A stretch of DNA of 55,665 nt, counting the filler, from Candidatus Hydrogenedentota bacterium (lineage in GTDB: Bacteria > JBFMHD01): the NCBI GenBank assembly GCA_040752395.1. It is 3 parts of 3 records of this genome, joined end to end, with 100 filler letters (N's around TTAATTAATTAA, not from the genome) between each part and the next. Parts side by side here need not be neighbours in the genome. Positions count along the whole stretch, not along the records: positions 12,530 to 43,139 come from JBFMHD010000007.1; 2 more parts are not named here. One strand, 5' to 3'. This document shows, one piece after another, positions 1 to 55,665 of this stretch. The first letter of the stretch is position 1. Each line of letters opens with the position of its first letter. The position numbers were made by a program, and so were the translations under genes. The notes under the pieces are model-generated. The model did not search any database and was not told the origin of the DNA. It worked only from the letters and a program-made list of their open reading frames with translations.

Positions 1-371
1 TTCGGCTTCTCCACACTCTTTTTTTCTTCTTTAACCCCAGCTTCAGCAGGACTCAACGGAGGACCTTCCTTTTCAACTACATGGCCTGGACCAGCGTCAA
101 ACACAACCAGGTAAGGTACGTTTGGCTTCTTGAGCGCCTCTATACAACCGCTCACATTCAATTTACCTTGCCAGAGCACTTTACCAGTAGCTTTTTCTTT
201 CAACAAAATTTTCACGCCTGCACCTGAAGACCCATCAGAGAAACCTCCTTCCACATATATGGTCCCATCACCATTGTCCTCGATAAACATTATAGGAGTA
301 TGTGCATAAACACGTCCTACAAGTAATAACAGCGATAACCCACTAATAAAACAAATTACAAACTTTTTCAT
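1..371 (-). CDS. Secreted protein downstream of feoB (3' end runs off the window)
   Basis: Manual translation MKKFVICFISGLSLLLLVGRVYA-HTPIMFIEDNGDGTIYVEGGFSDGSSGAG... shows a signal peptide followed by an N-terminal His. GGAGGTGAG RBS upstream. Resembles the conserved EGGFSDGSS proteins found next to feoB in anaerobes. Not in the ORF track. Confidence 0.75.
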   Translation of the reverse strand, partial: MKKFVICFISGLSLLLLVGRVYAHTPIMFIEDNGDGTIYVEGGFSDGSSGAGVKILLKEKATGKVLWQGKLNVSGCIEALKKPNVPYLVVFDAGPGHVVEKEGPPLSPAEAGVKEEKKSVEKP

Positions 372-397
372 AGCTCACCTCCTGCAAAATCTAATTA

Positions 398-3091
398 TTA
401 TGGTATGGTTTTTGTCTTCGGTTGAATCATACCCATTGTTACCATGAATACAATGGCAAGGACATATATACCAAATATCATTTGCATCGCTGAAACATTA
501 AAAAGGGTTCCTATCGTAAACACCAGCGTAGATATTATGAATCCCAAAACAATCGGATATATAGTAGCAAAAAGCATCCATTTTGTACTACCTGTTTCAA
601 CTCGTACCATAAGCAGAGTAGGAATACATGGAGGATACATAGCCATAAACAACATAATTGCCAGCGCATGTAACGGCGTCCAGCCTTTTTCCTTATCAAC
701 TAACGTTTGTTCAAGTTTTTCCTCACTCTCGGCTGATGGTTGATAAATACTTCCTAAAGTTGCTACACTACTTTCTTTAGCAGCAAATGCGCTTATAAGA
801 GCCAAATTTACACGCCAGTTGAACCCCGCAAATTTAGTGATTGGTTCCAAAAATCGGCCTATACGTCCGAGAAAACTTGTAGTGACTACTTCGTCCTTTA
901 TTTCCTTACGTAACATCTTCATTTTTTGTGAAAGTTTCTTGTAGGCTACAGCAACTTCTTTAGCATCTTTATCTATAATTTTGTTCCCTTTGATATTGAC
1001 GCTACCTATCCTTATTATAGCAAAGAACTCATGATTTATATTTTGCCATTTCCGATAGAACTCAGCTTTTAGTTTGGCTCTTTTGTTTTTGTTTTGCGAT
1101 TTATACCAGGTTGATAGAAAAGCTTGTTTATCTTTATTATAGGTTGCAAGATATTTCGTAAACCAGTTCATCTTCTCTTTTTCCAAACTTACTACACCTT
1201 TGTTTGCAATTTTAAAAAATTCAGGGTTCATTATCAAAAATTTATGGTCGATTGCCATCTTTTTTGATTCATCTTCTATACCCATTTCAGCTTTTTTATA
1301 CTTTTGTTCGTATTTGATAAACTCCATTAACCGGGAACCAGCCAAAAAATTCTGGTAAGGATTGTCCTCTCCGCTGGTCCCAAATAATGATCCGATTTCC
1401 TGGTTTTCCTGGTTCTTATAGTACGTACGTCTTTCCTGGTTTAATCCAGGAAAAGTAATAAGAACGTAGACAATTATCATCACAACAGTAACAATGGTTA
1501 TGATCTTTTTGACGAAGAGCCACACTCTCTCAATGGAGCGGCGTAGTATCCCCTGAAAAGTAGGAAGATGATAAGTAGGCATCTCCAGGACAAATGGTGC
1601 TGTTTCCCGTGTTTTGAGCACAGAGATACTTAATAGCTTAGCAACCGGCAAAGCAACAAGAATAGTGATAGTAGCGATAAAAAACATTACCAACCCTTTG
1701 TGCTGGGTAAAGAATATACTTATAAGGAGTACATATAAAGGTATCTTCGCTAAACAGTTCATCAATGGAACAATCATAATTGTTGCCATTCGTGCTCTTT
1801 CATCTTTTATCCCACGACAAGACATAACCCCGGGTATAGCGCACCCACCTACGTATAATCCACCAAGAACCAACGGTAAGATAGATTGTCCATGCAACCC
1901 GAAATATTTGAATATTCGGTCCAGTATAAAAGCCATACGAGCCATATAACCTGTATCCTCTAAGATAGCTATTAAGGCAAAAAGGATTAAGAATATAGGT
2001 ATATAATTCAGTACTGCCATAATGCCATCAATTACACCTAAAGGCAGTGTTCGCCACAATGGGTCAAACACAAACCCGGCTTCAGGAAGTACTGAAGCAA
2101 TAAGATTACGAATACCTGCTAAAACAGGCCAGGTATAATCAGTAAGTTTGTATCCTTGAACTATAGCAAGTTCATACAAAACATAAATAGTTGCTACCAA
2201 GAAAATCGGACCGAAGAATCTATTACAAACGATTCTATCAATTTTATCAGTAAGTGTTCTTCCTAACGGTTTTTTGCGATAAATACATCGTCCGGCAATC
2301 TCTTCAGCAACCCGATAGCGTGCCTGGGCAATAACTTTGTCCAGAGACTTGTTATATAGCCGGGTAAATTGTTCGTTTTCTCTATCAACATCAGCAAGAA
2401 TAGTATCAGCATCCCGGCCGTATTTTTTGACTAATTTTTTAGCTTCAGAATCGTTTTCCATCAATTTTACTGCTAACCACCTTAAAGGATATCTGCTTTC
2501 CTTAATTCCTGGATCTGCCTGTAGTTTGTTCTCTAACCGAGCTAATATTTCTTCTAACTCTTTTCCATAATTAAGACGAATAGGTGAAATTTTCTTTGCT
2601 GCGGCACTATGGATGGCTTCCTGAAGCTCTTTTTTCCCTTTGCTTTTGTTCCCCACAGTGGGTACAACAGGTACTTGTAGCTCGCGCGATAGTGTTTCTA
2701 TATCAATATCAAGACCACGTGCTTTAGCTATATCCATCATGTTTAAAGCGATTACTAGCGGCAAGTCCATTTCAGCCAGTTGAAATGCCAGATAAAGGTT
2801 ACGCTCTAAATTGGACGCGTCTACTACGTCTACCACTACGTCAGGAGCTTCGTGCAACAAAAAGTCTCTTGATACACGTTCTTCCAGGCTATAAGAAGTA
2901 AGACTATAAGTTCCCGGAAGGTCAACTAATTCTAATTTAGTTCCTTTATACCTATAAAAACCTGTTTTCTTTTCAACTGTTATACCGGGATAGTTGGCTA
3001 CGAACTGTCTGGCGCCTGTAAGCATATTGAAAATTGTAGATTTACCTGAATTAGGTTGTCCTCCTACTGCTACTATTATTTTTTCGTTCAT
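398..3091 (-). CDS. feoB: Ferrous iron transporter FeoB (long form)
   Basis: G1 GQPNSGKS, NYPGITVE, G3 DLPGTYSL and G4 NMMD motifs; gate and membrane domains with LEDTGYMAR and PFVLEMPTY. Confidence 0.97.
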   Translation of the reverse strand: MNEKIIVAVGGQPNSGKSTIFNMLTGARQFVANYPGITVEKKTGFYRYKGTKLELVDLPGTYSLTSYSLEERVSRDFLLHEAPDVVVDVVDASNLERNLYLAFQLAEMDLPLVIALNMMDIAKARGLDIDIETLSRELQVPVVPTVGNKSKGKKELQEAIHSAAAKKISPIRLNYGKELEEILARLENKLQADPGIKESRYPLRWLAVKLMENDSEAKKLVKKYGRDADTILADVDRENEQFTRLYNKSLDKVIAQARYRVAEEIAGRCIYRKKPLGRTLTDKIDRIVCNRFFGPIFLVATIYVLYELAIVQGYKLTDYTWPVLAGIRNLIASVLPEAGFVFDPLWRTLPLGVIDGIMAVLNYIPIFLILFALIAILEDTGYMARMAFILDRIFKYFGLHGQSILPLVLGGLYVGGCAIPGVMSCRGIKDERARMATIMIVPLMNCLAKIPLYVLLISIFFTQHKGLVMFFIATITILVALPVAKLLSISVLKTRETAPFVLEMPTYHLPTFQGILRRSIERVWLFVKKIITIVTVVMIIVYVLITFPGLNQERRTYYKNQENQEIGSLFGTSGEDNPYQNFLAGSRLMEFIKYEQKYKKAEMGIEDESKKMAIDHKFLIMNPEFFKIANKGVVSLEKEKMNWFTKYLATYNKDKQAFLSTWYKSQNKNKRAKLKAEFYRKWQNINHEFFAIIRIGSVNIKGNKIIDKDAKEVAVAYKKLSQKMKMLRKEIKDEVVTTSFLGRIGRFLEPITKFAGFNWRVNLALISAFAAKESSVATLGSIYQPSAESEEKLEQTLVDKEKGWTPLHALAIMLFMAMYPPCIPTLLMVRVETGSTKWMLFATIYPIVLGFIISTLVFTIGTLFNVSAMQMIFGIYVLAIVFMVTMGMIQPKTKTIP

Positions 3092-3327
3092 AACAATTCT
3101 ACCTCTACACCTTTGGCTTCAGCGTGACGTACACCAACATGTGTTCCCCGTATTAAAAGATCAACCGGGTCCGCTAACGGTGCATTACGAATTACTGTTA
3201 TTTTTGTACCGGAAATAAATCCCATATCTGATAAACGTTGTCCGGTTACTCCGCCTAATTTTACATCAATAATTCTGCATTCCTGACCGGGTTTCACATC
3301 ATCTAATGTCATTTTTCTTCTCTCCAT
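3088..3327 (-). CDS. feoA: FeoA
   Basis: RLSDMGFISGTKITVIRNAPLADP FeoA signature; overlaps the feoB start. Confidence 0.95.
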   Translation of the reverse strand: MERRKMTLDDVKPGQECRIIDVKLGGVTGQRLSDMGFISGTKITVIRNAPLADPVDLLIRGTHVGVRHAEAKGVEVELL

Positions 3328-3364
3328 TTTATAACCAGCTTCTCAAAATAAGAAAGCTGAGTGG

Positions 3365-4093
3365 TCAGTATAGATGTTTAAACCATCCTCGACGATGTCG
3401 ATGACGATGCTGCCAGCGTTTTTCAACCAAAGGAATAACTTTAATATTCTTAGCTCTATCAAAATCTATACTGATACGGCCATCTTTAGCAGCTAACAAT
3501 ATAGGCCCATTAGCAATTTTGGTCACTACTTCAACGATCGAACCTACCCAAATTCCCATATCCGTTAAACGAGTTGAATATTCATCTTTGATATAACCTA
3601 TCTGTCCTGAGACATCTTTAGTATGCTCATCTAATTCTTTTATATGCGTAATCATTTCTCTATAACCCGGGCATTCTTTATTCACATTCAAGTCACCACA
3701 CATATGTTTTATATCATTATGCATATGAGCGATGTCTTTTATTATATGCTCAATATCCTCCCTCGCGTCTTTATCAGTATCAAGAGTCACAACCTGTGCT
3801 CTTGTATTTGGTGGAATCAAACTCAGTGGGACAGGGCTTGATGGATTCGGATTTGTATACAGTTGTTCGTTATTTGATGGCAACCCTGTAAAATGTATGG
3901 TCTCAAGGTGATCCGTATGCTCAAGCAGATTATGGATATGTCCATCCACATCATTTATGTGGACAATCATTTCCTGGTACCATTTACAATCCTTACACTC
4001 AGTAAGAAATTTTGTAATGTGTTCCACATCTTTGTGGATATGGTTGAGGATTTCCTTTAGATGTAATATATTCTCTCTTAAGCTAGCCATCAT
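3365..4093 (-). CDS. FeoA-domain protein with duplicated His-rich helical modules
   Basis: FeoA elements PLSLIPPNTRAQVVTL and RLTDMGIWVGSIVEVVTKIANGPILL, plus two homologous His-rich segments. Confidence 0.8.
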   Translation of the reverse strand: MMASLRENILHLKEILNHIHKDVEHITKFLTECKDCKWYQEMIVHINDVDGHIHNLLEHTDHLETIHFTGLPSNNEQLYTNPNPSSPVPLSLIPPNTRAQVVTLDTDKDAREDIEHIIKDIAHMHNDIKHMCGDLNVNKECPGYREMITHIKELDEHTKDVSGQIGYIKDEYSTRLTDMGIWVGSIVEVVTKIANGPILLAAKDGRISIDFDRAKNIKVIPLVEKRWQHRHRHRRGWFKHLY

Positions 4094-4136
4094 TTCATCT
4101 CCGGGTACCTTCTTCAGTCACCTCCAACAATTTGCA

Positions 4137-4155
4137 ATTGAAACGCAATCGCAAT
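4137..4155. promoter_or_regulatory. Putative degenerate Fur box upstream of the His-rich feoA
   Basis: ATTGAAACGCAATCGCAAT, a 19-bp imperfect palindrome of the same length as the box upstream of fur. Confidence 0.5.
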
Positions 4156-4170
4156 AAACTATCAAAAAAA

Positions 4171-4596
4171 TTACCTACATTTAATACATAATCCCTTTAT
4201 ACTCAATCTGTGTTCTACTGGTTCGAAATCGTATTTCTTGCAAATTCCCATCTGCAACTTTTCTATCCTCTCCTCGCTGAATTCAATGATTCTACCACAT
4301 TTGGTACATATAAGATGGTCATGGTGAGTATGTCCATAAGTATACTCGTAGTAATTTTTATTAAAGCTTCCTAACGATCTCTGGATAACTTTTGTTTCCA
4401 CAAGAATAGGCATGGTGCGATATACTGTGGCACGTGAAATATTAAGTCCCTTTTTACATAACTTTTCATAAAGTTCATCAACATTAAAATGGTCACGAGT
4501 TGCGAATACTTCTTTGAGGACCAATTCTCTCGAAGGTGTAAATTTAAGATTGTTTCTCTTCAAATATTCTTTAAATTTTTCTAACAGCTCTTCCAT
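4171..4596 (-). CDS. fur: Ferric uptake regulator
   Basis: ISRATVYRT helix, HHDHLICTKCG and C-terminal CxxC; heads the feo operon. Confidence 0.95.
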   Translation of the reverse strand: MEELLEKFKEYLKRNNLKFTPSRELVLKEVFATRDHFNVDELYEKLCKKGLNISRATVYRTMPILVETKVIQRSLGSFNKNYYEYTYGHTHHDHLICTKCGRIIEFSEERIEKLQMGICKKYDFEPVEHRLSIKGLCIKCR

Positions 4597-4614
4597 ATAT
4601 CATCCCGCCTACAA

Positions 4615-4633
4615 AATGAGATTGTTTCTCATT
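4615..4633. promoter_or_regulatory. Fur box (autoregulatory)
   Basis: AATGAGA-TTGTT-TCTCATT has perfect 7-bp arms. On the minus strand it extends as GATAATGAGAAACAATCTCATT, close to the canonical Fur consensus. It lies between the -10 box and the fur start. Confidence 0.8.
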
Positions 4634-4642
4634 ATCATTCAT

Positions 4643-4670
4643 ATTATAATTATTTTTTCCCCTTTGTCAA
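4643..4670 (-). promoter_or_regulatory. Sigma70 promoter of the fur-feo operon
   Basis: Minus strand TTGACA-16 nt-TATAAT, both boxes consensus, with an A-tract upstream. Confidence 0.8.
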
Positions 4671-4834
4671 GTTTTTTTTCATTTTTTTTTTTTTTTTGTG
4701 TGTGATTCAGACAGTAGTGGCAGTTTGCGGCAGAAAATATACTCCACCATAGCTGATTTTTTAAATAGAGAGAAAATATTAATCGTCTTCGCACCAGGCT
4801 CTTGTAGTGTTAGCAGTATATAACTATATTCATT

Positions 4835-4919
4835 TATACTGCTCCCCGTTTGTCGAGACACTTTTTAGTAAATTTTCGGCACATTTTGACCTGACCATTC
4901 TAATCAGGGGAGCAGTATA
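4835..4919. mobile_element. 85-bp MITE-like element, copy 1 (IS3-family-like ends)
   Basis: Perfect 13-bp terminal inverted repeats TATACTGCTCCCC/GGGGAGCAGTATA; near-identical copy at 5712-5796. Confidence 0.75.
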
Positions 4920-5017
4920 CATCCTTATCTACAAAACTTGCTACCCTTTATTTTTTAAGGAGACTTTTTCAACACTCTCTTTTGATATCAAACTTTAAAT
5001 AAGGTTTAAAAAATCAT

Positions 5018-5046
5018 TTGAAATAATACTAATAATGTTGTATAAT
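5018..5046 (+). promoter_or_regulatory. Sigma70 promoter of the PIN toxin (probably leaderless)
   Basis: TTGAAA-17-TATAAT; the ATG is 7 nt after the -10 box and has no SD. Confidence 0.6.
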
Positions 5047-5053
5047 TTAATAT

Positions 5054-5533
5054 ATGAAAAGAAAAGTTTATATTGAAACCACTATTCCGAGTTATTATAT
5101 TTCGAGAGAAAGCCATGATATAATAATTCGGGCACACCAGAAAATTACTAAAAACTGGTGGAATAATTATAAAGCAAATTATGACTTATTTATTTCAGAT
5201 GCAGTTTCTGAAGAGATGTCAAAAGGTGATATTGCTTTAGCAGAAAAAAGAGTCAAATTAATTGAAGGTATTACGATTCTGCATACCTCAAAAGATGTTG
5301 AAAGATTAGCAATAACATATGCAAAGCAGTTTAAGTTTCCAAAAGAGAAATATTTTGATTGTATTCATATAGCACATACGGTTATTTATCAACTTGATAT
5401 TTTATTAACGTGGAATTGTACTCATTTAGCAAATGTAGAAACCAAGATTAAACTATTTAATTTTAATCAAAAGAATCATTTAAAAGTTCCAATTATTTGC
5501 AGTCCCGAAGAACTTATCGGAGGTGAAATATAA
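5054..5533 (+). CDS. PIN-domain (VapC-like) toxin
   Basis: VYIETTIPSY, DCIHIA and LLTWNCTHLAN motifs of a PIN subfamily. Confidence 0.85.
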   Translation: MKRKVYIETTIPSYYISRESHDIIIRAHQKITKNWWNNYKANYDLFISDAVSEEMSKGDIALAEKRVKLIEGITILHTSKDVERLAITYAKQFKFPKEKYFDCIHIAHTVIYQLDILLTWNCTHLANVETKIKLFNFNQKNHLKVPIICSPEELIGGEI

Positions 5534-5703
5534 TGAAAGATATTATCGTCGAAGAAGTGAGAAAAAACAGGCTGGAAATTTCTAAAAAATTTAACTTCAG
5601 CATTAAAGAATATTGTGAATACTTAAGAGGTAAAGCGCACACATATAAAAATATCTATATAAAAAAATCTAACGGTAAGAAAAAAATTGCAATAGCGGTT
5701 TGA
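5533..5703 (+). CDS. Putative antitoxin (56 aa), translationally coupled downstream of the PIN gene
   Basis: MKDIIVEEVRKNRLEISKKFNFSIKEYCEYL..., TAATG overlap, GGAGGTG RBS; the usual small partner of this PIN subfamily. Below the ORF-track cutoff. Confidence 0.7.
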   Translation: MKDIIVEEVRKNRLEISKKFNFSIKEYCEYLRGKAHTYKNIYIKKSNGKKKIAIAV

Positions 5704-5711
5704 ATATTCCT

Positions 5712-5796
5712 TGTAGTGCTCCCTGTTTGTCGAGACATTTTTTAGTAAATTTTCGGCACATTTTGACCTGACCATTCTAATCAGGGGAGCAGTATA
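5712..5796. mobile_element. 85-bp MITE-like element, copy 2
   Basis: Direct repeat of 4835-4919 with a few substitutions; begins TGTAGTGCTCCC. Confidence 0.75.
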
Positions 5797-5891
5797 AAAG
5801 CATCTCAGCTAACAAACATCTACATCCGTATGCAAAGTATAATGCAGGTATTCACAGAATGTCGCCGAGCAAACAATTATTACGTGCCAGG

Positions 5892-6422
5892 TTAATAAGA
5901 AAGACAAGTTCCACAGACCAATTTGACGAAAAACAACAGGTCTTCAATGAGCAATTGATGTGGAAGCAAAAGCAAGAAGGCAGTAAAAATAGCTGATATT
6001 TTGAAGACCTTTTCTGGTGGGAAGGATTCTATCTTAATGCCCGTTAATCTTTCTATTTTTCTGATTATAGATTTTATTTCGCCCCCTTTTTTTGCTTGAA
6101 GAGTAAACCAGCAATTGTATCTTCCACCTTCCCTTAGATAATTATGGGTTATATTATTTATATCGTTAAGTACCGAGATAAATTTATTCATTTTATTCGG
6201 AGGTACTTCTACGGCACAGAGAGTAGATTTAAACCCGCATTTTTTTAGATCAATGATAACACCAAATCTCTTTATATATCCCTTTTGTTTAAGCTTTTTT
6301 ATTCTATCTATTACTTCATTTTCAGATATACCTATTTTATCAGCGATTTTTTTAAATGGATACCTGCATAGCTGGAAATCTTTTTGATAATCAAAAAGCA
6401 ATTTTTTATCTATTTTATCCAT
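5892..6422 (-). CDS. ahbA: Siroheme decarboxylase subunit (AhbA/NirD-like), C-terminus apparently extended
   Basis: Lrp/AsnC-like fold with YQKDFQLCRYPF, STLCAVEVP and THNYLREGGRYNCWFTL; follows hemB. Confidence 0.8.
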   Translation of the reverse strand: MDKIDKKLLFDYQKDFQLCRYPFKKIADKIGISENEVIDRIKKLKQKGYIKRFGVIIDLKKCGFKSTLCAVEVPPNKMNKFISVLNDINNITHNYLREGGRYNCWFTLQAKKGGEIKSIIRKIERLTGIKIESFPPEKVFKISAIFTAFLLLLPHQLLIEDLLFFVKLVCGTCLSY

Positions 6423-6448
6423 TTTTAGTATTCACGAGGTTCCAATTT

Positions 6449-7423
6449 TTAAGGGTTTCTAAGTATTTTTGCAACGTATTTTGTAAAGTAAGTAATAATA
6501 CAATCAGCGCCTGCTCTTTTTATCGAGATAAGTATCTCAAATATAGCTTTGTTTCTATCTATCAGTCCTTTATCAGCAGCAAGTTCAACCATAGTATATT
6601 CACCACTAACACAATATGCAGCTATTGGTACATCGAATCGCTCTTTAGCTTTACTTATAACATCAAGATAACACAACGCAGGTTTCACCATTACAATATC
6701 AGCACCTTCTTCTATATCCATAGCAATTTCTTTCATAGCTTCTTTTATATTAGGTGGGTCCATTTGATAAGATGTTCTATCTCCGAAAGCGGGCGTAGAT
6801 TCGAAAGCTTCTCTAAAAGGGCCATAAAAAGCAGATGCATATTTAGCAGCATAGGACATAATTAATGTATCTTTATAACCGTGTTCATCGAGTAATGTTC
6901 TTATTACTTTTACTCTGCCATCCATCATATCAGAGGGCGCTACGATATCAGCTCCTGCTCTTGCATGCGAGAGTGCGGTTTTAGCAATTATTTCCAGTGT
7001 AGCATCATTATCAATAACCCCGTTTTTCACTATACCGCAGTGACCATGAGAAGTATATCCACAAAGACAGACATCAGTTATAATAGTTAAATTTATTCCT
7101 CTGTCTTTTATTTCTGAAACAGCTCTCTGGACTATGCCTCTTTTACTATGCGCTTCTTGCCCCTGTTCATCTTTTCGTTCAGGGATACCAAATAACATAA
7201 TACTTTTTATGCCGAGTTGCTCGATCTCTTTTAATTCTTCAATAAGTTTGTCTATGCTGAAATGATAGTTCCCTGGCATCGATAATATTTCTTTTTTTAT
7301 ATTTTCGCCAGGAACAACAAAATAAGGCATAACAAGGTTATCTAAAGATATTCTTGTTTCTCTAACAAGCGCTCTAATATTTTCGTTCCTTCTTAATCTA
7401 CGACCACGCTGTACTGGAAACAT
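6449..7423 (-). CDS. hemB: Porphobilinogen synthase (Zn-type, CxCx7C)
   Basis: [28 protein letters not shown] and MVKPA motifs. The start is placed at ATG 7423 ([11 protein letters not shown]) after an AAGGAG RBS. Confidence 0.95.
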
Positions 7424-7471
7424 ATAACTACTCCTTCGTGCCTTTCTCTGTGCCTTTGTGCCTTCTCCTCT

Positions 7472-7710
7472 GAGCTGGCAAGGTCGTTCCTCAAAACAGA
7501 TGACTGGTCGTCGAGGATCATATTCTTGTTCATATATATCGAGAACCTCCCCCATTCGCCAGATAAACTCCGAGGTAATCTGGTTGATGCACCATTGCCT
7601 TTTCAGGTGCGGCTTAAGTTCGTTTTTTTTAATATCCTTTTAACTGTTTGGTGTGAAATGTTTTCAACCATTCCCAGTTCAACGACTTTATCAGCTATGA
7701 GTCTCAGCGG
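7472..7710 (-). pseudogene. IS630-family transposase internal fragment
   Basis: [28 protein letters not shown] / [13 protein letters not shown]...[29 protein letters not shown], with an A8 slippery run (7623-7630) at the ORFA/ORFB junction. Confidence 0.85.
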
Positions 7711-7902
7711 AGCTGATATCTCCTCCTTTTTGTGGAGATATCATACTATAAAGTAATTATTCGTCAACAATATTTGTTACGAAGCACTAGGCTATGGTCT
7801 TGATATTGTTTGTTACAAGCAGAGTATTAGCCCCTATTTTAGAGGAAGCAGAAGCTGCTTCACATTCTGCATGGCCACCACCCACAACTATTACCTCATA
7901 TC

Positions 7903-8994
7903 TCATACCATTTTTATGGATTTCAATATCTCTTTCTCCCATTCAAACCTGAGTCTGCCTCTGCAGCCGGGTTTAAATCTATCCACCACATAGGCATACA
8001 ATAATGGTAACGCGACGCTCGGTTCAACCCATGCAAAACAGGAATGCGCTTCTTTAGCTATCTTGCCCCATGATTTTGCTTCACTTAGAGTAGAACCCGA
8101 TAGCCCACCATCATTAACTATGGCGGTAGATATCTGTATTGCATACGAATGTCCGCGTTTTATACCAAAAATGTATCCCATAACCACTGAATCATTGATA
8201 TAATTTTTTGGTACCCCTCCTGCCACGTAGACCGCAGCGGTTTTATGAGATTTTACTATAATTTGTGTGAGTTCATAATTATCCTGAATTGAATCTATTG
8301 ACACACCTTGAACGTTATTAAACTTACAGATATGTCTCTGTTCAGTAAGCCCTATGCCGATAGACGAATCGTTCAATGCCGGTACAAATATAGGTACTCT
8401 GAGTCTTGAAGCTTGATATACAATAGATTCCTGGTCATCTATTTTTGTACCGAGAAACTCCATAAACTCTCTGCTCGAATAATTTCCCGGTTCGAGTTCA
8501 AACGCTTTATCACTAATCCAGCAATCGAGCTTCCAGAATAACTCTTCATCAACATAAGTATCGTAAATCCTGTCTATCCTCAAATCTCTCAAGACACTGT
8601 CATCTGCATCCGGAGTACCTTTATAATGTTTGTATCCCAGAGCCTGATAGATATCCTGATACATTATTGCGCCTGTTGAAACCACTACATCCACGTATCC
8701 ATTCACCACCATATCTCTTATCACTTTTCTAAGACCCGCGGCTATAAGTGGTCCTGCAAGCCCCATAATAATAAGCGGTCTTTCTTTATCCTCAATCATT
8801 CTGCCGAATATTTGTGCGCACTGCCCGAGATTTCTTGCCTGAATAGACATCCCTACCATACTCTCCACAAGTGTAGCAGCTTTCATCCCTTTTTTCACAT
8901 AAACAGATTTTATTTTCTGAGAGAATAGCTGTTTCTTCAACTTTCTTTTTTTAGAAGTTAATCGCTCATACTTTAACATTTCATGTTTTTTCAT
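7903..8994 (-). CDS. Deoxyhypusine synthase-like protein (probable homospermidine-pathway synthase)
   Basis: [26 protein letters not shown] and [17 protein letters not shown] motifs. Confidence 0.9.
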
Positions 8995-9206
8995 TAATTC
9001 ACTCCTTCAAGAAACTTGATGAAGTCAGTTTTCACAAAATTATATTGCCAATTAAATATTTTTTTATAATTATCACATATAATTGTCAACTTTTTTTTTA
9101 AGGTAGAAACATAATACTTCCGATCACATATTATATCATTTTTTCTATTTTTCTATAGTGTTATTTTTTGTTTTTTTATTGGATGGGGAATTTATATATT
9201 ATAAAG

Positions 9207-9270
9207 TCTCAGTTATAGGTGGAGAAGAAGTGGGAAGTATCAGAAAAAAGAGGCAAGAAGCAAGATAATG
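9207..9270 (+). repeat. Modular intergenic repeat (GAAGAAGTGGGAAGTATCAG...GCAAGAAGCAAGATAA)
   Basis: Related copies at 12335-12429, 17666-17718, 18906-18940(-), 20216-20285(-), 24304-24345, 26960-27004(-), 51303-51320 and 51877-51898. Confidence 0.85.
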
Positions 9271-9295
9271 GCCGGATTTATCTGTCTCTACTGGC

Positions 9296-10327
9296 TCAAA
9301 GTTCAAAAAAACAGGCGTCACCATAGCTGTAAAATCTATACTTTTTATTTATTGCGTAATTATATATCTTTTTTGTTTTATCTATGCCGATTAAACTGCA
9401 GACAAGTATAAAGAGACTCGATTTTGGTAGATGAAAGTTTGTGATTAATGAGGTTATAAATCTTGGTGACCAGCCGGGTTTAATAAATAGCGATGTTTCA
9501 AAATCAAGACTGTTTTTTATCTCTTTCAAATCCCTGGTTATGCTTTCGATACAGCGTAAACTTGTTGTGCCCACGGGACAGATGCGTGTTCTGTTTATAA
9601 CGGCACTCTTAATCAGTTCTATAGTTTTATAAGGCACATGACATACTTCAGGTTGGAGAGGCTGATCTAATTTTCTTATTGGAAGAAAAGTTGCGGGTCC
9701 CACGGCTAAAGTTATATAACCGATATTCACACCCTTTTGAGTAAGCATTGATAATAACTCATTTGAAAAATGCAAACCTGCAGTCGGTGCAGCTACCGAA
9801 CCTTTTATTTTTGCAAAGACTGTTTGATAAGCTTTTTCATCCCCTTTTTCTTGTTTTCTATCTATGTATGGTGGCAGAGGCACCTCTCCGAATCGCTCAA
9901 GTGTTTCATAAAATTCGCTCTGAAAATTAAAAATAAAATGTCCTCCATCCCTATCACGTTCAACAAACTCAAAATAATTGTCTTTATCAAGATAAAGTTT
10001 CAATCCTTTTTTGAGTTTACGCGCTGGGAAGACAAGACCATAAATTTTTCTCGCTTCTTCATCAAGCATCCTGATAAACAGAAGTTCAAACATCCGGCCC
10101 CTTTCATCAGTCAGATGCATCCTCGCTTTAACCACTTTTGTATCATTTAAGATCAATAAATCATTTTTATTAAATAGGTTTAAAATGTCTTTGAATTTAT
10201 ACTCTCTGATTTCATCCGACCGGAGTGAATAATAAAGAAGTCTTGACTCATCCCTCTCTTTAAGCGGATATTTTGCTATTAGTTTCTTATCAAATTTATA
10301 ATCAAAATCATTGAGGCTGTATATCAT
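9296..10327 (-). CDS. queA: S-adenosylmethionine:tRNA ribosyltransferase-isomerase
   Basis: GEVPLPPYI, YQTVFA, GSVAAPTAGLHF, TNFHLPKS and YRFYSYGDA motifs; start moved to MIYSLNDFDY. Confidence 0.95.
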   Translation of the reverse strand: MIYSLNDFDYKFDKKLIAKYPLKERDESRLLYYSLRSDEIREYKFKDILNLFNKNDLLILNDTKVVKARMHLTDERGRMFELLFIRMLDEEARKIYGLVFPARKLKKGLKLYLDKDNYFEFVERDRDGGHFIFNFQSEFYETLERFGEVPLPPYIDRKQEKGDEKAYQTVFAKIKGSVAAPTAGLHFSNELLSMLTQKGVNIGYITLAVGPATFLPIRKLDQPLQPEVCHVPYKTIELIKSAVINRTRICPVGTTSLRCIESITRDLKEIKNSLDFETSLFIKPGWSPRFITSLITNFHLPKSSLFILVCSLIGIDKTKKIYNYAINKKYRFYSYGDACFFEL

Positions 10328-10416
10328 ACCAGCTTTTTTAGATAGTTTGAGGCACAAAGGCATGATGATACTTTCCCGGGAGACCTTTTCGTGGCTTTAA
10401 CGGTTACAAAAGTTTT

Positions 10417-11538
10417 TTAATAATATAAACGTCTGATAGATATTCCGGGAAAATAAAAATTAATAATATCCTGATAGGTATAGCCGGAATCGGCCATAAC
10501 CTTTGCACCCCATTGACTCAAGCCAACCCCATGTCCCCACCCACGCCCAACTATATATATACCATTGTCTTTAATAAAAATAGTAAACAATGAACTGCGT
10601 AATCTATCATAACCGAGAGTTTTTCTTATATCGTTTTTAGTTAATACAATCTCTCTGCCACCATCATATCTTATAATAGATTTTAATATTCTTCCTGAAG
10701 GTGATATCTCTTCTGGTATAATTTCAAGTGTAGTTGAGTTTAAATTCAATAACTTATTAATTTCAGCGAAACTTATAAAGGTCTCGAAAGTTGAGTATTC
10801 GCCTTTAAGTGAATATTCATCATTTTTTATTTCAAAATATGGTAAAGCTTCTCTTTCCCATACCTCGCTATTTAAAGCTGTTACACCACCGTTGTTAGCA
10901 CAATAATATGCTTCAGCGATCTCTTCACCATAATACATAACGAACCCGCGTGTGGCATCTACAGCAACGTTTCCTGCCTCATCTTCTGCTTCATAACCAC
11001 CATACACCTGACAATGCGGTCTGCTGCAGAAATCATAACCCTCAGAACTATGTGTATACATATTCCCTATCGCAAAGGTACGGCTGCATATAGCCTGTGC
11101 TTTAACTGCTTCTACATTCCATTTGGGATTTATCTCAAGCTTTATTATCCCTTTAATATAATCTTCTATATTATCTAAAACCTCGATAGCTATTATTTTA
11201 TTCCCGAGACAGAATAACTCGATATTCCCTCTGTATCTTCTGCTATTTATTTTTATCATAGAATTCGAGGTAAGCTTTTTTATACGGACTTTTTGTGTAT
11301 TACAGGAGACCGCATTTATTACAACATTATTATTTTTACAGACCGCTTTAATCGGATTAGGAAGTAGACCTGTATAATAACTTTTGCCAGAAGCACTTCT
11401 TATAATAATTTGTCCTATACTTTCAATTACTATTTCATCATCCTCAAATATTTTTACTTTAATATTAAAAGAATAATTCTCAGAAACAAGAGATTGAAAT
11501 ATAATTAAAAACCAGAACAAAAATTTAATTTTTATCAT
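10417..11538 (-). CDS. SpoIID/LytB-domain lytic transglycosylase, secreted
   Basis: EAVKAQAICSRTFA, HCQVYGG and GRGWGHGVGLSQWGA motifs; signal peptide. Confidence 0.9.
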   Translation of the reverse strand: MIKIKFLFWFLIIFQSLVSENYSFNIKVKIFEDDEIVIESIGQIIIRSASGKSYYTGLLPNPIKAVCKNNNVVINAVSCNTQKVRIKKLTSNSMIKINSRRYRGNIELFCLGNKIIAIEVLDNIEDYIKGIIKLEINPKWNVEAVKAQAICSRTFAIGNMYTHSSEGYDFCSRPHCQVYGGYEAEDEAGNVAVDATRGFVMYYGEEIAEAYYCANNGGVTALNSEVWEREALPYFEIKNDEYSLKGEYSTFETFISFAEINKLLNLNSTTLEIIPEEISPSGRILKSIIRYDGGREIVLTKNDIRKTLGYDRLRSSLFTIFIKDNGIYIVGRGWGHGVGLSQWGAKVMADSGYTYQDIINFYFPGISIRRLYY

Positions 11539-11547
11539 ATTAATGTT

Positions 11548-11967
11548 TTATTCGCCAATAATTTGTAAAACTATGTCTCGATTTCTTGGTCTATTATCAA
11601 AATCGCAGATTACTATCTGCTGCCAGGTTCCTAAAGTCAGTTCTCCTGAAACAACAGGAATGGTAAGCGATGCCCCCATCAGGGATGCGCGTAAATGTGA
11701 ATGTCCATTACCATCACTCCAGCGAAGATTATGTTTATAATTTTTATTTTCAGGAACAATCTTTTCCTCAACCTCTTTCAAATCGCTGATAAGACCCGAC
11801 TCATATTCAATCGTTGTAATCCCACAAGTGGAGCCTGGAATAAAAACAGTCAAGATGCCGTGTTTTATTTTTTCTTTATTGACAAATTGGGTTACTTTAG
11901 AAGTTATATCGATTATGTCACAATTCCCCTGTGTGGCTACGGAAAAAGTTGTACTTACTGCTTTCAA
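11548..11967 (-). CDS. yjbQ: YjbQ/UPF0047 family protein
   Basis: NGHSHLRASLMG and LGTWQQIVICDFD motifs. Confidence 0.9.
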   Translation of the reverse strand: MKAVSTTFSVATQGNCDIIDITSKVTQFVNKEKIKHGILTVFIPGSTCGITTIEYESGLISDLKEVEEKIVPENKNYKHNLRWSDGNGHSHLRASLMGASLTIPVVSGELTLGTWQQIVICDFDNRPRNRDIVLQIIGE

Positions 11968-11978
11968 TTTTTAATTCC

Positions 11979-12314
11979 TCATTTTCCTTCTTTTTTTTTG
12001 CAGCTCACGCATTTTGTTGCATAGGGTACAGACTCGAGTCTCTCTTTTTCAATATCTTTTCCGCACTCAATGCATTTACCATACGACCCGTCTTTTATTT
12101 TATTCAAGGCGAGCTCAATTAATCTGATACGTTCATTATCACCGGCGGATAAGCCCTGTTCAACAACCTTTATAGAAGACGAAGAAGCCATATCAACTAA
12201 ATCCTGAACATCATCATCGTCAGTCGATGGTAATTCAGCACCTGAATCTTTACGTAACTTTTGAAGTTCTTCCTGGAGAATTTTTTCATAGTGTTTCAAA
12301 TCTTTCTTATCCAT
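11979..12314 (-). CDS. DksA/TraR C4 zinc-finger protein
   Basis: DxxDxA (DLVDMA) and YGKCIECGKDIEKERLESVPYATKCVSC. Confidence 0.9.
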   Translation of the reverse strand: MDKKDLKHYEKILQEELQKLRKDSGAELPSTDDDDVQDLVDMASSSSIKVVEQGLSAGDNERIRLIELALNKIKDGSYGKCIECGKDIEKERLESVPYATKCVSCKKKEGK

Positions 12315-12334
12315 AATTAACTCCTCTGATAAAA

Positions 12335-12429
12335 AGCAAGAGACAAGAAGCCAGAAGCAAGATAACGAAAAAGAAAGATAACGAAAGAAGCAAGAAGCAA
12401 GATAACGGAAGAAGTGAGAGGTGTCAGGA
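12335..12429 (+). repeat. Modular intergenic repeat at the contig end
   Basis: Tandem AGCAAGA and GATAACG units followed by GAAGAAGTGAG; the contig breaks inside it. Confidence 0.8.
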
Positions 12430-12529
12430 NNNNNNNNNNNNNNNNNNNNNNNNNNNNNNNNNNNNNNNNNNNNTTAATTAATTAANNNNNNNNNNNNNNN
12501 NNNNNNNNNNNNNNNNNNNNNNNNNNNNN
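12430..12529. other. Artificial contig linker
   Basis: N runs around TTAATTAATTAA, which gives stops in all six frames. Confidence 0.98.
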
Positions 12530-12530
12530 C

Positions 12531-12662
12531 GATGAAACAAATCAACGGCTTAATACTTTATATGAAGTAATTGTCCGACGTGAGGAACATGAAAAGATCG
12601 CAATGGAAGTTATAAAGCTCAGGCAGGACGTTGATATGCTTCTTAGAAAAATTGCTGTATAA
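12531..12662 (+). CDS. 3' end of a coiled-coil heptad-repeat protein (partial)
   Basis: DETNQRLNTLYEVIVRREEHEKIAMEVIKLRQDVDMLLRKIAV*, open from the contig edge. Confidence 0.6.
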   Translation, partial: DETNQRLNTLYEVIVRREEHEKIAMEVIKLRQDVDMLLRKIAV

Positions 12663-12748
12663 TAGATTGTACAATCTGAAAAATAAAAATTACATACCTG
12701 CACAAAAATATTTTTTACTTAAAAAATAGCTTGAGAGTTTAATGATGT

Positions 12749-14965
12749 TTAAGACTGGATTTTAGGTGCTGTAGTATCTTCTTTGGGTACTTCATAATAC
12801 TGAAACGCGAGTTCCTCTTCGTCTTTATCACCATAATAAGCATAATGATAAGAATAGTAATAGGATGGTCCCATCTCACCTTCGGGCTGCATATAATTAA
12901 GACATACACCCCATATATTTCCACCAACATTTGATATGAGCTCCTTAGACCGAAGCACAGCTTCTCTTGCAGCCCTTTTATAAAAATATACAAGAAGAAC
13001 ACCATCAGTCTTAGAAGTAAGTATACAGGCATCTGTAACTGGTATAATAGGTGGAGAGTCAAAAAGAACCTTATCGTATTCTGCCCAAGCCTCTTTTATA
13101 AAATCATCCATTTTAGCACTTGAGAGTAATTCCGCAGGATTCGGAGGCAAAGGTCCTGAGGAGATAAAATAAAGATTATTTATACCAGTACTAAGAACCA
13201 GCTCCCGCCATTCCGCACCACCAACAAGATAATTTACTATACCAGGGTCACGCTGAAAACCAAAGAATTTATGAATAGCCGGCCTTCTTAGATTTGTGCT
13301 TACAATCAGAGTTTTATAACCCATATTCGCCATCAGGATACCAAGATTGACAAGGGTTGTAGTTTTGCCTTCTTGAGGTCCCGAACTGGTAACAGTAAGA
13401 GTTTTATATCTATCCTTAAAACCAATAAATTGTAGATTCGTTCTAAGGGTTCTGTAACTTTCAGATACTATGGATTTAGGTTCAAAATAAGTCACAAGTA
13501 ACGGTGAGAACGGCTCTTTTTCTGTTTCTTTTTCTTGCTTTCCAACAAGCGCAGGACTGTCCTGAATATTTATTCTTGGTATAACGCCAAGTACAGGTAT
13601 CCCAAGAAGATCTTCCACCTCTTCAACAGTACCTATTGAGGTATCAAGACTCTCAACAAGAAATGAAAATGCGATACCGATTATTAAACCAATTAAAAGA
13701 CCAACGAAATATGTAACATTTTTAGATAGCCCGCCTCTTACAGTGCCTAAATTAGCAAGATCAACAATAACTACCCCTGAATCATCACCAAACAATTGAG
13801 AGTCGTACAATTTGGTGTTTAATAATTTCCATAACGTTGAATTTTTCTCAACCTTGAACTCCTGGTATGCCGTGGCAATATATGGGTCCTGAAGTGATTC
13901 TTTATCCAGTTTGTTTTTAATATCATCTAAAAGTTTATTTACTTCAGTCTCTTTCTTTAATGTCCTGTTAACCCGATCATCTATGAGCTGTATCTGTACT
14001 TGGAGTTCGTCATATAAATCAGATTTTACTCTTTCTAAATTACTTTTTGCCTTCTCAACCTGTGGGTGTATCTCGGTATATATATCATTAACTCTGTTAA
14101 ACTCCTTTAAAGCTGATACATACTGTGAACGATATTCATTCAAAATTTGATCAATCGAAGATTCGCCTGTGCGGAACAAGGGGATTTCACCCTCTACCTC
14201 CATATTCTTTTGTAAGTTATTTAAAACATTAATTAATCTATTTCTTTCTTCAGCTATTTTTGCTATTTCATTACTGTATTTAACATAGTCTTCAAATAAA
14301 GAAAGCTGTTCTGCAGAAAGCCTCCACTCATTCGCAGCATACTCAATCTCACTTGTTATAAATTCTCTGGTACGTTGCTGAAGATTGATCCTATCCTCTG
14401 ACTCAACTCTTATATATGCTTCAGCAACACTATTAGCTATGGCTGAAGAAATGAGAGGGTCTTTAAATGATGCTGTTATTATAATATAATTGGTTTTCGG
14501 GTCCCGACTAACATAAATACTATTTCTAATAATTTCTGACTTTTGAATAATAGCCTTTGCTCTTTCTTCATCATTAAGGTTTTTATCTATTAAAAAATAA
14601 GCAATTATTTTCTCTATCTGTTGCGGAGTATATATTTTAATGTATTTATCTTTGCCTATCTGGGTCAATTGAGACAAATCAACCAATATACTTAATGCCT
14701 CTTTCGCTACCCTTTTTGATTGAATTATCTGCATAGCAGTTTGAATACTGCTCTCAAGCCTGATTACAGGTCTTCCTAATACATTCTGCTGTATCGCACC
14801 ACCTGTTTTGAATTCTATTGAAGCAGAACTATAATAAGTTGGTTTTTGTTTTAATATAATTAAATGGGATACAATTATAGCCGTTACTATTGAAAAAACT
14901 ACTAACCATTTCCGTCGAAATAAAACATTTAAATAATCTCTAATTGTTGGTTCTGCTCTTTTCAT
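12749..14965 (-). CDS. wzc: Wzc-type polysaccharide co-polymerase / BY tyrosine kinase
   Basis: Two TM segments around a coiled coil, SESYRTLRTNL, Walker A GPQEGKT, Walker B FDSPP and Tyr cluster YYYSYHYAYY. Confidence 0.88.
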   Translation of the reverse strand: MKRAEPTIRDYLNVLFRRKWLVVFSIVTAIIVSHLIILKQKPTYYSSASIEFKTGGAIQQNVLGRPVIRLESSIQTAMQIIQSKRVAKEALSILVDLSQLTQIGKDKYIKIYTPQQIEKIIAYFLIDKNLNDEERAKAIIQKSEIIRNSIYVSRDPKTNYIIITASFKDPLISSAIANSVAEAYIRVESEDRINLQQRTREFITSEIEYAANEWRLSAEQLSLFEDYVKYSNEIAKIAEERNRLINVLNNLQKNMEVEGEIPLFRTGESSIDQILNEYRSQYVSALKEFNRVNDIYTEIHPQVEKAKSNLERVKSDLYDELQVQIQLIDDRVNRTLKKETEVNKLLDDIKNKLDKESLQDPYIATAYQEFKVEKNSTLWKLLNTKLYDSQLFGDDSGVVIVDLANLGTVRGGLSKNVTYFVGLLIGLIIGIAFSFLVESLDTSIGTVEEVEDLLGIPVLGVIPRINIQDSPALVGKQEKETEKEPFSPLLVTYFEPKSIVSESYRTLRTNLQFIGFKDRYKTLTVTSSGPQEGKTTTLVNLGILMANMGYKTLIVSTNLRRPAIHKFFGFQRDPGIVNYLVGGAEWRELVLSTGINNLYFISSGPLPPNPAELLSSAKMDDFIKEAWAEYDKVLFDSPPIIPVTDACILTSKTDGVLLVYFYKRAAREAVLRSKELISNVGGNIWGVCLNYMQPEGEMGPSYYYSYHYAYYGDKDEEELAFQYYEVPKEDTTAPKIQS

Positions 14966-15026
14966 TTCTCACTTCTTCCCTCTGTCTCCTCTCTTCTATT
15001 ATTATTCATTATCTTCCCAATCTCTT

Positions 15027-15809
15027 TTAATTATCGGTTTTCCCATCAAATTCCTTTATAATATTAAAATAACAAATTAGGCCCTGTAATGTCAAGTTAA
15101 AATTTATACAATTTACCTCTAAATAGGATTTAATACTACTAAACATTCCACCTGTCCCCCAAATATAATAGTTCTTTACTATCTTCCTTATATCATTAAT
15201 AAAACCGTTTATAGTATAAATCTGGGACCTTATGACACCTATTTGAATATTCTCATTAGTAGTGTTGCCGAAATACAAGAGAAGTCTTTTTTGTGGCTCA
15301 GTTACCAATCCGAGTTTTGAGGTAAATACATCAAGCGATTTAAAAGAAGTCATTATACCGGGGAAAATAACACCACCTATATACTTTCCTTTTTCATTAA
15401 TAATGTCAAATGTAGTTGCTGTTCCTGCATCTATAACAATCGCCGGATATCTTCTCGTTTTCACAATGTATAAAACATTACATATCCTGTCAGCACCAAG
15501 TTCATAAGGACAAGGGATTGAGATAAACTCTCTCACTTTTTCATAACTAACAAATTCAATGATAAAATGCTCATCTCCTTTTAAAAATTCTTTAAGTAAA
15601 ATATCAATCTCAGGCACAACAGAAGAGATTATAACCTTCTTTAATAGATACTCTCTTTTTAGTGCTACCACTGTATTTATTAAGCTTTGGGGAAGTTTAT
15701 CTTTAACAGTTTCTATAGTTACTTTTTTTAAAATTCTACCATAATTGTCACCTACAGCTATATCGGTATTACTATTCCCAATATCCATAAGAAGTAATTT
15801 TTCAATCAT
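15027..15809 (-). CDS. coaX: Type III pantothenate kinase
   Basis: DIGNSNT, SSVVP, LGADR and IDAGTATTFD motifs. Confidence 0.93.
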   Translation of the reverse strand: MIEKLLLMDIGNSNTDIAVGDNYGRILKKVTIETVKDKLPQSLINTVVALKREYLLKKVIISSVVPEIDILLKEFLKGDEHFIIEFVSYEKVREFISIPCPYELGADRICNVLYIVKTRRYPAIVIDAGTATTFDIINEKGKYIGGVIFPGIMTSFKSLDVFTSKLGLVTEPQKRLLLYFGNTTNENIQIGVIRSQIYTINGFINDIRKIVKNYYIWGTGGMFSSIKSYLEVNCINFNLTLQGLICYFNIIKEFDGKTDN

Positions 15810-16393
15810 AATTCAGTGTCAAAAAATTTTTTTATCTTTTTTAAAATATTTATAAAGATATTTGTAATATCAGCATCTGTATAGTCACATAAACGCGAAT
15901 ATTCAAAATTCGGGACGCAACCACCAGTTTTTCTGATAATATTATAATAATTCATTCCAATACCTATAACAAGTCTTTTTATATATTTTGAATCAGACTG
16001 CGTTTCAAGGAGTATCCCGCAGGCTTTTTTACCGTCAATATATATATCATTCGGTTCCTTAATATAAGTTATAATATCTTTTTTTATCAGGGTTTTTATA
16101 ACATCGTAGACTTTTTTTGTAATGGGTTTAACTAAGGTATCTGCAGTTTCGAGCTTCATCTTTTTTATGATACCGATACTGAACCATAATCCGCCAGAAG
16201 GGCTTAACCATTCTCTTCCAAACCTGCCCCTGCCATATCTCTGTATCTTACTCGCAACACATATAACTCTATCCTCACCTGTTTTAAGAAGTTTAAATAC
16301 TTCATCCTGGGTACTATTACACTCTGAAAGTAAAACTACTTTAATATCATCACCGATTTCTTTTCCAACTTTTTTCTTATCAATCCATCTCAC
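15806..16393 (-). CDS. birA: Biotin protein ligase (no HTH, short)
   Basis: STQD, QRYGRGRFGREW, PNDI and KACGILLE motifs. Likely GTG start at 16393 after GAGGT. Confidence 0.85.
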   Translation of the reverse strand: MRWIDKKKVGKEIGDDIKVVLLSECNSTQDEVFKLLKTGEDRVICVASKIQRYGRGRFGREWLSPSGGLWFSIGIIKKMKLETADTLVKPITKKVYDVIKTLIKKDIITYIKEPNDIYIDGKKACGILLETQSDSKYIKRLVIGIGMNYYNIIRKTGGCVPNFEYSRLCDYTDADITNIFINILKKIKKFFDTEL

Positions 16394-16496
16394 TTTTTTT
16401 ACCTCTATACTGCAATTCAGACAGTAGACTTGAATCACAGAATCTCCTGCATAAATAGAGTCTATAGTCTTGTGTCTGATGCCCCGTGTCTGAATC

Positions 16497-16838
16497 TCAG
16501 TAGTCCCATCGTGGTAAATCTGCAAATAAATCTTCTATAGCATAATATTCTCTTACAGCTGGTAAAAATAAATGTATAATGATATCATAACAATCTATTA
16601 AAATCCATTCACTTTGTTTTTCTCCTTCAATATGATGTATCTTGATTTTATTTTTATTCAGTTCTTCAACAAGTAATTTAGCGAGTGACCTATTATGGAT
16701 GGTGTTTTGTGTATTAGCTATTACAAAGTAGTCACAAAAATATACAAATCCTCTTAAATCTATTACTGTAACTTTCTCTCCCTTTTTTGATATAATAAAA
16801 TTAATTATCTTTTCCATGACATTGTTATTAAAATTCAT
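16497..16838 (-). CDS. rsfS: Ribosome silencing factor
   Basis: DYFVIA, WILIDCYDIIIHLF and REYYAIEDLF motifs; nadD-yqeK synteny. Confidence 0.92.
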   Translation of the reverse strand: MNFNNNVMEKIINFIISKKGEKVTVIDLRGFVYFCDYFVIANTQNTIHNRSLAKLLVEELNKNKIKIHHIEGEKQSEWILIDCYDIIIHLFLPAVREYYAIEDLFADLPRWDY

Positions 16839-17665
16839 TTAAGCTTATCCTTTAATCTATCTATAGCCGGCAAAAGCAATTTTTTCTCCTTTTTTACTGG
16901 GAAATTAGAGACCTGTATATTCTCTTTTTTAAAATTCGATATGTATTTTGAGACCTGCTTATAGTCATTTTTTTTCAAAAACGTTTGTATAAAACTCTTT
17001 TTGTCTGAATCGATAATTGTTTTTCCTATAGTTTCTACCAACCTCTCATCAATTTTACCACCATTATTAAGGTAAAGCATAAAAGTTGTAGCATCAATCT
17101 CAACACCATCCTTTAATGTCTTCCACTTTAATTTAATATCCTTGTTTAACTTGATTTTAAGAGGTCCCAGGATACCAATAAATTTAACCAAATCTTGTTC
17201 ATTGAGACTAAAGTATTTGAGATCCTTAATCTTAAGCCATTCGTTTATTTTATCACATATTAACCGGTAATTTTTACTCTCTGAAGCATTACTTAACGTT
17301 ATCTCATTTTCTATTACCATATCAGCTGGCATCTTTAGTATTTTACATTTGCCTTCTTGATCAAGAACAAACAATACAGCATATACCAGTTTGTCATTCT
17401 GAAGAATATCAAGATACATTACGGTTTGATCAAACCTTGTTTCTGTCAGTTTCTTAAAAATATTTTTGAAATCCATGTTGACTAAAACCATAATAGAACT
17501 GATAAGAAATGTTATGCCAATAAAACTATATATAAAATATTTAAAAATTATTCTCTGATTATAAAATAAAAAATCTAATATTTGATTTGTTAATTTATTC
17601 AATCTTCTTTTTAATTTTGCTCCTTTGGGCTGTGGTACTTTATAGATTGTCATGTAATCTCTCAC
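16835..17665 (-). CDS. Divergent LCP (LytR-CpsA-Psr)-like membrane protein
   Basis: Single N-terminal TM segment, weak similarity (KMPAD, LVKFIGILGPL), and the position between yqeK and rsfS where LCP genes often occur. Confidence 0.45.
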   Translation of the reverse strand: MRDYMTIYKVPQPKGAKLKRRLNKLTNQILDFLFYNQRIIFKYFIYSFIGITFLISSIMVLVNMDFKNIFKKLTETRFDQTVMYLDILQNDKLVYAVLFVLDQEGKCKILKMPADMVIENEITLSNASESKNYRLICDKINEWLKIKDLKYFSLNEQDLVKFIGILGPLKIKLNKDIKLKWKTLKDGVEIDATTFMLYLNNGGKIDERLVETIGKTIIDSDKKSFIQTFLKKNDYKQVSKYISNFKKENIQVSNFPVKKEKKLLLPAIDRLKDKLK

Positions 17666-17747
17666 TTATAAGTGGAGAAGAAGTGGGAAGTATCAGAAAA
17701 AAGAAGCAAGATAACGAAACTCTGCCGAAGACAGAGGCATTACGTTG

Positions 17748-18314
17748 TCATTTTAATCTGTTTTCTATATATTTTCTAAAATTTAAGGTTGCTGGATGTA
17801 TGGTTTTCCCTTTCTTTTTAATATGCTTCATCTTTTTATTAATCGTCAAGTAAGCTGTTTTATATAAATCTTTACTTGAGAGTTTTCTCAGTTCTTCTAA
17901 ACTATCGAATTTTCGGCCGGGCTCTATAAAGTCCGAGATATAAATTAAAATACTCAAATCACCTGGCCGATTACTCCCTGTGGTATGCTCTCTTATAGCC
18001 TTTAATATATCTCTGTCTTTTATACCATAAACTTTTTTAGCTAATACACTACCTACTATTGAATGCCATACTGAAGATATATTCTGCTCATATTTATCAA
18101 GTCTGATCTTATGCTTCTTTATTAGTTCTCTTAATTCTTCTTTATTAAAATCTCTCGCACAATCGTGTAGTAAACCACTGATATAAGCTTTGTCTTCATT
18201 GATATGATGTTTGCGGGCTAAATTTCGTGCGGTTTTGGAAACCCCAAGTGAATGCCTGTATAACTCTTCAGATAATTCTCGCTTTAATCGCTGTTTCAAT
18301 ACTTTATAATCCAT
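17748..18314 (-). CDS. yqeK: YqeK HD-domain Ap4A hydrolase
   Basis: RHSLGV, GLLHDCAR, HTTG and DFIEPGR motifs. Confidence 0.9.
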   Translation of the reverse strand: MDYKVLKQRLKRELSEELYRHSLGVSKTARNLARKHHINEDKAYISGLLHDCARDFNKEELRELIKKHKIRLDKYEQNISSVWHSIVGSVLAKKVYGIKDRDILKAIREHTTGSNRPGDLSILIYISDFIEPGRKFDSLEELRKLSSKDLYKTAYLTINKKMKHIKKKGKTIHPATLNFRKYIENRLK

Positions 18315-18885
18315 ATAAATGATTCTTTTTTATATAATCAAAAATACCATCTGGTAATAGATATCTGCAACTTTTATCTACCAAAATAGATTTTCTTATT
18401 TCTGAAGATGAAATATTAATCTCGGTTTTAGAAATAAATATAGTTCTATCGTTTGATCGGATATTCCTGACATTTAAACCGGGCCGCTTAAAAATCACTA
18501 ATCTGCAACTTTTTATAATCTCTTCGTAATCTTTCCAATTCCTTAAATCATAGAAAGAATCAAGTCCAAGTATTAGATATAAATCAGAATCCGAAAAATT
18601 TTTTTTTAGTTTTTTTAATACTTCTATCGTATAAGTATAACCCTTTATCTTTTTTGCAATCTCAGAAACTTTAAATCTTCTCTCCTTTTTTACAGCAATC
18701 TTTAACATATCTAACCTGCGAATATAATCAGCATTATATTTTTTGGTTTTTTTATACGGGGATTTTAAATCAGGCACAAATAAAATATAATCAAGTTTAA
18801 GATTTGTAAGTGCATAATCAGCTATGTGTAAATGGCCAATATGTACAGGGTCAAAACTGCCACCCAAAACACCGATCTTTCTCAT
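18304..18885 (-). CDS. nadD: Nicotinate-nucleotide adenylyltransferase
   Basis: GGSFDPVHIGH and ISSSEIR motifs. Confidence 0.95.
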   Translation of the reverse strand: MRKIGVLGGSFDPVHIGHLHIADYALTNLKLDYILFVPDLKSPYKKTKKYNADYIRRLDMLKIAVKKERRFKVSEIAKKIKGYTYTIEVLKKLKKNFSDSDLYLILGLDSFYDLRNWKDYEEIIKSCRLVIFKRPGLNVRNIRSNDRTIFISKTEINISSSEIRKSILVDKSCRYLLPDGIFDYIKKNHLYGL

Positions 18886-18946
18886 TTACCACGTATCCAT
18901 AGTCTTCATCTTGCTTCTTGCCTCTTGCCTCTTGCTTCTATGAGAA

Positions 18947-20203
18947 TTACTCCCGAACCTGTCCATTACCAAATATTATCCACTTGGGTACAGTCAGTTC
19001 TAAAAGACCCATAGGTCCTCGACAATGAATCTTATCTGTACTTATTCCAACCTCAGCTCCTAATCCGAACTCAAATCCATCTGTAAACCTTGTAGAAGCA
19101 TTTACATAACAAGCCGCTGAATCAACACTATTTACAAATACCCATGCAGTTGTATAATTCTCAGTAATTATGCCATCAGAGTGATGTGAGCCGTATTTTT
19201 CAATATGGTCTATCGCTTCTTCTAAATTCTCAACTATCTTCACTGATAAAATTAAATCAAGATACTCTGTGTGCCAGTCTTCTTCTGTGGCCCTGGATAT
19301 ATTTGGAAACAACTTTCTGGTTTTGGGGCATCCACGTAACTCTACACCAGAGCTGATGAATTTATCTACCATCTTTGGTAAGAATGATTTTGATAAATCT
19401 TTATGCACAAGTAATGTCTCCATAGCGTTACACGTTGCAGGTCTTTGACACTTGGCATTGAGACATAACTCTAATGCCTTTGATTCATCAGCATCTTTAT
19501 CAACATAAATGTGACATATACCCTTATAATGTTTAATAACCGGGATTCTTGACTTTTCTGCCACGGCTCTTATAAGCGATTCACCACCTCGCGGTATAAC
19601 AAGGTTTATATAATTCTCCAGCAGAAGTAATTCCTGGACCAATTCTCTATCAGTACTATCAACAAATATAAGACCATCTTTAGGTAAACCAGCCTCGTTA
19701 AGTGATTCTCTGATTATTTCTGATAAAATTCTGTTTGTATTCATTGATTCTTTTCCACCCCGGAGTATCGCGGTATTCCCTGACTTTATACAAAGAATCG
19801 CAGATTCTATGGTTACATTCGGCCTTGACTCATAAATTATGAATATTACACCTATAGGTACCCTCATTCGGCCGATTTTTAAACCATTGGGTCTTGTCCT
19901 CATATCAAAAATTTCACCCACCGGGTCGGTTAGCATAATAACCTGGTGTACACTCTCTATCATTAATTGAATTTTTTTATCGTTTAACGACAACCTATCA
20001 ATCAAGGCTTTACTCAATTTGTTTTTAACAGCTATTTCTATATCCTTCTCATTCTCTTTTAAAACTTCACTTTTCTTCTGTTCAATCTTCTCTGCAATGA
20101 GTTGTAAAACATTATTCTTTAATTTAGTGTTTGCTGTTCTTATTGTTGGTGAAGCACTCATCGCTCTTTTTGCAATCCGTATCGCTGTTTCCTTTATATC
20201 CAT
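18947..20203 (-). CDS. proA: Gamma-glutamyl phosphate reductase
   Basis: IYESRPNVT, CNAMETLL and VNASTRFTDGFEFGLGAEVGIST motifs. Confidence 0.97.
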   Translation of the reverse strand: MDIKETAIRIAKRAMSASPTIRTANTKLKNNVLQLIAEKIEQKKSEVLKENEKDIEIAVKNKLSKALIDRLSLNDKKIQLMIESVHQVIMLTDPVGEIFDMRTRPNGLKIGRMRVPIGVIFIIYESRPNVTIESAILCIKSGNTAILRGGKESMNTNRILSEIIRESLNEAGLPKDGLIFVDSTDRELVQELLLLENYINLVIPRGGESLIRAVAEKSRIPVIKHYKGICHIYVDKDADESKALELCLNAKCQRPATCNAMETLLVHKDLSKSFLPKMVDKFISSGVELRGCPKTRKLFPNISRATEEDWHTEYLDLILSVKIVENLEEAIDHIEKYGSHHSDGIITENYTTAWVFVNSVDSAACYVNASTRFTDGFEFGLGAEVGISTDKIHCRGPMGLLELTVPKWIIFGNGQVRE

Positions 20204-20309
20204 TTATAACTCCTATGCCTCTTGCTTCTTTTTTCTGATACTTCTTACTTCTTACTTCCCACTTCTTCACTACCTATAACTGAGGTATTACTGATTTATA
20301 CATTTTCTG

Positions 20310-20333
20310 ATTGACTTTTTCAAGATTAAATTT
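20310..20333 (+). repeat. 24-bp direct repeat, left of TA module 2
   Basis: ATTGACTTTTTCAAGATTAAATTT is identical at 21113-21136. Confidence 0.85.
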
Positions 20334-20408
20334 ACATTTAAATTAGTTCTTTTTGTTTTAAAGTGGTCAGTTGGAAAGTAGATTTTTTCAAAGAAATATT
20401 TAAAAAAT

Positions 20409-20437
20409 TTGACAGAGCTATTTATTTTTGATAAAAT
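20409..20437 (+). promoter_or_regulatory. Sigma70 promoter of TA module 2
   Basis: TTGACA-17-TAAAAT with an extended TG. Confidence 0.7.
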
Positions 20438-20454
20438 ATTTGTGAGGTAAAAAT

Positions 20455-20691
20455 ATGGGAAATATAACAGTAGAAGTTCCTGTAAATATTGATATTATTA
20501 TCAAAAAACTTACAATTAAAGATAAAATTGAACTTACTAAAAAACTTGAAAAAATAACAATTGGTAAAAGAATTGATAATCTTCTTAAACGAATCGATTT
20601 TCGCAGTGAAAAGAATCCTATATCTCAAGAAACAATTAATAATGTTATAAAACAAGTTCGCAAAGAATTGTATGGTCAAAGCTGTAGTTGA
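20455..20691 (+). CDS. Putative antitoxin
   Basis: 78 aa ending ISQETINNVIKQVRKELY; overlaps the PIN gene. Confidence 0.7.
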   Translation: MGNITVEVPVNIDIIIKKLTIKDKIELTKKLEKITIGKRIDNLLKRIDFRSEKNPISQETINNVIKQVRKELYGQSCS

Positions 20692-21085
20692 TACGAATAT
20701 CTTCATTTCTGGTTTATTAAATAAAAAAGGAATACCACGAAAAATATTTCTTGCATTTAAAGATGGTAAATTTGAATTAGTCATATCTCCGCAAATCTTT
20801 ACTGAAATCTTAAAAACATTAAATAAACCTGAATTAATTCCATTGATACTATTAGATGACTGTAAAGAGATTTTAATATTTTTAGAAAATTTTGCTACTT
20901 TTGTTTATCCAGAAAAAAAAGTCTATGTTTGCCGTGATATGGCAGATAATATTATGCTTGAATGCGCTGTTACAGGCAAAGTTAATTATATCGTTACAGG
21001 AGACAATGATCTCCTTGATATCCAATCTTTTTGTAAAATCCCGATCGTAACAGCCCATAAATTTTTAAAGGATATTTTGAAATGA
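20672..21085 (+). CDS. PIN-domain toxin (PIN_3 type)
   Basis: VVDTNIFISG, CRDMADN and IVTGDNDLL motifs. Confidence 0.9.
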   Translation: MVKAVVDTNIFISGLLNKKGIPRKIFLAFKDGKFELVISPQIFTEILKTLNKPELIPLILLDDCKEILIFLENFATFVYPEKKVYVCRDMADNIMLECAVTGKVNYIVTGDNDLLDIQSFCKIPIVTAHKFLKDILK

Positions 21086-21112
21086 TGAGGTGTCCTATTT
21101 TTTCTGTTTATA

Positions 21113-21136
21113 ATTGACTTTTTCAAGATTAAATTT
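21113..21136 (+). repeat. 24-bp direct repeat, right of TA module 2 (overlaps a probable promoter)
   Basis: Identical to 20310-20333; forms TTGACT-17-TAAATT before the 21159 gene. Confidence 0.85.
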
Positions 21137-21158
21137 TAAATTCAATTAAGGTGATAAA

Positions 21159-21473
21159 ATGATTATTAACAATATCGTAGGTATCATAATTCTATCTATA
21201 GTGGTTGAAAAAGTTATTAACTTTTTAAAAGGGTTTAAAAAATCTAAATTTTCTTCAAATACTATTAGAATCTTGTCGCTAATACTCGGCATTCTCCTGT
21301 CTTATGCAACAAACCTGGGGCTACTTACATCATTAAATCTTATTAAAACCCCGACTTTATTTAGTTATATTCTTGATATGGTCGTTACAGGAATGATTAT
21401 AGCCCAGGGCAGCCACCTCACTCACGATTTATTTACTTTTATTTATAAATCTTCTAAAGATTTTAAAAACTGA
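21159..21473 (+). CDS. Small three-TM membrane protein (holin-like)
   Basis: Three hydrophobic segments and TGMIIAQGSHLTHDL. Confidence 0.55.
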   Translation: MIINNIVGIIILSIVVEKVINFLKGFKKSKFSSNTIRILSLILGILLSYATNLGLLTSLNLIKTPTLFSYILDMVVTGMIIAQGSHLTHDLFTFIYKSSKDFKN

Positions 21474-21479
21474 AACTTT

Positions 21480-22724
21480 ATGTTAAATAAAAAAATTAAA
21501 ATTCTATATCTTTTAACAAGAGTAAACATCGGCGGTCCTGCGATGCACGTGGCACTAATCACTTCAAAATTAGATAAACAGAAGTTCGACAGCTACGTTG
21601 CCTGTGGACAGCTCGATAAAGATGAAGGGGATATGTCTTATGTTTTTGCAAAACAGAATATCGATTTAATCAAAATACCTGGTCTCGTTCGACCAATCTC
21701 ACTTTTTAATGACCTTGTCGCATTGTTTTCTATCCTGAGATTACTCTTTGTAATACAACCTGATATACTTGATACTCATATGGCTAAATCAGGTTGTATC
21801 GGCCGGTTATCAGCAACTATCTACAATTTAATAAATACGATTTTAGTAAGACCCCATAGAATAAAAAAACTCCATACATTTCACGGACATATCTTTGAAG
21901 CTTATTTCAGTGCATTCAAAACCAGGCTTTTTCTATTTATCGAGAGATTTCTCGCTAATCATACAGAAACTCTCTTCGTTATCTCTAAGACTCAGAAAGA
22001 TGATTTATTAAATAAATATAAAATAGGTATCCAAAAGCAATATCAAAAAATTAATCTCGGACTTGATTTTAATTATCTTGAAAATACTTATCCTGACGAG
22101 AATATAGAACAATGTTTTTCTAATTTTAAAGATAAATTAAAGATCGGTTTTATAGGCAGGCTCGTGGAGGTGAAAGACCCGCTCTTTCTTATAACCCTTT
22201 TAAAAGAATTAAACGATAACATAAAAGAACAAATCCATTTCTTCGTTGCCGGTGACGGCAACCTCAAAGATGAACTTTTAAACAAAATAAAAGAAAATAA
22301 ACTTACAGAATATATAACGTATATCCCCTGGGTTAAAGACCTTAAAACACTATATTCTAACCTCGATTGCGTATATCTCTTCTCTTTAAACGAAGGTACG
22401 CCCATTGTAATACTTGAAGCTTTTTATTTTAATCTCTTTGTCGCATCAACGCCCGTTGGCGGAGTAGTGGATTTATTAAGTACTTCACATAAATTAAATA
22501 TTATTGATGGAGATTTCTTAAAAGTTGATCGGGGCTATCTTGTTAAAAACTATGACGTAAATGCCTGGACAGCCGTTACATTGCATCTAATCAAGGAAAA
22601 GAAAAATAAAAATCTGGCCTTGAAAGAATTTGTCATTAATAATTATTCTATTGAAACACTTGTAAAAAATATGGAAAATTGTTATAATTATTGGGTGGGT
22701 CGAGATGTCTCGACCCCTCACTAA
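21480..22724 (+). CDS. GT4 glycosyltransferase
   Basis: NIGGPAMHV, HTFHGH and SLNEGTPIVILEA motifs. Confidence 0.9.
   Translation: MLNKKIKILYLLTRVNIGGPAMHVALITSKLDKQKFDSYVACGQLDKDEGDMSYVFAKQNIDLIKIPGLVRPISLFNDLVALFSILRLLFVIQPDILDTHMAKSGCIGRLSATIYNLINTILVRPHRIKKLHTFHGHIFEAYFSAFKTRLFLFIERFLANHTETLFVISKTQKDDLLNKYKIGIQKQYQKINLGLDFNYLENTYPDENIEQCFSNFKDKLKIGFIGRLVEVKDPLFLITLLKELNDNIKEQIHFFVAGDGNLKDELLNKIKENKLTEYITYIPWVKDLKTLYSNLDCVYLFSLNEGTPIVILEAFYFNLFVASTPVGGVVDLLSTSHKLNIIDGDFLKVDRGYLVKNYDVNAWTAVTLHLIKEKKNKNLALKEFVINNYSIETLVKNMENCYNYWVGRDVSTPH
22695..22716 (+). repeat. REP-like palindrome at the GT4 3' end
   Basis: GT-GGGTCGAGA-TG-TCTCGACCC, perfect 9-bp arms. Confidence 0.5.
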
Positions 22725-22745
22725 AATATGCAGAGGTGAATTATT

Positions 22746-24242
22746 ATGAAAAATTATGTGGTCTTATTTTTATCCCTGTTTTTTATGTCCTTAATCGCCT
22801 GCGGAAGTGATACCACTCCCCAAACAACTAAGATAAGATATCCAGCTGTTTCTGGCTTATGGTATCCTTCAGATAAACAACAACTTGAATCACTTGTGGC
22901 TAAGTTATTAAATCAGAATAAAGTTGATGTAAAAATTGAGGGAAAAATTATCGGTTTAATCTCGCCACATGCTGGATTCAGTTATTCAGGCGGCGTTGCT
23001 GCTTGCGGGTATAATCTTTTAAAAAATAAAAAATACAAAACTGTCGTTGGTGTTGGTTTAAGCCACAGATACCCGCTCAATGATGTGTCAATACTTGAAG
23101 AAGATATTTATAGAACACCGCTTGGCGATGTCTTGATCGATAAAGATTGGGTAAAAAAAATTAAAACTAAACTACCCAGCTTAAAATATGTAAAAGATGC
23201 GCATATAAAAGAGCATTCCATAGAAGCTCAAGTCCCGTTCTTACAGGCTGTTCTCTCGGATTTTAAATTAGTAGAAGTGCTCGTTAATAGAATAACAGAT
23301 GAAAATATGAAAACGATTAACACAATATTTGAAGAGGCTTATAAAGATAACTGTTTAATAATTGTATCAACTGATCTATCTCATTACCATCCGTATGTTA
23401 CTGCCTGTGAAAAAGATTCAGAAACAATAAAATTTGTTCTTAATAAAGATTTTAATGGACTAATTGAATCGATGCAAAAAGGATATACTGAGGCCTGCGG
23501 CTCTGCGGCTCTGGTCGGCATAACGATGTTTATTAATAAATTTAAGTTAAAGCCAACTCTTGTAGAGTATAAAAATTCAGGTGATGTAACAGGTGACTTC
23601 GATCGCGGGGTCGTTGGTTATGCCTCTATTGTATTAATTGATGAAACAAAAAAAGAAGAGACAGCAATCCCCTCAGAACTTGAAGAAATAAATTATCTTA
23701 CAGAAGAAGAAGAGAGAATACTGCTTGGGATAGCACGAGAGACACTCAGACAATGGGTTCTTGAAGATAAGAAATATAATCCACCACTGCCTTCAGAAGA
23801 AAAACTTAAATCAGATGGCGCTTGTTTTGTTACTCTTACAAGAGACGGTCAATTACGTGGCTGTATCGGCCACATAATCGGTCGAGAACCGCTGTATCTT
23901 TCCGTGAGAGATAATGCCATCGCTGCTTCGAGCGAAGATTATAGATTCCCGCCTGTCTCAAAATCTGAATATGATAACATACATATTGAAATATCTGTTA
24001 TGACACCTTTACAAAAGGTGAGTTCGATAGATGAGATTAAGGTTGGTCGTGATGGACTCGTTCTACGAAAAGGCCGTAATCAGGGCGTTTTCCTGCCACA
24101 GGTCCCGGTTGATTGGAAATGGGATCTATATACCTATCTCGACCAATTATGTAGAAAAGCAGGTCTGCCTGCTGGTGAATGGAAATCCAAAGATACAGAG
24201 ATATATAAATTCCAGGCCCAGGTCTTTGAAGAAGACCACTAA
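22746..24242 (+). CDS. AmmeMemoRadiSam protein B (Memo) - protein A (AMMECR1) fusion with lipoprotein signal
   Basis: PHAGFSYSG, EHSIEAQVPF, STDLSHY and VGYAS motifs, then FVTL...LRGCIG, DYRF and GVFLPQV; lipobox LIAC. Confidence 0.9.
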   Translation: MKNYVVLFLSLFFMSLIACGSDTTPQTTKIRYPAVSGLWYPSDKQQLESLVAKLLNQNKVDVKIEGKIIGLISPHAGFSYSGGVAACGYNLLKNKKYKTVVGVGLSHRYPLNDVSILEEDIYRTPLGDVLIDKDWVKKIKTKLPSLKYVKDAHIKEHSIEAQVPFLQAVLSDFKLVEVLVNRITDENMKTINTIFEEAYKDNCLIIVSTDLSHYHPYVTACEKDSETIKFVLNKDFNGLIESMQKGYTEACGSAALVGITMFINKFKLKPTLVEYKNSGDVTGDFDRGVVGYASIVLIDETKKEETAIPSELEEINYLTEEEERILLGIARETLRQWVLEDKKYNPPLPSEEKLKSDGACFVTLTRDGQLRGCIGHIIGREPLYLSVRDNAIAASSEDYRFPPVSKSEYDNIHIEISVMTPLQKVSSIDEIKVGRDGLVLRKGRNQGVFLPQVPVDWKWDLYTYLDQLCRKAGLPAGEWKSKDTEIYKFQAQVFEEDH

Positions 24243-24303
24243 AGGCAATGGTGGCAAAGAAAGACTGTAATCCGTCAGTTATTGGTGCGGTAGAATTTAC
24301 TTA

Positions 24304-24458
24304 AGAAGCAAGAAGCAAGATAACAGAAGAAGTGAGAAGTATCAGGACGGGCTACAGGCTACGGGCTACGGGCTACAGCCGGCTGAAGCCTGTAGTCTGT
24401 AGCCTGAAGCCAACATCCTTTAAAAAATTCAGAATGCCGAAATAATCTTTCAATCTTT
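24304..24458 (+). repeat. About 155-bp composite repeat with a heptamer hairpin; inverted copy at 26857-27004
   Basis: Direct reverse-complement comparison of the two regions. Confidence 0.9.
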
Positions 24459-24510
24459 GAATCTTTGTGCCTCTGTGCCTAATGGTAGTATGGTTTCCAC
24501 CGAAGACTGA

Positions 24511-24599
24511 GAACGTGTGAAAAAATTAGACTTTTTCAGAAAACAGGGGCTGATAATAAAAGAGTTGCCCGGTATTAATGACGATTATTTCACACGTTC
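24511..24599. mobile_element. 89-bp MITE with terminal inverted repeats and target duplication
   Basis: GAACGTGTGAAA...TTTCACACGTTC flanked by TGA on both sides. The matching empty site AAGACTGAGGGAAT is at 41437-41450. Confidence 0.75.
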
Positions 24600-24760
24600 T
24601 GAGGGAATACCAAAGACTTATTTTTTCACTTGATTAAAACTAATAAAGTTATTAAAATTTTAAATAAGGTGTCGGGGAGTTGAGACTCCTTATTCTGAAG
24701 CCTCTGACCCTAAACAAAGTATAAGGAAAAGAGAACGAAGAATCTCGAAATGAGGATGCT

Positions 24761-25468
24761 ATGTCAGGAGAATCTATTTTAATAATTGAACCAAGTGAAC
24801 CTTTATTGCAAGTAATTAGTTATAACCTAAAAAAACGGAAATATAATATTATTTCAACAACTACAGGTAAAGAGGGTTTTAATTTATTAGAATCGCTCGG
24901 AAGAGTTGATCTAATTTTAATTAATTCTATTCTGCCTGATATTGGTGGGATTGAATTGGGGAAAAAAATTAAAAGTTCTTATCCTTCTATACCCATAATA
25001 ATACTATCTGCGGTCTGCATAAAAGAAGAGATCATAAAAGCTAGCCGTGCTAATATCCGCAATTTTATAACATTCCCTTTTTTACTTGAAGAGATGCTTG
25101 AAAAAATAGATAATGTCCTTAAAGAAAAAGGCGATGAGAATTATTCGGTTATCAATATTGGCAAGAAAACCGTTGTTGTACTTAAGGAAAGTCTTGACCA
25201 TTTCTTTTCGAACAGATTAAAAAATATCTTGAACGATCTTATAAATTCCACTCAATACAATATTATCATTGACCTGAGTGAAGCTGATTTTTTAGCACAT
25301 CAGAACCTTGTTGTATTAATCTCTGCTTCAGAAAAGATCCTACATTTAGGTGGGAGTATAAAAATCGTTGGTATAAATGAAGACATTCAGAAGATGTTCA
25401 AAAAAGCAAAACTTGAGACATATTTTAAGATATACCCTACCAGAGCAGATGCTTTAAGAGCCAGTTGA
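24761..25468 (+). CDS. Receiver-domain + STAS (anti-anti-sigma-like) protein, both degenerate
   Basis: REC fold (VDLILINSILPDIGGIEL, IPIIILSA) plus STAS (IIIDLSEADFL...IYPTRADAL). Confidence 0.8.
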   Translation: MSGESILIIEPSEPLLQVISYNLKKRKYNIISTTTGKEGFNLLESLGRVDLILINSILPDIGGIELGKKIKSSYPSIPIIILSAVCIKEEIIKASRANIRNFITFPFLLEEMLEKIDNVLKEKGDENYSVINIGKKTVVVLKESLDHFFSNRLKNILNDLINSTQYNIIIDLSEADFLAHQNLVVLISASEKILHLGGSIKIVGINEDIQKMFKKAKLETYFKIYPTRADALRAS

Positions 25469-25524
25469 ATCTTTTAATTTTTGTGCCTTAGGAACAGTTT
25501 TTTCAAAAATCTGTGAAAATCTAC

Positions 25525-25553
25525 TTGACAAAACTAAAACGATTTAGTAAAAT
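25525..25553 (+). promoter_or_regulatory. lacI-family gene promoter with operator ACTAAAACGATTTAGT
   Basis: TTGACA-17-TAAAAT; the one-mismatch palindrome at 25533-25548 lies in the spacer. Confidence 0.85.
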
Positions 25554-25665
25554 ATAAATATAACTACATTATAAATTAAAAAATTGAAAGATTATTTCGG
25601 CATTCTGATTGCCTCTTGCTTCTACTTGATATTATTATAGTTACAATGTTTTTCAGAGGAGAGCT

Positions 25666-26685
25666 ATGAACATAAACCCCAGAAAATTAAGTATTGAAGA
25701 TATAGCTAAAAAAGCCAGGGTCTCGGTGACTACCGTCTCTTTTGTATTAAATAATAACCCATCAATAAGCGAAAAAACAAGAAAAAAGGTACTCAAAATT
25801 ATTAAGGACGTGGGCTATTACCCTAATATTAATGCCCGAAGCCTATCCTCACAAAAAACTAATACCATAGCAGTCGTTGTTCCTGAGTTGACTCACATCT
25901 TTGAAGACCCATATTTCTCACGAGCTGTAAGCGGTGTCTATGATACGGTTGAAAAAGCATCTTATAGACTCTTGCTAAAAAAAGCATCTCTTGAGTTCGC
26001 AGTAAATAAAGAATACCTGAAACTCTTCTTTAGAAAAGAGATCGACGGTATAATATATGTGGGCTCCACTCTGCGAGACTTCTATCTTGGCGATTTTAAT
26101 AAATACCCATTCCCTTTTGTTCAGATTAATAGTTTCTCTTATAATGAAAATATACCATACGTAATGGTTGATAATCATAAAATCGGTTATCTCGCTACAG
26201 AATACCTCATTAAATCAGGTTGTAAAAATATTACGCATATAGCTGGTTCAATGGATACCACCTCTGGTATCGAACGTCTTGACGGTTTCTTAGAAGCAAT
26301 GAAAAGATATAATATCTCTCTTAATAATCATTCAATCATTGATGGCGGTTTTACACAAGCTGATGGTTATAATGGCGTGAAACGGATCTTCAATAATAAT
26401 TATAAAGTTGATGGTATCTTTGCTACAAATGATCTCGTAGCTATCGGCTGTCTTGGTGCACTCAGAGAACTAAATATAAAAGTTCCTGATAATGTCTCGG
26501 TTATCGGTGCTGATAATATCGAACAATCTGCTATCACTAACCCGCCTCTCTCAACCGTGGATATGCCCACTTATGAGATGGCAAAAAGAGCAACTGAATT
26601 ATTACTTGAAGCCATAGAAAACAAAACTAAAGTAAAGAGTAAGGTATTTGAGCCAGAACTCGTTATCCGTAAAAGTACAAGATAA
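25666..26685 (+). CDS. LacI/GalR-family repressor
   Basis: SIEDIAKKARVSVTTVSFVLN HTH, YYPNINARSL hinge and a sugar-binding domain. Confidence 0.96.
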   Translation: MNINPRKLSIEDIAKKARVSVTTVSFVLNNNPSISEKTRKKVLKIIKDVGYYPNINARSLSSQKTNTIAVVVPELTHIFEDPYFSRAVSGVYDTVEKASYRLLLKKASLEFAVNKEYLKLFFRKEIDGIIYVGSTLRDFYLGDFNKYPFPFVQINSFSYNENIPYVMVDNHKIGYLATEYLIKSGCKNITHIAGSMDTTSGIERLDGFLEAMKRYNISLNNHSIIDGGFTQADGYNGVKRIFNNNYKVDGIFATNDLVAIGCLGALRELNIKVPDNVSVIGADNIEQSAITNPPLSTVDMPTYEMAKRATELLLEAIENKTKVKSKVFEPELVIRKSTR

Positions 26686-26802
26686 TATAAGTTTTTAACT
26701 ATTATAATGTTAAGGGGGAAAAATTCCCTATTAAAGATTTTGCACTAAATACTTGATGTTATGATTTTCTGATGTAGCACACAAAAAATTGCTAAAATCT
26801 AC

Positions 26803-26831
26803 TTGACAAAACTAAAACGTTTTAGTAAAAT
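26803..26831 (+). promoter_or_regulatory. Promoter of the giant glycosidase with perfect LacI operator ACTAAAACGTTTTAGT
   Basis: TTGACA-17-TAAAAT; perfect 16-bp palindrome with central CG at 26811-26826. Confidence 0.88.
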
Positions 26832-26856
26832 ATAGATATAACTACATTATAAATTA

Positions 26857-27004
26857 AAAGATTGAAAGATTATTTCAGCATTCTGAATTTTTTAAAGGAT
26901 GTTGGCTTCAGGCTCCGGGCTTTTGACTCCAGCCGGCTGTAGTCCGTAGCCTGTAGCCTGTCCTGATACCTCTCACTTCTTCCGTTATCTTGCTTCTTGC
27001 TTCT
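26857..27004 (-). repeat. Composite repeat, inverted copy of 24304-24458
   Basis: Same module order, with the AGCCGGCT-centred hairpin. Confidence 0.9.
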
Positions 27005-27088
27005 ACTTGATATTATTAGAGTTACAATGTTTTTCGAAAGAGTTAAATTAAAAATTAGGAGACAGAAGAGAGGTAACTCCTGAACTCC

Positions 27089-30000
27089 TTGAACTCTTTG
27101 TACGCGAGGCTTTTTGTGAGATTATTTAAAATTTTTCTTCCAATGCCTCTATACCTCTTTTGCGCCTTTGTGCCTTTGTATCTCTGTACCCACTTATACG
27201 CTAATAATAGCGTACATACCACATACCTCTGGCATATGGACCAGCCAATTTACTGGCCCGATAGACATTCCTCAGGTAATAGATACGAATATGCATGGGA
27301 CTCGATCCAGGCTAAAGATGGCGGTAGAACTAACCCATTAAATGACGTAAGAGCAATCTTTAGTTTAGATGACCGCGTAGCCGCATACCAATGGCGACCA
27401 AAGGATTCCATAGGCACTGTGCTCTGGCACCCTGATGCCGGAGCACAAATCAATTATTCTGCCTGCCTTATTGAGAACGTCCGCTCTCTCGGTGATGCCT
27501 ATCAACTCGGTTATTCTCCAACATGGTATTCCGGATACCGTGAAGGAAGGAACTGGTCAACCTCAGGTGGGAAACCAAGATTAGATATCGTTCTATTTAC
27601 ATTCCATCATATTTTACCAGGACTTTCTGACCCTATTGTTGTACAACGAGAGATCGAAATATATAAACAAATATATCCTGATGCCTGGGGTACTACACCT
27701 GGTTTATCTAAAGGATATTTCCCTTCTGAGATAGCGTTCTCTGAACGGCTTATCCCTGTTCTTGTTCAGCAAGGCATAGAATGGGTTGTTGTATCTAATT
27801 CACACATATCACGTTGTATCGAAAACTTCCCGCTTGTACTTGGTACTGGCGGCGAAAATACCGAACCACCAAACAGAGCTGATATCATTAACCCAGCACA
27901 AAATAACTGGTTTCGGATGCAGATTGACCGAGGCTGTTCACCCTGCAACGCTTACCCATATTCAATGAGACCACACTATGCAAAATACGTAGACCCAAAT
28001 ACAGGAACTGAATACAAAATCATTGTTGTTCCTACTGAGCAGGCTATGAGCTGGAAAGATGGTTATCAGACTTATGGTACTCAAGATATTGATGGTATAG
28101 CCTGGGCTAATGAGCCTGCAACACCGATGTTAATTGTGTTCTCGCATGATGGCGACAATGCGTATGGCGGCGGCTATTCATATTATATGGAAAGCGTCCC
28201 AAGTTTTGTTTCTCAAGCAAATTCTAAAGGATATTCGCCAACAACTATTCAGCAGTATCTCACAGACCATCCTGTTGACCCAGCTGATATAGTTCATGTA
28301 GAAGATGGTCCCTGGGTAAATGCTGACGGTGATATGGGCTCGCCTACTTACTGCAACTGGAACTGGCCATTAATGAGTCAAACAGGAACAGTTGATATCG
28401 CTAATGGTTGGGCCGAGGATGAACGTAACTGGGCTGTGTTTACCGCTGCTCTTAACCGCATTGTCACGGCTGAACAGGTCTTTGGAGCCCCACCTGACCC
28501 GCGTAAAATTATCTATCCCTGGGAAGGTGCTAATAATTTAGAACTTGCCTGGCATTTCTATTTAGGCGGCACAAACTCAGGGTTTATGTATTATGGTAAA
28601 GCGCTTGATATGGAGGTTAAACCTACTATATCATCGAACGAGGCTGTGTATCATGCTGATTTGATTCTCGGCTCAAATCCAAATGATTTAACACCACCAA
28701 CAATCTGGCTACCTCAGCGTTACCCGTATAATCCAGGCTCACTTAATTTCGGTGCTATCTATAACTATAAACAATACTATGCCCCACGTGATTTCTGGGT
28801 CTGGACTTTTATTTATGATCTCTCAGGCATACAATCTGTAACTCTGAAATATCGGATCGATAACGATGGTGTAAACCCATTATCGTCAAACCAGAACGAG
28901 GTCTATCAAGACGGTACAGAGGTTGGTACCTGGCGCTCACTACCTATGACTCAACGAGTATTCCCAAAAGATAATGTCTATAATGACCCTGAAATAGATT
29001 TCTTTGAATTACCAATCTATATCGCTGATGAATATTATGTTCATGTAGATAGAGCTGAATTAAACAGCGTTTTAATTGATTACTATGTTGAGGCTATTGA
29101 TAGCCGAGGGAACATCACAAGGTCACCAATCCAACATTGTTATATCGGTGACGGTTCTGGTTCTGGCGGTACACCACAAACTCTATGGACACCAACCTAC
29201 CCTACTGAAAACGACTTAATCACAATAACAAAAAATATAGCTACTACTGATACTGTTTATCTTCACTGGGGTGTTAACAGCTGGACTCTGCCTGCAGATT
29301 ACTACTGGCCTTCAGGCTCATTTCAATACGATGCTCAAAGTATTGAATCCCCGATGACTAAAACCGGCTCTGAAACTTACCAGATAACAATAGGTCCTTT
29401 TAATCAGGCTCAAGAAGTTAATCAAGTAAATTTTGTATTCCATTGGGGTTCAACCTGGGATAATAACAACGGCCAGAACTATAATATAACAGTTACTCAA
29501 GTCCCGATTGATACCCAGCCGCCAGATACACCAACAGGTTTAACTATAACAGAAAAAGATCAGACAATAGATTTAAGCTGGAACGCAAACACAGAGCCTG
29601 ATTTAGCTGGGTATTATATATATAGAAAAGCACCAGCAGATACAACATTAGTAAAACTAAATTCGACACCCTGGACTCAAACAACCTACTCAGATACGGG
29701 TCTCACAAATAATTCAGTCTATTATTATCGTATAAGTGCAGTTGATAATTATGATACACCAAATGAATCAGGTTTATGCGACACGGAATCCGGTATCCCG
29801 CGGTCTGTTGATACAGCTCCACCTCTTCCACCAACTGGTCTCTCAACCGCTAAACAGACTCTGGCTATAAAATTGTCCTGGAGTAGAAATCTTGAAACTG
29901 ATTTATCAGGTTATAAGGTCTATAGCTCAACTATTTCAGGTGGACCTTATACCCAGATCGCTGATACGTCTAATACTTACATAACACATACTGATCTTAA

Positions 30001-33000
30001 CCCTGCTGTTAGATATTACTATGTAGTTAAAGCCTATGATAGTTCAAATAATCTTTCAGATACCTCTTCTGAAGTTAGTGACACACCGTTGCCGGACCCG
30101 GCGCCATCAGCACCTACAGGTCTTACACCAACCCCATCATCAGAAAAAGTTACTTTAACATGGAACCCTAACTCTGAGCCTGATGTAGCCGGTTACAGAG
30201 TCTACTATTCAACACTTAGTTTCCCTTTAATTTTACAATATGATACCACACAAACAACAGTTGTTATTTACAATTTAGTAAATGATTCCACGTATCAGTT
30301 TGTTGTTTCTTGTTATGATACCTATGGTTCTGAAAGCACTAAATCAGGAACAGTTACAGCTACACCTAAAGATTATATAACTGTTCACTTCAGTCTGGAT
30401 TTAACAAGTATAACTACTGAAAACACGGTTACAATAGCTGGTAATAGATTGACGCCTGCGTGGTCACCTACTTCTAACCAGCTATCAGTTGTTGAGACAG
30501 GCTCATATTATAAGATAGATTTCCAGTTTTTATCAGGTGATACTTTAGAGTATAAGTATGTGATTAATGGTAATCAGTGGGAGAATGATTTTTCAGGAGG
30601 GTGGTCTATTAACAGAGATATAACTATTGTTGAGCATGAGCCTGGTATAATGTGGGTACATAACAAATGGAACATAGACGGTGATTTGTCTCCTGGCTCG
30701 CCAACAGGTCTGACCCCAACCGATCTCCCAAATTCTATCAAGCTCGAATGGTTAGAAAACAGCGAGTTTGACCGCCGGGGATATATTGTTTTAGTTGATA
30801 CTGATGGTAGTTTTGATTCGCTATCTATAGTCTCAGATAATTACATTACAATTTCAAATATGAATCCAGGCGATACAGCTTTATTTAAAGTTGTATGTGT
30901 TGACAGCGCGTTTAATGTGAGTGGCTATAGCTCGACTATTACAGGCACTGCAGGTGGTAATGCGCCACCATCAAGCCCAACTGGTTTGAACGTTCTCGGT
31001 GTCACGGATACCGCTGTTATTCTTGACTGGGCTGATAATACTGAAGCTGACTTATCTGGCTATTTTATCTATAAATCAACTACAAGCGGTTCAAATTATA
31101 CGAGGGTCAATACAGATACGCATAACCAATCATATTATACAGTCTCTAATCTTACAACGAATGAAACCTATTATTTTGTAGTCTTAGCAGTTGATTCTAC
31201 CGGATTATGGAGCGATACTTCTTCTGAGGTTCAAGGAACACCAAGACCACCAGATACCACACCTCCTTCTGCACCTGCAAACCTGAGAGGCACAGTCGGT
31301 GATAAATACGTTATACTTTACTGGACTAAATCGCCTGAGCAGGATGTTACAGGATACAACGTCTATAGAAAGAGACTTACAGAACAGAATTTTGTCCGCA
31401 TAAATACTTCTGTTGTTACAGATACAACTTACACCTCTTCCGGACTTACTAATAATGAGACATATCAGTTCTATGTTACAGCTCTTGATAATGCATATCC
31501 TAATAATGAATCAGATTCTTCAAACACAGTTTCATTAATGCCTTATGCACCCCCAACCTTTAGAACAATCACAATTGATGGTGATTTCCTTGATTGGATT
31601 CATAATGATGTTATTGAGCTTGATGGCTATAACGATGATTATAAATTATATGATAATTATGACCAGAGTAGAGATATAATAGCGATCTATGCAGCAGAGG
31701 GTCAGGACAATTATTATTTCAGGATCGATTTTTATGAACTCGGTATCTTTGCTGAAAGCACCTATATGGATGCTGTGTTTCTTCTTGATTTCGCAAGCGG
31801 TGGTCAATCCTCACTGCCTAATGTCACTGTTACAACTGATAAACCCTGGGAGATAGCCATTGTCTTTGATGACGTGAATACCTATAAAGTTTACACACCT
31901 GACTGGGTTGACCATCCAACTGATTTTCTTGGAGCACAAATAAGAAGCAATATCGATTGTTTAGAACTCGGCATAAAGAAATCCTTGATGAAAACCTATG
32001 GGTTTACAGATTTCCAGACTATAAATATTCAATGCTATACTTATAAAGATGCTGCTACCCAGATAACAGATGCTGTGGCTGATGACAATCCCTGGGCTGA
32101 TGGTATTTTAAACAGTGCGACTTTATCAACTGCACAAACAGGTACTGCAAAATATTCTGCTATCTTACACGCTAATCAATCCCTGAATCAAGGCAGTGAC
32201 ATCGCAGACTGGATTTATGACGATGTGAACTTAACGCCGAATGGTAACCCCACAGGTTATCGCCGTGCGTTACAAACAGCTTCGTTATATAAACAATCAG
32301 CTAATTTTCATATCAGCGGCTCACTTGCTGTTACTCTCGCCCATGCTAATAATTCAAATTCTTTAAAAGATGGCCCGACTTTTATAAATGATGTTAAAGA
32401 GTTTGTTGATACGGACCAGAGTTATAAACCTGGCCGATTAATCACTGGCGGCGTTTTTGCTGAACATATTATCCCGTTCTTTGAGAATAACTCAGGTCTC
32501 GGTATCTATGTTAATGCAAAAGCTACTTATTATAAAGATAGAATATTAAAATCAATATTTGACATAGGCTACCAGCCGCGGGTTTACTGGACCCCTGAAC
32601 GTGTTATCCGCGGTACAAGTTTTGATGACATTATTACTGATTCCGATGGTAGCCCTACTAATTATATCGCAACTGTTATTGACCAGGTGACACATCTCAG
32701 AGACTGGTATGGTATAACAGACCCGTATAAAGTTTATAAAATAAATGGTGTTATCTGTTTTGCGATCGATGATTATTCTGACCAGAAGAAGTTCTGGAAT
32801 ATGGATGATGGTTTGCATATCGGTGTAAGAGAGCTATTACTCAACAAAGCTATGGCTGCTGACCAGGAGCAGCTCGTGCTTGTGTTTGACGACTGGGAAG
32901 CGTATGCCGGTAAATCGTTTGCATCGCAAGAGACTAATGATAACCCGGATAACTGGGACAAGACAGTTCGCTGGCTCGCTACACACCCATGGATCCAACT

Positions 33001-36000
33001 CATTACGCTTGAAGATATACTTGACTGGGGTTGGAGCTACATCGATTTAGGCACCAATCTCGGTTTAGGGTTTGATACTTACGAATATCTTAAACATGCA
33101 ACCGAGAACTCTTATGAAAACTGGTATTATGGTGGATTCTATGAAGATGATTTTGCTGATGCAGTACCAGTTCTTCGTGGTACAAGATACTCAGGTCCTA
33201 CAACAATCCCATCTGCAAAAAAATACGGCGACGTTTATACAAGCAATACTATCTTCTATGAGACCTGGAATAATATTAAAAATGCAGCCCCGAATAAATT
33301 AAAAACTTTAGCTGAGCTCGGATTCATCGCTACTATATTTGAGACCGCATGGCACGATGAAGATAACGTGGATTATTCCAGAAACCCTGACGGCTCCTGG
33401 GTTTACCCTGATGTTACATGGGATCAAATCAGTCAATGGGCTTTAAAGCTTCATGGCAAAGTAAGAATGAATAACATTATCGCAGAGGCTGCAAACTGGG
33501 CTAATAATGTCAAAACAGGTGTCATCGATGCTACTGCTTGCGCATCTGCAACCGACGTTGATCTTGATGGCGAAAATGAATACATACTTTATAACAATCG
33601 CGTATATGCTGTATTTGAAAACGATGGTGGAAGATTAGAATTTGCGTTTGCTTATAATTCGAATGATGGCGGTTATGGTATGGTTGGTGTTGGTGGCTCG
33701 AACTCTGACTACGAAGGCGAAGAAGAAGGCTCAAGTAATTACAGAAGATGTTCTGCGTTCAAAGATATGAATAACGGCATCTATGTCGATGATGTTTACT
33801 CTGTTTCTGTCAGCACAAAATCACTCACTTTTACGTCTTCTGATGGAAAGATCATCAAAACTTTTTCGCTCGCTGACGGTGATAAAACTATCAATGCTTC
33901 TTATACTGAAACTCTTACTGGCCCTCTGTACATCAGGTTCGGACTATCTCCAAATCAAGTTGATATGTATTACAATGGCACAGATAATATCGCTAAATCA
34001 GGTGGTGCTACTTCTGGCTATGTTGCTGTGACTAATTCTGCTGGCGGCACGGCACGCATAAATTTTGGTAGCACAAGTCTAAACACGGGTTTTAGTGATG
34101 GCTCTCCTGATAACTCAAACCCCTGTATGACTTATCAATACGAGATTTATGGTGATGGCTCTTTTACTTTGAGCTTGACTCTTGATGGTGGCGAAGATGC
34201 TGCTACACCACCACCTGAACCACCAACTAATCTTTCTGCTACACCTGACTCAGGCTCTATTCTACTAACCTGGACAACCTCTGTCGGACCAAATCTCTCA
34301 GGCTACTTCATATATAAAAGCACAGATGGCTCAACATATTACAAAAGATATTCTGACACTATCCCCGGGTCATTAACCCAATGGGCTGATACAGGACTTA
34401 CTAATGGTAACACATACTGGTATTATCTCACAGCTGTAAATACTTCAGGGACCGAAGGATTAGCATCGAGTATTGTCTCAGGTACACCGACTGCTAATGG
34501 ACCCCCTACCCCAACATCGGGCCTCTCTGCAACACCCGGAAACCAAACCGTGCTCCTTAAATGGAATAAAAATACTGAATCAGATTTAGCAGGTTATAAT
34601 GTCTATCGTGGTCTTGTTTCTGGTGGACCTTATACAAAGATTAATGGCTCTCTTAATTCTGATACTGATTATCTTGATACCACTGTGAGTAATGGCGTGA
34701 CTTATTATTATGTAGTAACTGCTGTTGATACAGCAGATAATCAATCTGCATACTCGTCCGAGACAAGTGCAACACCAAATGTTTTAGCTTCACAAGATAA
34801 CGATGTCTGGTGGAGCCATCTCAAGCATGACCCTGAAGATTCTGTGCCGATAAATAATAAAAACTATCGCTCGCCATACCAGCCCTGGCAATATGAAACA
34901 CCGAGTATCTATGTTCGTTCTGCTTCTGGTGATTTAACAGGTGTCTCATTACGTGTCTGGGACGTATTTCAGTCTAAAGTCATCTCTCCCTGGCCTACTG
35001 GCACTTTTATCGGCTCATCTGGTGAATATGATTACTATGAATGTCAGATACCTGCGTTAAGCGGTCAAAAATGGTACAGAATAGCTGTGATTGATGGCAC
35101 TGATACTGACTGGATTAAGTCTGACGGCGCAGGTAACTATGTCGTTTCAGATGGTGGTGAAGATAATGACCCGGCAGGCGCTATTGATTTTACTTATACA
35201 CCAACACCAACAGCTTCACAAGATAACGATGTCTGGTGGGATTTCCTCGGCCATAACCCTGATACAATCGTTGAATCAGAAACATATTATTACCGTGAAC
35301 CAATAAACCCAACACAAAATGATACTATTACAATTTATATAAGAGCTGCTTCTTCTGATTTAACAGGGATCAGTTTGCGAGTCCTTGATTTTGGTGACTC
35401 CTCTGTTAACTGGTACTCTGCTCAGGTTTATGATACTATCGGCAATTATCAAGTTTGGGTTGTTAATATACCACCTGATAGCGATACGCGTGAATATCGT
35501 ATAGCTGTTGTTGATGGGACTGATACTGACTGGTTAGGACTTAGTGCTGGCTGGGTTACACAGGAATGCAAACAATACACCGCATGGGCTGTAAATGGGA
35601 CCGATGCTGATGCTGATTCAGGTGCAGAATGGTCGTTTAAACCATTATCGTCTGCATCACAGGATAATAAAATCGAGACCGATTACCTCTATTTTGACCC
35701 TGATAGCATCGCTTATTCCGGAACAACTTACCAATCACCGCTTAATCCCTCTTTATATGATACTATATTTTTTACAATAAGAACAAGACGAGATGATCTC
35801 AGTTATGTAGTTATAAAATTATTTATATCTGATACAACTACTGAAACAACACCGATTACTGCTTCTAAAATATTTAGTACAGATATCTATGATTTTTATC
35901 AGGCAATACTCAATCCACAAACTGATACTATCTACTACCGCATTATAGTTGTTGATGGCTCTGATACAAAGTATCTAAAAGATAATGCTACTGGTAGTTT

Positions 36001-39000
36001 TGCTATCTCTTCAACAGGTAATGATAACGATCCTGAAGGCGCACTCGATTTCATTATAAGACCATTGCTTGATACCACACCACCAGCTATACCACAAAAT
36101 TTAGGTGTAAGTAACCCGGGCTCGGGTTATTCACTTGATATCAACTGGACACCTGATACTGATGCTGATCTATCATACTATAAAATATATCGTTCCACAC
36201 TCCCAACAGCTACATACTCATTTATAAAATCCTGCACCACGAATTTTTATACTGATACACCTCTACTGCCAGGCATTACATACTACTATCGTGTCAGCGC
36301 AGTGGATCTTAAAGGTAATGAATCAGAACAATCTGACTCTGCCTCTAATACACCAAATGATACCTTGCCACCTGCTTGTGTCAGACTCGCTTCACCACAA
36401 AATGGCGCTTCTACAAATGATACAACACCGCTTCTTGTCTGGACAACCACCTATGACTACGGCTCATGTATAAAATATTATAGAATACAGCTTGATAATG
36501 ATACCTATTTCTTATCAATAATAATTAATGATACAACCACAGCCTCGGATACTGATTATCAAATAACTACTGGACTGGGTGAAGGTAGCTATTACTGGCG
36601 TGTCTTTGCTGTGGATTTGTTTGATAATACCTCTTCCATTATTGATACATTTAATTTTATAATCGATACAACCGCGCCCGGGCCCGTGACTTTAATTAAG
36701 CCCAAATATTACACAAATGATACACCAACTTTATTCACTTTATCAGGCGATGTTAATAGGTATCATATACTGATCAGCCTTAGATTTGATTTTTTAACAA
36801 CCGTATATGATACAATAATAACAGGCACAAGCGTATATCTTTCGCTTGCAGAAAATTTATACTACTTCAAATCTGCAGGGGTTGATTCTACTGATTTAGA
36901 AGGCAGTTTCAGCCAGCCTGAAACCTTTATACTCGATATAACAAAACCGCAAATAACCTCGATCTCAATCAATACCGATACTTATCTTTATAAATCAAGC
37001 GATACCATCTATTTTAATAACTCCTCGAACCTTTATTGCACCTTAACAATATCGTTTGTTGAAGACTATCCTGATTCTGCTGTTTCTTCCTCTTCTTATG
37101 GGAATACACCGGTTGATTCAATGCCTGACAATGGTTTTGATTTATTATACTATATCTCTCAGGCAGAAACAGCAAGCTCGACTGTATCAATTAAAGTCTA
37201 TGACAAATCAAGTAATTCTGATTCTAAAATTATTTTCTTTGTTCGCGATATAACGCCACCAGCTTTCTCTATATCCCCTGTCTCAGATACTGATAATAAT
37301 AATGACAATTATCAGCCATCATATCTATGGGAAGATGATACAATTATTATTATCAGTATTTCAGCATCAGATACTATCTCTGGCCTGGCTCAAAACTATA
37401 TAAGAGCAAGTTTAAAGCCCGGCGATACCACGGATTGGACATCCTCTAATCAACTGGTTCTTGCCTCATCGTATGCTGATACACAGATACTTATAACAGT
37501 TTATACAAAAGATGCTGTGTCAAATTCTTCAGCTAATACTATCACTATAAATATCGATAGAACGTTACCTGTTATAAGTTCCTGCACCTTTCTTGATCCT
37601 GGTTATGAAACCTCTTATTATAATCCAATCGATTCTCCAATAGTATATCTTTATGTTACTTATACAGATACATATCCTGATACTATAATCTTAGATATTA
37701 CTGGCATCACCGATCCTCAGGCTGATTCATTGCCGGTTAATGCAAGCACTTTTGCGATTAATGTCTCAGCATCACCAAGTGCTGATACTTATAATATCAC
37801 AATCTATGCGATCGACTATGCGGGCAACGTCGGTCTTTATACGCCTCCTGCTTTAAAACTTGATCGGACATCACCTGTTGTCGGTACCTTAAAAATCAAT
37901 AACGGCACGTTAAATGTAGCTGATACCACGTTTAAATTAACCGCTGTTAGCTGGTCTGATGCACATTCCTGCATAAAAGAATATTATGCATCTTGTACCA
38001 CACCTAACCCGTATTTACTTAACCCTGATTCTGATGGCATCTGGCCTGAATTTGTTATCCCCGATGTTAGTGGTACGCATACCATCTATGTTATGTGTAT
38101 AGATAATTTAAGAAACACAAGCTCTATTGTCTCTATAACTATCAATTATGATTCAAAAACACCGGTTATAGAACAAATTAACGTTACCTCAGATAAAGAT
38201 ACCTATTTATTTTCTAATAATCCGCTTTTAAGCGAGGAAGATACTGTCTGGTTCTCTAATCTACCCTCGTTTGGCGCTAATCAGACCATTACAATAAATG
38301 TCACTTTCCGTGCTAATAATCCTGATACTATGACTGCTGATACCGCATTTAATAAAGGACTACAAATAGATACCACCATAGCTGATTCTTATACCGCAAC
38401 CTATACCATAGACCAATCTGTTACATCAAACACCCGAGTCATTATTACTGTTTATGAAGCAACTGGTGAAAAGGATAGCGGGATTATAAATTTTGCTCGC
38501 GATATCGATACCCCAGGTATGATAAAAAATGATACCTACTACGGACCTTATAACTCTGCGCCTGCATCTATAATTGATCTGGATTTCTATGACACTGGTG
38601 TCGGCCTTGAATATTTTGGCTATGGCGTCGGCTCACCTGCTATTCTACAAAAGTATTATATCTCTGGTAACTCTTATACAACCAACTGGCAGATTAACTG
38701 GAATGATATCTCTGAAGGTACAAACGTTATTTATGTTACTCTATCTGATAGCGTTGGTAATATTTCATCAGGCTATGATACTTTTATTATCATTAAAGAC
38801 ACTACAAAACCTGATTCACCTCTTATTACAAAACCAGCTGATAACTCATGTGATTCTTCTGTAAATATACTCTTTACATGGACATCTGTTAGTGAAGCAA
38901 ATACCTATACTCTAATTGTTGATAATAACTCTACTTTACTATCACCTGAATATACAAAAATTACAACAGACACTAATAAAACCTTAAGTTTATCCGAGGG

Positions 39001-41347
39001 TATCTGGTATGCTGGTGTTGCTGCTACTGACCTTGCAGGTAATATCAGTGATACTTCAAGTATTATAACTTTTTGTAGGGATGCAACCGTTCCTTCGTTT
39101 GTAAGCAAATATCCTGATAATAATTACGTCCTATCTGATTCCTCGGTTTATATAACAATCTCCTGTACAGACTCATTATCTCTACCTGATTCTTTCTACT
39201 TTACCTTGCTTATTGACACAGGCGCAGGTTACACTGATGTCGGTTCCCAGATGACGAAATACGATACCGGGTTTAGATATAGACCTGCTAAAGGATACTT
39301 TGATTCAGGAACTATTATTTATGTAGGATATATTTACGATCGTGCTCATAATGTTAATGTTTGTACCGTCTCATTTCGGATTGATACAGCATCTGTCCCG
39401 ATCTCTATTATCTCACCTGTTGATACTTATATAAAATATGTTTATTTAGATGTCACTATTTTTTCAGAGATCAGCGATACTATATATCTGTTTTTAGATA
39501 ACAATCTATACTCATATAAATTATTAACTACTCAAACATATACTTTTTATGCGGTCCCTCTAATCACTCAGGGCTGGCATACGTTAAAAGCCTGTGCTGT
39601 AAATAATTTAGGCGTATGGTCTGATACAATCACAAAATTGGTCTATCTTGACACCACTCCACCCCCTGCGCCGGTTCTTATAAGTGTTACACCTGATACC
39701 TGGACAGGAATCGACTCATTCACTATAAAATGGATAGCTGTTAATGACTCCTCTGGTATTTTATATTATTACTATATCCTAGACAATCTGCTTCTTGATA
39801 CTTCAGGTGGTATAAAAACAACTGATACCCAGATACAGATACAAATCGGGTTTTCGCAAGGTATCCATAAACTTTATCTCTATTCTCAGGACAAAGCAGG
39901 GAATATCGATACTTCACAATATACCATTGTCACTCTTTACCTTAATTCAAATGCTCCATCACTTTATATCACTTCACCTGTAAATAATGGTTATATCCAG
40001 AATTTAACTGTCACAGGAACTATAACAGACCCTGAAGATACGCCTGTAATTGTATATGTCCTGGTTGATGGGGCTGATACCACGCAGGCATCTGTAAGCT
40101 CACAGGGCACCTGGGCTGTAACAGTAATAATAACCTCTGCTGGCTGGCATACTATCAAAGCTTATGCAGTAGATAATTCGAATAATACCGCTTCTTATGA
40201 AGTAGTAGCTTTTTACGATACCTCTACTCCATCAATCGCAATTACACCTTTCGCAGTTATTGATACTAAAACATCAGTAGTTGTAACAGGCTCCTTGATT
40301 GATTCTGATATTATAGCAATAACATTAAAACAGAACAATGATACCACCTATAATGCTTCGGTTAATACTCAAGCAAAAACTTTTAGTGCAACTCTTACTC
40401 TTACAGATGGTGAAAACATATTCTATATTGACAGCTCAGACAGCAGTGGTAACCATTCCTATGATACAATCTATATATACAAAGTAGATAATGCATTGAC
40501 TTATGATACTGTAAAAGGATATTCGATTATCCCATCGTTCACACAATTCGATACATATTCTGCAGGCGTTAATATCCAAGGAACCACTACTATTGAGGTT
40601 CAAATCCCGATTTATGATTTTACTATGGGTCAATATCTGGACACTTACATAATAAAATGTTGTTTTGCTGATACTACCACAGCCTTCCTCACTCACAGAG
40701 CTGATACTACAAGCTTATTATCTGCATTAAATACTGATGATTATAGATTATTATCATTTACTCTTTATGAATTTAAGGTGCTTAATCGAGAAGGGGCAGA
40801 CATAGGTAACGATTCTTCAAAACTACTCTCTGCAACACTTATCTATAAAACATCTCGTTCACAGATCGCTGGTAAAGATGTAACGACTCTTAAAGTATTT
40901 TATTACAACCCTTTAACAGCGACTTTTGAATCTGTTAGCTCGTCGTACAGTTCTCTTGAAGGCGGTATAGTTACTTCTTTATCGCATCTTTCAATATTTG
41001 GTATTTTTCCGGGTGCAACCGCGGCACAGCCGTCGTTATCAAATCTAATAATTTATCCAAACCCGTTTAAACCTAATGACGGCGATGCTAATACGGGTCG
41101 ATGGTATGTTGCTGGCGATTTTACGACTGGTATCATATTCGATAGATTAACTGATGATGTAACGATAAAAATATTTACGATTACAGGTCAAAAAGTAATC
41201 GAACGCAGAATTACAAATACAGGCATCGCCCATTGGGACGTCCGTAACGACCAGGGCGATATCGTTGCATCAGGTGTTTATATAGCAGTTGTCGAAGATA
41301 ACAAAGGTCGTGGCAGAGTTATTAAGAAGATTGCAATAATAAAGTAG
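27089..41347 (+). CDS. Giant secreted multidomain alpha-glucan-active enzyme (two GH57/GH119-like domains, CBMs, FN3/Ig arrays, T9SS-like CTD)
   Basis: Domain 1 has WHMDQP, FPSEIAF and SHDGDN. Domain 2 has LHANQ, WTPERV and VFDDWE. Also WDNNNGQNY (CBM25-like), LEYKYVING (CBM20-like), three SQDNDVWW-type modules (CBM34-like), many FN3 repeats and a YPNPF...WD...ASGVY...KKIAIIK C-terminus. Start codon uncertain. Confidence 0.85.
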   Translation: MNSLYARLFVRLFKIFLPMPLYLFCAFVPLYLCTHLYANNSVHTTYLWHMDQPIYWPDRHSSGNRYEYAWDSIQAKDGGRTNPLNDVRAIFSLDDRVAAYQWRPKDSIGTVLWHPDAGAQINYSACLIENVRSLGDAYQLGYSPTWYSGYREGRNWSTSGGKPRLDIVLFTFHHILPGLSDPIVVQREIEIYKQIYPDAWGTTPGLSKGYFPSEIAFSERLIPVLVQQGIEWVVVSNSHISRCIENFPLVLGTGGENTEPPNRADIINPAQNNWFRMQIDRGCSPCNAYPYSMRPHYAKYVDPNTGTEYKIIVVPTEQAMSWKDGYQTYGTQDIDGIAWANEPATPMLIVFSHDGDNAYGGGYSYYMESVPSFVSQANSKGYSPTTIQQYLTDHPVDPADIVHVEDGPWVNADGDMGSPTYCNWNWPLMSQTGTVDIANGWAEDERNWAVFTAALNRIVTAEQVFGAPPDPRKIIYPWEGANNLELAWHFYLGGTNSGFMYYGKALDMEVKPTISSNEAVYHADLILGSNPNDLTPPTIWLPQRYPYNPGSLNFGAIYNYKQYYAPRDFWVWTFIYDLSGIQSVTLKYRIDNDGVNPLSSNQNEVYQDGTEVGTWRSLPMTQRVFPKDNVYNDPEIDFFELPIYIADEYYVHVDRAELNSVLIDYYVEAIDSRGNITRSPIQHCYIGDGSGSGGTPQTLWTPTYPTENDLITITKNIATTDTVYLHWGVNSWTLPADYYWPSGSFQYDAQSIESPMTKTGSETYQITIGPFNQAQEVNQVNFVFHWGSTWDNNNGQNYNITVTQVPIDTQPPDTPTGLTITEKDQTIDLSWNANTEPDLAGYYIYRKAPADTTLVKLNSTPWTQTTYSDTGLTNNSVYYYRISAVDNYDTPNESGLCDTESGIPRSVDTAPPLPPTGLSTAKQTLAIKLSWSRNLETDLSGYKVYSSTISGGPYTQIADTSNTYITHTDLNPAVRYYYVVKAYDSSNNLSDTSSEVSDTPLPDPAPSAPTGLTPTPSSEKVTLTWNPNSEPDVAGYRVYYSTLSFPLILQYDTTQTTVVIYNLVNDSTYQFVVSCYDTYGSESTKSGTVTATPKDYITVHFSLDLTSITTENTVTIAGNRLTPAWSPTSNQLSVVETGSYYKIDFQFLSGDTLEYKYVINGNQWENDFSGGWSINRDITIVEHEPGIMWVHNKWNIDGDLSPGSPTGLTPTDLPNSIKLEWLENSEFDRRGYIVLVDTDGSFDSLSIVSDNYITISNMNPGDTALFKVVCVDSAFNVSGYSSTITGTAGGNAPPSSPTGLNVLGVTDTAVILDWADNTEADLSGYFIYKSTTSGSNYTRVNTDTHNQSYYTVSNLTTNETYYFVVLAVDSTGLWSDTSSEVQGTPRPPDTTPPSAPANLRGTVGDKYVILYWTKSPEQDVTGYNVYRKRLTEQNFVRINTSVVTDTTYTSSGLTNNETYQFYVTALDNAYPNNESDSSNTVSLMPYAPPTFRTITIDGDFLDWIHNDVIELDGYNDDYKLYDNYDQSRDIIAIYAAEGQDNYYFRIDFYELGIFAESTYMDAVFLLDFASGGQSSLPNVTVTTDKPWEIAIVFDDVNTYKVYTPDWVDHPTDFLGAQIRSNIDCLELGIKKSLMKTYGFTDFQTINIQCYTYKDAATQITDAVADDNPWADGILNSATLSTAQTGTAKYSAILHANQSLNQGSDIADWIYDDVNLTPNGNPTGYRRALQTASLYKQSANFHISGSLAVTLAHANNSNSLKDGPTFINDVKEFVDTDQSYKPGRLITGGVFAEHIIPFFENNSGLGIYVNAKATYYKDRILKSIFDIGYQPRVYWTPERVIRGTSFDDIITDSDGSPTNYIATVIDQVTHLRDWYGITDPYKVYKINGVICFAIDDYSDQKKFWNMDDGLHIGVRELLLNKAMAADQEQLVLVFDDWEAYAGKSFASQETNDNPDNWDKTVRWLATHPWIQLITLEDILDWGWSYIDLGTNLGLGFDTYEYLKHATENSYENWYYGGFYEDDFADAVPVLRGTRYSGPTTIPSAKKYGDVYTSNTIFYETWNNIKNAAPNKLKTLAELGFIATIFETAWHDEDNVDYSRNPDGSWVYPDVTWDQISQWALKLHGKVRMNNIIAEAANWANNVKTGVIDATACASATDVDLDGENEYILYNNRVYAVFENDGGRLEFAFAYNSNDGGYGMVGVGGSNSDYEGEEEGSSNYRRCSAFKDMNNGIYVDDVYSVSVSTKSLTFTSSDGKIIKTFSLADGDKTINASYTETLTGPLYIRFGLSPNQVDMYYNGTDNIAKSGGATSGYVAVTNSAGGTARINFGSTSLNTGFSDGSPDNSNPCMTYQYEIYGDGSFTLSLTLDGGEDAATPPPEPPTNLSATPDSGSILLTWTTSVGPNLSGYFIYKSTDGSTYYKRYSDTIPGSLTQWADTGLTNGNTYWYYLTAVNTSGTEGLASSIVSGTPTANGPPTPTSGLSATPGNQTVLLKWNKNTESDLAGYNVYRGLVSGGPYTKINGSLNSDTDYLDTTVSNGVTYYYVVTAVDTADNQSAYSSETSATPNVLASQDNDVWWSHLKHDPEDSVPINNKNYRSPYQPWQYETPSIYVRSASGDLTGVSLRVWDVFQSKVISPWPTGTFIGSSGEYDYYECQIPALSGQKWYRIAVIDGTDTDWIKSDGAGNYVVSDGGEDNDPAGAIDFTYTPTPTASQDNDVWWDFLGHNPDTIVESETYYYREPINPTQNDTITIYIRAASSDLTGISLRVLDFGDSSVNWYSAQVYDTIGNYQVWVVNIPPDSDTREYRIAVVDGTDTDWLGLSAGWVTQECKQYTAWAVNGTDADADSGAEWSFKPLSSASQDNKIETDYLYFDPDSIAYSGTTYQSPLNPSLYDTIFFTIRTRRDDLSYVVIKLFISDTTTETTPITASKIFSTDIYDFYQAILNPQTDTIYYRIIVVDGSDTKYLKDNATGSFAISSTGNDNDPEGALDFIIRPLLDTTPPAIPQNLGVSNPGSGYSLDINWTPDTDADLSYYKIYRSTLPTATYSFIKSCTTNFYTDTPLLPGITYYYRVSAVDLKGNESEQSDSASNTPNDTLPPACVRLASPQNGASTNDTTPLLVWTTTYDYGSCIKYYRIQLDNDTYFLSIIINDTTTASDTDYQITTGLGEGSYYWRVFAVDLFDNTSSIIDTFNFIIDTTAPGPVTLIKPKYYTNDTPTLFTLSGDVNRYHILISLRFDFLTTVYDTIITGTSVYLSLAENLYYFKSAGVDSTDLEGSFSQPETFILDITKPQITSISINTDTYLYKSSDTIYFNNSSNLYCTLTISFVEDYPDSAVSSSSYGNTPVDSMPDNGFDLLYYISQAETASSTVSIKVYDKSSNSDSKIIFFVRDITPPAFSISPVSDTDNNNDNYQPSYLWEDDTIIIISISASDTISGLAQNYIRASLKPGDTTDWTSSNQLVLASSYADTQILITVYTKDAVSNSSANTITINIDRTLPVISSCTFLDPGYETSYYNPIDSPIVYLYVTYTDTYPDTIILDITGITDPQADSLPVNASTFAINVSASPSADTYNITIYAIDYAGNVGLYTPPALKLDRTSPVVGTLKINNGTLNVADTTFKLTAVSWSDAHSCIKEYYASCTTPNPYLLNPDSDGIWPEFVIPDVSGTHTIYVMCIDNLRNTSSIVSITINYDSKTPVIEQINVTSDKDTYLFSNNPLLSEEDTVWFSNLPSFGANQTITINVTFRANNPDTMTADTAFNKGLQIDTTIADSYTATYTIDQSVTSNTRVIITVYEATGEKDSGIINFARDIDTPGMIKNDTYYGPYNSAPASIIDLDFYDTGVGLEYFGYGVGSPAILQKYYISGNSYTTNWQINWNDISEGTNVIYVTLSDSVGNISSGYDTFIIIKDTTKPDSPLITKPADNSCDSSVNILFTWTSVSEANTYTLIVDNNSTLLSPEYTKITTDTNKTLSLSEGIWYAGVAATDLAGNISDTSSIITFCRDATVPSFVSKYPDNNYVLSDSSVYITISCTDSLSLPDSFYFTLLIDTGAGYTDVGSQMTKYDTGFRYRPAKGYFDSGTIIYVGYIYDRAHNVNVCTVSFRIDTASVPISIISPVDTYIKYVYLDVTIFSEISDTIYLFLDNNLYSYKLLTTQTYTFYAVPLITQGWHTLKACAVNNLGVWSDTITKLVYLDTTPPPAPVLISVTPDTWTGIDSFTIKWIAVNDSSGILYYYYILDNLLLDTSGGIKTTDTQIQIQIGFSQGIHKLYLYSQDKAGNIDTSQYTIVTLYLNSNAPSLYITSPVNNGYIQNLTVTGTITDPEDTPVIVYVLVDGADTTQASVSSQGTWAVTVIITSAGWHTIKAYAVDNSNNTASYEVVAFYDTSTPSIAITPFAVIDTKTSVVVTGSLIDSDIIAITLKQNNDTTYNASVNTQAKTFSATLTLTDGENIFYIDSSDSSGNHSYDTIYIYKVDNALTYDTVKGYSIIPSFTQFDTYSAGVNIQGTTTIEVQIPIYDFTMGQYLDTYIIKCCFADTTTAFLTHRADTTSLLSALNTDDYRLLSFTLYEFKVLNREGADIGNDSSKLLSATLIYKTSRSQIAGKDVTTLKVFYYNPLTATFESVSSSYSSLEGGIVTSLSHLSIFGIFPGATAAQPSLSNLIIYPNPFKPNDGDANTGRWYVAGDFTTGIIFDRLTDDVTIKIFTITGQKVIERRITNTGIAHWDVRNDQGDIVASGVYIAVVEDNKGRGRVIKKIAIIK

Positions 41348-41410
41348 GCTACAGACTACAGGCTCCAGACTCCAGCCGGCTGTAGCCCGTAGCCTGAAGC
41401 CTCAAGCCCG
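41346..41410. repeat. Heptamer-arm hairpin directly after the stop of the giant gene
   Basis: (AGGCTAC-like)x4-AGCCGGCT-(GTAGCCT-like)x4. Confidence 0.8.
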
Positions 41411-41511
41411 AAGAGCCTGAAGTCCGAAGTTCCCCAAAGACTGAGGGAATTTTGAAACAAATTATCTTGAGCTTATTCGAAGTTTACAAAAACTTATAAA
41501 CAGGTTATTTA

Positions 41512-42903
41512 ATGAAAATTAATTTATCAATTCCCAATTTTTTGTTCTTCCGTTTCCTTTCCTGCCGTAGCCTGAAGCCCGTAGCCTGTAGCCTGTTCTT
41601 ATCTTTCTCTCTCCACGCTGCGAACAGCATCGGCCAAACCTGTGCCGAGTTCCTTAAAATCGAGGTCGGAGCTAAACCCGCTGCTATGGCCGGGGCTTAT
41701 ACCGCTTCAGGTAATGATGCCTGGGCACCTTTCTATAACCCAGCACACCTCGGCTTCTTAACAAACTATGAGATTGGGTTCCAGCATAATAACTGGTTCC
41801 AGAATATTAATCAAAACTATTTTGTAGCAATATTACCTACAAAACGCTTCGGAACATTTGGTGGTAGTTTTAATTATGTTGATTTAGGAGATTTAGAACG
41901 AACAACCATAGCCTCAGGTCAGGCAGGCCAGATACTCGGCACATTTGATGCCTCGGATATGGCTCTCTCTTTATCCTGGGGTATGAAATTTGAGAAACCG
42001 ATAAGTGTGGGCACTACTTTGAAGTGGATCCATTCAAAGATAGAATCCGAAAAAGCAGATGCAGTTGCATTTGATGTAGGTCTGAGATACAGACCATATA
42101 AAATCTGGGATCTCGGACTGACTGTCCAGAACATTGGTTCTGATATGAAATTTATCTCAGAGGGTGACCCACTGCCATGGTCTTTCCGACTTGGTAACTC
42201 TTTAAGATTTTTTGATGATAGCCTAAGTTTAAGTCTTGATATGATCAAATATCGAGCCACAGACCCTGATGTATCAGTCGGACTTGAATATGATTTACTA
42301 AAAGTAGTGGGGTTCCGCGTTGGTTATAACTCACGAAATAGCGATGTGGACCAGGGTTTAACCTGTGGTATAGGTTTTCATTATGCTGGCTTTAGTGTGG
42401 ATTACAGTTATGTTCCGTATGGTTTTCTTGGCAACAGTCACCGGCTTAGTGTGGGGTTCAGGTGGGGTGTGACTCCAAAACCACAACCTCTAACCACTAA
42501 ACCCCATCCCCCAACCGCCAAACCAAAACCTCCTACACAAAAACGCTATGACACAATAACACAAAAACCAGAAATGGTTCCACTCGAAGTATTCTACGTT
42601 CCGCGTTTTAATGGTATTAATCTACCGCAAAATGCGGTCTGGCTCGAGAGATCTGCCCAGGATTTATTAAAATCAAGATTAGGGAACAAAGGAATAAAAC
42701 TTTCAGAGACTCGCTACTCTCACTACATCCAATGCACAATCGAGTTTACTGACATCTCAACTCTGCTTATCATTGCCAAACTTTATGACAAATATGACAA
42801 TCTCATCTACACAACCAGCACCCGGGGCCCATCCTCAAAACTCATCCACCTCATCGATACTTTAAGTCTCTCTATCTTTAATCACCTAACCCAACCTCAA
42901 TAA
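41512..42903 (+). CDS. PorV/PorQ-family (UPF0164-like) outer-membrane beta-barrel with C-terminal extension
   Basis: AEFLKIEVGAKPAAMAGAY, FYNPA and DYSYVPYGFLGNSHRLSVG motifs, then a Pro/Lys linker and an extra domain. Confidence 0.88.
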   Translation: MKINLSIPNFLFFRFLSCRSLKPVACSLFLSFSLHAANSIGQTCAEFLKIEVGAKPAAMAGAYTASGNDAWAPFYNPAHLGFLTNYEIGFQHNNWFQNINQNYFVAILPTKRFGTFGGSFNYVDLGDLERTTIASGQAGQILGTFDASDMALSLSWGMKFEKPISVGTTLKWIHSKIESEKADAVAFDVGLRYRPYKIWDLGLTVQNIGSDMKFISEGDPLPWSFRLGNSLRFFDDSLSLSLDMIKYRATDPDVSVGLEYDLLKVVGFRVGYNSRNSDVDQGLTCGIGFHYAGFSVDYSYVPYGFLGNSHRLSVGFRWGVTPKPQPLTTKPHPPTAKPKPPTQKRYDTITQKPEMVPLEVFYVPRFNGINLPQNAVWLERSAQDLLKSRLGNKGIKLSETRYSHYIQCTIEFTDISTLLIIAKLYDKYDNLIYTTSTRGPSSKLIHLIDTLSLSIFNHLTQPQ

Positions 42904-43139
42904 GTAGCAAGTTCCTGCTCCTTCAATCCTGCTAATATAATCGCCATTTTTTCCTGAGTTTGACAGTTTAAAATTATAATTATAATAAAATGAGGATAAA
43001 ATTGGGGTATATGTCCAAAAAGTTTTCACTACAAACCCTAATTATTATTGATATTATTAGAATAACAGCATTAATAAAAATCTGCTGATATTGTTATAGT
43101 TGGAGGTATCTTTATCTTTAATATCCTTAATATATCATT

Positions 43140-43239
43140 NNNNNNNNNNNNNNNNNNNNNNNNNNNNNNNNNNNNNNNNNNNNTTAATTAATTAANNNNN
43201 NNNNNNNNNNNNNNNNNNNNNNNNNNNNNNNNNNNNNNN
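43140..43239. other. Artificial contig linker
   Basis: N runs around TTAATTAATTAA. Confidence 0.98.
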
Positions 43240-43288
43240 CAGGATCAAAAAAATATGTATGATTTTTCAATCGACCAGATAGATTATT

Positions 43289-43777
43289 ATGTTAATAAAG
43301 CCAGAGAATTGGGACTTGTCTGGACCACCTGAACCGAAAATTATGATAACAGATGTTATAATCCATCCGCTTAAAGTCATAGCTGATTCAAGGGGACGAG
43401 TAATGCATATGCTTCGTGCAGACTCGTCATTGTTTAAGCAATTCGGCGAAATATATTTTTCAGTGGTATACCCTGGAGTTATAAAAGGATGGAAAAAACA
43501 TTTTTTTATGACACAGCATTTTGCCGTGCCGGTAGGAAATATTAAGCTTGTTATTTATGATGACAGAGATGATTCTAAATCAAAAGGAAAGAGTCAGGAG
43601 ATTTTTATAGGTGAAAATAATTATATGATTGTAAGGATTCCGCCAATGCTCTGGTATTCGTTTGGCTCAACAGATGATAGATTTGCTTTGATAGCAAATT
43701 GTACCGACATTGTTCACGACCCGAAAGAATATATAACCAAAGATATTTCTAATAATGATATACCTTATAAATGGTGA
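43289..43777 (+). CDS. dTDP-4-dehydrorhamnose 3,5-epimerase family (cupin)
   Basis: DSRG, FGEIYFS and IKGWKKH motifs. Confidence 0.85.
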   Translation: MLIKPENWDLSGPPEPKIMITDVIIHPLKVIADSRGRVMHMLRADSSLFKQFGEIYFSVVYPGVIKGWKKHFFMTQHFAVPVGNIKLVIYDDRDDSKSKGKSQEIFIGENNYMIVRIPPMLWYSFGSTDDRFALIANCTDIVHDPKEYITKDISNNDIPYKW

Positions 43778-43850
43778 GAACCCCAACGCGGCACCCTCGA
43801 CATTACCACGGACTGTTGGGTGCTGATTTATAGCCTGTGATATCTGAAAT

Positions 43851-45074
43851 ATGATGAGAAATATAAAAACAGCCTCAGTGTTTATTATTGTTGGAATGTA
43901 TGCATTGTTAATACTGCTGCCCTTTATCTGGCTCGAAATGACACTCGCAGCAGCAGCGTCTGCGTTGCTCGGTATAGTACTCTATACCGCACTGATAGAA
44001 CTTATTTTCCGCATGATCTACCGTTGGAAACACAAGTGTGACTACATAATGATTTCCAAACTACCTTTTAATGAAATCTACCACGAGCCACATCCATACT
44101 TACCATTTGTTTACAAATCGCATGCTATGACCCAGAAAGAAATGGACTCCACATACTCGCTTCATCGTGGAGAGGGATACCGATTCGGCTGTTACACCAC
44201 AAATAATTACCGGCATTTAAATGGACCCAATGGTAGTCGCAACATCGTTATGCCTAAACCACAAGGAATGATCAGAATCAATTGTCTCGGAGACTGTATT
44301 ACTGGTAATTATATCCAATACAAGGGCGTGGAGTACAGTTATCCGCTGGAACTTGAAAAGATTGTCAAAGCCCGATATCCTGACAATAATATTGAGATTA
44401 ATAATTTCGGACTTGGATGTTACAGTAGCGCTGAGGTATTGATAGAGTTCATTCTGAGCATTATTGATACTCAACCGGATATCGTGATTCTCTATAATGG
44501 GTATAATGATTTACCAATATCACTGACGCCTAATTTTCGAAGCGACTATTCCCATGCGCGGAAGAATCTTGGTGAAGATTATTATCGGTACAAAATTGCT
44601 TCATGGTTACCGGCGTTGCCCCTGGCTTTTTATAATTATTTCGTCAACTTTTACCTCAGTCAGAATATTCGGTTTACACTATTCGGGGCGATTCAGCGGG
44701 GGTTGCCAGATTTTGACAGCGAATTCCGCGGATTAGAGACTTACCGAAGAAATACTGAACACCTCATTAATATCTGTAAGTGCAACGGTATCCACATCAT
44801 CTTGTCAACATACTGCTATAATCTGTATGAGAACGTGAAGAAAAGCAAAGTGCATCTAAAATATCTTGAAGGGACATTAAAACAGAATGAGATAGTGAGG
44901 AAACTGGCGGCAAAACATCAATGTTCCCTGGTTGATAATTATGCACTGGTTCCTGGGCTCGAAGAAAATTATATGGACAGTATTCATTTTTCACCGCGAG
45001 GAATGAGGCTGGTCGCAGAAAATATCTCAAAAGAAGTTATTAATTTGATAGAGAACATAAAAAATAGAAAATGA
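43851..45074 (+). CDS. Membrane-anchored SGNH/GDSL family protein with Cys at the nucleophile position
   Basis: Block I LGDCIT, block III YNGYND and block V DSIH. Confidence 0.8.
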   Translation: MMRNIKTASVFIIVGMYALLILLPFIWLEMTLAAAASALLGIVLYTALIELIFRMIYRWKHKCDYIMISKLPFNEIYHEPHPYLPFVYKSHAMTQKEMDSTYSLHRGEGYRFGCYTTNNYRHLNGPNGSRNIVMPKPQGMIRINCLGDCITGNYIQYKGVEYSYPLELEKIVKARYPDNNIEINNFGLGCYSSAEVLIEFILSIIDTQPDIVILYNGYNDLPISLTPNFRSDYSHARKNLGEDYYRYKIASWLPALPLAFYNYFVNFYLSQNIRFTLFGAIQRGLPDFDSEFRGLETYRRNTEHLINICKCNGIHIILSTYCYNLYENVKKSKVHLKYLEGTLKQNEIVRKLAAKHQCSLVDNYALVPGLEENYMDSIHFSPRGMRLVAENISKEVINLIENIKNRK

Positions 45075-45077
45075 TTT

Positions 45078-46073
45078 ATGAATAGTAATTTTAACAAACT
45101 TCAGTTATTTTTCACTGTTGATGGTGATTGGATTGACTACACTTATGAAAAACTCATATCAAAAGAAAAATTTGCTCAATATCTGACTGAAGAGATTGCG
45201 TTTGCCAGACAATTCCTTCAAGGGAAGTTCATTCATTTGATTCACGTTTCTCCGTTAGCACAGCTTTTTTTCTTAGATGAGAGATTCATCCCATATTATC
45301 ATACCATAGAGAACAATGGTGGGAACATCGGTATCCATTCTCATATGGATAGGCCACTGAAAGAATATAATTTATTTCATAAGTATCAGGGTCTTATCAA
45401 GGAAGCTGTTACGCGTTTGAGGGCATCAGGTTTACGGCCCATAGCTCATCGAGGTGGCTTTTTTAGTTATGAAAATAATATGACTCGTTTTCTTGAAGAC
45501 ATAGGCATCCGTCTGGAACTCTCCAATTTTGTTAACCGAGCCTTCTCTTATGGAACTATCAAAGTTTGTGATTGGAGTAATTCAAAAAACTATGCTTATC
45601 GGCTTGACTATAATAATTATTTAGAAGAAGGCAAAAGCAGTGTCTGGGAGATACCTATTGGTTATGGTAATGACTCTCATCTTTATATGGAAAATCTCTC
45701 AGTTGACGATGTTATTCCACTATTACACTCGTTGAAGTCGAATCTGGCTGAACATAATTATTTTAATATCGCTGCTGTTATCACGCATTCATATTATTTC
45801 CCTTCGCTATTATATTCAAAAGAATTCAAGCCGATAGATAATAATCTCTTTCGAAATAAATATTTATATAAACTATTTATGATAATTCAGCGGATAAACA
45901 GAATCTTTCCATTTATCAATCGAATTTTATCTCTAAAGAAGTATTCCTGGACAGCGATATATTATCGCCGTATGTTCAGACAAATAATTAAATCTCTTAT
46001 TTTAGAAGCTGAATTCATTAATGGAGATGAAGCACTCTCATATCTTGATACTCACCATTCTTTAAAAAATTAA
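45078..46073 (+). CDS. Polysaccharide deacetylase-like protein
   Basis: FTVDGD, IGIHSH, HRGG and WEIPI motifs. Confidence 0.6.
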   Translation: MNSNFNKLQLFFTVDGDWIDYTYEKLISKEKFAQYLTEEIAFARQFLQGKFIHLIHVSPLAQLFFLDERFIPYYHTIENNGGNIGIHSHMDRPLKEYNLFHKYQGLIKEAVTRLRASGLRPIAHRGGFFSYENNMTRFLEDIGIRLELSNFVNRAFSYGTIKVCDWSNSKNYAYRLDYNNYLEEGKSSVWEIPIGYGNDSHLYMENLSVDDVIPLLHSLKSNLAEHNYFNIAAVITHSYYFPSLLYSKEFKPIDNNLFRNKYLYKLFMIIQRINRIFPFINRILSLKKYSWTAIYYRRMFRQIIKSLILEAEFINGDEALSYLDTHHSLKN

Positions 46074-46120
46074 ATGAGGGGTCGATTCTTACTTTTTTCA
46101 GAGGCGAAGAACCTAATAAT

Positions 46121-47488
46121 ATGTTATTACGTGTATGTCGTATAATTGATATTTTAGTAGCTGGATTGATAGGCACTCTAATTTTTATAAGTTTTATAAT
46201 CTTTTTACCAGTATTTAGATTCATCAGATTTTTAACTTATGATACTCGAACAAGAAAACCGAGGATGTTTACAACCTTTAATATGTCCTATGCGGGTTTT
46301 GTTGAACGCGGGATGGAGTGGCGTGTTCTTGACCAGGACCTTGATAGCTTTTTTGAAAGGGCAATCGTTTTTCTTATTATTGCAGATGTTCAAAATACTA
46401 TAATCGCTAAAGATGGAGGGCTAATAATTATCGACAATAAGCATCTGTTCAAAGACGTTGTATGGCTAAAAGAAAATTTTAGATTTTTATATATTTTATT
46501 AAGTTTTATTTATGAAACAATGCTGATAAGTTTATTGGTCTGGAAGCATTCAATTGATTTTAGTCGGGTGCGGGGACCGTTTTATGAAGGATTATTAGGG
46601 CTTGCTCAAAAATGTCTTAATGGTATACCATATATCATTTCAGTCCATGCTGATTGGGACAGGATGTATAAAGAAACCGGTCAAGGAGTATTATGCAGGT
46701 ATAAATTCATAGATGAAATAGTCGAGAGGATTAATTTATTTTTTGCTGATTCTGTCATCTCTTTTTTTCCTGCGCAAGAAAGCTACCTTTTAAGACACCG
46801 GGCACGAAAAAATAGGATCAGGCTATCTTATGTCCCAACACGTTTTTATGAATTATTTTCCAAGATTGATAAGTCCCCACAACAACTCAAAGAGGAATTA
46901 CATCTCCCGCTTGATAAAAGAATTCTAATGTATGCAGGCCGTTTCAGTGTTGAAAAATATGTTGATGATTTGATAAGAGTATTATACGAGATACGAAAAA
47001 GTATAATAGATAGTGTACTGGTGTTGATAGGTCGTGGACCTGCAGAATTTGAGTTACAGAGGCTATGCACAGACCTTGGGTTCTCAGAGCAGGATGTAAT
47101 CTTTATTCCTTATCAGAACCATAGTAATCTTGCAAAATATTACCTCTGCGCTGATGTACATTTAGCGCCAGATGGCGGAAGCAGTATGAGAGAGGCCTTG
47201 TTTTCAGGAAAGCCAGTGGTTGGTTATAATATCTGGACAGTCACAGAATTTATTGAAGATGGTAAAAATGGGTTGATAGTAGAATTCCGCAATATCCAGA
47301 AATTAGCTGAAGCTGTCATTTCACTTCTTAATAATCCGGAATTATCACACTCTATTGCTGAAAACGCAGTAAAAGATGCTTATTCTTTATATTCCGCACC
47401 AAAAGTATATGCTCATCGGAAAAAGATATATGGAGAATTATTAAAGAATCGATACCCGAATCTTGAAATTAGCTATGAAGAATCTTAA
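46121..47488 (+). CDS. GT4 glycosyltransferase
   Basis: YAGRFSVEKY and REALFSGKPVV motifs. Confidence 0.85.
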   Translation: MLLRVCRIIDILVAGLIGTLIFISFIIFLPVFRFIRFLTYDTRTRKPRMFTTFNMSYAGFVERGMEWRVLDQDLDSFFERAIVFLIIADVQNTIIAKDGGLIIIDNKHLFKDVVWLKENFRFLYILLSFIYETMLISLLVWKHSIDFSRVRGPFYEGLLGLAQKCLNGIPYIISVHADWDRMYKETGQGVLCRYKFIDEIVERINLFFADSVISFFPAQESYLLRHRARKNRIRLSYVPTRFYELFSKIDKSPQQLKEELHLPLDKRILMYAGRFSVEKYVDDLIRVLYEIRKSIIDSVLVLIGRGPAEFELQRLCTDLGFSEQDVIFIPYQNHSNLAKYYLCADVHLAPDGGSSMREALFSGKPVVGYNIWTVTEFIEDGKNGLIVEFRNIQKLAEAVISLLNNPELSHSIAENAVKDAYSLYSAPKVYAHRKKIYGELLKNRYPNLEISYEES

Positions 47489-48335
47489 AATTGACTACAA
47501 AAAGGAAGATAATAATTTTATTATATCAGCGTATTTGGATAATATTGTTAAAGGTGAGATGAGTGTGAAGGAGCTTCCCTGGGATACTGGATTGTTAGGG
47601 TTTAAGTGCATACGGATAACAGGTATATATTTTAAAGAGAATAATTTTGATTATGAGATTGCAAAGCAGATGGTCAGTTATCTTCTTGCAAGCGATATTA
47701 TTGGATTCAATTTAATAATGTTCAGGTTTCCAAGTATTCAAATGAAGCTCGGGCAAAACCTTGAATCGCTTGGTTTCTATCAGGTTGAAAACCTGCTTAC
47801 TTTTAAATTTACTCTGTCTGAACCAATTAGGCCAGCATTTGACGCTCTATCTGGTGTAACGATTTGTTTGTTAAACAGAGAGGATGAAAAAGAAATAAAT
47901 TCTGTCTGTGAGATCGCAGCAAATGAATTTAAATACAGCCGATATCATATGGATCCACATATTCCATTTGATAAAGCAGCTAATCTAAAAGCTCAGTGGA
48001 CTCGGAACTCCTGTCTTGGTAGAGCTACTGCTGTTTTTGTTGCTCGATATAATTCTAATATAGTCGGTTTTATATTGTGTAATATTTTGACAAAGTGTGA
48101 TTCACTTATTAGTGTAATAGACCTTATAGGAGTCGATTCAAGGTTTGCGAATCAAGGGATAGGAAAAGCTCTGGTCGGTTATCTTCTTACATTCAGTAAG
48201 GAGAAAGGAGCCAGGTACTGTCTTGCTGGTACTCAGAGTCATAATCTTGGTTCGATACGAATGTATCTTAAAAGTGGGTTTATGCTTGATGCCTCTGAAC
48301 TTACTTTTCATTACTATAAGGATAATAACCAATGA
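47475..48335 (+). CDS. GNAT acetyltransferase (WecD/RffC-like)
   Basis: LPWDT, SRYHMD, IDLIGV...QGIGK and GTQSHN motifs; adjacent to a DegT aminotransferase. Confidence 0.8.
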   Translation: MKNLKIDYKKEDNNFIISAYLDNIVKGEMSVKELPWDTGLLGFKCIRITGIYFKENNFDYEIAKQMVSYLLASDIIGFNLIMFRFPSIQMKLGQNLESLGFYQVENLLTFKFTLSEPIRPAFDALSGVTICLLNREDEKEINSVCEIAANEFKYSRYHMDPHIPFDKAANLKAQWTRNSCLGRATAVFVARYNSNIVGFILCNILTKCDSLISVIDLIGVDSRFANQGIGKALVGYLLTFSKEKGARYCLAGTQSHNLGSIRMYLKSGFMLDASELTFHYYKDNNQ

Positions 48336-49474
48336 AACAATTTAAGATTAATTTCAATGCGATACAACTTAAGCAAGCTGATATCAAGCGAGTTATCGAG
48401 GTTTTAGAAAGCGGTTGGCTTGCTCATGGTAAATATTCTAAAGCACTGGAGCAGGAGATATGTAAGTTGACCGGTTCTAAATACTGCGTTCTTGTTTCAA
48501 GCTGTACTGCAGCATTACATCTGTCTATGATTGCATGTTGTGTAGGTCGAGGCGATGAAGTTATTGTGCCGGTGCAGACCCATGTTGCTACAGCACATGC
48601 TGTTGAATATACTGGTGCTAAACCGGTTTTTGTTGATGTGGAACTTGACACTGGAAATATTGATGTCAGATGTCTAAAAAAAGCTATAAGCCCAAAAACC
48701 AAAGGAATTATAGTAGTACATTTAGCCGGGCAATCAGCTCGAATGAAAGAGATTATGGATATCGCCAAGAGGAGAGGTGTTTTTGTGGTTGAAGATTGTG
48801 CTCATGCTCCTGGCACGTTATATCGTGGTCAACATGTCGGCACATTTGGCATCACAGGATGTTTTTCGTTTTATCCCACAAAACATATAACCACAGGTGA
48901 GGGGGGCGCTGTTATAACTAATGACGTGAAAATATATAATAAAATTAATCATTATAAAGCATTTGGTATTGATACGCCGCCTGAGTTGCGGAAGAGACCC
49001 GGCGTCTATGATGTTTGCGGCCTCGGTTATAATTACCGTATGACAGATTTTCAGGCTGCTATGGGTTATAGCCAGATAATAAGGTTTAAGACAGAGAATC
49101 TAAAATTAAGACAGAAAATTGCAAAAAATTATATTAGACTTCTTTCTCCGTTGCGAAACAAAATCAGTTTCCCAGATTTCAACAAAGAATGCTCATATTT
49201 CTTTTTCCCGATTTATATTAAAAATGATATTCGGGATCTGGTTATTATGGATCTCAAGGAAGCACAGGTCGGGGTCAGTATACATTATGCTACAATTGTG
49301 CCGATGATGTCATATTACAAAAATAAATATAATCTGAGCGAAGATTTATTTCCAAATGGCAGTTATATCGCCCGACATCAGATTACCTTGCCTGCTCAAC
49401 CATCTCTGACGTTAGCTGAACAGAAATATATTGCTGCAGTTTTAAAGGCAAGTTTAAGGAGAAGATCACAATGA
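48332..49474 (+). CDS. DegT/DnrJ/EryC1/StrS aminotransferase
   Basis: SSCTAALH, EDCAHA and FSFYPTKHITTGEGG motifs. Confidence 0.95.
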   Translation: MKQFKINFNAIQLKQADIKRVIEVLESGWLAHGKYSKALEQEICKLTGSKYCVLVSSCTAALHLSMIACCVGRGDEVIVPVQTHVATAHAVEYTGAKPVFVDVELDTGNIDVRCLKKAISPKTKGIIVVHLAGQSARMKEIMDIAKRRGVFVVEDCAHAPGTLYRGQHVGTFGITGCFSFYPTKHITTGEGGAVITNDVKIYNKINHYKAFGIDTPPELRKRPGVYDVCGLGYNYRMTDFQAAMGYSQIIRFKTENLKLRQKIAKNYIRLLSPLRNKISFPDFNKECSYFFFPIYIKNDIRDLVIMDLKEAQVGVSIHYATIVPMMSYYKNKYNLSEDLFPNGSYIARHQITLPAQPSLTLAEQKYIAAVLKASLRRRSQ

Positions 49475-50457
49475 GTAATAACGTTTTTGTTAATGGAGGG
49501 ATGGGATTTATTGGCCACCATATATGCATAGAACTCAAAAAAAATGGTTATTTCCCAATAGCGATAGACCATATGAATCAGTTTGAATTCAGAAGTGATA
49601 AAGAGCTGTATCAGAGTTTTATCAATGAGCGATATGAACTTTTGAAGTCCCATTCAATCAAGGTTGTCATATTGGATACAGGTGATCAGGACCATTATAT
49701 AAAACTTCTTAAAGAGTATCAGCCAGTGATTATTTATCATATGAGTGCGATTGCGAGCGCTAAGATTTGCCAGACCAATCCCCATCTTGCTATAACTGAA
49801 AATCTAATGAAAGTAGAACAGGTGCTTAATTATATCTTACAATCAAAAATAAAAACTAAATTCGTTTTCGCTTCGTCTTCTGTGGCTTATGGTGATTTCG
49901 AAACAGACTCGGTTAATGAGGAAACAATGCTTAATCCTAGAACCGTCTATGGATTTACCAAAAAAACTGCAGAAGAACTGATACGGATGTATAAGGCTTT
50001 ATATGGGTTAACTTATACTATACTTAGACCATCAGCATTATATGGTCCCCGGTGTATCAATCTGCGGGTAAGTCAGATTATTATTGAACGTGCCATAAGG
50101 GGTGAAACCATAATTATCAATGGTGATGGTATGGAGCGTCTTGATTTTAGTTTTGTTGATGATACTGTTCAGGGTTTTATCAAAGCAGGTATAAAACCTG
50201 AGGGTAATAATCAGGTATTCAATATCACCTATGGCGAATCACGCCCTGTGAATCTATTAATTGATATTGTTAGAGAATATTTTCCAGATTTAAAAATTGA
50301 GTACCGTGAACGCGATAAAATAATGCCCAAACGAGGAACACTTGACATTAGTAAAGCCCGAAAGATTCTTGGTTATTTACCAGAGTATCCTGTTGAAAGA
50401 GGATATCCACTATACATTGAATGGTATTTGAAACGCGAGAAAAACAAGAGGGGGTAG
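49471..50457 (+). CDS. NAD-dependent epimerase/dehydratase
   Basis: GGMGFIG and YGFTK motifs. Confidence 0.92.
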   Translation: MSNNVFVNGGMGFIGHHICIELKKNGYFPIAIDHMNQFEFRSDKELYQSFINERYELLKSHSIKVVILDTGDQDHYIKLLKEYQPVIIYHMSAIASAKICQTNPHLAITENLMKVEQVLNYILQSKIKTKFVFASSSVAYGDFETDSVNEETMLNPRTVYGFTKKTAEELIRMYKALYGLTYTILRPSALYGPRCINLRVSQIIIERAIRGETIIINGDGMERLDFSFVDDTVQGFIKAGIKPEGNNQVFNITYGESRPVNLLIDIVREYFPDLKIEYRERDKIMPKRGTLDISKARKILGYLPEYPVERGYPLYIEWYLKREKNKRG

Positions 50458-51302
50458 CTAATTTGGACCACTTAACCGAACCATTAGTAAGTGTTGTAAT
50501 GAATTGTTATAATGCAGAAAAATATCTAAAAAAAGCTATGGATAGCGTATTTAAACAGACCTATAAAAACTGGGAGATAATTTTTTTTGATAATGCATCG
50601 ACTGACAACAGTGCTGAGATCGCAAGAAGTTACGGAGAAAAAGTAAAGTATTATAGAAGCGATAAAACTTATCCCCTTGGTGATGCCCGCAACCTTGCAC
50701 TCGAAAAAGTTAACGGTGAATACATAGCTTTTCTTGATTGCGACGATGTCTGGAACCCTGAGAAATTAGAAAGACAAACCATAGAATTTGAAAAAGATAA
50801 GGATTTGGGTTTTGTTTTCTCGGATGCGTATTACACTGATGAAACTGACAATGTAGGCGATAGGATTCTGAAATATGTTGATACCTCGAAAATTAAGGGT
50901 CCGTTTGATATTCTAAAGAGAGGGGTTCTGATAGTCTGGTCAATGATAATGATAAGAAAAAAAATATTAGATAGAGTAGGTCTTTTTAATCCAGAACTTA
51001 TGTTTTGTGAAGACGATGATATGATTTTTAAATTAGCATTTGAAGGCCCGTTTAAATTAATAAACGAGCCGCTTGGCTGCTGGAGATATCATTCTACTAA
51101 TTTGACAAGCAATATAAATTTTAAAATGAAAAAGAAAGAAAAAGTAATCGTTCTGAGAAACATTTTAGAAACTAAAAAATTGTCGATTTTAGAGAAAATT
51201 GAATTAAGACTGTTTATATATAAAACAATTATGACATTCGAGATGGTATGCAAAATATTTGATAAAATCCGAGAATACATCTTTAGGTGGGTAAAAAGTT
51301 AA
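50421..51302 (+). CDS. GT2 glycosyltransferase
   Basis: VSVVMNCYN, DNASTD, FLDCDD and ED motifs; start uncertain. Confidence 0.92.
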   Translation: MVFETREKQEGVANLDHLTEPLVSVVMNCYNAEKYLKKAMDSVFKQTYKNWEIIFFDNASTDNSAEIARSYGEKVKYYRSDKTYPLGDARNLALEKVNGEYIAFLDCDDVWNPEKLERQTIEFEKDKDLGFVFSDAYYTDETDNVGDRILKYVDTSKIKGPFDILKRGVLIVWSMIMIRKKILDRVGLFNPELMFCEDDDMIFKLAFEGPFKLINEPLGCWRYHSTNLTSNINFKMKKKEKVIVLRNILETKKLSILEKIELRLFIYKTIMTFEMVCKIFDKIREYIFRWVKS

Positions 51303-51522
51303 AAGTGAGAAGTATCAGAAAACACCAACACCAGACGCCCAATTAAAAAATTATCTTGTCAAAACTTTCCGGTAGCTGTATACTTTGCTGTGAATTAAGC
51401 ATTAGGGTAACTTCCGCATAGTATTATTAAATTTTATTAATATTAGATGGAGGTCCTTTATCTTTTCAATATTTTTTCAATTTAAAAAGTGCTTAACTAT
51501 AGATACATTTAATATAGAGGTA

Positions 51523-51738
51523 ATGGAAATGGCAACAACAAGAAATGTATTAACTATCCCTAAAAAAATTACAAGAGGCGAAGAATTGGTTATTCTAACA
51601 AGAGAGGAATACGAAAATACGATTGCACAAAATAAAGAAATTTTAAAAGTGTTAAAAATAATTGCTGAGGGTGAAGAAACTTATCGTAAAGGAGAAACTA
51701 TTTCTGCATCTTCTTTAGAAGAATCTCTGGTTAATTGA
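51523..51738 (+). CDS. Antitoxin-like small protein with no toxin downstream
   Basis: TIPKKITRGEELVILTREEYE...EGEETYRKG resembles antitoxins paired with RelE/ParE toxins; GAGGT RBS. Confidence 0.55.
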   Translation: MEMATTRNVLTIPKKITRGEELVILTREEYENTIAQNKEILKVLKIIAEGEETYRKGETISASSLEESLVN

Positions 51739-51780
51739 GCAGTCGGGGAAAAAACTCTCCGGTCCCTTATATAAATAGTA

Positions 51781-51803
51781 GTAGGGGCAAATTTATCCGC
51801 CCT
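51781..51803 (+). repeat. REP-like element
   Basis: GTAG-GGGC-N10-GCCC. Confidence 0.4.
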
Positions 51804-51936
51804 GAGAACAGGTGGAAGCAAGCCCAAATACCAATTGCCAGAAAACAATGGCTGTCTAATAAACAATTGGTGTGGTGGCAAGAAGCAAGATAACGGAAAA
51901 CGATATATGACGGACTGTGCGGTCGGACGCGATACT

Positions 51937-52569
51937 ATGTCTGATTTTTTTTTGAAATATCCGGTTATCGTTCTTGATTTTGATGGCGTGATTATCGACA
52001 GCGCAAAAATAAAAACTGATGCATTCGCAGAACTATTTAATAATAACAAAGAGTTGATTGAGTTCCATAAAAAAAATACTGGCATCTCAAGATTTGTGAA
52101 GTTTAGATATTATTATGAAAATATATTAAAAGAACCTGTTTCTGATGAAAAACTTGATGAACTTAACAAAAAGTTCAATAAAATAGTAATGGATAAAATT
52201 AAGGATACTGGATTGATAAGTGGAATAAAGGAGTTTTTAGAACGATATTGGCTTGATAAAAAACTTTATATATGTTCCGGAGCACCGATAAACGAGGTAA
52301 TGGAGATTGTTAAAAGTAAAGATATAATAAAATATTTTAAAGGTATCTATGGTCAACCAGGAGAAAAAAATGACATCCTTAATGAAATCGCAGATATAGA
52401 AAAAGTCAAAAAAGACAGGATATTATTTATCGGGGATGGTCTATCAGATTATGAGGCTGCTAAAAAGACAGGAATAGATTTCATAGCATTTATACATAAT
52501 GAAAATAAAGATTATTTTGAAAAACTGGATGTCTGTAAAATATATGAAAGTTTTTTATCAGTATTGTGA
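51937..52569 (+). CDS. HAD-family hydrolase
   Basis: DFDGVIIDS and FIGDGLSD motifs; start moved to MSDFFLKY. Confidence 0.88.
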   Translation: MSDFFLKYPVIVLDFDGVIIDSAKIKTDAFAELFNNNKELIEFHKKNTGISRFVKFRYYYENILKEPVSDEKLDELNKKFNKIVMDKIKDTGLISGIKEFLERYWLDKKLYICSGAPINEVMEIVKSKDIIKYFKGIYGQPGEKNDILNEIADIEKVKKDRILFIGDGLSDYEAAKKTGIDFIAFIHNENKDYFEKLDVCKIYESFLSVL

Positions 52570-52584
52570 TATAGAAGCGAGCAT

Positions 52585-53781
52585 ATGGTCTCTGGTAAAG
52601 ATATTATTTGTATCTCACCCTTGAGATATGAAGAACATTTAACAGGTAAACAACAGATAATGAACCTATTATCAAAAAATAATAGGATATTTTTCTGTCA
52701 ACGAGAGACAGGGCTTGAACATATTATTAAACATCCACAATACTTTCTTGACGTAATAAAATATTTTACAAACTCTATATATACTAAAAATAATATTACT
52801 TTTGTTGAATCGCCTCTTCTTTTACCAGGCAGGTATTACTCTGAAACTATAAATAAATATAACCAGCTGATTATTGCGAGACGCTTGTTGAGATTATATA
52901 ATAAATATAATATTAAAGACCCGATACTCTGGACATTTGTGCCACATTCAGCAGAATTGATTATTCGATTACCTCACTCTTTAGCTATATATCATTGTTC
53001 TGAATATTATGATGTTCTATCAGAGGGTAGAAAAAAAGTTGTTCTGACAAAACTTGAATCTGAGTTGTGTGAAAAGGTCGATATTATATTTGCTGTTACA
53101 AATGGTATCTATGAAAAGGTTAAAAATATAGCACCTGATAAAAGTTATCTCTGCTATAATGGTGTCGATACCGCACTCTTTAATAAAACCTTGAATATAA
53201 ACGAGAGAGAAATCCCACAGGATATCGCATCCATCAAAAAACCAAGACTGGGACATATCGGGATGTTTAACGGAAAGGTGGATATTGATTTGATAATAAA
53301 AATTGCAAAGGAAAATCCAACCTGGAATCTTATTTTTGTTGGTAAGATATTTTATTCGGATATTGATAAAATAAAATTTATGAAGTTAGTAAGATTAAAT
53401 AATGTCCATTTTCTTGGGAACCGTAACCCAAAAGTTTTGCCATACTATATAAAACCAATGGACTGCTGCTTGATTCTGGGGAAGCGAAATAAATGGACAG
53501 AAATCACAAGACCATTAAAGTTTTATGAATATCTTGCATCAGGTAAACCCATCGTATCTATAGGGTTTCCTGAGTTGAATGAATTTTCTGATTGGATATT
53601 TATTTCAGAGAACTATGAGGGATATATCGATAACATAAGGAAGATACTCTCAGGGATGGTAAAAAAAACCTCTGAAGAACAAGCAAAATTTGCAGAAAGA
53701 TTTTCTTGGGAGAGAGTAGTTGATAGAATATCAGTGATTATTGAAGAAAAATTGAGTGTCAGAATGTTAAAAGAGACGTAG
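52585..53781 (+). CDS. GT-B glycosyltransferase (TuaH-like)
   Basis: NGVD and PLKFYEYLASGKPIVS motifs. Confidence 0.88.
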   Translation: MVSGKDIICISPLRYEEHLTGKQQIMNLLSKNNRIFFCQRETGLEHIIKHPQYFLDVIKYFTNSIYTKNNITFVESPLLLPGRYYSETINKYNQLIIARRLLRLYNKYNIKDPILWTFVPHSAELIIRLPHSLAIYHCSEYYDVLSEGRKKVVLTKLESELCEKVDIIFAVTNGIYEKVKNIAPDKSYLCYNGVDTALFNKTLNINEREIPQDIASIKKPRLGHIGMFNGKVDIDLIIKIAKENPTWNLIFVGKIFYSDIDKIKFMKLVRLNNVHFLGNRNPKVLPYYIKPMDCCLILGKRNKWTEITRPLKFYEYLASGKPIVSIGFPELNEFSDWIFISENYEGYIDNIRKILSGMVKKTSEEQAKFAERFSWERVVDRISVIIEEKLSVRMLKET

Positions 53782-53784
53782 TTA

Positions 53785-53814
53785 TATACTGCCCCTTGAA
53801 ACGTGAGACACTTT
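53785..53814 (+). mobile_element. Isolated IS3-like end related to the 85-bp MITE
   Basis: TATACTGCCCCTTGAAACGTGAGACACTTT matches 21 of 30 positions of 4835-4864. Confidence 0.5.
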
Positions 53815-54063
53815 AAAGGGGGAGGAAAAAGCTCTTTGAAAAAGCTGCAGTTAAAAATAAAAAGTTGATCCTTGCAACACAATTTCTGAAAAATATGAGA
53901 GAGTACAAAACTCCGCTTATTGCAGAAGTTAATGATATTTATAATGTGATTAAAGCCGGCGGATGGGGGAGACAGTTGTCTGAAGAAACAGCGATAGGTA
54001 AATACCCAAAGGAAGCTGTAAGAATTATTAATAAAATAAGCAATACCTGTCGTATTTGATTTA

Positions 54064-55419
54064 TTACTTTCTTTTTAAGCCGTAGCCGAGTTTCTGGACC
54101 TCTTTACGTATCCTTTCCTCATCATCTTTAGTAATACCCAACTTTAATGCGCCGAGGTCTTTACTATACTCTTCTTTTTTATTTTTTAAGATATAAATAT
54201 CAGGTGGGTATTTTTCTAAATGCTCTTTTTTGAATAAATTAGTATGAACCTTGCCATCAAATAAACCAGGCACCACAATCCCCCTCATATAAAGAAATGT
54301 AGGTAATATATCCTCAACATTTATTCCTCCGCTACCACAAGCAGGATTAAATTCATCCCCTCTTAGCGAAATAAAACCATTAAATGAAATAGCAAAACCA
54401 TTATCATTAATAATAGATGCAGGTTCATAGTCATTGAATATCTTTAATGTGTTATCATTTGATATAAGAATAATATCAGGTGCGTTTTTGAAGTATTTTC
54501 CAATGAATAAACTCTCTTTTGGTAATACGCTAATATCTGGGGGCAGTTCTTTTTTTAATTCTTCAATGATATTATCTCTTAACTCATTAAAAGCTATACC
54601 TTTATTTACTATACCAAATGGTTCTCTTTCTCTTAAGTTTATAGAAATAGTGCCTTCATTTAAGGAATAGGCTTTTGTTTTTTCCCAAACAAAGTGTTTA
54701 AATATTTTTTGCAGATAAGAGGTACTGCCTATACCAATAGCATTTTTGATCGTATTTATCATTTTTTGCGAATGAGAGGATTCTTTATATTTGAAGGATA
54801 TAAAGTCTTTTTTTGTTAACCACTCTATAAGATTGAAACTTGAACTATATTTTTTAAGGGTATATAGAGATGAAAAAATTATTGTGGCGTCTTTAGAAAA
54901 ACTAATAATTTTGTTAAAAAGATCTTCAATCCAGGAGTCGACCCTAGCATTTCCCTGAAAATACAGATAAGAAAAGTCAACTATTATCTCGCAGAATTCA
55001 CAGCCGACTGATTCTAACAGGCTTATCTCTTTATCAATAAAAGATTTAAAGGTTTCGATGTTATAACATCTAAATTTTTTTATAGAGCCTCTCCTTATAG
55101 TAAATATTTTTTCTTCGTCGTAATCGTAAAATATTGAAATCGAGTGTAATGATACATTATTTTCAAGAAGATAAATGTACAAACCTTTATGTTCGAGGTT
55201 TATAAAAAACGGGATGAGATTAGCGGTTTTATTATCGATAAAATATTTTCCGAAGACATTGTGATTTTGGGGCAGTAACCCTGTTCTGTAAGTTTCTCTT
55301 AGAGCCCAGAGATTAGGGTATTGGAAAGAGGTTTTATAAGTGATTGTAAATAAGTTTGAAAATTTATTCAAAACTATATTGTCTGGTAAGCCGTTGAACT
55401 GAATATGAATATATCGCAT
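54064..55419 (-). CDS. Alkaline phosphatase superfamily (type I phosphodiesterase-like), degenerate
   Basis: TGLLPQNH, INLREREPFGIV, APDII, DILPTFL and DEERIRKEVQKLGY motifs. Confidence 0.75.
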   Translation of the reverse strand: MRYIHIQFNGLPDNIVLNKFSNLFTITYKTSFQYPNLWALRETYRTGLLPQNHNVFGKYFIDNKTANLIPFFINLEHKGLYIYLLENNVSLHSISIFYDYDEEKIFTIRRGSIKKFRCYNIETFKSFIDKEISLLESVGCEFCEIIVDFSYLYFQGNARVDSWIEDLFNKIISFSKDATIIFSSLYTLKKYSSSFNLIEWLTKKDFISFKYKESSHSQKMINTIKNAIGIGSTSYLQKIFKHFVWEKTKAYSLNEGTISINLREREPFGIVNKGIAFNELRDNIIEELKKELPPDISVLPKESLFIGKYFKNAPDIILISNDNTLKIFNDYEPASIINDNGFAISFNGFISLRGDEFNPACGSGGINVEDILPTFLYMRGIVVPGLFDGKVHTNLFKKEHLEKYPPDIYILKNKKEEYSKDLGALKLGITKDDEERIRKEVQKLGYGLKRK

Positions 55420-55505
55420 CTGGTATACCCTTTTCCCCTTTACATATTGACATATATAAAAATGTCAATTACTATTTTTCAAGTCTCTGAAAAACCCTGT
55501 TCGTA

Positions 55506-55656
55506 AGGCACAAAGGCACAGAGGCACAGAGGCACAAAGATTGAAAGATTAAAAAATTGAAAGATACGGCAAGGAAGTGTATATTTTTGCTTTCTTTACT
55601 TTTAACTTTTGACTTTTTACTTTTAACTTGTCATAGGAGTTAGAAGTTAGGAGTTC
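55506..55656 (+). repeat. Mosaic of GGCACA(A/G)A, AAAGATTG, TTTTAAC and GGAGTTA units
   Basis: The same modules occur at 7438-7465, 24444-24480, 26857-26870, 27076-27097 and 27144-27191. Confidence 0.75.
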
Positions 55657-55665
55657 GTAATAATA

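Follow-up and report, generated by a model that had tools for sequence, protein, structure and literature searches.

A 4752-residue enzyme with a type IX-like tail and its neighbouring PorV-family barrel outside the Bacteroidota

How might a diderm bacterium outside the Bacteroidota export a 4752-residue enzyme and hold it at the cell surface, when the enzyme ends in a type IX secretion system (T9SS)-like C-terminal tail (CTD) and its gene adjoins one for an outer-membrane barrel? The question is raised by a locus in the 55,665-nt stretch of DNA analyzed here (the window), which lies wholly within a single contig (G000:C317) of a draft assembly that is 93.8% complete and comprises 349 contigs. 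All absence calls, for this genome and for others, are based on draft assemblies. The host is a diderm and the sole member of its GTDB phylum among the genomes compared; its nearest full-length RpoB relatives are 57% identical, with no Bacteroidota among the named rows. CTD proteins are confined to the Bacteroidota according to a 2023 review (PMC10202324). A first-pass annotation had described a LacI gene and operator preceding a giant secreted, CTD-tagged enzyme, followed directly by a dedicated barrel of the PorV/PorQ family, with no SusC/SusD nearby and in a non-Bacteroidota host. Each of these points was borne out, the cargo-barrel layout as a gene arrangement (Table 1).

Table 1. Features of the locus, in positions of the window.
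Feature	Position	Strand	Basis or remark
lacI promoter, sigma-70-type, TTGACA-17-TAAAAT	25525..25553	+	near-identical to second promoter
predicted LacI operator, inside promoter spacer	25533..25548	.	one mismatch to palindrome; 0.13 expected by chance genome-wide
LacI-family repressor, 339 aa	25666..26685	+	PF00356 and sugar-binding PF13377; orthologues adjoin giant gene in G001-G003
giant-gene promoter, sigma-70-type, TTGACA-17-TAAAAT	26803..26831	+	duplicate of lacI promoter
predicted LacI operator, perfect 16-bp palindrome ACTAAAACGTTTTAGT	26811..26826	.	single exact genome copy; 0.004 expected by chance
dispersed intergenic repeat, genome-wide, inserted in leader	26899..27035	.	many 90-98% copies on other contigs; missing from lacI-copy leader
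giant secreted multi-domain enzyme, 4752 aa	27089..41347	+	one open frame; TTG start, alternative ATG at residue 19
predicted Sec signal peptide, aa 1-38	27089..27202	+	giant's only hydrophobic segment, residues 8-34
catalytic module D1, GH57-like; predicted nucleophile E214, acid/base D354	27203..29158	+	PF03065 on relatives; conserved residues
Ig module, starch-binding-type	29219..29491	+	PF23166
fibronectin type III array	29522..31558	+	PF00041
catalytic module D2, divergent, putatively GH57-like; candidate E1837, D1935	31586..34228	+	114 relatives
Ig-like module, alpha-amylase N-terminal	35768..35989	+	PF02903
Ig-like stalk, Thr/Ser/Asp-rich, boundaries approximate	36056..40408	+	repeats common to other cargo of genome; PF09136
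candidate MAIN/GAIN-like self-cleaving beta-sandwich, aa 4478-4641	40520..41011	+	motif, position, model
His-Leu-Ser, aa 4633-4635, predicted cleavage site	40985..40993	+	predicted turn before domain's last strand
type A-like T9SS CTD, long PorZ/PorU type	41024..41344	+	TIGR04183 over cut-off; PorZ/PorU first in profile search
PorV/PorQ-family outer-membrane barrel, aa 42-317; Pro-rich linker; C-terminal alpha/beta domain, aa 319-463	41512..42903	+	

The last 150 residues of the giant scored 27.3 bits against TIGR04183 (cut-off 23) and matched the PorZ model at 1e-16, and in a profile search with the tail PorZ (4e-12) and PorU (1.6e-8) ranked first. A reading of the tail as FlgD, the flagellar hook cap, was rejected; PorZ and PorU outrank FlgD, and such tails end secreted proteins that are not flagellar. 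The last strand of the tail contains a conserved lysine, which would be the equivalent of Lys1110 in RemZ. PorZ and PorU keep their CTDs, which are not cleaved off and remain attached to the respective barrels (PMC10202324). The product of the barrel gene scored 208.8 bits against the PorV/PorQ family model NF033709 (cut-off 90) and also matched PF19572. Compared with known structures it matched PorV at E 2.9e-31 and FadL at E 3.5e-6, the latter so much weaker that assignment as a FadL/OMPP1 transporter was dismissed. Its C-terminal extension gave a CsgG-like lead (score 0.86), and most barrels of the genome have long C-terminal extensions. Neither a terminator nor a strong promoter was found on the plus strand between the giant and barrel genes, an arrangement weakly compatible with their co-transcription.

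The genome holds 15 such pairs of tail-protein and barrel genes, strictly in the order cargo then barrel. Tail and barrel similarities co-vary across the 15 pairs (Mantel rho 0.62, p ~0.001), also after removal of row effects (rho 0.40, p ~0.0004). Such a natural collection of 15 tails and barrels within a single genome is well suited to asking what determines cargo choice by carrier barrels.

Directly 5' of the CTD, in the window and at the orthologous loci of three other genomes (G001-G003), a further domain is located between the ectodomain and the surface anchor. The new point of this analysis is that the His-Leu-Ser in this pre-tail domain is a candidate GAIN/MAIN self-cleavage motif, as suggested by a structure model in which the three residues fall in the turn between the domain's last two strands. 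The same placement of HX(S/T) is described for MAIN domains (10.64898/2026.05.12.724683). The motif is kept in all four orthologous giants and precedes the tail in 129 of 141 related representatives, a count that is inflated because the motif is contained in the search profile; it was found ahead of the tail at 18 of 22 non-FCB loci versus none of six comparison loci. Pfam models for ZU5, GPS and GAIN were absent among 80 members of the domain, no GAIN structure was matched in a PDB profile search, and only a ZU5 lead (score 0.86) was obtained. T9SS, type IX and FlgD are never mentioned in the main text of the MAIN preprint (10.64898/2026.05.12.724683). In the part of the literature covered, T9SS-type tails were nowhere described in combination with MAIN/GAIN domains; the preprint's tables of 15,000 proteins may list such cases.

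A gene for a SprA-like pore is located on another contig, open at the contig end, and encodes a protein of about 1900 residues. This protein matched TIGR04189 at E 1.4e-26, yet below the model's cut-off. As a single query it had no match in the PDB, and a profile of seven SprA-like proteins matched the structure of Flavobacterium johnsoniae SprA at E 1.6e-26. Among 28 genomes, SprA matches were observed in 14 of the 15 with expanded PorV families versus none of the 13 without; the sprA-like genes are linked to no cargo-barrel pair. No description of PorV expansions in these phyla was found in the literature, which was covered in part. A PorU-type C25 sortase was not found in the host genome with a model that matched in seven of 15 other genomes. 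The pre-tail motif marks genomes lacking C25 peptidases, which are missing from the host and were found in none of eight other non-FCB genomes versus all seven genomes of the comparison group.

With a probability of roughly 0.55, the giant exits through the SprA-like pore, is held on the neighbouring barrel by a tail that remains uncut, and is shed by self-cleavage between His-Leu and Ser. Sec export, for which the signal peptide is seen, would be followed by periplasmic folding, as in known T9SS biology. Judging from SprA-PorV-CTD structures, the co-expressed barrel would be docked on SprA and its loops would bind the tail. Because no PorU-type sortase was detected, the tail would not be removed and the barrel would be a permanent anchor, as PorV is for PorU and PorQ for PorZ. 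Self-cutting by the MAIN-like domain would replace cutting of the PorU type, and motif and position suggest that the two halves would stay clasped until a pull on bound starch or glycogen frees the enzyme. Self-cleavage of the pre-tail domain, if real, would carry GAIN/MAIN shedding beyond cell-wall anchors to barrels of the outer membrane.

Several observations fit an alternative in which export is the same, the barrel shuttles cargo only transiently or without specificity, the pre-tail domain acts as a spacer that is never cut, and the enzyme is released or held in some other way. The motif is lost in six of the 11 host cargo proteins that carry the pre-tail domain, with EFS and QNS among the degenerate forms. 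At least two tail proteins (C312, C328) are without an adjacent barrel, and several barrels are without adjacent cargo. Orthology is not mirrored in barrel identity, the window's barrel being 35-38% identical to the barrels of the orthologous loci and up to 37% identical to its own paralogues. This alternative is nevertheless unlikely, given the presence of the motif in most relatives and in every orthologous giant, a tail of the retained PorZ/PorU type, the covariation of tails with barrels, and the lack of any detected sortase to receive the cargo.

The weakest step in the favored reading is the energy for exit from SprA. Structural work indicates that a motor is needed for pulling cargo off SprA, and in Flavobacterium loss of the motor leaves cargo jammed in SprA (PMC10994853); a motor-less system thus needs an energy source. 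The best guess is that this would be a motor of the ExbBD-TonB type, several clusters of which are present in the genome, away from the sprA neighbourhoods. Motor genes were not seen beside sprA in the neighbourhoods read. GldL was not found in the host genome, in a search of a 93.8% complete assembly without a positive control. GldM, likewise searched without a positive control, reached at best E 0.17 in the host, and PF12081 was present in none of 16 genomes. For the PorK/PorN ring nothing was found at E 1 and 0.1, with no positive control over the cut-off. The search for T9SS parts suggested in the first-pass annotation succeeded for a SprA-like protein and for other CTD-PorV pairs, and failed for PorK/L/M/N and PorU. 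In terms of a canonical T9SS, the genome contains a SprA/Sov translocon, a PorV-family barrel, and cargo with a signal peptide and type A CTD; the PorL/PorM motor, the PorK/PorN ring and the PorU C25 sortase (PorU being present in many systems, not all) were not found.

It is improbable that the locus is ordinary cargo of a complete T9SS of the usual kind, with a ring, motor and sortase that have diverged beyond recognition or lie in unassembled DNA. Such a system would suit the incomplete assembly and its many contigs, the motor models without positive control, a SprA that is itself below cut-off, and the energy that extraction demands in Flavobacterium (PMC10994853). Against it stand the absence of GldM in 16 of 16 genomes, the absence of C25 in nine non-FCB genomes when the same search was positive in seven others, and the precedent of Melioribacter and Ignavibacterium, in which SprA and PorV are reported without other T9SS parts (PMC11705866). 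A broader proposal, held tentatively and at somewhat less than even odds, is that a widespread branch of the T9SS in deep-branching diderm phyla lacks both sortase and GldKLMN, keeps every large cargo permanently on its own PorV-type barrel, and uses GAIN-like self-cleavage for release in place of PorU. Such a branch would have a force-triggered shedding device on an outer membrane, and this locus would be its starch-foraging module. A pore, barrels and giant cargo without a known motor or sortase test the concept of a minimal T9SS and its origin.

The enzyme itself is likely an alpha-glucan-degrading surface enzyme acting on starch-type sugars, as judged from its sequence. Residues 42-2563 are collinear and 38-39% identical with the giants of G001-G003, where the order lacI-giant-barrel is conserved. 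PF03065 was present on 119 of 120 listed relatives of D1, and E214 and D354 are both kept in 121 of 121 alignment rows. The D1 profile matched the GH57 structure 7e1y at E 1.2e-5 with E214, the Glu of CSR-3, aligned to the WTPE glutamate; D354 was assigned as the catalytic Asp (CSR-4) by motif alone. D2 itself has no Pfam match and gave nothing useful in the PDB by single sequence or profile. Part of its relatives carry PF03065, its structure model has a pLDDT of 94, and in its alignment E1837 is found in 105 of 108 rows and D1935 in 90 of 108, with HANQ, PE1837R and D1935WE conserved. Neither module passes the Pfam GH57 cut-off, and no significant match between them was found by BLAST or profile; they therefore did not arise by recent duplication. 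The motifs of D1 presumably resemble those of GH119, a family related to GH57. The searches made here found a characterized close relative for neither module, and literature searches on such groups found no paper; D1 and D2 represent two widespread, apparently uncharacterized GH57-like groups. These points, together with the missing family assignment of D2 and the several specificities spanned by GH57, alpha-galactosidase included (PMC6037648), would allow a glycan other than alpha-glucan as substrate, or one module as a transferase or inactive. That is quite improbable in view of the starch-binding-type modules in the giant and on D1 relatives, and of the orthologous giants, which fuse GH13 and starch-binding modules including CBM20 to the same modules.

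The promoter region of the giant gene nearly duplicates that of lacI but is interrupted by the dispersed repeat, and similar palindromes lie upstream of the three lacI orthologues. LacI would bind the palindrome within both promoters, and a malto-oligosaccharide would likely lift repression; LacI control of the locus, as first annotated, is supported at the level of sequence. A possible operator upstream of a second giant GH13 gene (three mismatches) was rejected because it has no significance on its own, with about 19 sites of this kind expected and four found. SusD (PF07980) was found nowhere in the genome with a control that matched, and no transporter or uptake gene was found in the locus; products would enter through genes elsewhere in the genome. 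The earlier minimal version, a two-gene system that needs only the barrel for export or display of the enzyme and no shared pore, draws on the strict cargo-barrel order and the unlinked sprA. It is very unlikely, as SprA-like genes accompany barrel expansions and PorV works as a carrier beside the lateral opening of SprA and not as a pore (PMC10994853). The labels "self-contained" and "minimal" had to be abandoned, because the genome also encodes the SprA-like pore on another contig, a total of 15 such pairs and other alpha-glucan genes, a second giant GH13 gene among them, and because uptake genes are missing from the locus.

Regulated surface hydrolysis of alpha-glucans with binding modules is known from the Bacteroides Sus system, whose regulator is SusR, and surface hydrolysis with binding modules from cell-bound multi-domain amylopullulanases. 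The locus likely shares this mode of action; unlike Sus, it has LacI in place of SusR, no SusD in the genome and no transporter of its own. D1 aligns with the nucleophile motif of GH57 amylopullulanase-type enzymes (PDB 7e1y), with the Glu and Asp positions invariant, but the giant is a secreted protein that combines two divergent modules in a single polypeptide.

In the attachment complex of Porphyromonas gingivalis (PDB 6za2, 5m11, 6h3i chain F), the PorU-PorV and PorZ-PorQ pairs have barrels of the same family, and the tail studied here is a long type A CTD closest to the retained CTDs of PorZ and PorU. The present case differs in a host outside the Bacteroidota, 15 gene pairs, a 4752-residue glycosidase cargo, long C-terminal extensions on most barrels, and no detected PorU or C25 peptidase. 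F. johnsoniae type B CTD cargo likewise has a linked, cognate barrel gene (PorP/SprF) and a shared SprA (PMC12618676); here, in contrast, the barrels are of the PorV/PorQ family, the tails pass the type A model and GldKLMN was not detected. SprA and PorV homologues and, presumably, the lysine in the last CTD strand are shared with the Bacteroidota SprA/Sov-PorV translocon (PDB 6h3i, 8gl6-8gln). The host differs from it in a SprA-like protein of about 1900 residues that scores below the family cut-off, and in that searches detected no ring, motor or sortase. A closer match is the SprA-PorV-Plug-only state reported for Melioribacter and Ignavibacterium (PMC11705866). By motif and domain order the giant is likened to the MAIN (microbial GAIN) proteins, such as Bacillus subtilis YfkN (10.64898/2026.05.12.724683), and to bacterial ZU5-superfamily autopeptidases (PMC3482391), very large proteins in which a signal peptide, enzymes and Ig repeats, and a beta-sandwich with HX(S/T) are followed by an anchor. 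Their anchor is a sortase motif or SLH domain, whereas here it is a T9SS-type CTD with an outer-membrane barrel.

The first-pass annotation had proposed a self-contained alpha-glucan unit of lacI, a giant secreted enzyme and a PorV-like barrel. The three genes, all on a single contig, and their regulatory sites were confirmed at their positions. The promoter regions of lacI and the giant gene were near-identical, each reading TTGACA-17-TAAAAT with a 16-bp palindrome within the spacer, exact upstream of the giant gene and with one mismatch upstream of lacI (chance expectation 0.004 and 0.13). The lacI promoter and leader were copied almost base for base before the giant gene, the second leader copy being broken up by the genome's dispersed repeat. 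This duplication was not shown by the three orthologous loci (genomes G001, G002 and G003, of which G003 carries the label Ca. Lindowbacteria), where the order lacI, giant, barrel was repeated and palindromes of a similar kind lay upstream of lacI. Another operator copy with one mismatch (0.13 expected by chance) was located in the interval separating a phosphoglucomutase-family gene from a pilB-like gene, and through it LacI could regulate a cluster for type IV pili or type II secretion. Since the window is assembled from three contigs, it gives no evidence that the glycosylation genes past 43240 adjoin the barrel gene. A deoxyhypusine synthase-family gene (PF01916) was also observed in this bacterium.

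Positions of features in the window and elsewhere in its genome (G000; C, contig; L, locus)
Feature	Position	Size	Remarks
lacI	25666-26685		same contig as giant and barrel
giant	27089-41347	4752 aa	
barrel	41512-42903	463 aa	
lacI promoter and leader	25515-25660		
copied promoter and leader	26795-27035		
scaffold gaps	12430-12529, 43140-43239		
PF01916 gene	7903-8994		
operator copy	G000:C292:11981		
second giant	G000:C340:1-3066(-) and C347:2-6655(+)	~3180 codons	L015, L014; GH13 domain, secreted
CBM48-bearing barrel	G000:C123:3131-4876		L023
signal peptide plus CTD	G000:C196:1463-1864	134 aa	L028
Asp-rich-repeat proteins	G000:C284:12550-24528, C112:17295-24335, C302:3411-8693		
exbB cluster	G000:C135:8534-19424		L174

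The first module of the giant, D1 (aa 39-690), had 1147 relatives from 8000 candidates scored, and among the matches listed 119 of 120 carried the GH57 family. Residues E214 and D354 were kept in 121/121 aligned rows, and the D1 profile matched GH57 structure 7e1y with E214 on the WTPE glutamate; GH57 catalysis is described with Glu as nucleophile and Asp as donor (PMC6037648). For D2 (aa 1500-2380; 114 relatives; model pLDDT 94), 105 of the 108 aligned rows kept E1837 and 90 kept D1935. D2 itself matched nothing in Pfam or the PDB and had no significant match to D1; we infer that D2 is GH57-like. Twelve of 80 genome loci had D1 and D2 fused. The remainder of the giant consisted of fn3, Ig and starch-binding-type modules. 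The orthologous giants (8930, 9660 and about 8280 aa) were collinear with this one over residues 42-2563 at 38-39% identity, and contained a GH13 domain at the start plus starch-binding modules. Because of the GH57-like and starch-binding modules and the GH13-bearing orthologues, the substrate is likely an alpha-glucan, judging from module content. In G002 the same tail closed open frames as long as 11,547 codons, several of them above 8000.

The type A-like tail and PorV-type barrel were both upheld. The tail passed TIGR04183, and in profile rankings PorZ (4e-12) and PorU (1.6e-8) stood above FlgD and ordinary CTDs; PorZ and PorU tails are reported to be uncut and to remain bound to PorQ and PorV, respectively (PMC10202324). 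The barrel passed the PorV/PorQ family model, and its profile matched PorV at 2.9e-31 versus FadL at 3.5e-6 at best, on which a FadL reading was rejected. Tail and barrel similarities co-varied over 15 pairs (rho 0.62; 0.40 with row effects removed), which shows that the pairs were duplicated or drifted in step and is no demonstration of pair specificity. The window's barrel was no closer to barrels of orthologous loci than to paralogues, and most barrels had C-terminal extensions. For type B tails, linkage of a cargo gene to its shuttle gene is already known (PMC12618676).

Residues 4478-4641, preceding the tail, formed a beta-sandwich in the predicted model (pLDDT 81), with His-Leu-Ser (4633-4635) in the turn between the final two strands. 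Pfam and PDB sequence searches gave no name for this domain, and an atlas search gave only a ZU5 lead (0.86); related ZU5 domains were proposed earlier in bacterial surface glycohydrolases (PMC3482391). Self-cleaving MAIN domains share the HX(S/T) motif, the turn and the position between enzymes and anchor (bioRxiv 10.64898/2026.05.12.724683), and the main text of that preprint does not mention T9SS, type IX or FlgD. After nine of 150 listed representatives were set aside as belonging to this genome, HX(S/T) occupied the motif column in 129/141 among the matches listed (five had another motif, seven were not covered), a count biased upward because the search profile itself holds the motif. A longer form of the pattern occurred in 24/2280 random windows. 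Across genome loci (2/30 removed by filter), the motif was present in 18/22 non-FCB tails versus 0/6 comparison tails. It was lost in six of the 11 cargo proteins of this genome having the domain, which counts against self-cleavage, as do the sequence searches that left the domain unnamed and the ZU5 lead being the sole one.

The unit did not prove self-contained. A search with a profile of 13 tails chosen by motif recovered 19 tail proteins in the genome, with one degenerate tail added by eye, and 23 PorV-family matches were found, 18 over the cut-off. The first-pass annotation had suggested looking for other tail-barrel pairs: in all, 15 of the tail genes immediately preceded a barrel gene, in one case with a small gene in between. 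SprA, also sought, was represented by an SprA-like gene of at least 1917 codons on C85; no structure match was found for the protein by itself, and a profile of it together with six non-FCB relatives matched F. johnsoniae SprA (1.6e-26). Among 28 genomes chosen from 80 D2 loci, SprA matches occurred in 14/15 with expanded PorV families versus 0/13 without. SprA-like genes adjoined lptF/lptG-like genes in four genomes (L135, L136, L141, L142; by eye). Another giant gene, encoding a GH13 domain, ran across two contigs overlapping by 181 bases, with a 3-mismatch operator upstream that was not significant by itself; its product has no CTD and would have to cross the outer membrane without a tail. 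CBM48 proteins occurred at two further barrel loci, and one barrel, behind a CBM48-bearing CTD cargo, had a CBM48-type glycogen-binding module in its C-terminal extension. One barrel was preceded by a signal peptide plus CTD alone, possibly a plug or decoy cargo. At three places, large secreted proteins ended not in a CTD but in an Asp-rich repeat that we take to be dockerin-like; some are encoded immediately before a CTD protein and its barrel, and they may dock on, or leave with, CTD-bearing partners. No transporter gene was present at the locus and no SusD was found in the genome, in keeping with the SusD part of the earlier claim.

The genome (2.84 Mb, 349 contigs, 93.8% complete) was the only one of its phylum returned by a phylum-wide search. 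The closest full-length RpoB relatives were 57% identical, and among the 120 matches listed the best named one was labelled Ca. Lindowbacteria and none of those named was Bacteroidota, consistent with the proposed non-Bacteroidota host. BamA, Skp, LpxD and TamB are encoded, indicating an outer membrane. Regarding the remaining T9SS parts, PorU and PorK/L/M/N, the C25 peptidase (PorU family) was not found in this draft, and GldK, GldL, GldM and GldN models gave no convincing ring or motor match here, nor GldM in any of 16 genomes, in searches lacking a control with a known motor. C25 was found in 0/8 non-FCB genomes, two of them drafts of only 1.3-1.4 Mb, versus 7/7 comparison genomes, of which four carried the label Eisenbacteria, two Fibrobacter/Fibrobacteraceae and one no label. 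A T9SS complement of SprA, PorV and Plug alone has a described precedent in Melioribacter and Ignavibacterium (PMC11705866).

Gene content, families, motifs, conservation and co-occurrence were observed; the LacI, export, anchoring and cleavage steps we infer. LacI repression would be relieved by maltodextrin, and the giant would be exported via the shared SprA-like pore and anchored by its uncut tail on the cognate barrel. Self-cleavage would leave a clasp, which pull on bound polymer would open. The energy source is the weakest step: in Flavobacterium without the motor, cargo jams in SprA (PMC10994853). Five ExbB/MotA-family genes were present, one within a TPR-exbB-exbD-tonB-bamA cluster. 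There, genes for a TPR protein, ExbB, ExbD and a TonB-like protein lie directly upstream of bamA, skp and lpxD, a candidate energiser of outer-membrane processes. As a guess, ExbB-type genes could supply energy, with the barrel extensions as possible handles.

A literature search found no account of MAIN/GAIN domains coupled to T9SS-type tails, of expanded PorV families in these phyla, or of these GH57-like groups. The system falls outside the canonical T9SS, as no ring, motor or sortase was found in this draft genome. The tail-barrel pair resembles PorZ-PorQ and PorU-PorV, and its working is likened to theirs.

Follow-up and report, generated by a model that had tools for sequence, protein, structure and literature searches.

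Consensus GPS motifs in animal GAIN domains do not guarantee cleavage. In GPR56, the cleavage site is given as H381-L382/T383 (PMC13123842). In the sections of Zhang et al. (2012; PMC3482391) that treat these domains, ZU5, GPS and Nup98 are placed in one superfamily, and ZU5 autoprocessing is predicted for large bacterial surface proteins bearing glycohydrolases. Here we describe a module with a predicted fold of this kind, which directly precedes the T9SS C-terminal sorting domain (CTD) of a giant protein encoded in a window (the whole stretch of DNA that was analysed, 55,665 nucleotides) from a Candidatus Hydrogenedentota bacterium. The best explanation, to which we assign a probability of roughly one half, is that the module is fused to the CTD as a device that cleaves itself at a His-Leu-Ser motif, as at the GPS site H-L|T/S.

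The giant ORF lies on the + strand (27089..41347) and encodes 4752 aa from a putative start codon. The protein has a hydrophobic N-terminus, GH57-like and amylase-N Ig-like matches that are both weak, seven fn3 stretches and many Ig-like domains. Its tail is a type-A CTD (41030..41344, +), recognised by TIGR04183 at 24.7 bits, where the cut-off is 23, and at 28.7 bits in a second search. About 17 residues upstream of the CTD, the codons cat-ctt-tca (40985..40993, +) encode His4633-Leu4634-Ser4635, the predicted P2-P1|P1' residues of the self-cleavage site, which sit in the tight turn that links the module's two final strands. The last strand, S-IFGIF (40991..41008, +), corresponds to model strand 173-178 in the DSSP assignment of both models, and is followed by a short, Pro/Ala-rich linker, PGATAAQ (41009..41029, +), that leads from the module to the CTD. 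The earlier note had placed an HLS motif at this position before a secretion CTD, as is confirmed by the codons, the ORF translation and TIGR04183, and the string it quoted, LKVFYYNP...GGIVTSLSHLSIFGIF, is present in the ORF.

In AlphaFold model 2, built from a 78-sequence alignment (pLDDT 87.9, pTM 0.73), the residues L-S-H-L-S form the turn joining strands 163-167 and 173-178, and the only helices are two short ones (77-83 and 87-91). A VIA-align search with this model covered 48,161 chains, and 12 of the best 50 rows concern the module region, namely seven GAIN domains, two ZU5 domains, one FIIND and two axonemal proteins. The best module match is the GAIN domain of CD97 (8ikj_R, Z 9.4, rmsd 3.5, 141 aligned), followed among GAIN domains by 9mqr_A (9.3), CELSR1 (8.3), BAI3 (7.6), GPR97 (7.5), Gpr126 (7.3) and GPR110 (7.3), with ZU5 represented by ankyrin (3f59_A, 8.1, 122/149 residues) and AnkB (7.4), and FIIND by CARD8 (7.6), where, according to the tool's own note, a Z of 7-9 is a modest margin over unrelated beta-sandwiches. 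The same families fill 14 of the best 17 rows of a structure search with the weaker model 1. Foldseek gave no match at E <= 1e-3 for model 1, and for model 2 CTD and multidomain matches head the list, the FIIND of NLRP1 first appearing at rank 48. The alignment to the cleaved GPR56 chain (5kvm_A, ending at 382) stops at model residue 171, which is the Leu of the motif, and the same stop is seen with 7qu8_A (..249), 8hc0_A (..566) and 6v55_A (..827), the ends of which we take to be cleaved P1 residues.

The ~160 residues before the CTD (40550..41023, +; residues ~4488-4645, model residues 25-182) are predicted to fold as a beta-sandwich that belongs to the ZU5/GPS superfamily (GAIN subdomain B). 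The proposal of a GAIN/ZU5-like fold is upheld in so far as GAIN, ZU5 and FIIND are the best structural matches for the region, but identity with GAIN in the strict sense is ruled out, since the module is devoid of the helical subdomain A and of the GPS disulfides (its only two Cys are adjacent, 4524-4525), and remains below the Pfam threshold. That the ankyrin ZU5, which does not cleave, is among the best matches agrees with another reading, possible though one we lean against, in which the module is a structural or recognition domain of the ZU5 type, serving as a stalk, a spacer or an extended sorting signal for PorV/SprA, and H-x-S is conserved for turn shape or binding, on the pattern of ankyrin and UNC5, whose ZU5 domains do not cleave.

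Pfam and NCBIfam scans of the module returned no family above threshold, and profile searches of PDB sequences with the module returned nothing significant, the top matches, Kelch repeats, being spurious. In scans of the individual relatives, GPS was the Pfam family matched most often (4/77, best E 0.0034, sub-threshold) and the ZU5 model matched 2/77 (E at least 0.014), while the module of this protein matched neither. The module profile (W...HFSiFav) aligns weakly to the GPS motif of BAI2 (W...QHLSTFAV; E 0.44, 13.5 bits), the Trp residues being paired in this alignment, and among the named ESM Atlas clusters ZU5 is the nearest (score 0.85).

Among the 78 aligned module sequences, with a mean column identity of ~17%, the most conserved positions are a Trp ~20 residues upstream of HLS (76/78) and the three columns H-[FL]-[ST]. 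His is present in 66/78, Phe (56) or Leu (18) in 74/78 at P1, and Ser (53) or Thr (20) in 73/78 at P1'. This protein is an exception at the Trp column, where it carries Phe4613 (40925..40927, +). The His is kept in 60/67 modules at CTD loci from other genomes, and H[FL][ST] in 19/20 of the best modules taken one each from 20 further genomes. The earlier note had let its proposal stand or fall with the conservation of HxS in homologues, which is strong. The count of H[LF][ST] in the 4752-aa protein, 2 against 1.0 expected by composition, is at the chance level for the tripeptide alone and would suit a chance occurrence within an ordinary Ig-like domain; the signal thus comes from homology in the conserved columns and not from the tripeptide count. 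With these columns conserved across 78 sequences, the motif at a fixed place in the predicted fold and its recurrence in 19 of the 20 genomes that were sampled independently, the chance reading is rejected as having a negligible probability. A non-cleaving domain is also disfavoured at this point, as the most conserved positions other than the Trp are the P2 His, hydrophobic P1 and P1' Ser/Thr of known autoproteolytic motifs, and a purely structural turn would rarely keep 85% His and 94% Ser/Thr at such low mean identity. In its favour, the 12/78 modules without His persist in intact ORFs, which indicates that the module has a His-independent role. In this genome, 5/11 pre-CTD modules have Q, Q, E, E or G instead of His. 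Since the His is absent, many copies should be unable to cleave by the His route.

The module and the CTD are a fixed cassette across many genomes of candidate phyla. Of 11 modules in this genome, 10 end 98-111 aa before the end of the ORF, and in all 20 modules sampled from other genomes a CTD-like tail comes next, and then a stop. The direct adjoining of module and CTD is also what an extended sorting signal would show, but in ORF P0005 the module precedes a transmembrane anchor, with no CTD there, and one internal copy occurs in another ORF, so that the module is not tied to CTD recognition. The module is missing from 13/80 related CTD loci and from 9/20 CTD-bearing ORFs of this genome, and the latter indicates that it cannot be the general means of CTD removal.

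Self-cleavage had also been proposed to replace the PorU sortase step. The absence of porU holds as far as a genome that is 93.84% complete, in 349 contigs, can show: no Peptidase_C25 was found in it, and the PorU model NF033707 matched only through its own CTD part, both here and in five other module-bearing genomes. Across a sample of 101 genomes from one phylum, Peptidase_C25 is found in 2 and the module in 51, of which 2 carry both and 49 are without C25; the two C25 matches (E 1.4e-57) indicate that the search is able to detect the family. Given the degree of completeness and fragmentation, porU may sit in a gap. This, the C25 peptidases of the two sampled genomes, and the module-less CTD proteins (9/20 here), which must be handled otherwise, would fit a cut in trans within the linker, made by an undetected or non-PorU-type peptidase from the missing part of the genome or from another family, with the module playing no part. 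We consider this improbable, in view of the lack of C25/PorU catalytic matches here and in the five other genomes and of C25 in 49/51 module-bearing genomes, and it leaves the H-x-S conservation unexplained. Replacement of PorU by self-cleavage is nonetheless a weaker claim than self-cleavage, and a doubtful one, because many CTD proteins have no module; the His-less pre-CTD modules weaken it as well. As a whole, the earlier interpretation is partly supported.

Downstream of the giant ORF lies a gene for a PorV/PorQ-family outer-membrane protein (41512..42903, +; NF033709, 208.8 bits against a cut-off of 90; PF19572 PorV match) with a C-terminal extension of ~145 aa. The SprA-like match in this genome scores 91 and 67.6 bits, short of the family cut-off of 200. 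GldK was not found in this genome, the control genomes also having none above cut-off (three below), and neither was GldM, for which the controls likewise gave no matches, so that sensitivity is uncertain. In the VIA-align search with model 2, the CTD matched those of PorZ (Z 12.7), PorU (10.3) and NucA (9.0). The NucA match is a chain in complex with the T9SS translocon.

The analysis itself shows the motif and how well it is conserved, the fold predicted for the module, the build of the cassette and that no PorU could be detected, and owing to the GAIN/ZU5-like domain shape and the conserved His-Leu-Ser site the giant enzyme may be able to free itself from its secretion tail. For cleavage at Leu4634|Ser4635, which we see as an even prospect, and for all steps downstream, we infer the following course as the most likely. 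The module would fold first and then cleave: the hydroxyl of Ser4635, activated by His4633, would attack the carbonyl of Leu4634 in an N-to-O acyl shift, and hydrolysis of the ester so formed would yield an enzyme body of 4634 residues and a 118-residue fragment consisting of the SIFGIF strand, linker and CTD. The inserted strand would keep both fragments joined non-covalently in the sandwich, and the CTD would lead the pre-cut protein through export of the SprA-like/PorV-like kind. Once outside, the body could remain attached to the cell surface by way of the CTD, or be shed when the strand pulls out, and a PorU-type sortase would be unneeded in such a route.

Compared with the GAIN/GPS domains of adhesion GPCRs and polycystin-1 (PF01825), the module shares the subdomain B-type beta-sandwich (Z up to 9.4), the H-L-S/T turn followed by a hydrophobic last strand (S-IFGIF here, T/S-xFAVLM in GPS), the Trp ~20 residues upstream of the cut-site motif, the place directly before a membrane- or envelope-anchoring element, and an alignment of cleaved fragments that reaches as far as the Leu. 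It differs in having neither helical subdomain A nor GPS disulfides, in being missed by the Pfam GPS model (sub-threshold in 4/77 relatives), and in being bacterial, with a T9SS CTD in place of the 7TM domain. With ZU5 and ZU5-UPA/FIIND (PIDD, UNC5CL, NLRP1, CARD8) it has in common a beta-sandwich of equal size (ankyrin ZU5 Z 8.1, CARD8 7.6) and an H-F-S-type motif at the C-terminal edge, HFS being the form in most relatives (Phe 56/78), whereas the Pfam ZU5 model misses this module, which is not followed by a UPA domain. As far as the main text of Zhang et al. (2012; PMC3482391) presents the polymorphic toxins, their ZU5 is N-terminal, whereas here the module stands directly before the T9SS CTD; the coupling of the two, Additional File 1 of that work apart, appears to be undescribed. 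The canonical Bacteroidota T9SS with its PorU sortase is resembled in the CTD fold, the TIGR04183 match above cut-off, the PorV/PorQ gene adjoining the cargo gene and the SprA-like ORF. The system departs from it in that no PorU/C25 catalytic domain was found in this genome, in the sub-cut-off SprA-like match and the lack of GldK/GldM matches (the controls, too, being without any above cut-off), and in a pre-CTD domain that is ZU5/GPS-like and carries a conserved motif of the self-cleavage type.

In the 30.6-kb contig C317 (window positions 12530-43139), part of a 2.84-Mb, 349-contig assembly that is 93.84% complete, a plus-strand ORF at 27089..41347 encodes a giant protein of 4752 aa. The codons cat-ctt-tca at 40985-40993 specify His4633-Leu4634-Ser4635, so that the HLS tripeptide and the string of residues quoted with it in the earlier note, which had seen there a GAIN/GPS-like self-cutting site, are both present in codons and translation. 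Runs of N at 12430-12529 and 43140-43239 flank the contig, and the window consists of at least three joined pieces. About 17 residues past the HLS, IIYPNPFKPN... marks the start of a T9SS type-A sorting domain (CTD), and the C-terminal tail scores 24.7 bits against TIGR04183, with a cut-off of 23, and 28.7 bits in the whole-genome search. The module that carries the HLS (residues 4488-4645, approximately) is preceded by an Ig-like domain with matches to Big_13 and Glucodextran_B. The N-terminal two thirds of the protein (27089-36000, plus strand) show a weak, below-cut-off match to GH57 (E 6.4e-4), weak matches to alpha-amylase N-terminal Ig-like domains and seven fn3 stretches, while three tandem repeats of ~180 aa, each beginning with ASQDN, can be discerned by eye at residues ~2870-3400. 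The next gene (41512-42903, plus strand) belongs to the PorV/PorQ family, with 208.8 bits against NF033709 (cut-off 90). Its product has 463 aa, in which the barrel is matched to residue ~317 and is followed by a Pro/Lys/Thr-rich linker (~320-365) and a region of ~100 aa that has no match to any family.

By itself the bare HLS tripeptide is unremarkable in the giant protein, where H[LF][ST] occurs twice against 1.0 expected from composition. The possibility that it is a chance tripeptide of a single sequence was nevertheless rejected on the column conservation in a 78-row alignment of the module (A5), which comprises the giant-ORF protein, 66 loci, the protein P0004 and 10 paralogues, leaving out 13 module-less loci and one near-duplicate. 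The first position is His in 66 of the 78 rows, the second is Phe in 56 and Leu in 18 (74/78) and the third is Ser in 53 and Thr in 20 (73/78), so that the conservation of HxS in homologues, on which the earlier note had made its reading depend, is strong. An upstream Trp is found in 76/78 rows, the giant-ORF protein being one of the two with Phe there. Within the source genome, hmmsearch detected 11 modules, spread over 10 ORFs. Ten of the modules end 98-111 aa before the end of the ORF, directly preceding the CTD, while one is internal. A 2395-aa minus-strand ORF on contig C328 (L005/L007/L020) has two modules, a pre-CTD one with HLT and an internal one (residues 1741-1830, 565 aa from the end) with HFS, and would yield three pieces if both were cut. 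Among the 11 aligned pre-CTD modules of this genome the predicted P2 position is occupied by His in six, Gln in two, Glu in two and Gly in one, and P1' is Ser or Thr in nine. The module accompanies 11 of the 20 CTD-bearing ORFs listed; the other nine are without it.

Beyond the source genome, a phmmer search that compared the module with 1.84 billion representatives returned four proteins only, all of which keep H[LF]S. In one of these, the 302-aa P0005, the HLS module is succeeded by a stalk rich in Ser, Pro and Glu and, at the C-terminus, by a transmembrane helix that has a basic tail; since this protein lacks a T9SS CTD and has a membrane anchor, the module also adjoins another type of anchor. 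Word-indexed searches gave no match of region 4464-4650 to shorter proteins, and of profile A2 to longer proteins only the 1043-aa protein of the source genome itself. With a pattern search based on the CTD, 80 loci were recovered from about 38 genome records, which by record title belong to Candidatus Lindowbacteria (the closest, at 41% identity), Elusimicrobia, Hydrogenedentes, Dependentiae, Desantisbacteria, Omnitrophota and others. The module precedes the CTD in 67 of these 80 loci, a proportion that is biased upward because the tblastn ranking of the loci used a query that included the module, and His is kept in 60 of the 67. Seven small ORFs of about 190-235 aa (L087, L089, L097, L098, L099, L102 and L103), which come from records titled Elusimicrobia or without a title, have no ZU5-like module and make up a small CTD-protein family of their own, sharing a hydrophobic N-terminus and the conserved stretch 'GTLGQ..SG.AQS.NY.NSGGF' directly before the CTD. 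In the genome set searched, the phylum of the source genome is apparently represented by this species alone; since the own-phylum search covered this genome alone, wider sampling used 101 genomes of the phylum of locus L036. The module-only profile (A6) matches 51 of the 101, with up to 38 copies per genome. When the best match was examined with its downstream DNA in 20 genomes, a CTD-like tail and a stop codon followed in 20/20, within roughly 90-130 residues past the motif, which is H[FL][ST] in 19/20, a count somewhat biased because these are best matches to a His-containing profile, and RFS in the remaining one.

The fold of the module was predicted twice. Model 1, from 11 paralogues, was mediocre (pLDDT 61.6), whereas model 2, from the 78-row alignment and covering module and CTD, is confident (pLDDT 87.9, pTM 0.73) and places strands 163-167 and 173-178 on either side of an L-S-H-L-S turn. 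Model 2 was compared with 48,161 chains by VIA-align and the best 50 matches were listed. Its residues 185-289 resemble T9SS CTDs, with Z 12.7, rmsd 2.0 and 29% identity for PorZ, Z 10.3 for PorU, Z 9.0 and 32% identity for NucA in the translocon complex, and Z 8.9 for mirolase. The module part (~5-180) accounts for 12 of the best 50 matches. Seven of the 12 are GAIN domains at Z 7.3-9.4 (CD97 9.4 and 9.3, CELSR1 8.3, BAI3 7.6, GPR97 7.5, Gpr126 7.3 and GPR110 7.3), two are ZU5 domains (ankyrin 3f59_A, Z 8.1, rmsd 3.2 over 122/149 residues; AnkB 6m3q_E, Z 7.4), one is the FIIND of CARD8 (7jkq_B, Z 7.6) and the remaining two are axonemal proteins. Considering the lists of both models, the axonemal doublet-microtubule chains 9fqr_Hn, 8glv_AE and 9y6s_9f rank amid the GAIN and ZU5 matches at Z 7.4-8.2. 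For model 1, GAIN/ZU5-type families likewise fill 14 of the top 17 matches, and the ZU5 domain of NLRP1 (6x6c_E) is matched at Z 6.1; neither Nup98 nor SEA domains occur among the 50 matches listed for each model. Foldseek gave no match at E <= 1e-3 for model 1, and for model 2 a list in which matches of the CTD and long multidomain proteins predominate and the module fold is not clearly singled out. Since VIA-align Z below ~8 can mirror a merely common arrangement and Foldseek is unclear, the case for the fold is carried by the consistent families in the list together with a matching register and by no single score. The alignments to cleaved N-terminal fragment chains extend to the Leu of HLS (model residue 171) and no further, and in these chains they end at residue 249 of GPR97, 566 of GPR110 and 827 of Gpr126, which we take to be the P1 residues. 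With model 1 the alignment to GPR56 (5kvm_A) ends at 382, and the cleavage site of GPR56 is given as H381-L382/T383 in a passage of PMC13123842.

The earlier note had further proposed that such cutting replaces the PorU step and had named the absence of porU as a check. In the source genome the PorU model NF033707 matches solely at model positions of at least 949, its own CTD part, and Peptidase_C25 (PF01364) has no match, so that the search turned out as the note had anticipated, although absence of PorU is not proven by a genome that is 93.84% complete. The catalytic PorU/C25 part was likewise not found in five other module-bearing genomes. Among the 101 genomes of the L036 phylum, C25 was detected in two (E 1.4e-57 and 1.2e-31), from which it follows that the PF01364 search works; both also carry the module, while 49 of the 51 module-bearing genomes are without C25. 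As for the export machinery, a SprA-like ORF of 1917 aa in the source genome falls short of the cut-off of 200 bits, with scores of 91 and 67.6 bits. Searches of the source genome for GldK and GldM returned none, an absence that is weakly supported because no control genome scored above the GldK cut-off and none matched GldM at all.

The predicted anatomy of the module agrees with the chemistry known from ZU5, GPS and Nup98 domains. There, a P1' Ser/Thr activated by the P2 His attacks the preceding carbonyl in a strained turn, and the strand downstream of the cut remains part of the sandwich, as is established for GAIN and FIIND domains (PMC3210808, PMC10607210, PMC13123842). A cut at Leu4634|Ser4635 would thus divide the giant protein into a body of 4634 residues and a fragment of 118 residues, comprising strand, linker and CTD, and the two would remain joined non-covalently. 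Whether the giant-ORF protein cleaves itself appears evenly balanced: the conserved triad and the fold speak in favor, while against it stand the Phe in place of the upstream Trp and the insufficiency of a consensus motif for cleavage in animal GAIN domains. That the module stands in for PorU seems unlikely, because nearly half of the CTD proteins of the source genome are module-less and almost half of the modules are His-less. The proposal of the earlier note is borne out in part, in that the feature is real and conserved, while its possible replacement of PorU is the more doubtful element. Module and CTD may constitute a self-cleaving cassette for release or tethering that does the work of PorU in PorU-less T9SS-like systems of many candidate phyla (by record title Lindowbacteria, Elusimicrobia, Hydrogenedentes, Dependentiae and others, in addition to the lineage of the source genome), and the bacterial family may be the prokaryotic stock of the eukaryotic GAIN/GPS and ZU5 autoproteolytic domains; we give this combined reading a probability of about one in four.

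Parts of this picture have precedents. ZU5, GPS and Nup98 domains were united in one superfamily by Zhang et al. (2012; PMC3482391), who noted ZU5 domains in large surface proteins of bacteria, alongside glycohydrolases and other enzymatic domains, and suggested that autoprocessing is possibly general in such proteins. The idea that a surface glycosidase could carry a bacterial ZU5 autopeptidase has thus been published before. Autoproteolysis as such is also reported for RsgI. No paper in the literature searched, the supplementary list of PMC3482391 aside, was found to connect the module with a T9SS CTD or with a lack of PorU. Three aspects appear new: the fixed cassette of module and CTD; the size and spread of the module family, which has no Pfam match at cut-off in 77 sequences; and its presence in genomes that lack a PorU-type peptidase. 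If the module cleaves, this would account for the release of cargo from the sorting domain, or its retention there, in the many lineages that have T9SS-type CTDs and no PorU, filling a gap in T9SS biology outside Bacteroidota. Furthermore, a large bacterial family would join the ZU5/GPS autoproteolytic superfamily with a compact, disulfide-free and helix-free GPS-like domain, a possible tractable model for the chemistry, mechanics and strand release of GAIN-type cleavage.

At the sequence level the links to known domains are all below threshold, yet concordant. The Pfam scan of the giant-ORF module found no family, neither GPS (PF01825) nor ZU5 (PF00791), and none of the 77 modules scanned was matched by a Pfam model at its cut-off. 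When these were scanned singly, GPS was the most-hit family, below threshold, with 4/77 (best E 0.0034), and ZU5 was matched, also below threshold, in 2/77 (best E 0.014) and in one of 11 paralogues (E 0.026). Among the named ESM Atlas clusters ZU5 lies nearest, at 0.85, which is to be taken as a lead only. Profile A6, '...W...tvtatvnHFSiFavfgaa', was aligned with the GPS motif of BAI2, '...W...CQCQHLSTFAVLAQP', with HFS over HLS, at E 0.44, and profile searches of PDB sequences gave nothing significant. The best E-values in the PDB sequence search, to Kelch repeats, were dismissed as spurious repeat matches to a 'Y-D-x-x-T-N-E-W' stretch.

The GAIN/ZU5-like fold proposed in the earlier note stands as far as the predicted sandwich and its structural matches go, but the module departs from a GAIN domain in its helical part, its disulfides and the missing Pfam match at threshold. 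Like GAIN subdomain B, the module of model 2 is a sandwich whose last strand follows the cleavage turn, and the H-L-[ST] of the GPS site (P2 His, P1 Leu, P1' Ser/Thr) is present as H4633-L4634-S4635. By contrast, the helical subdomain A of GAIN domains, about six helices N-terminal to subdomain B, is absent, the module having only two short helices (77-83 and 87-91) within the sandwich. The GPS motif of GAIN domains has two conserved disulfides formed by four Cys, whereas the only two Cys of the module are adjacent (4524-4525) and far from the motif, so that these disulfides are absent as well. In ZU5-UPA proteins and FIIND the cleavage site is followed by UPA; here the last strand is followed by the T9SS CTD, with no UPA. 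Both the helical subdomain and the GPS disulfides are missing, and the module is best labeled a member of the ZU5/GPS superfamily rather than a GAIN domain.
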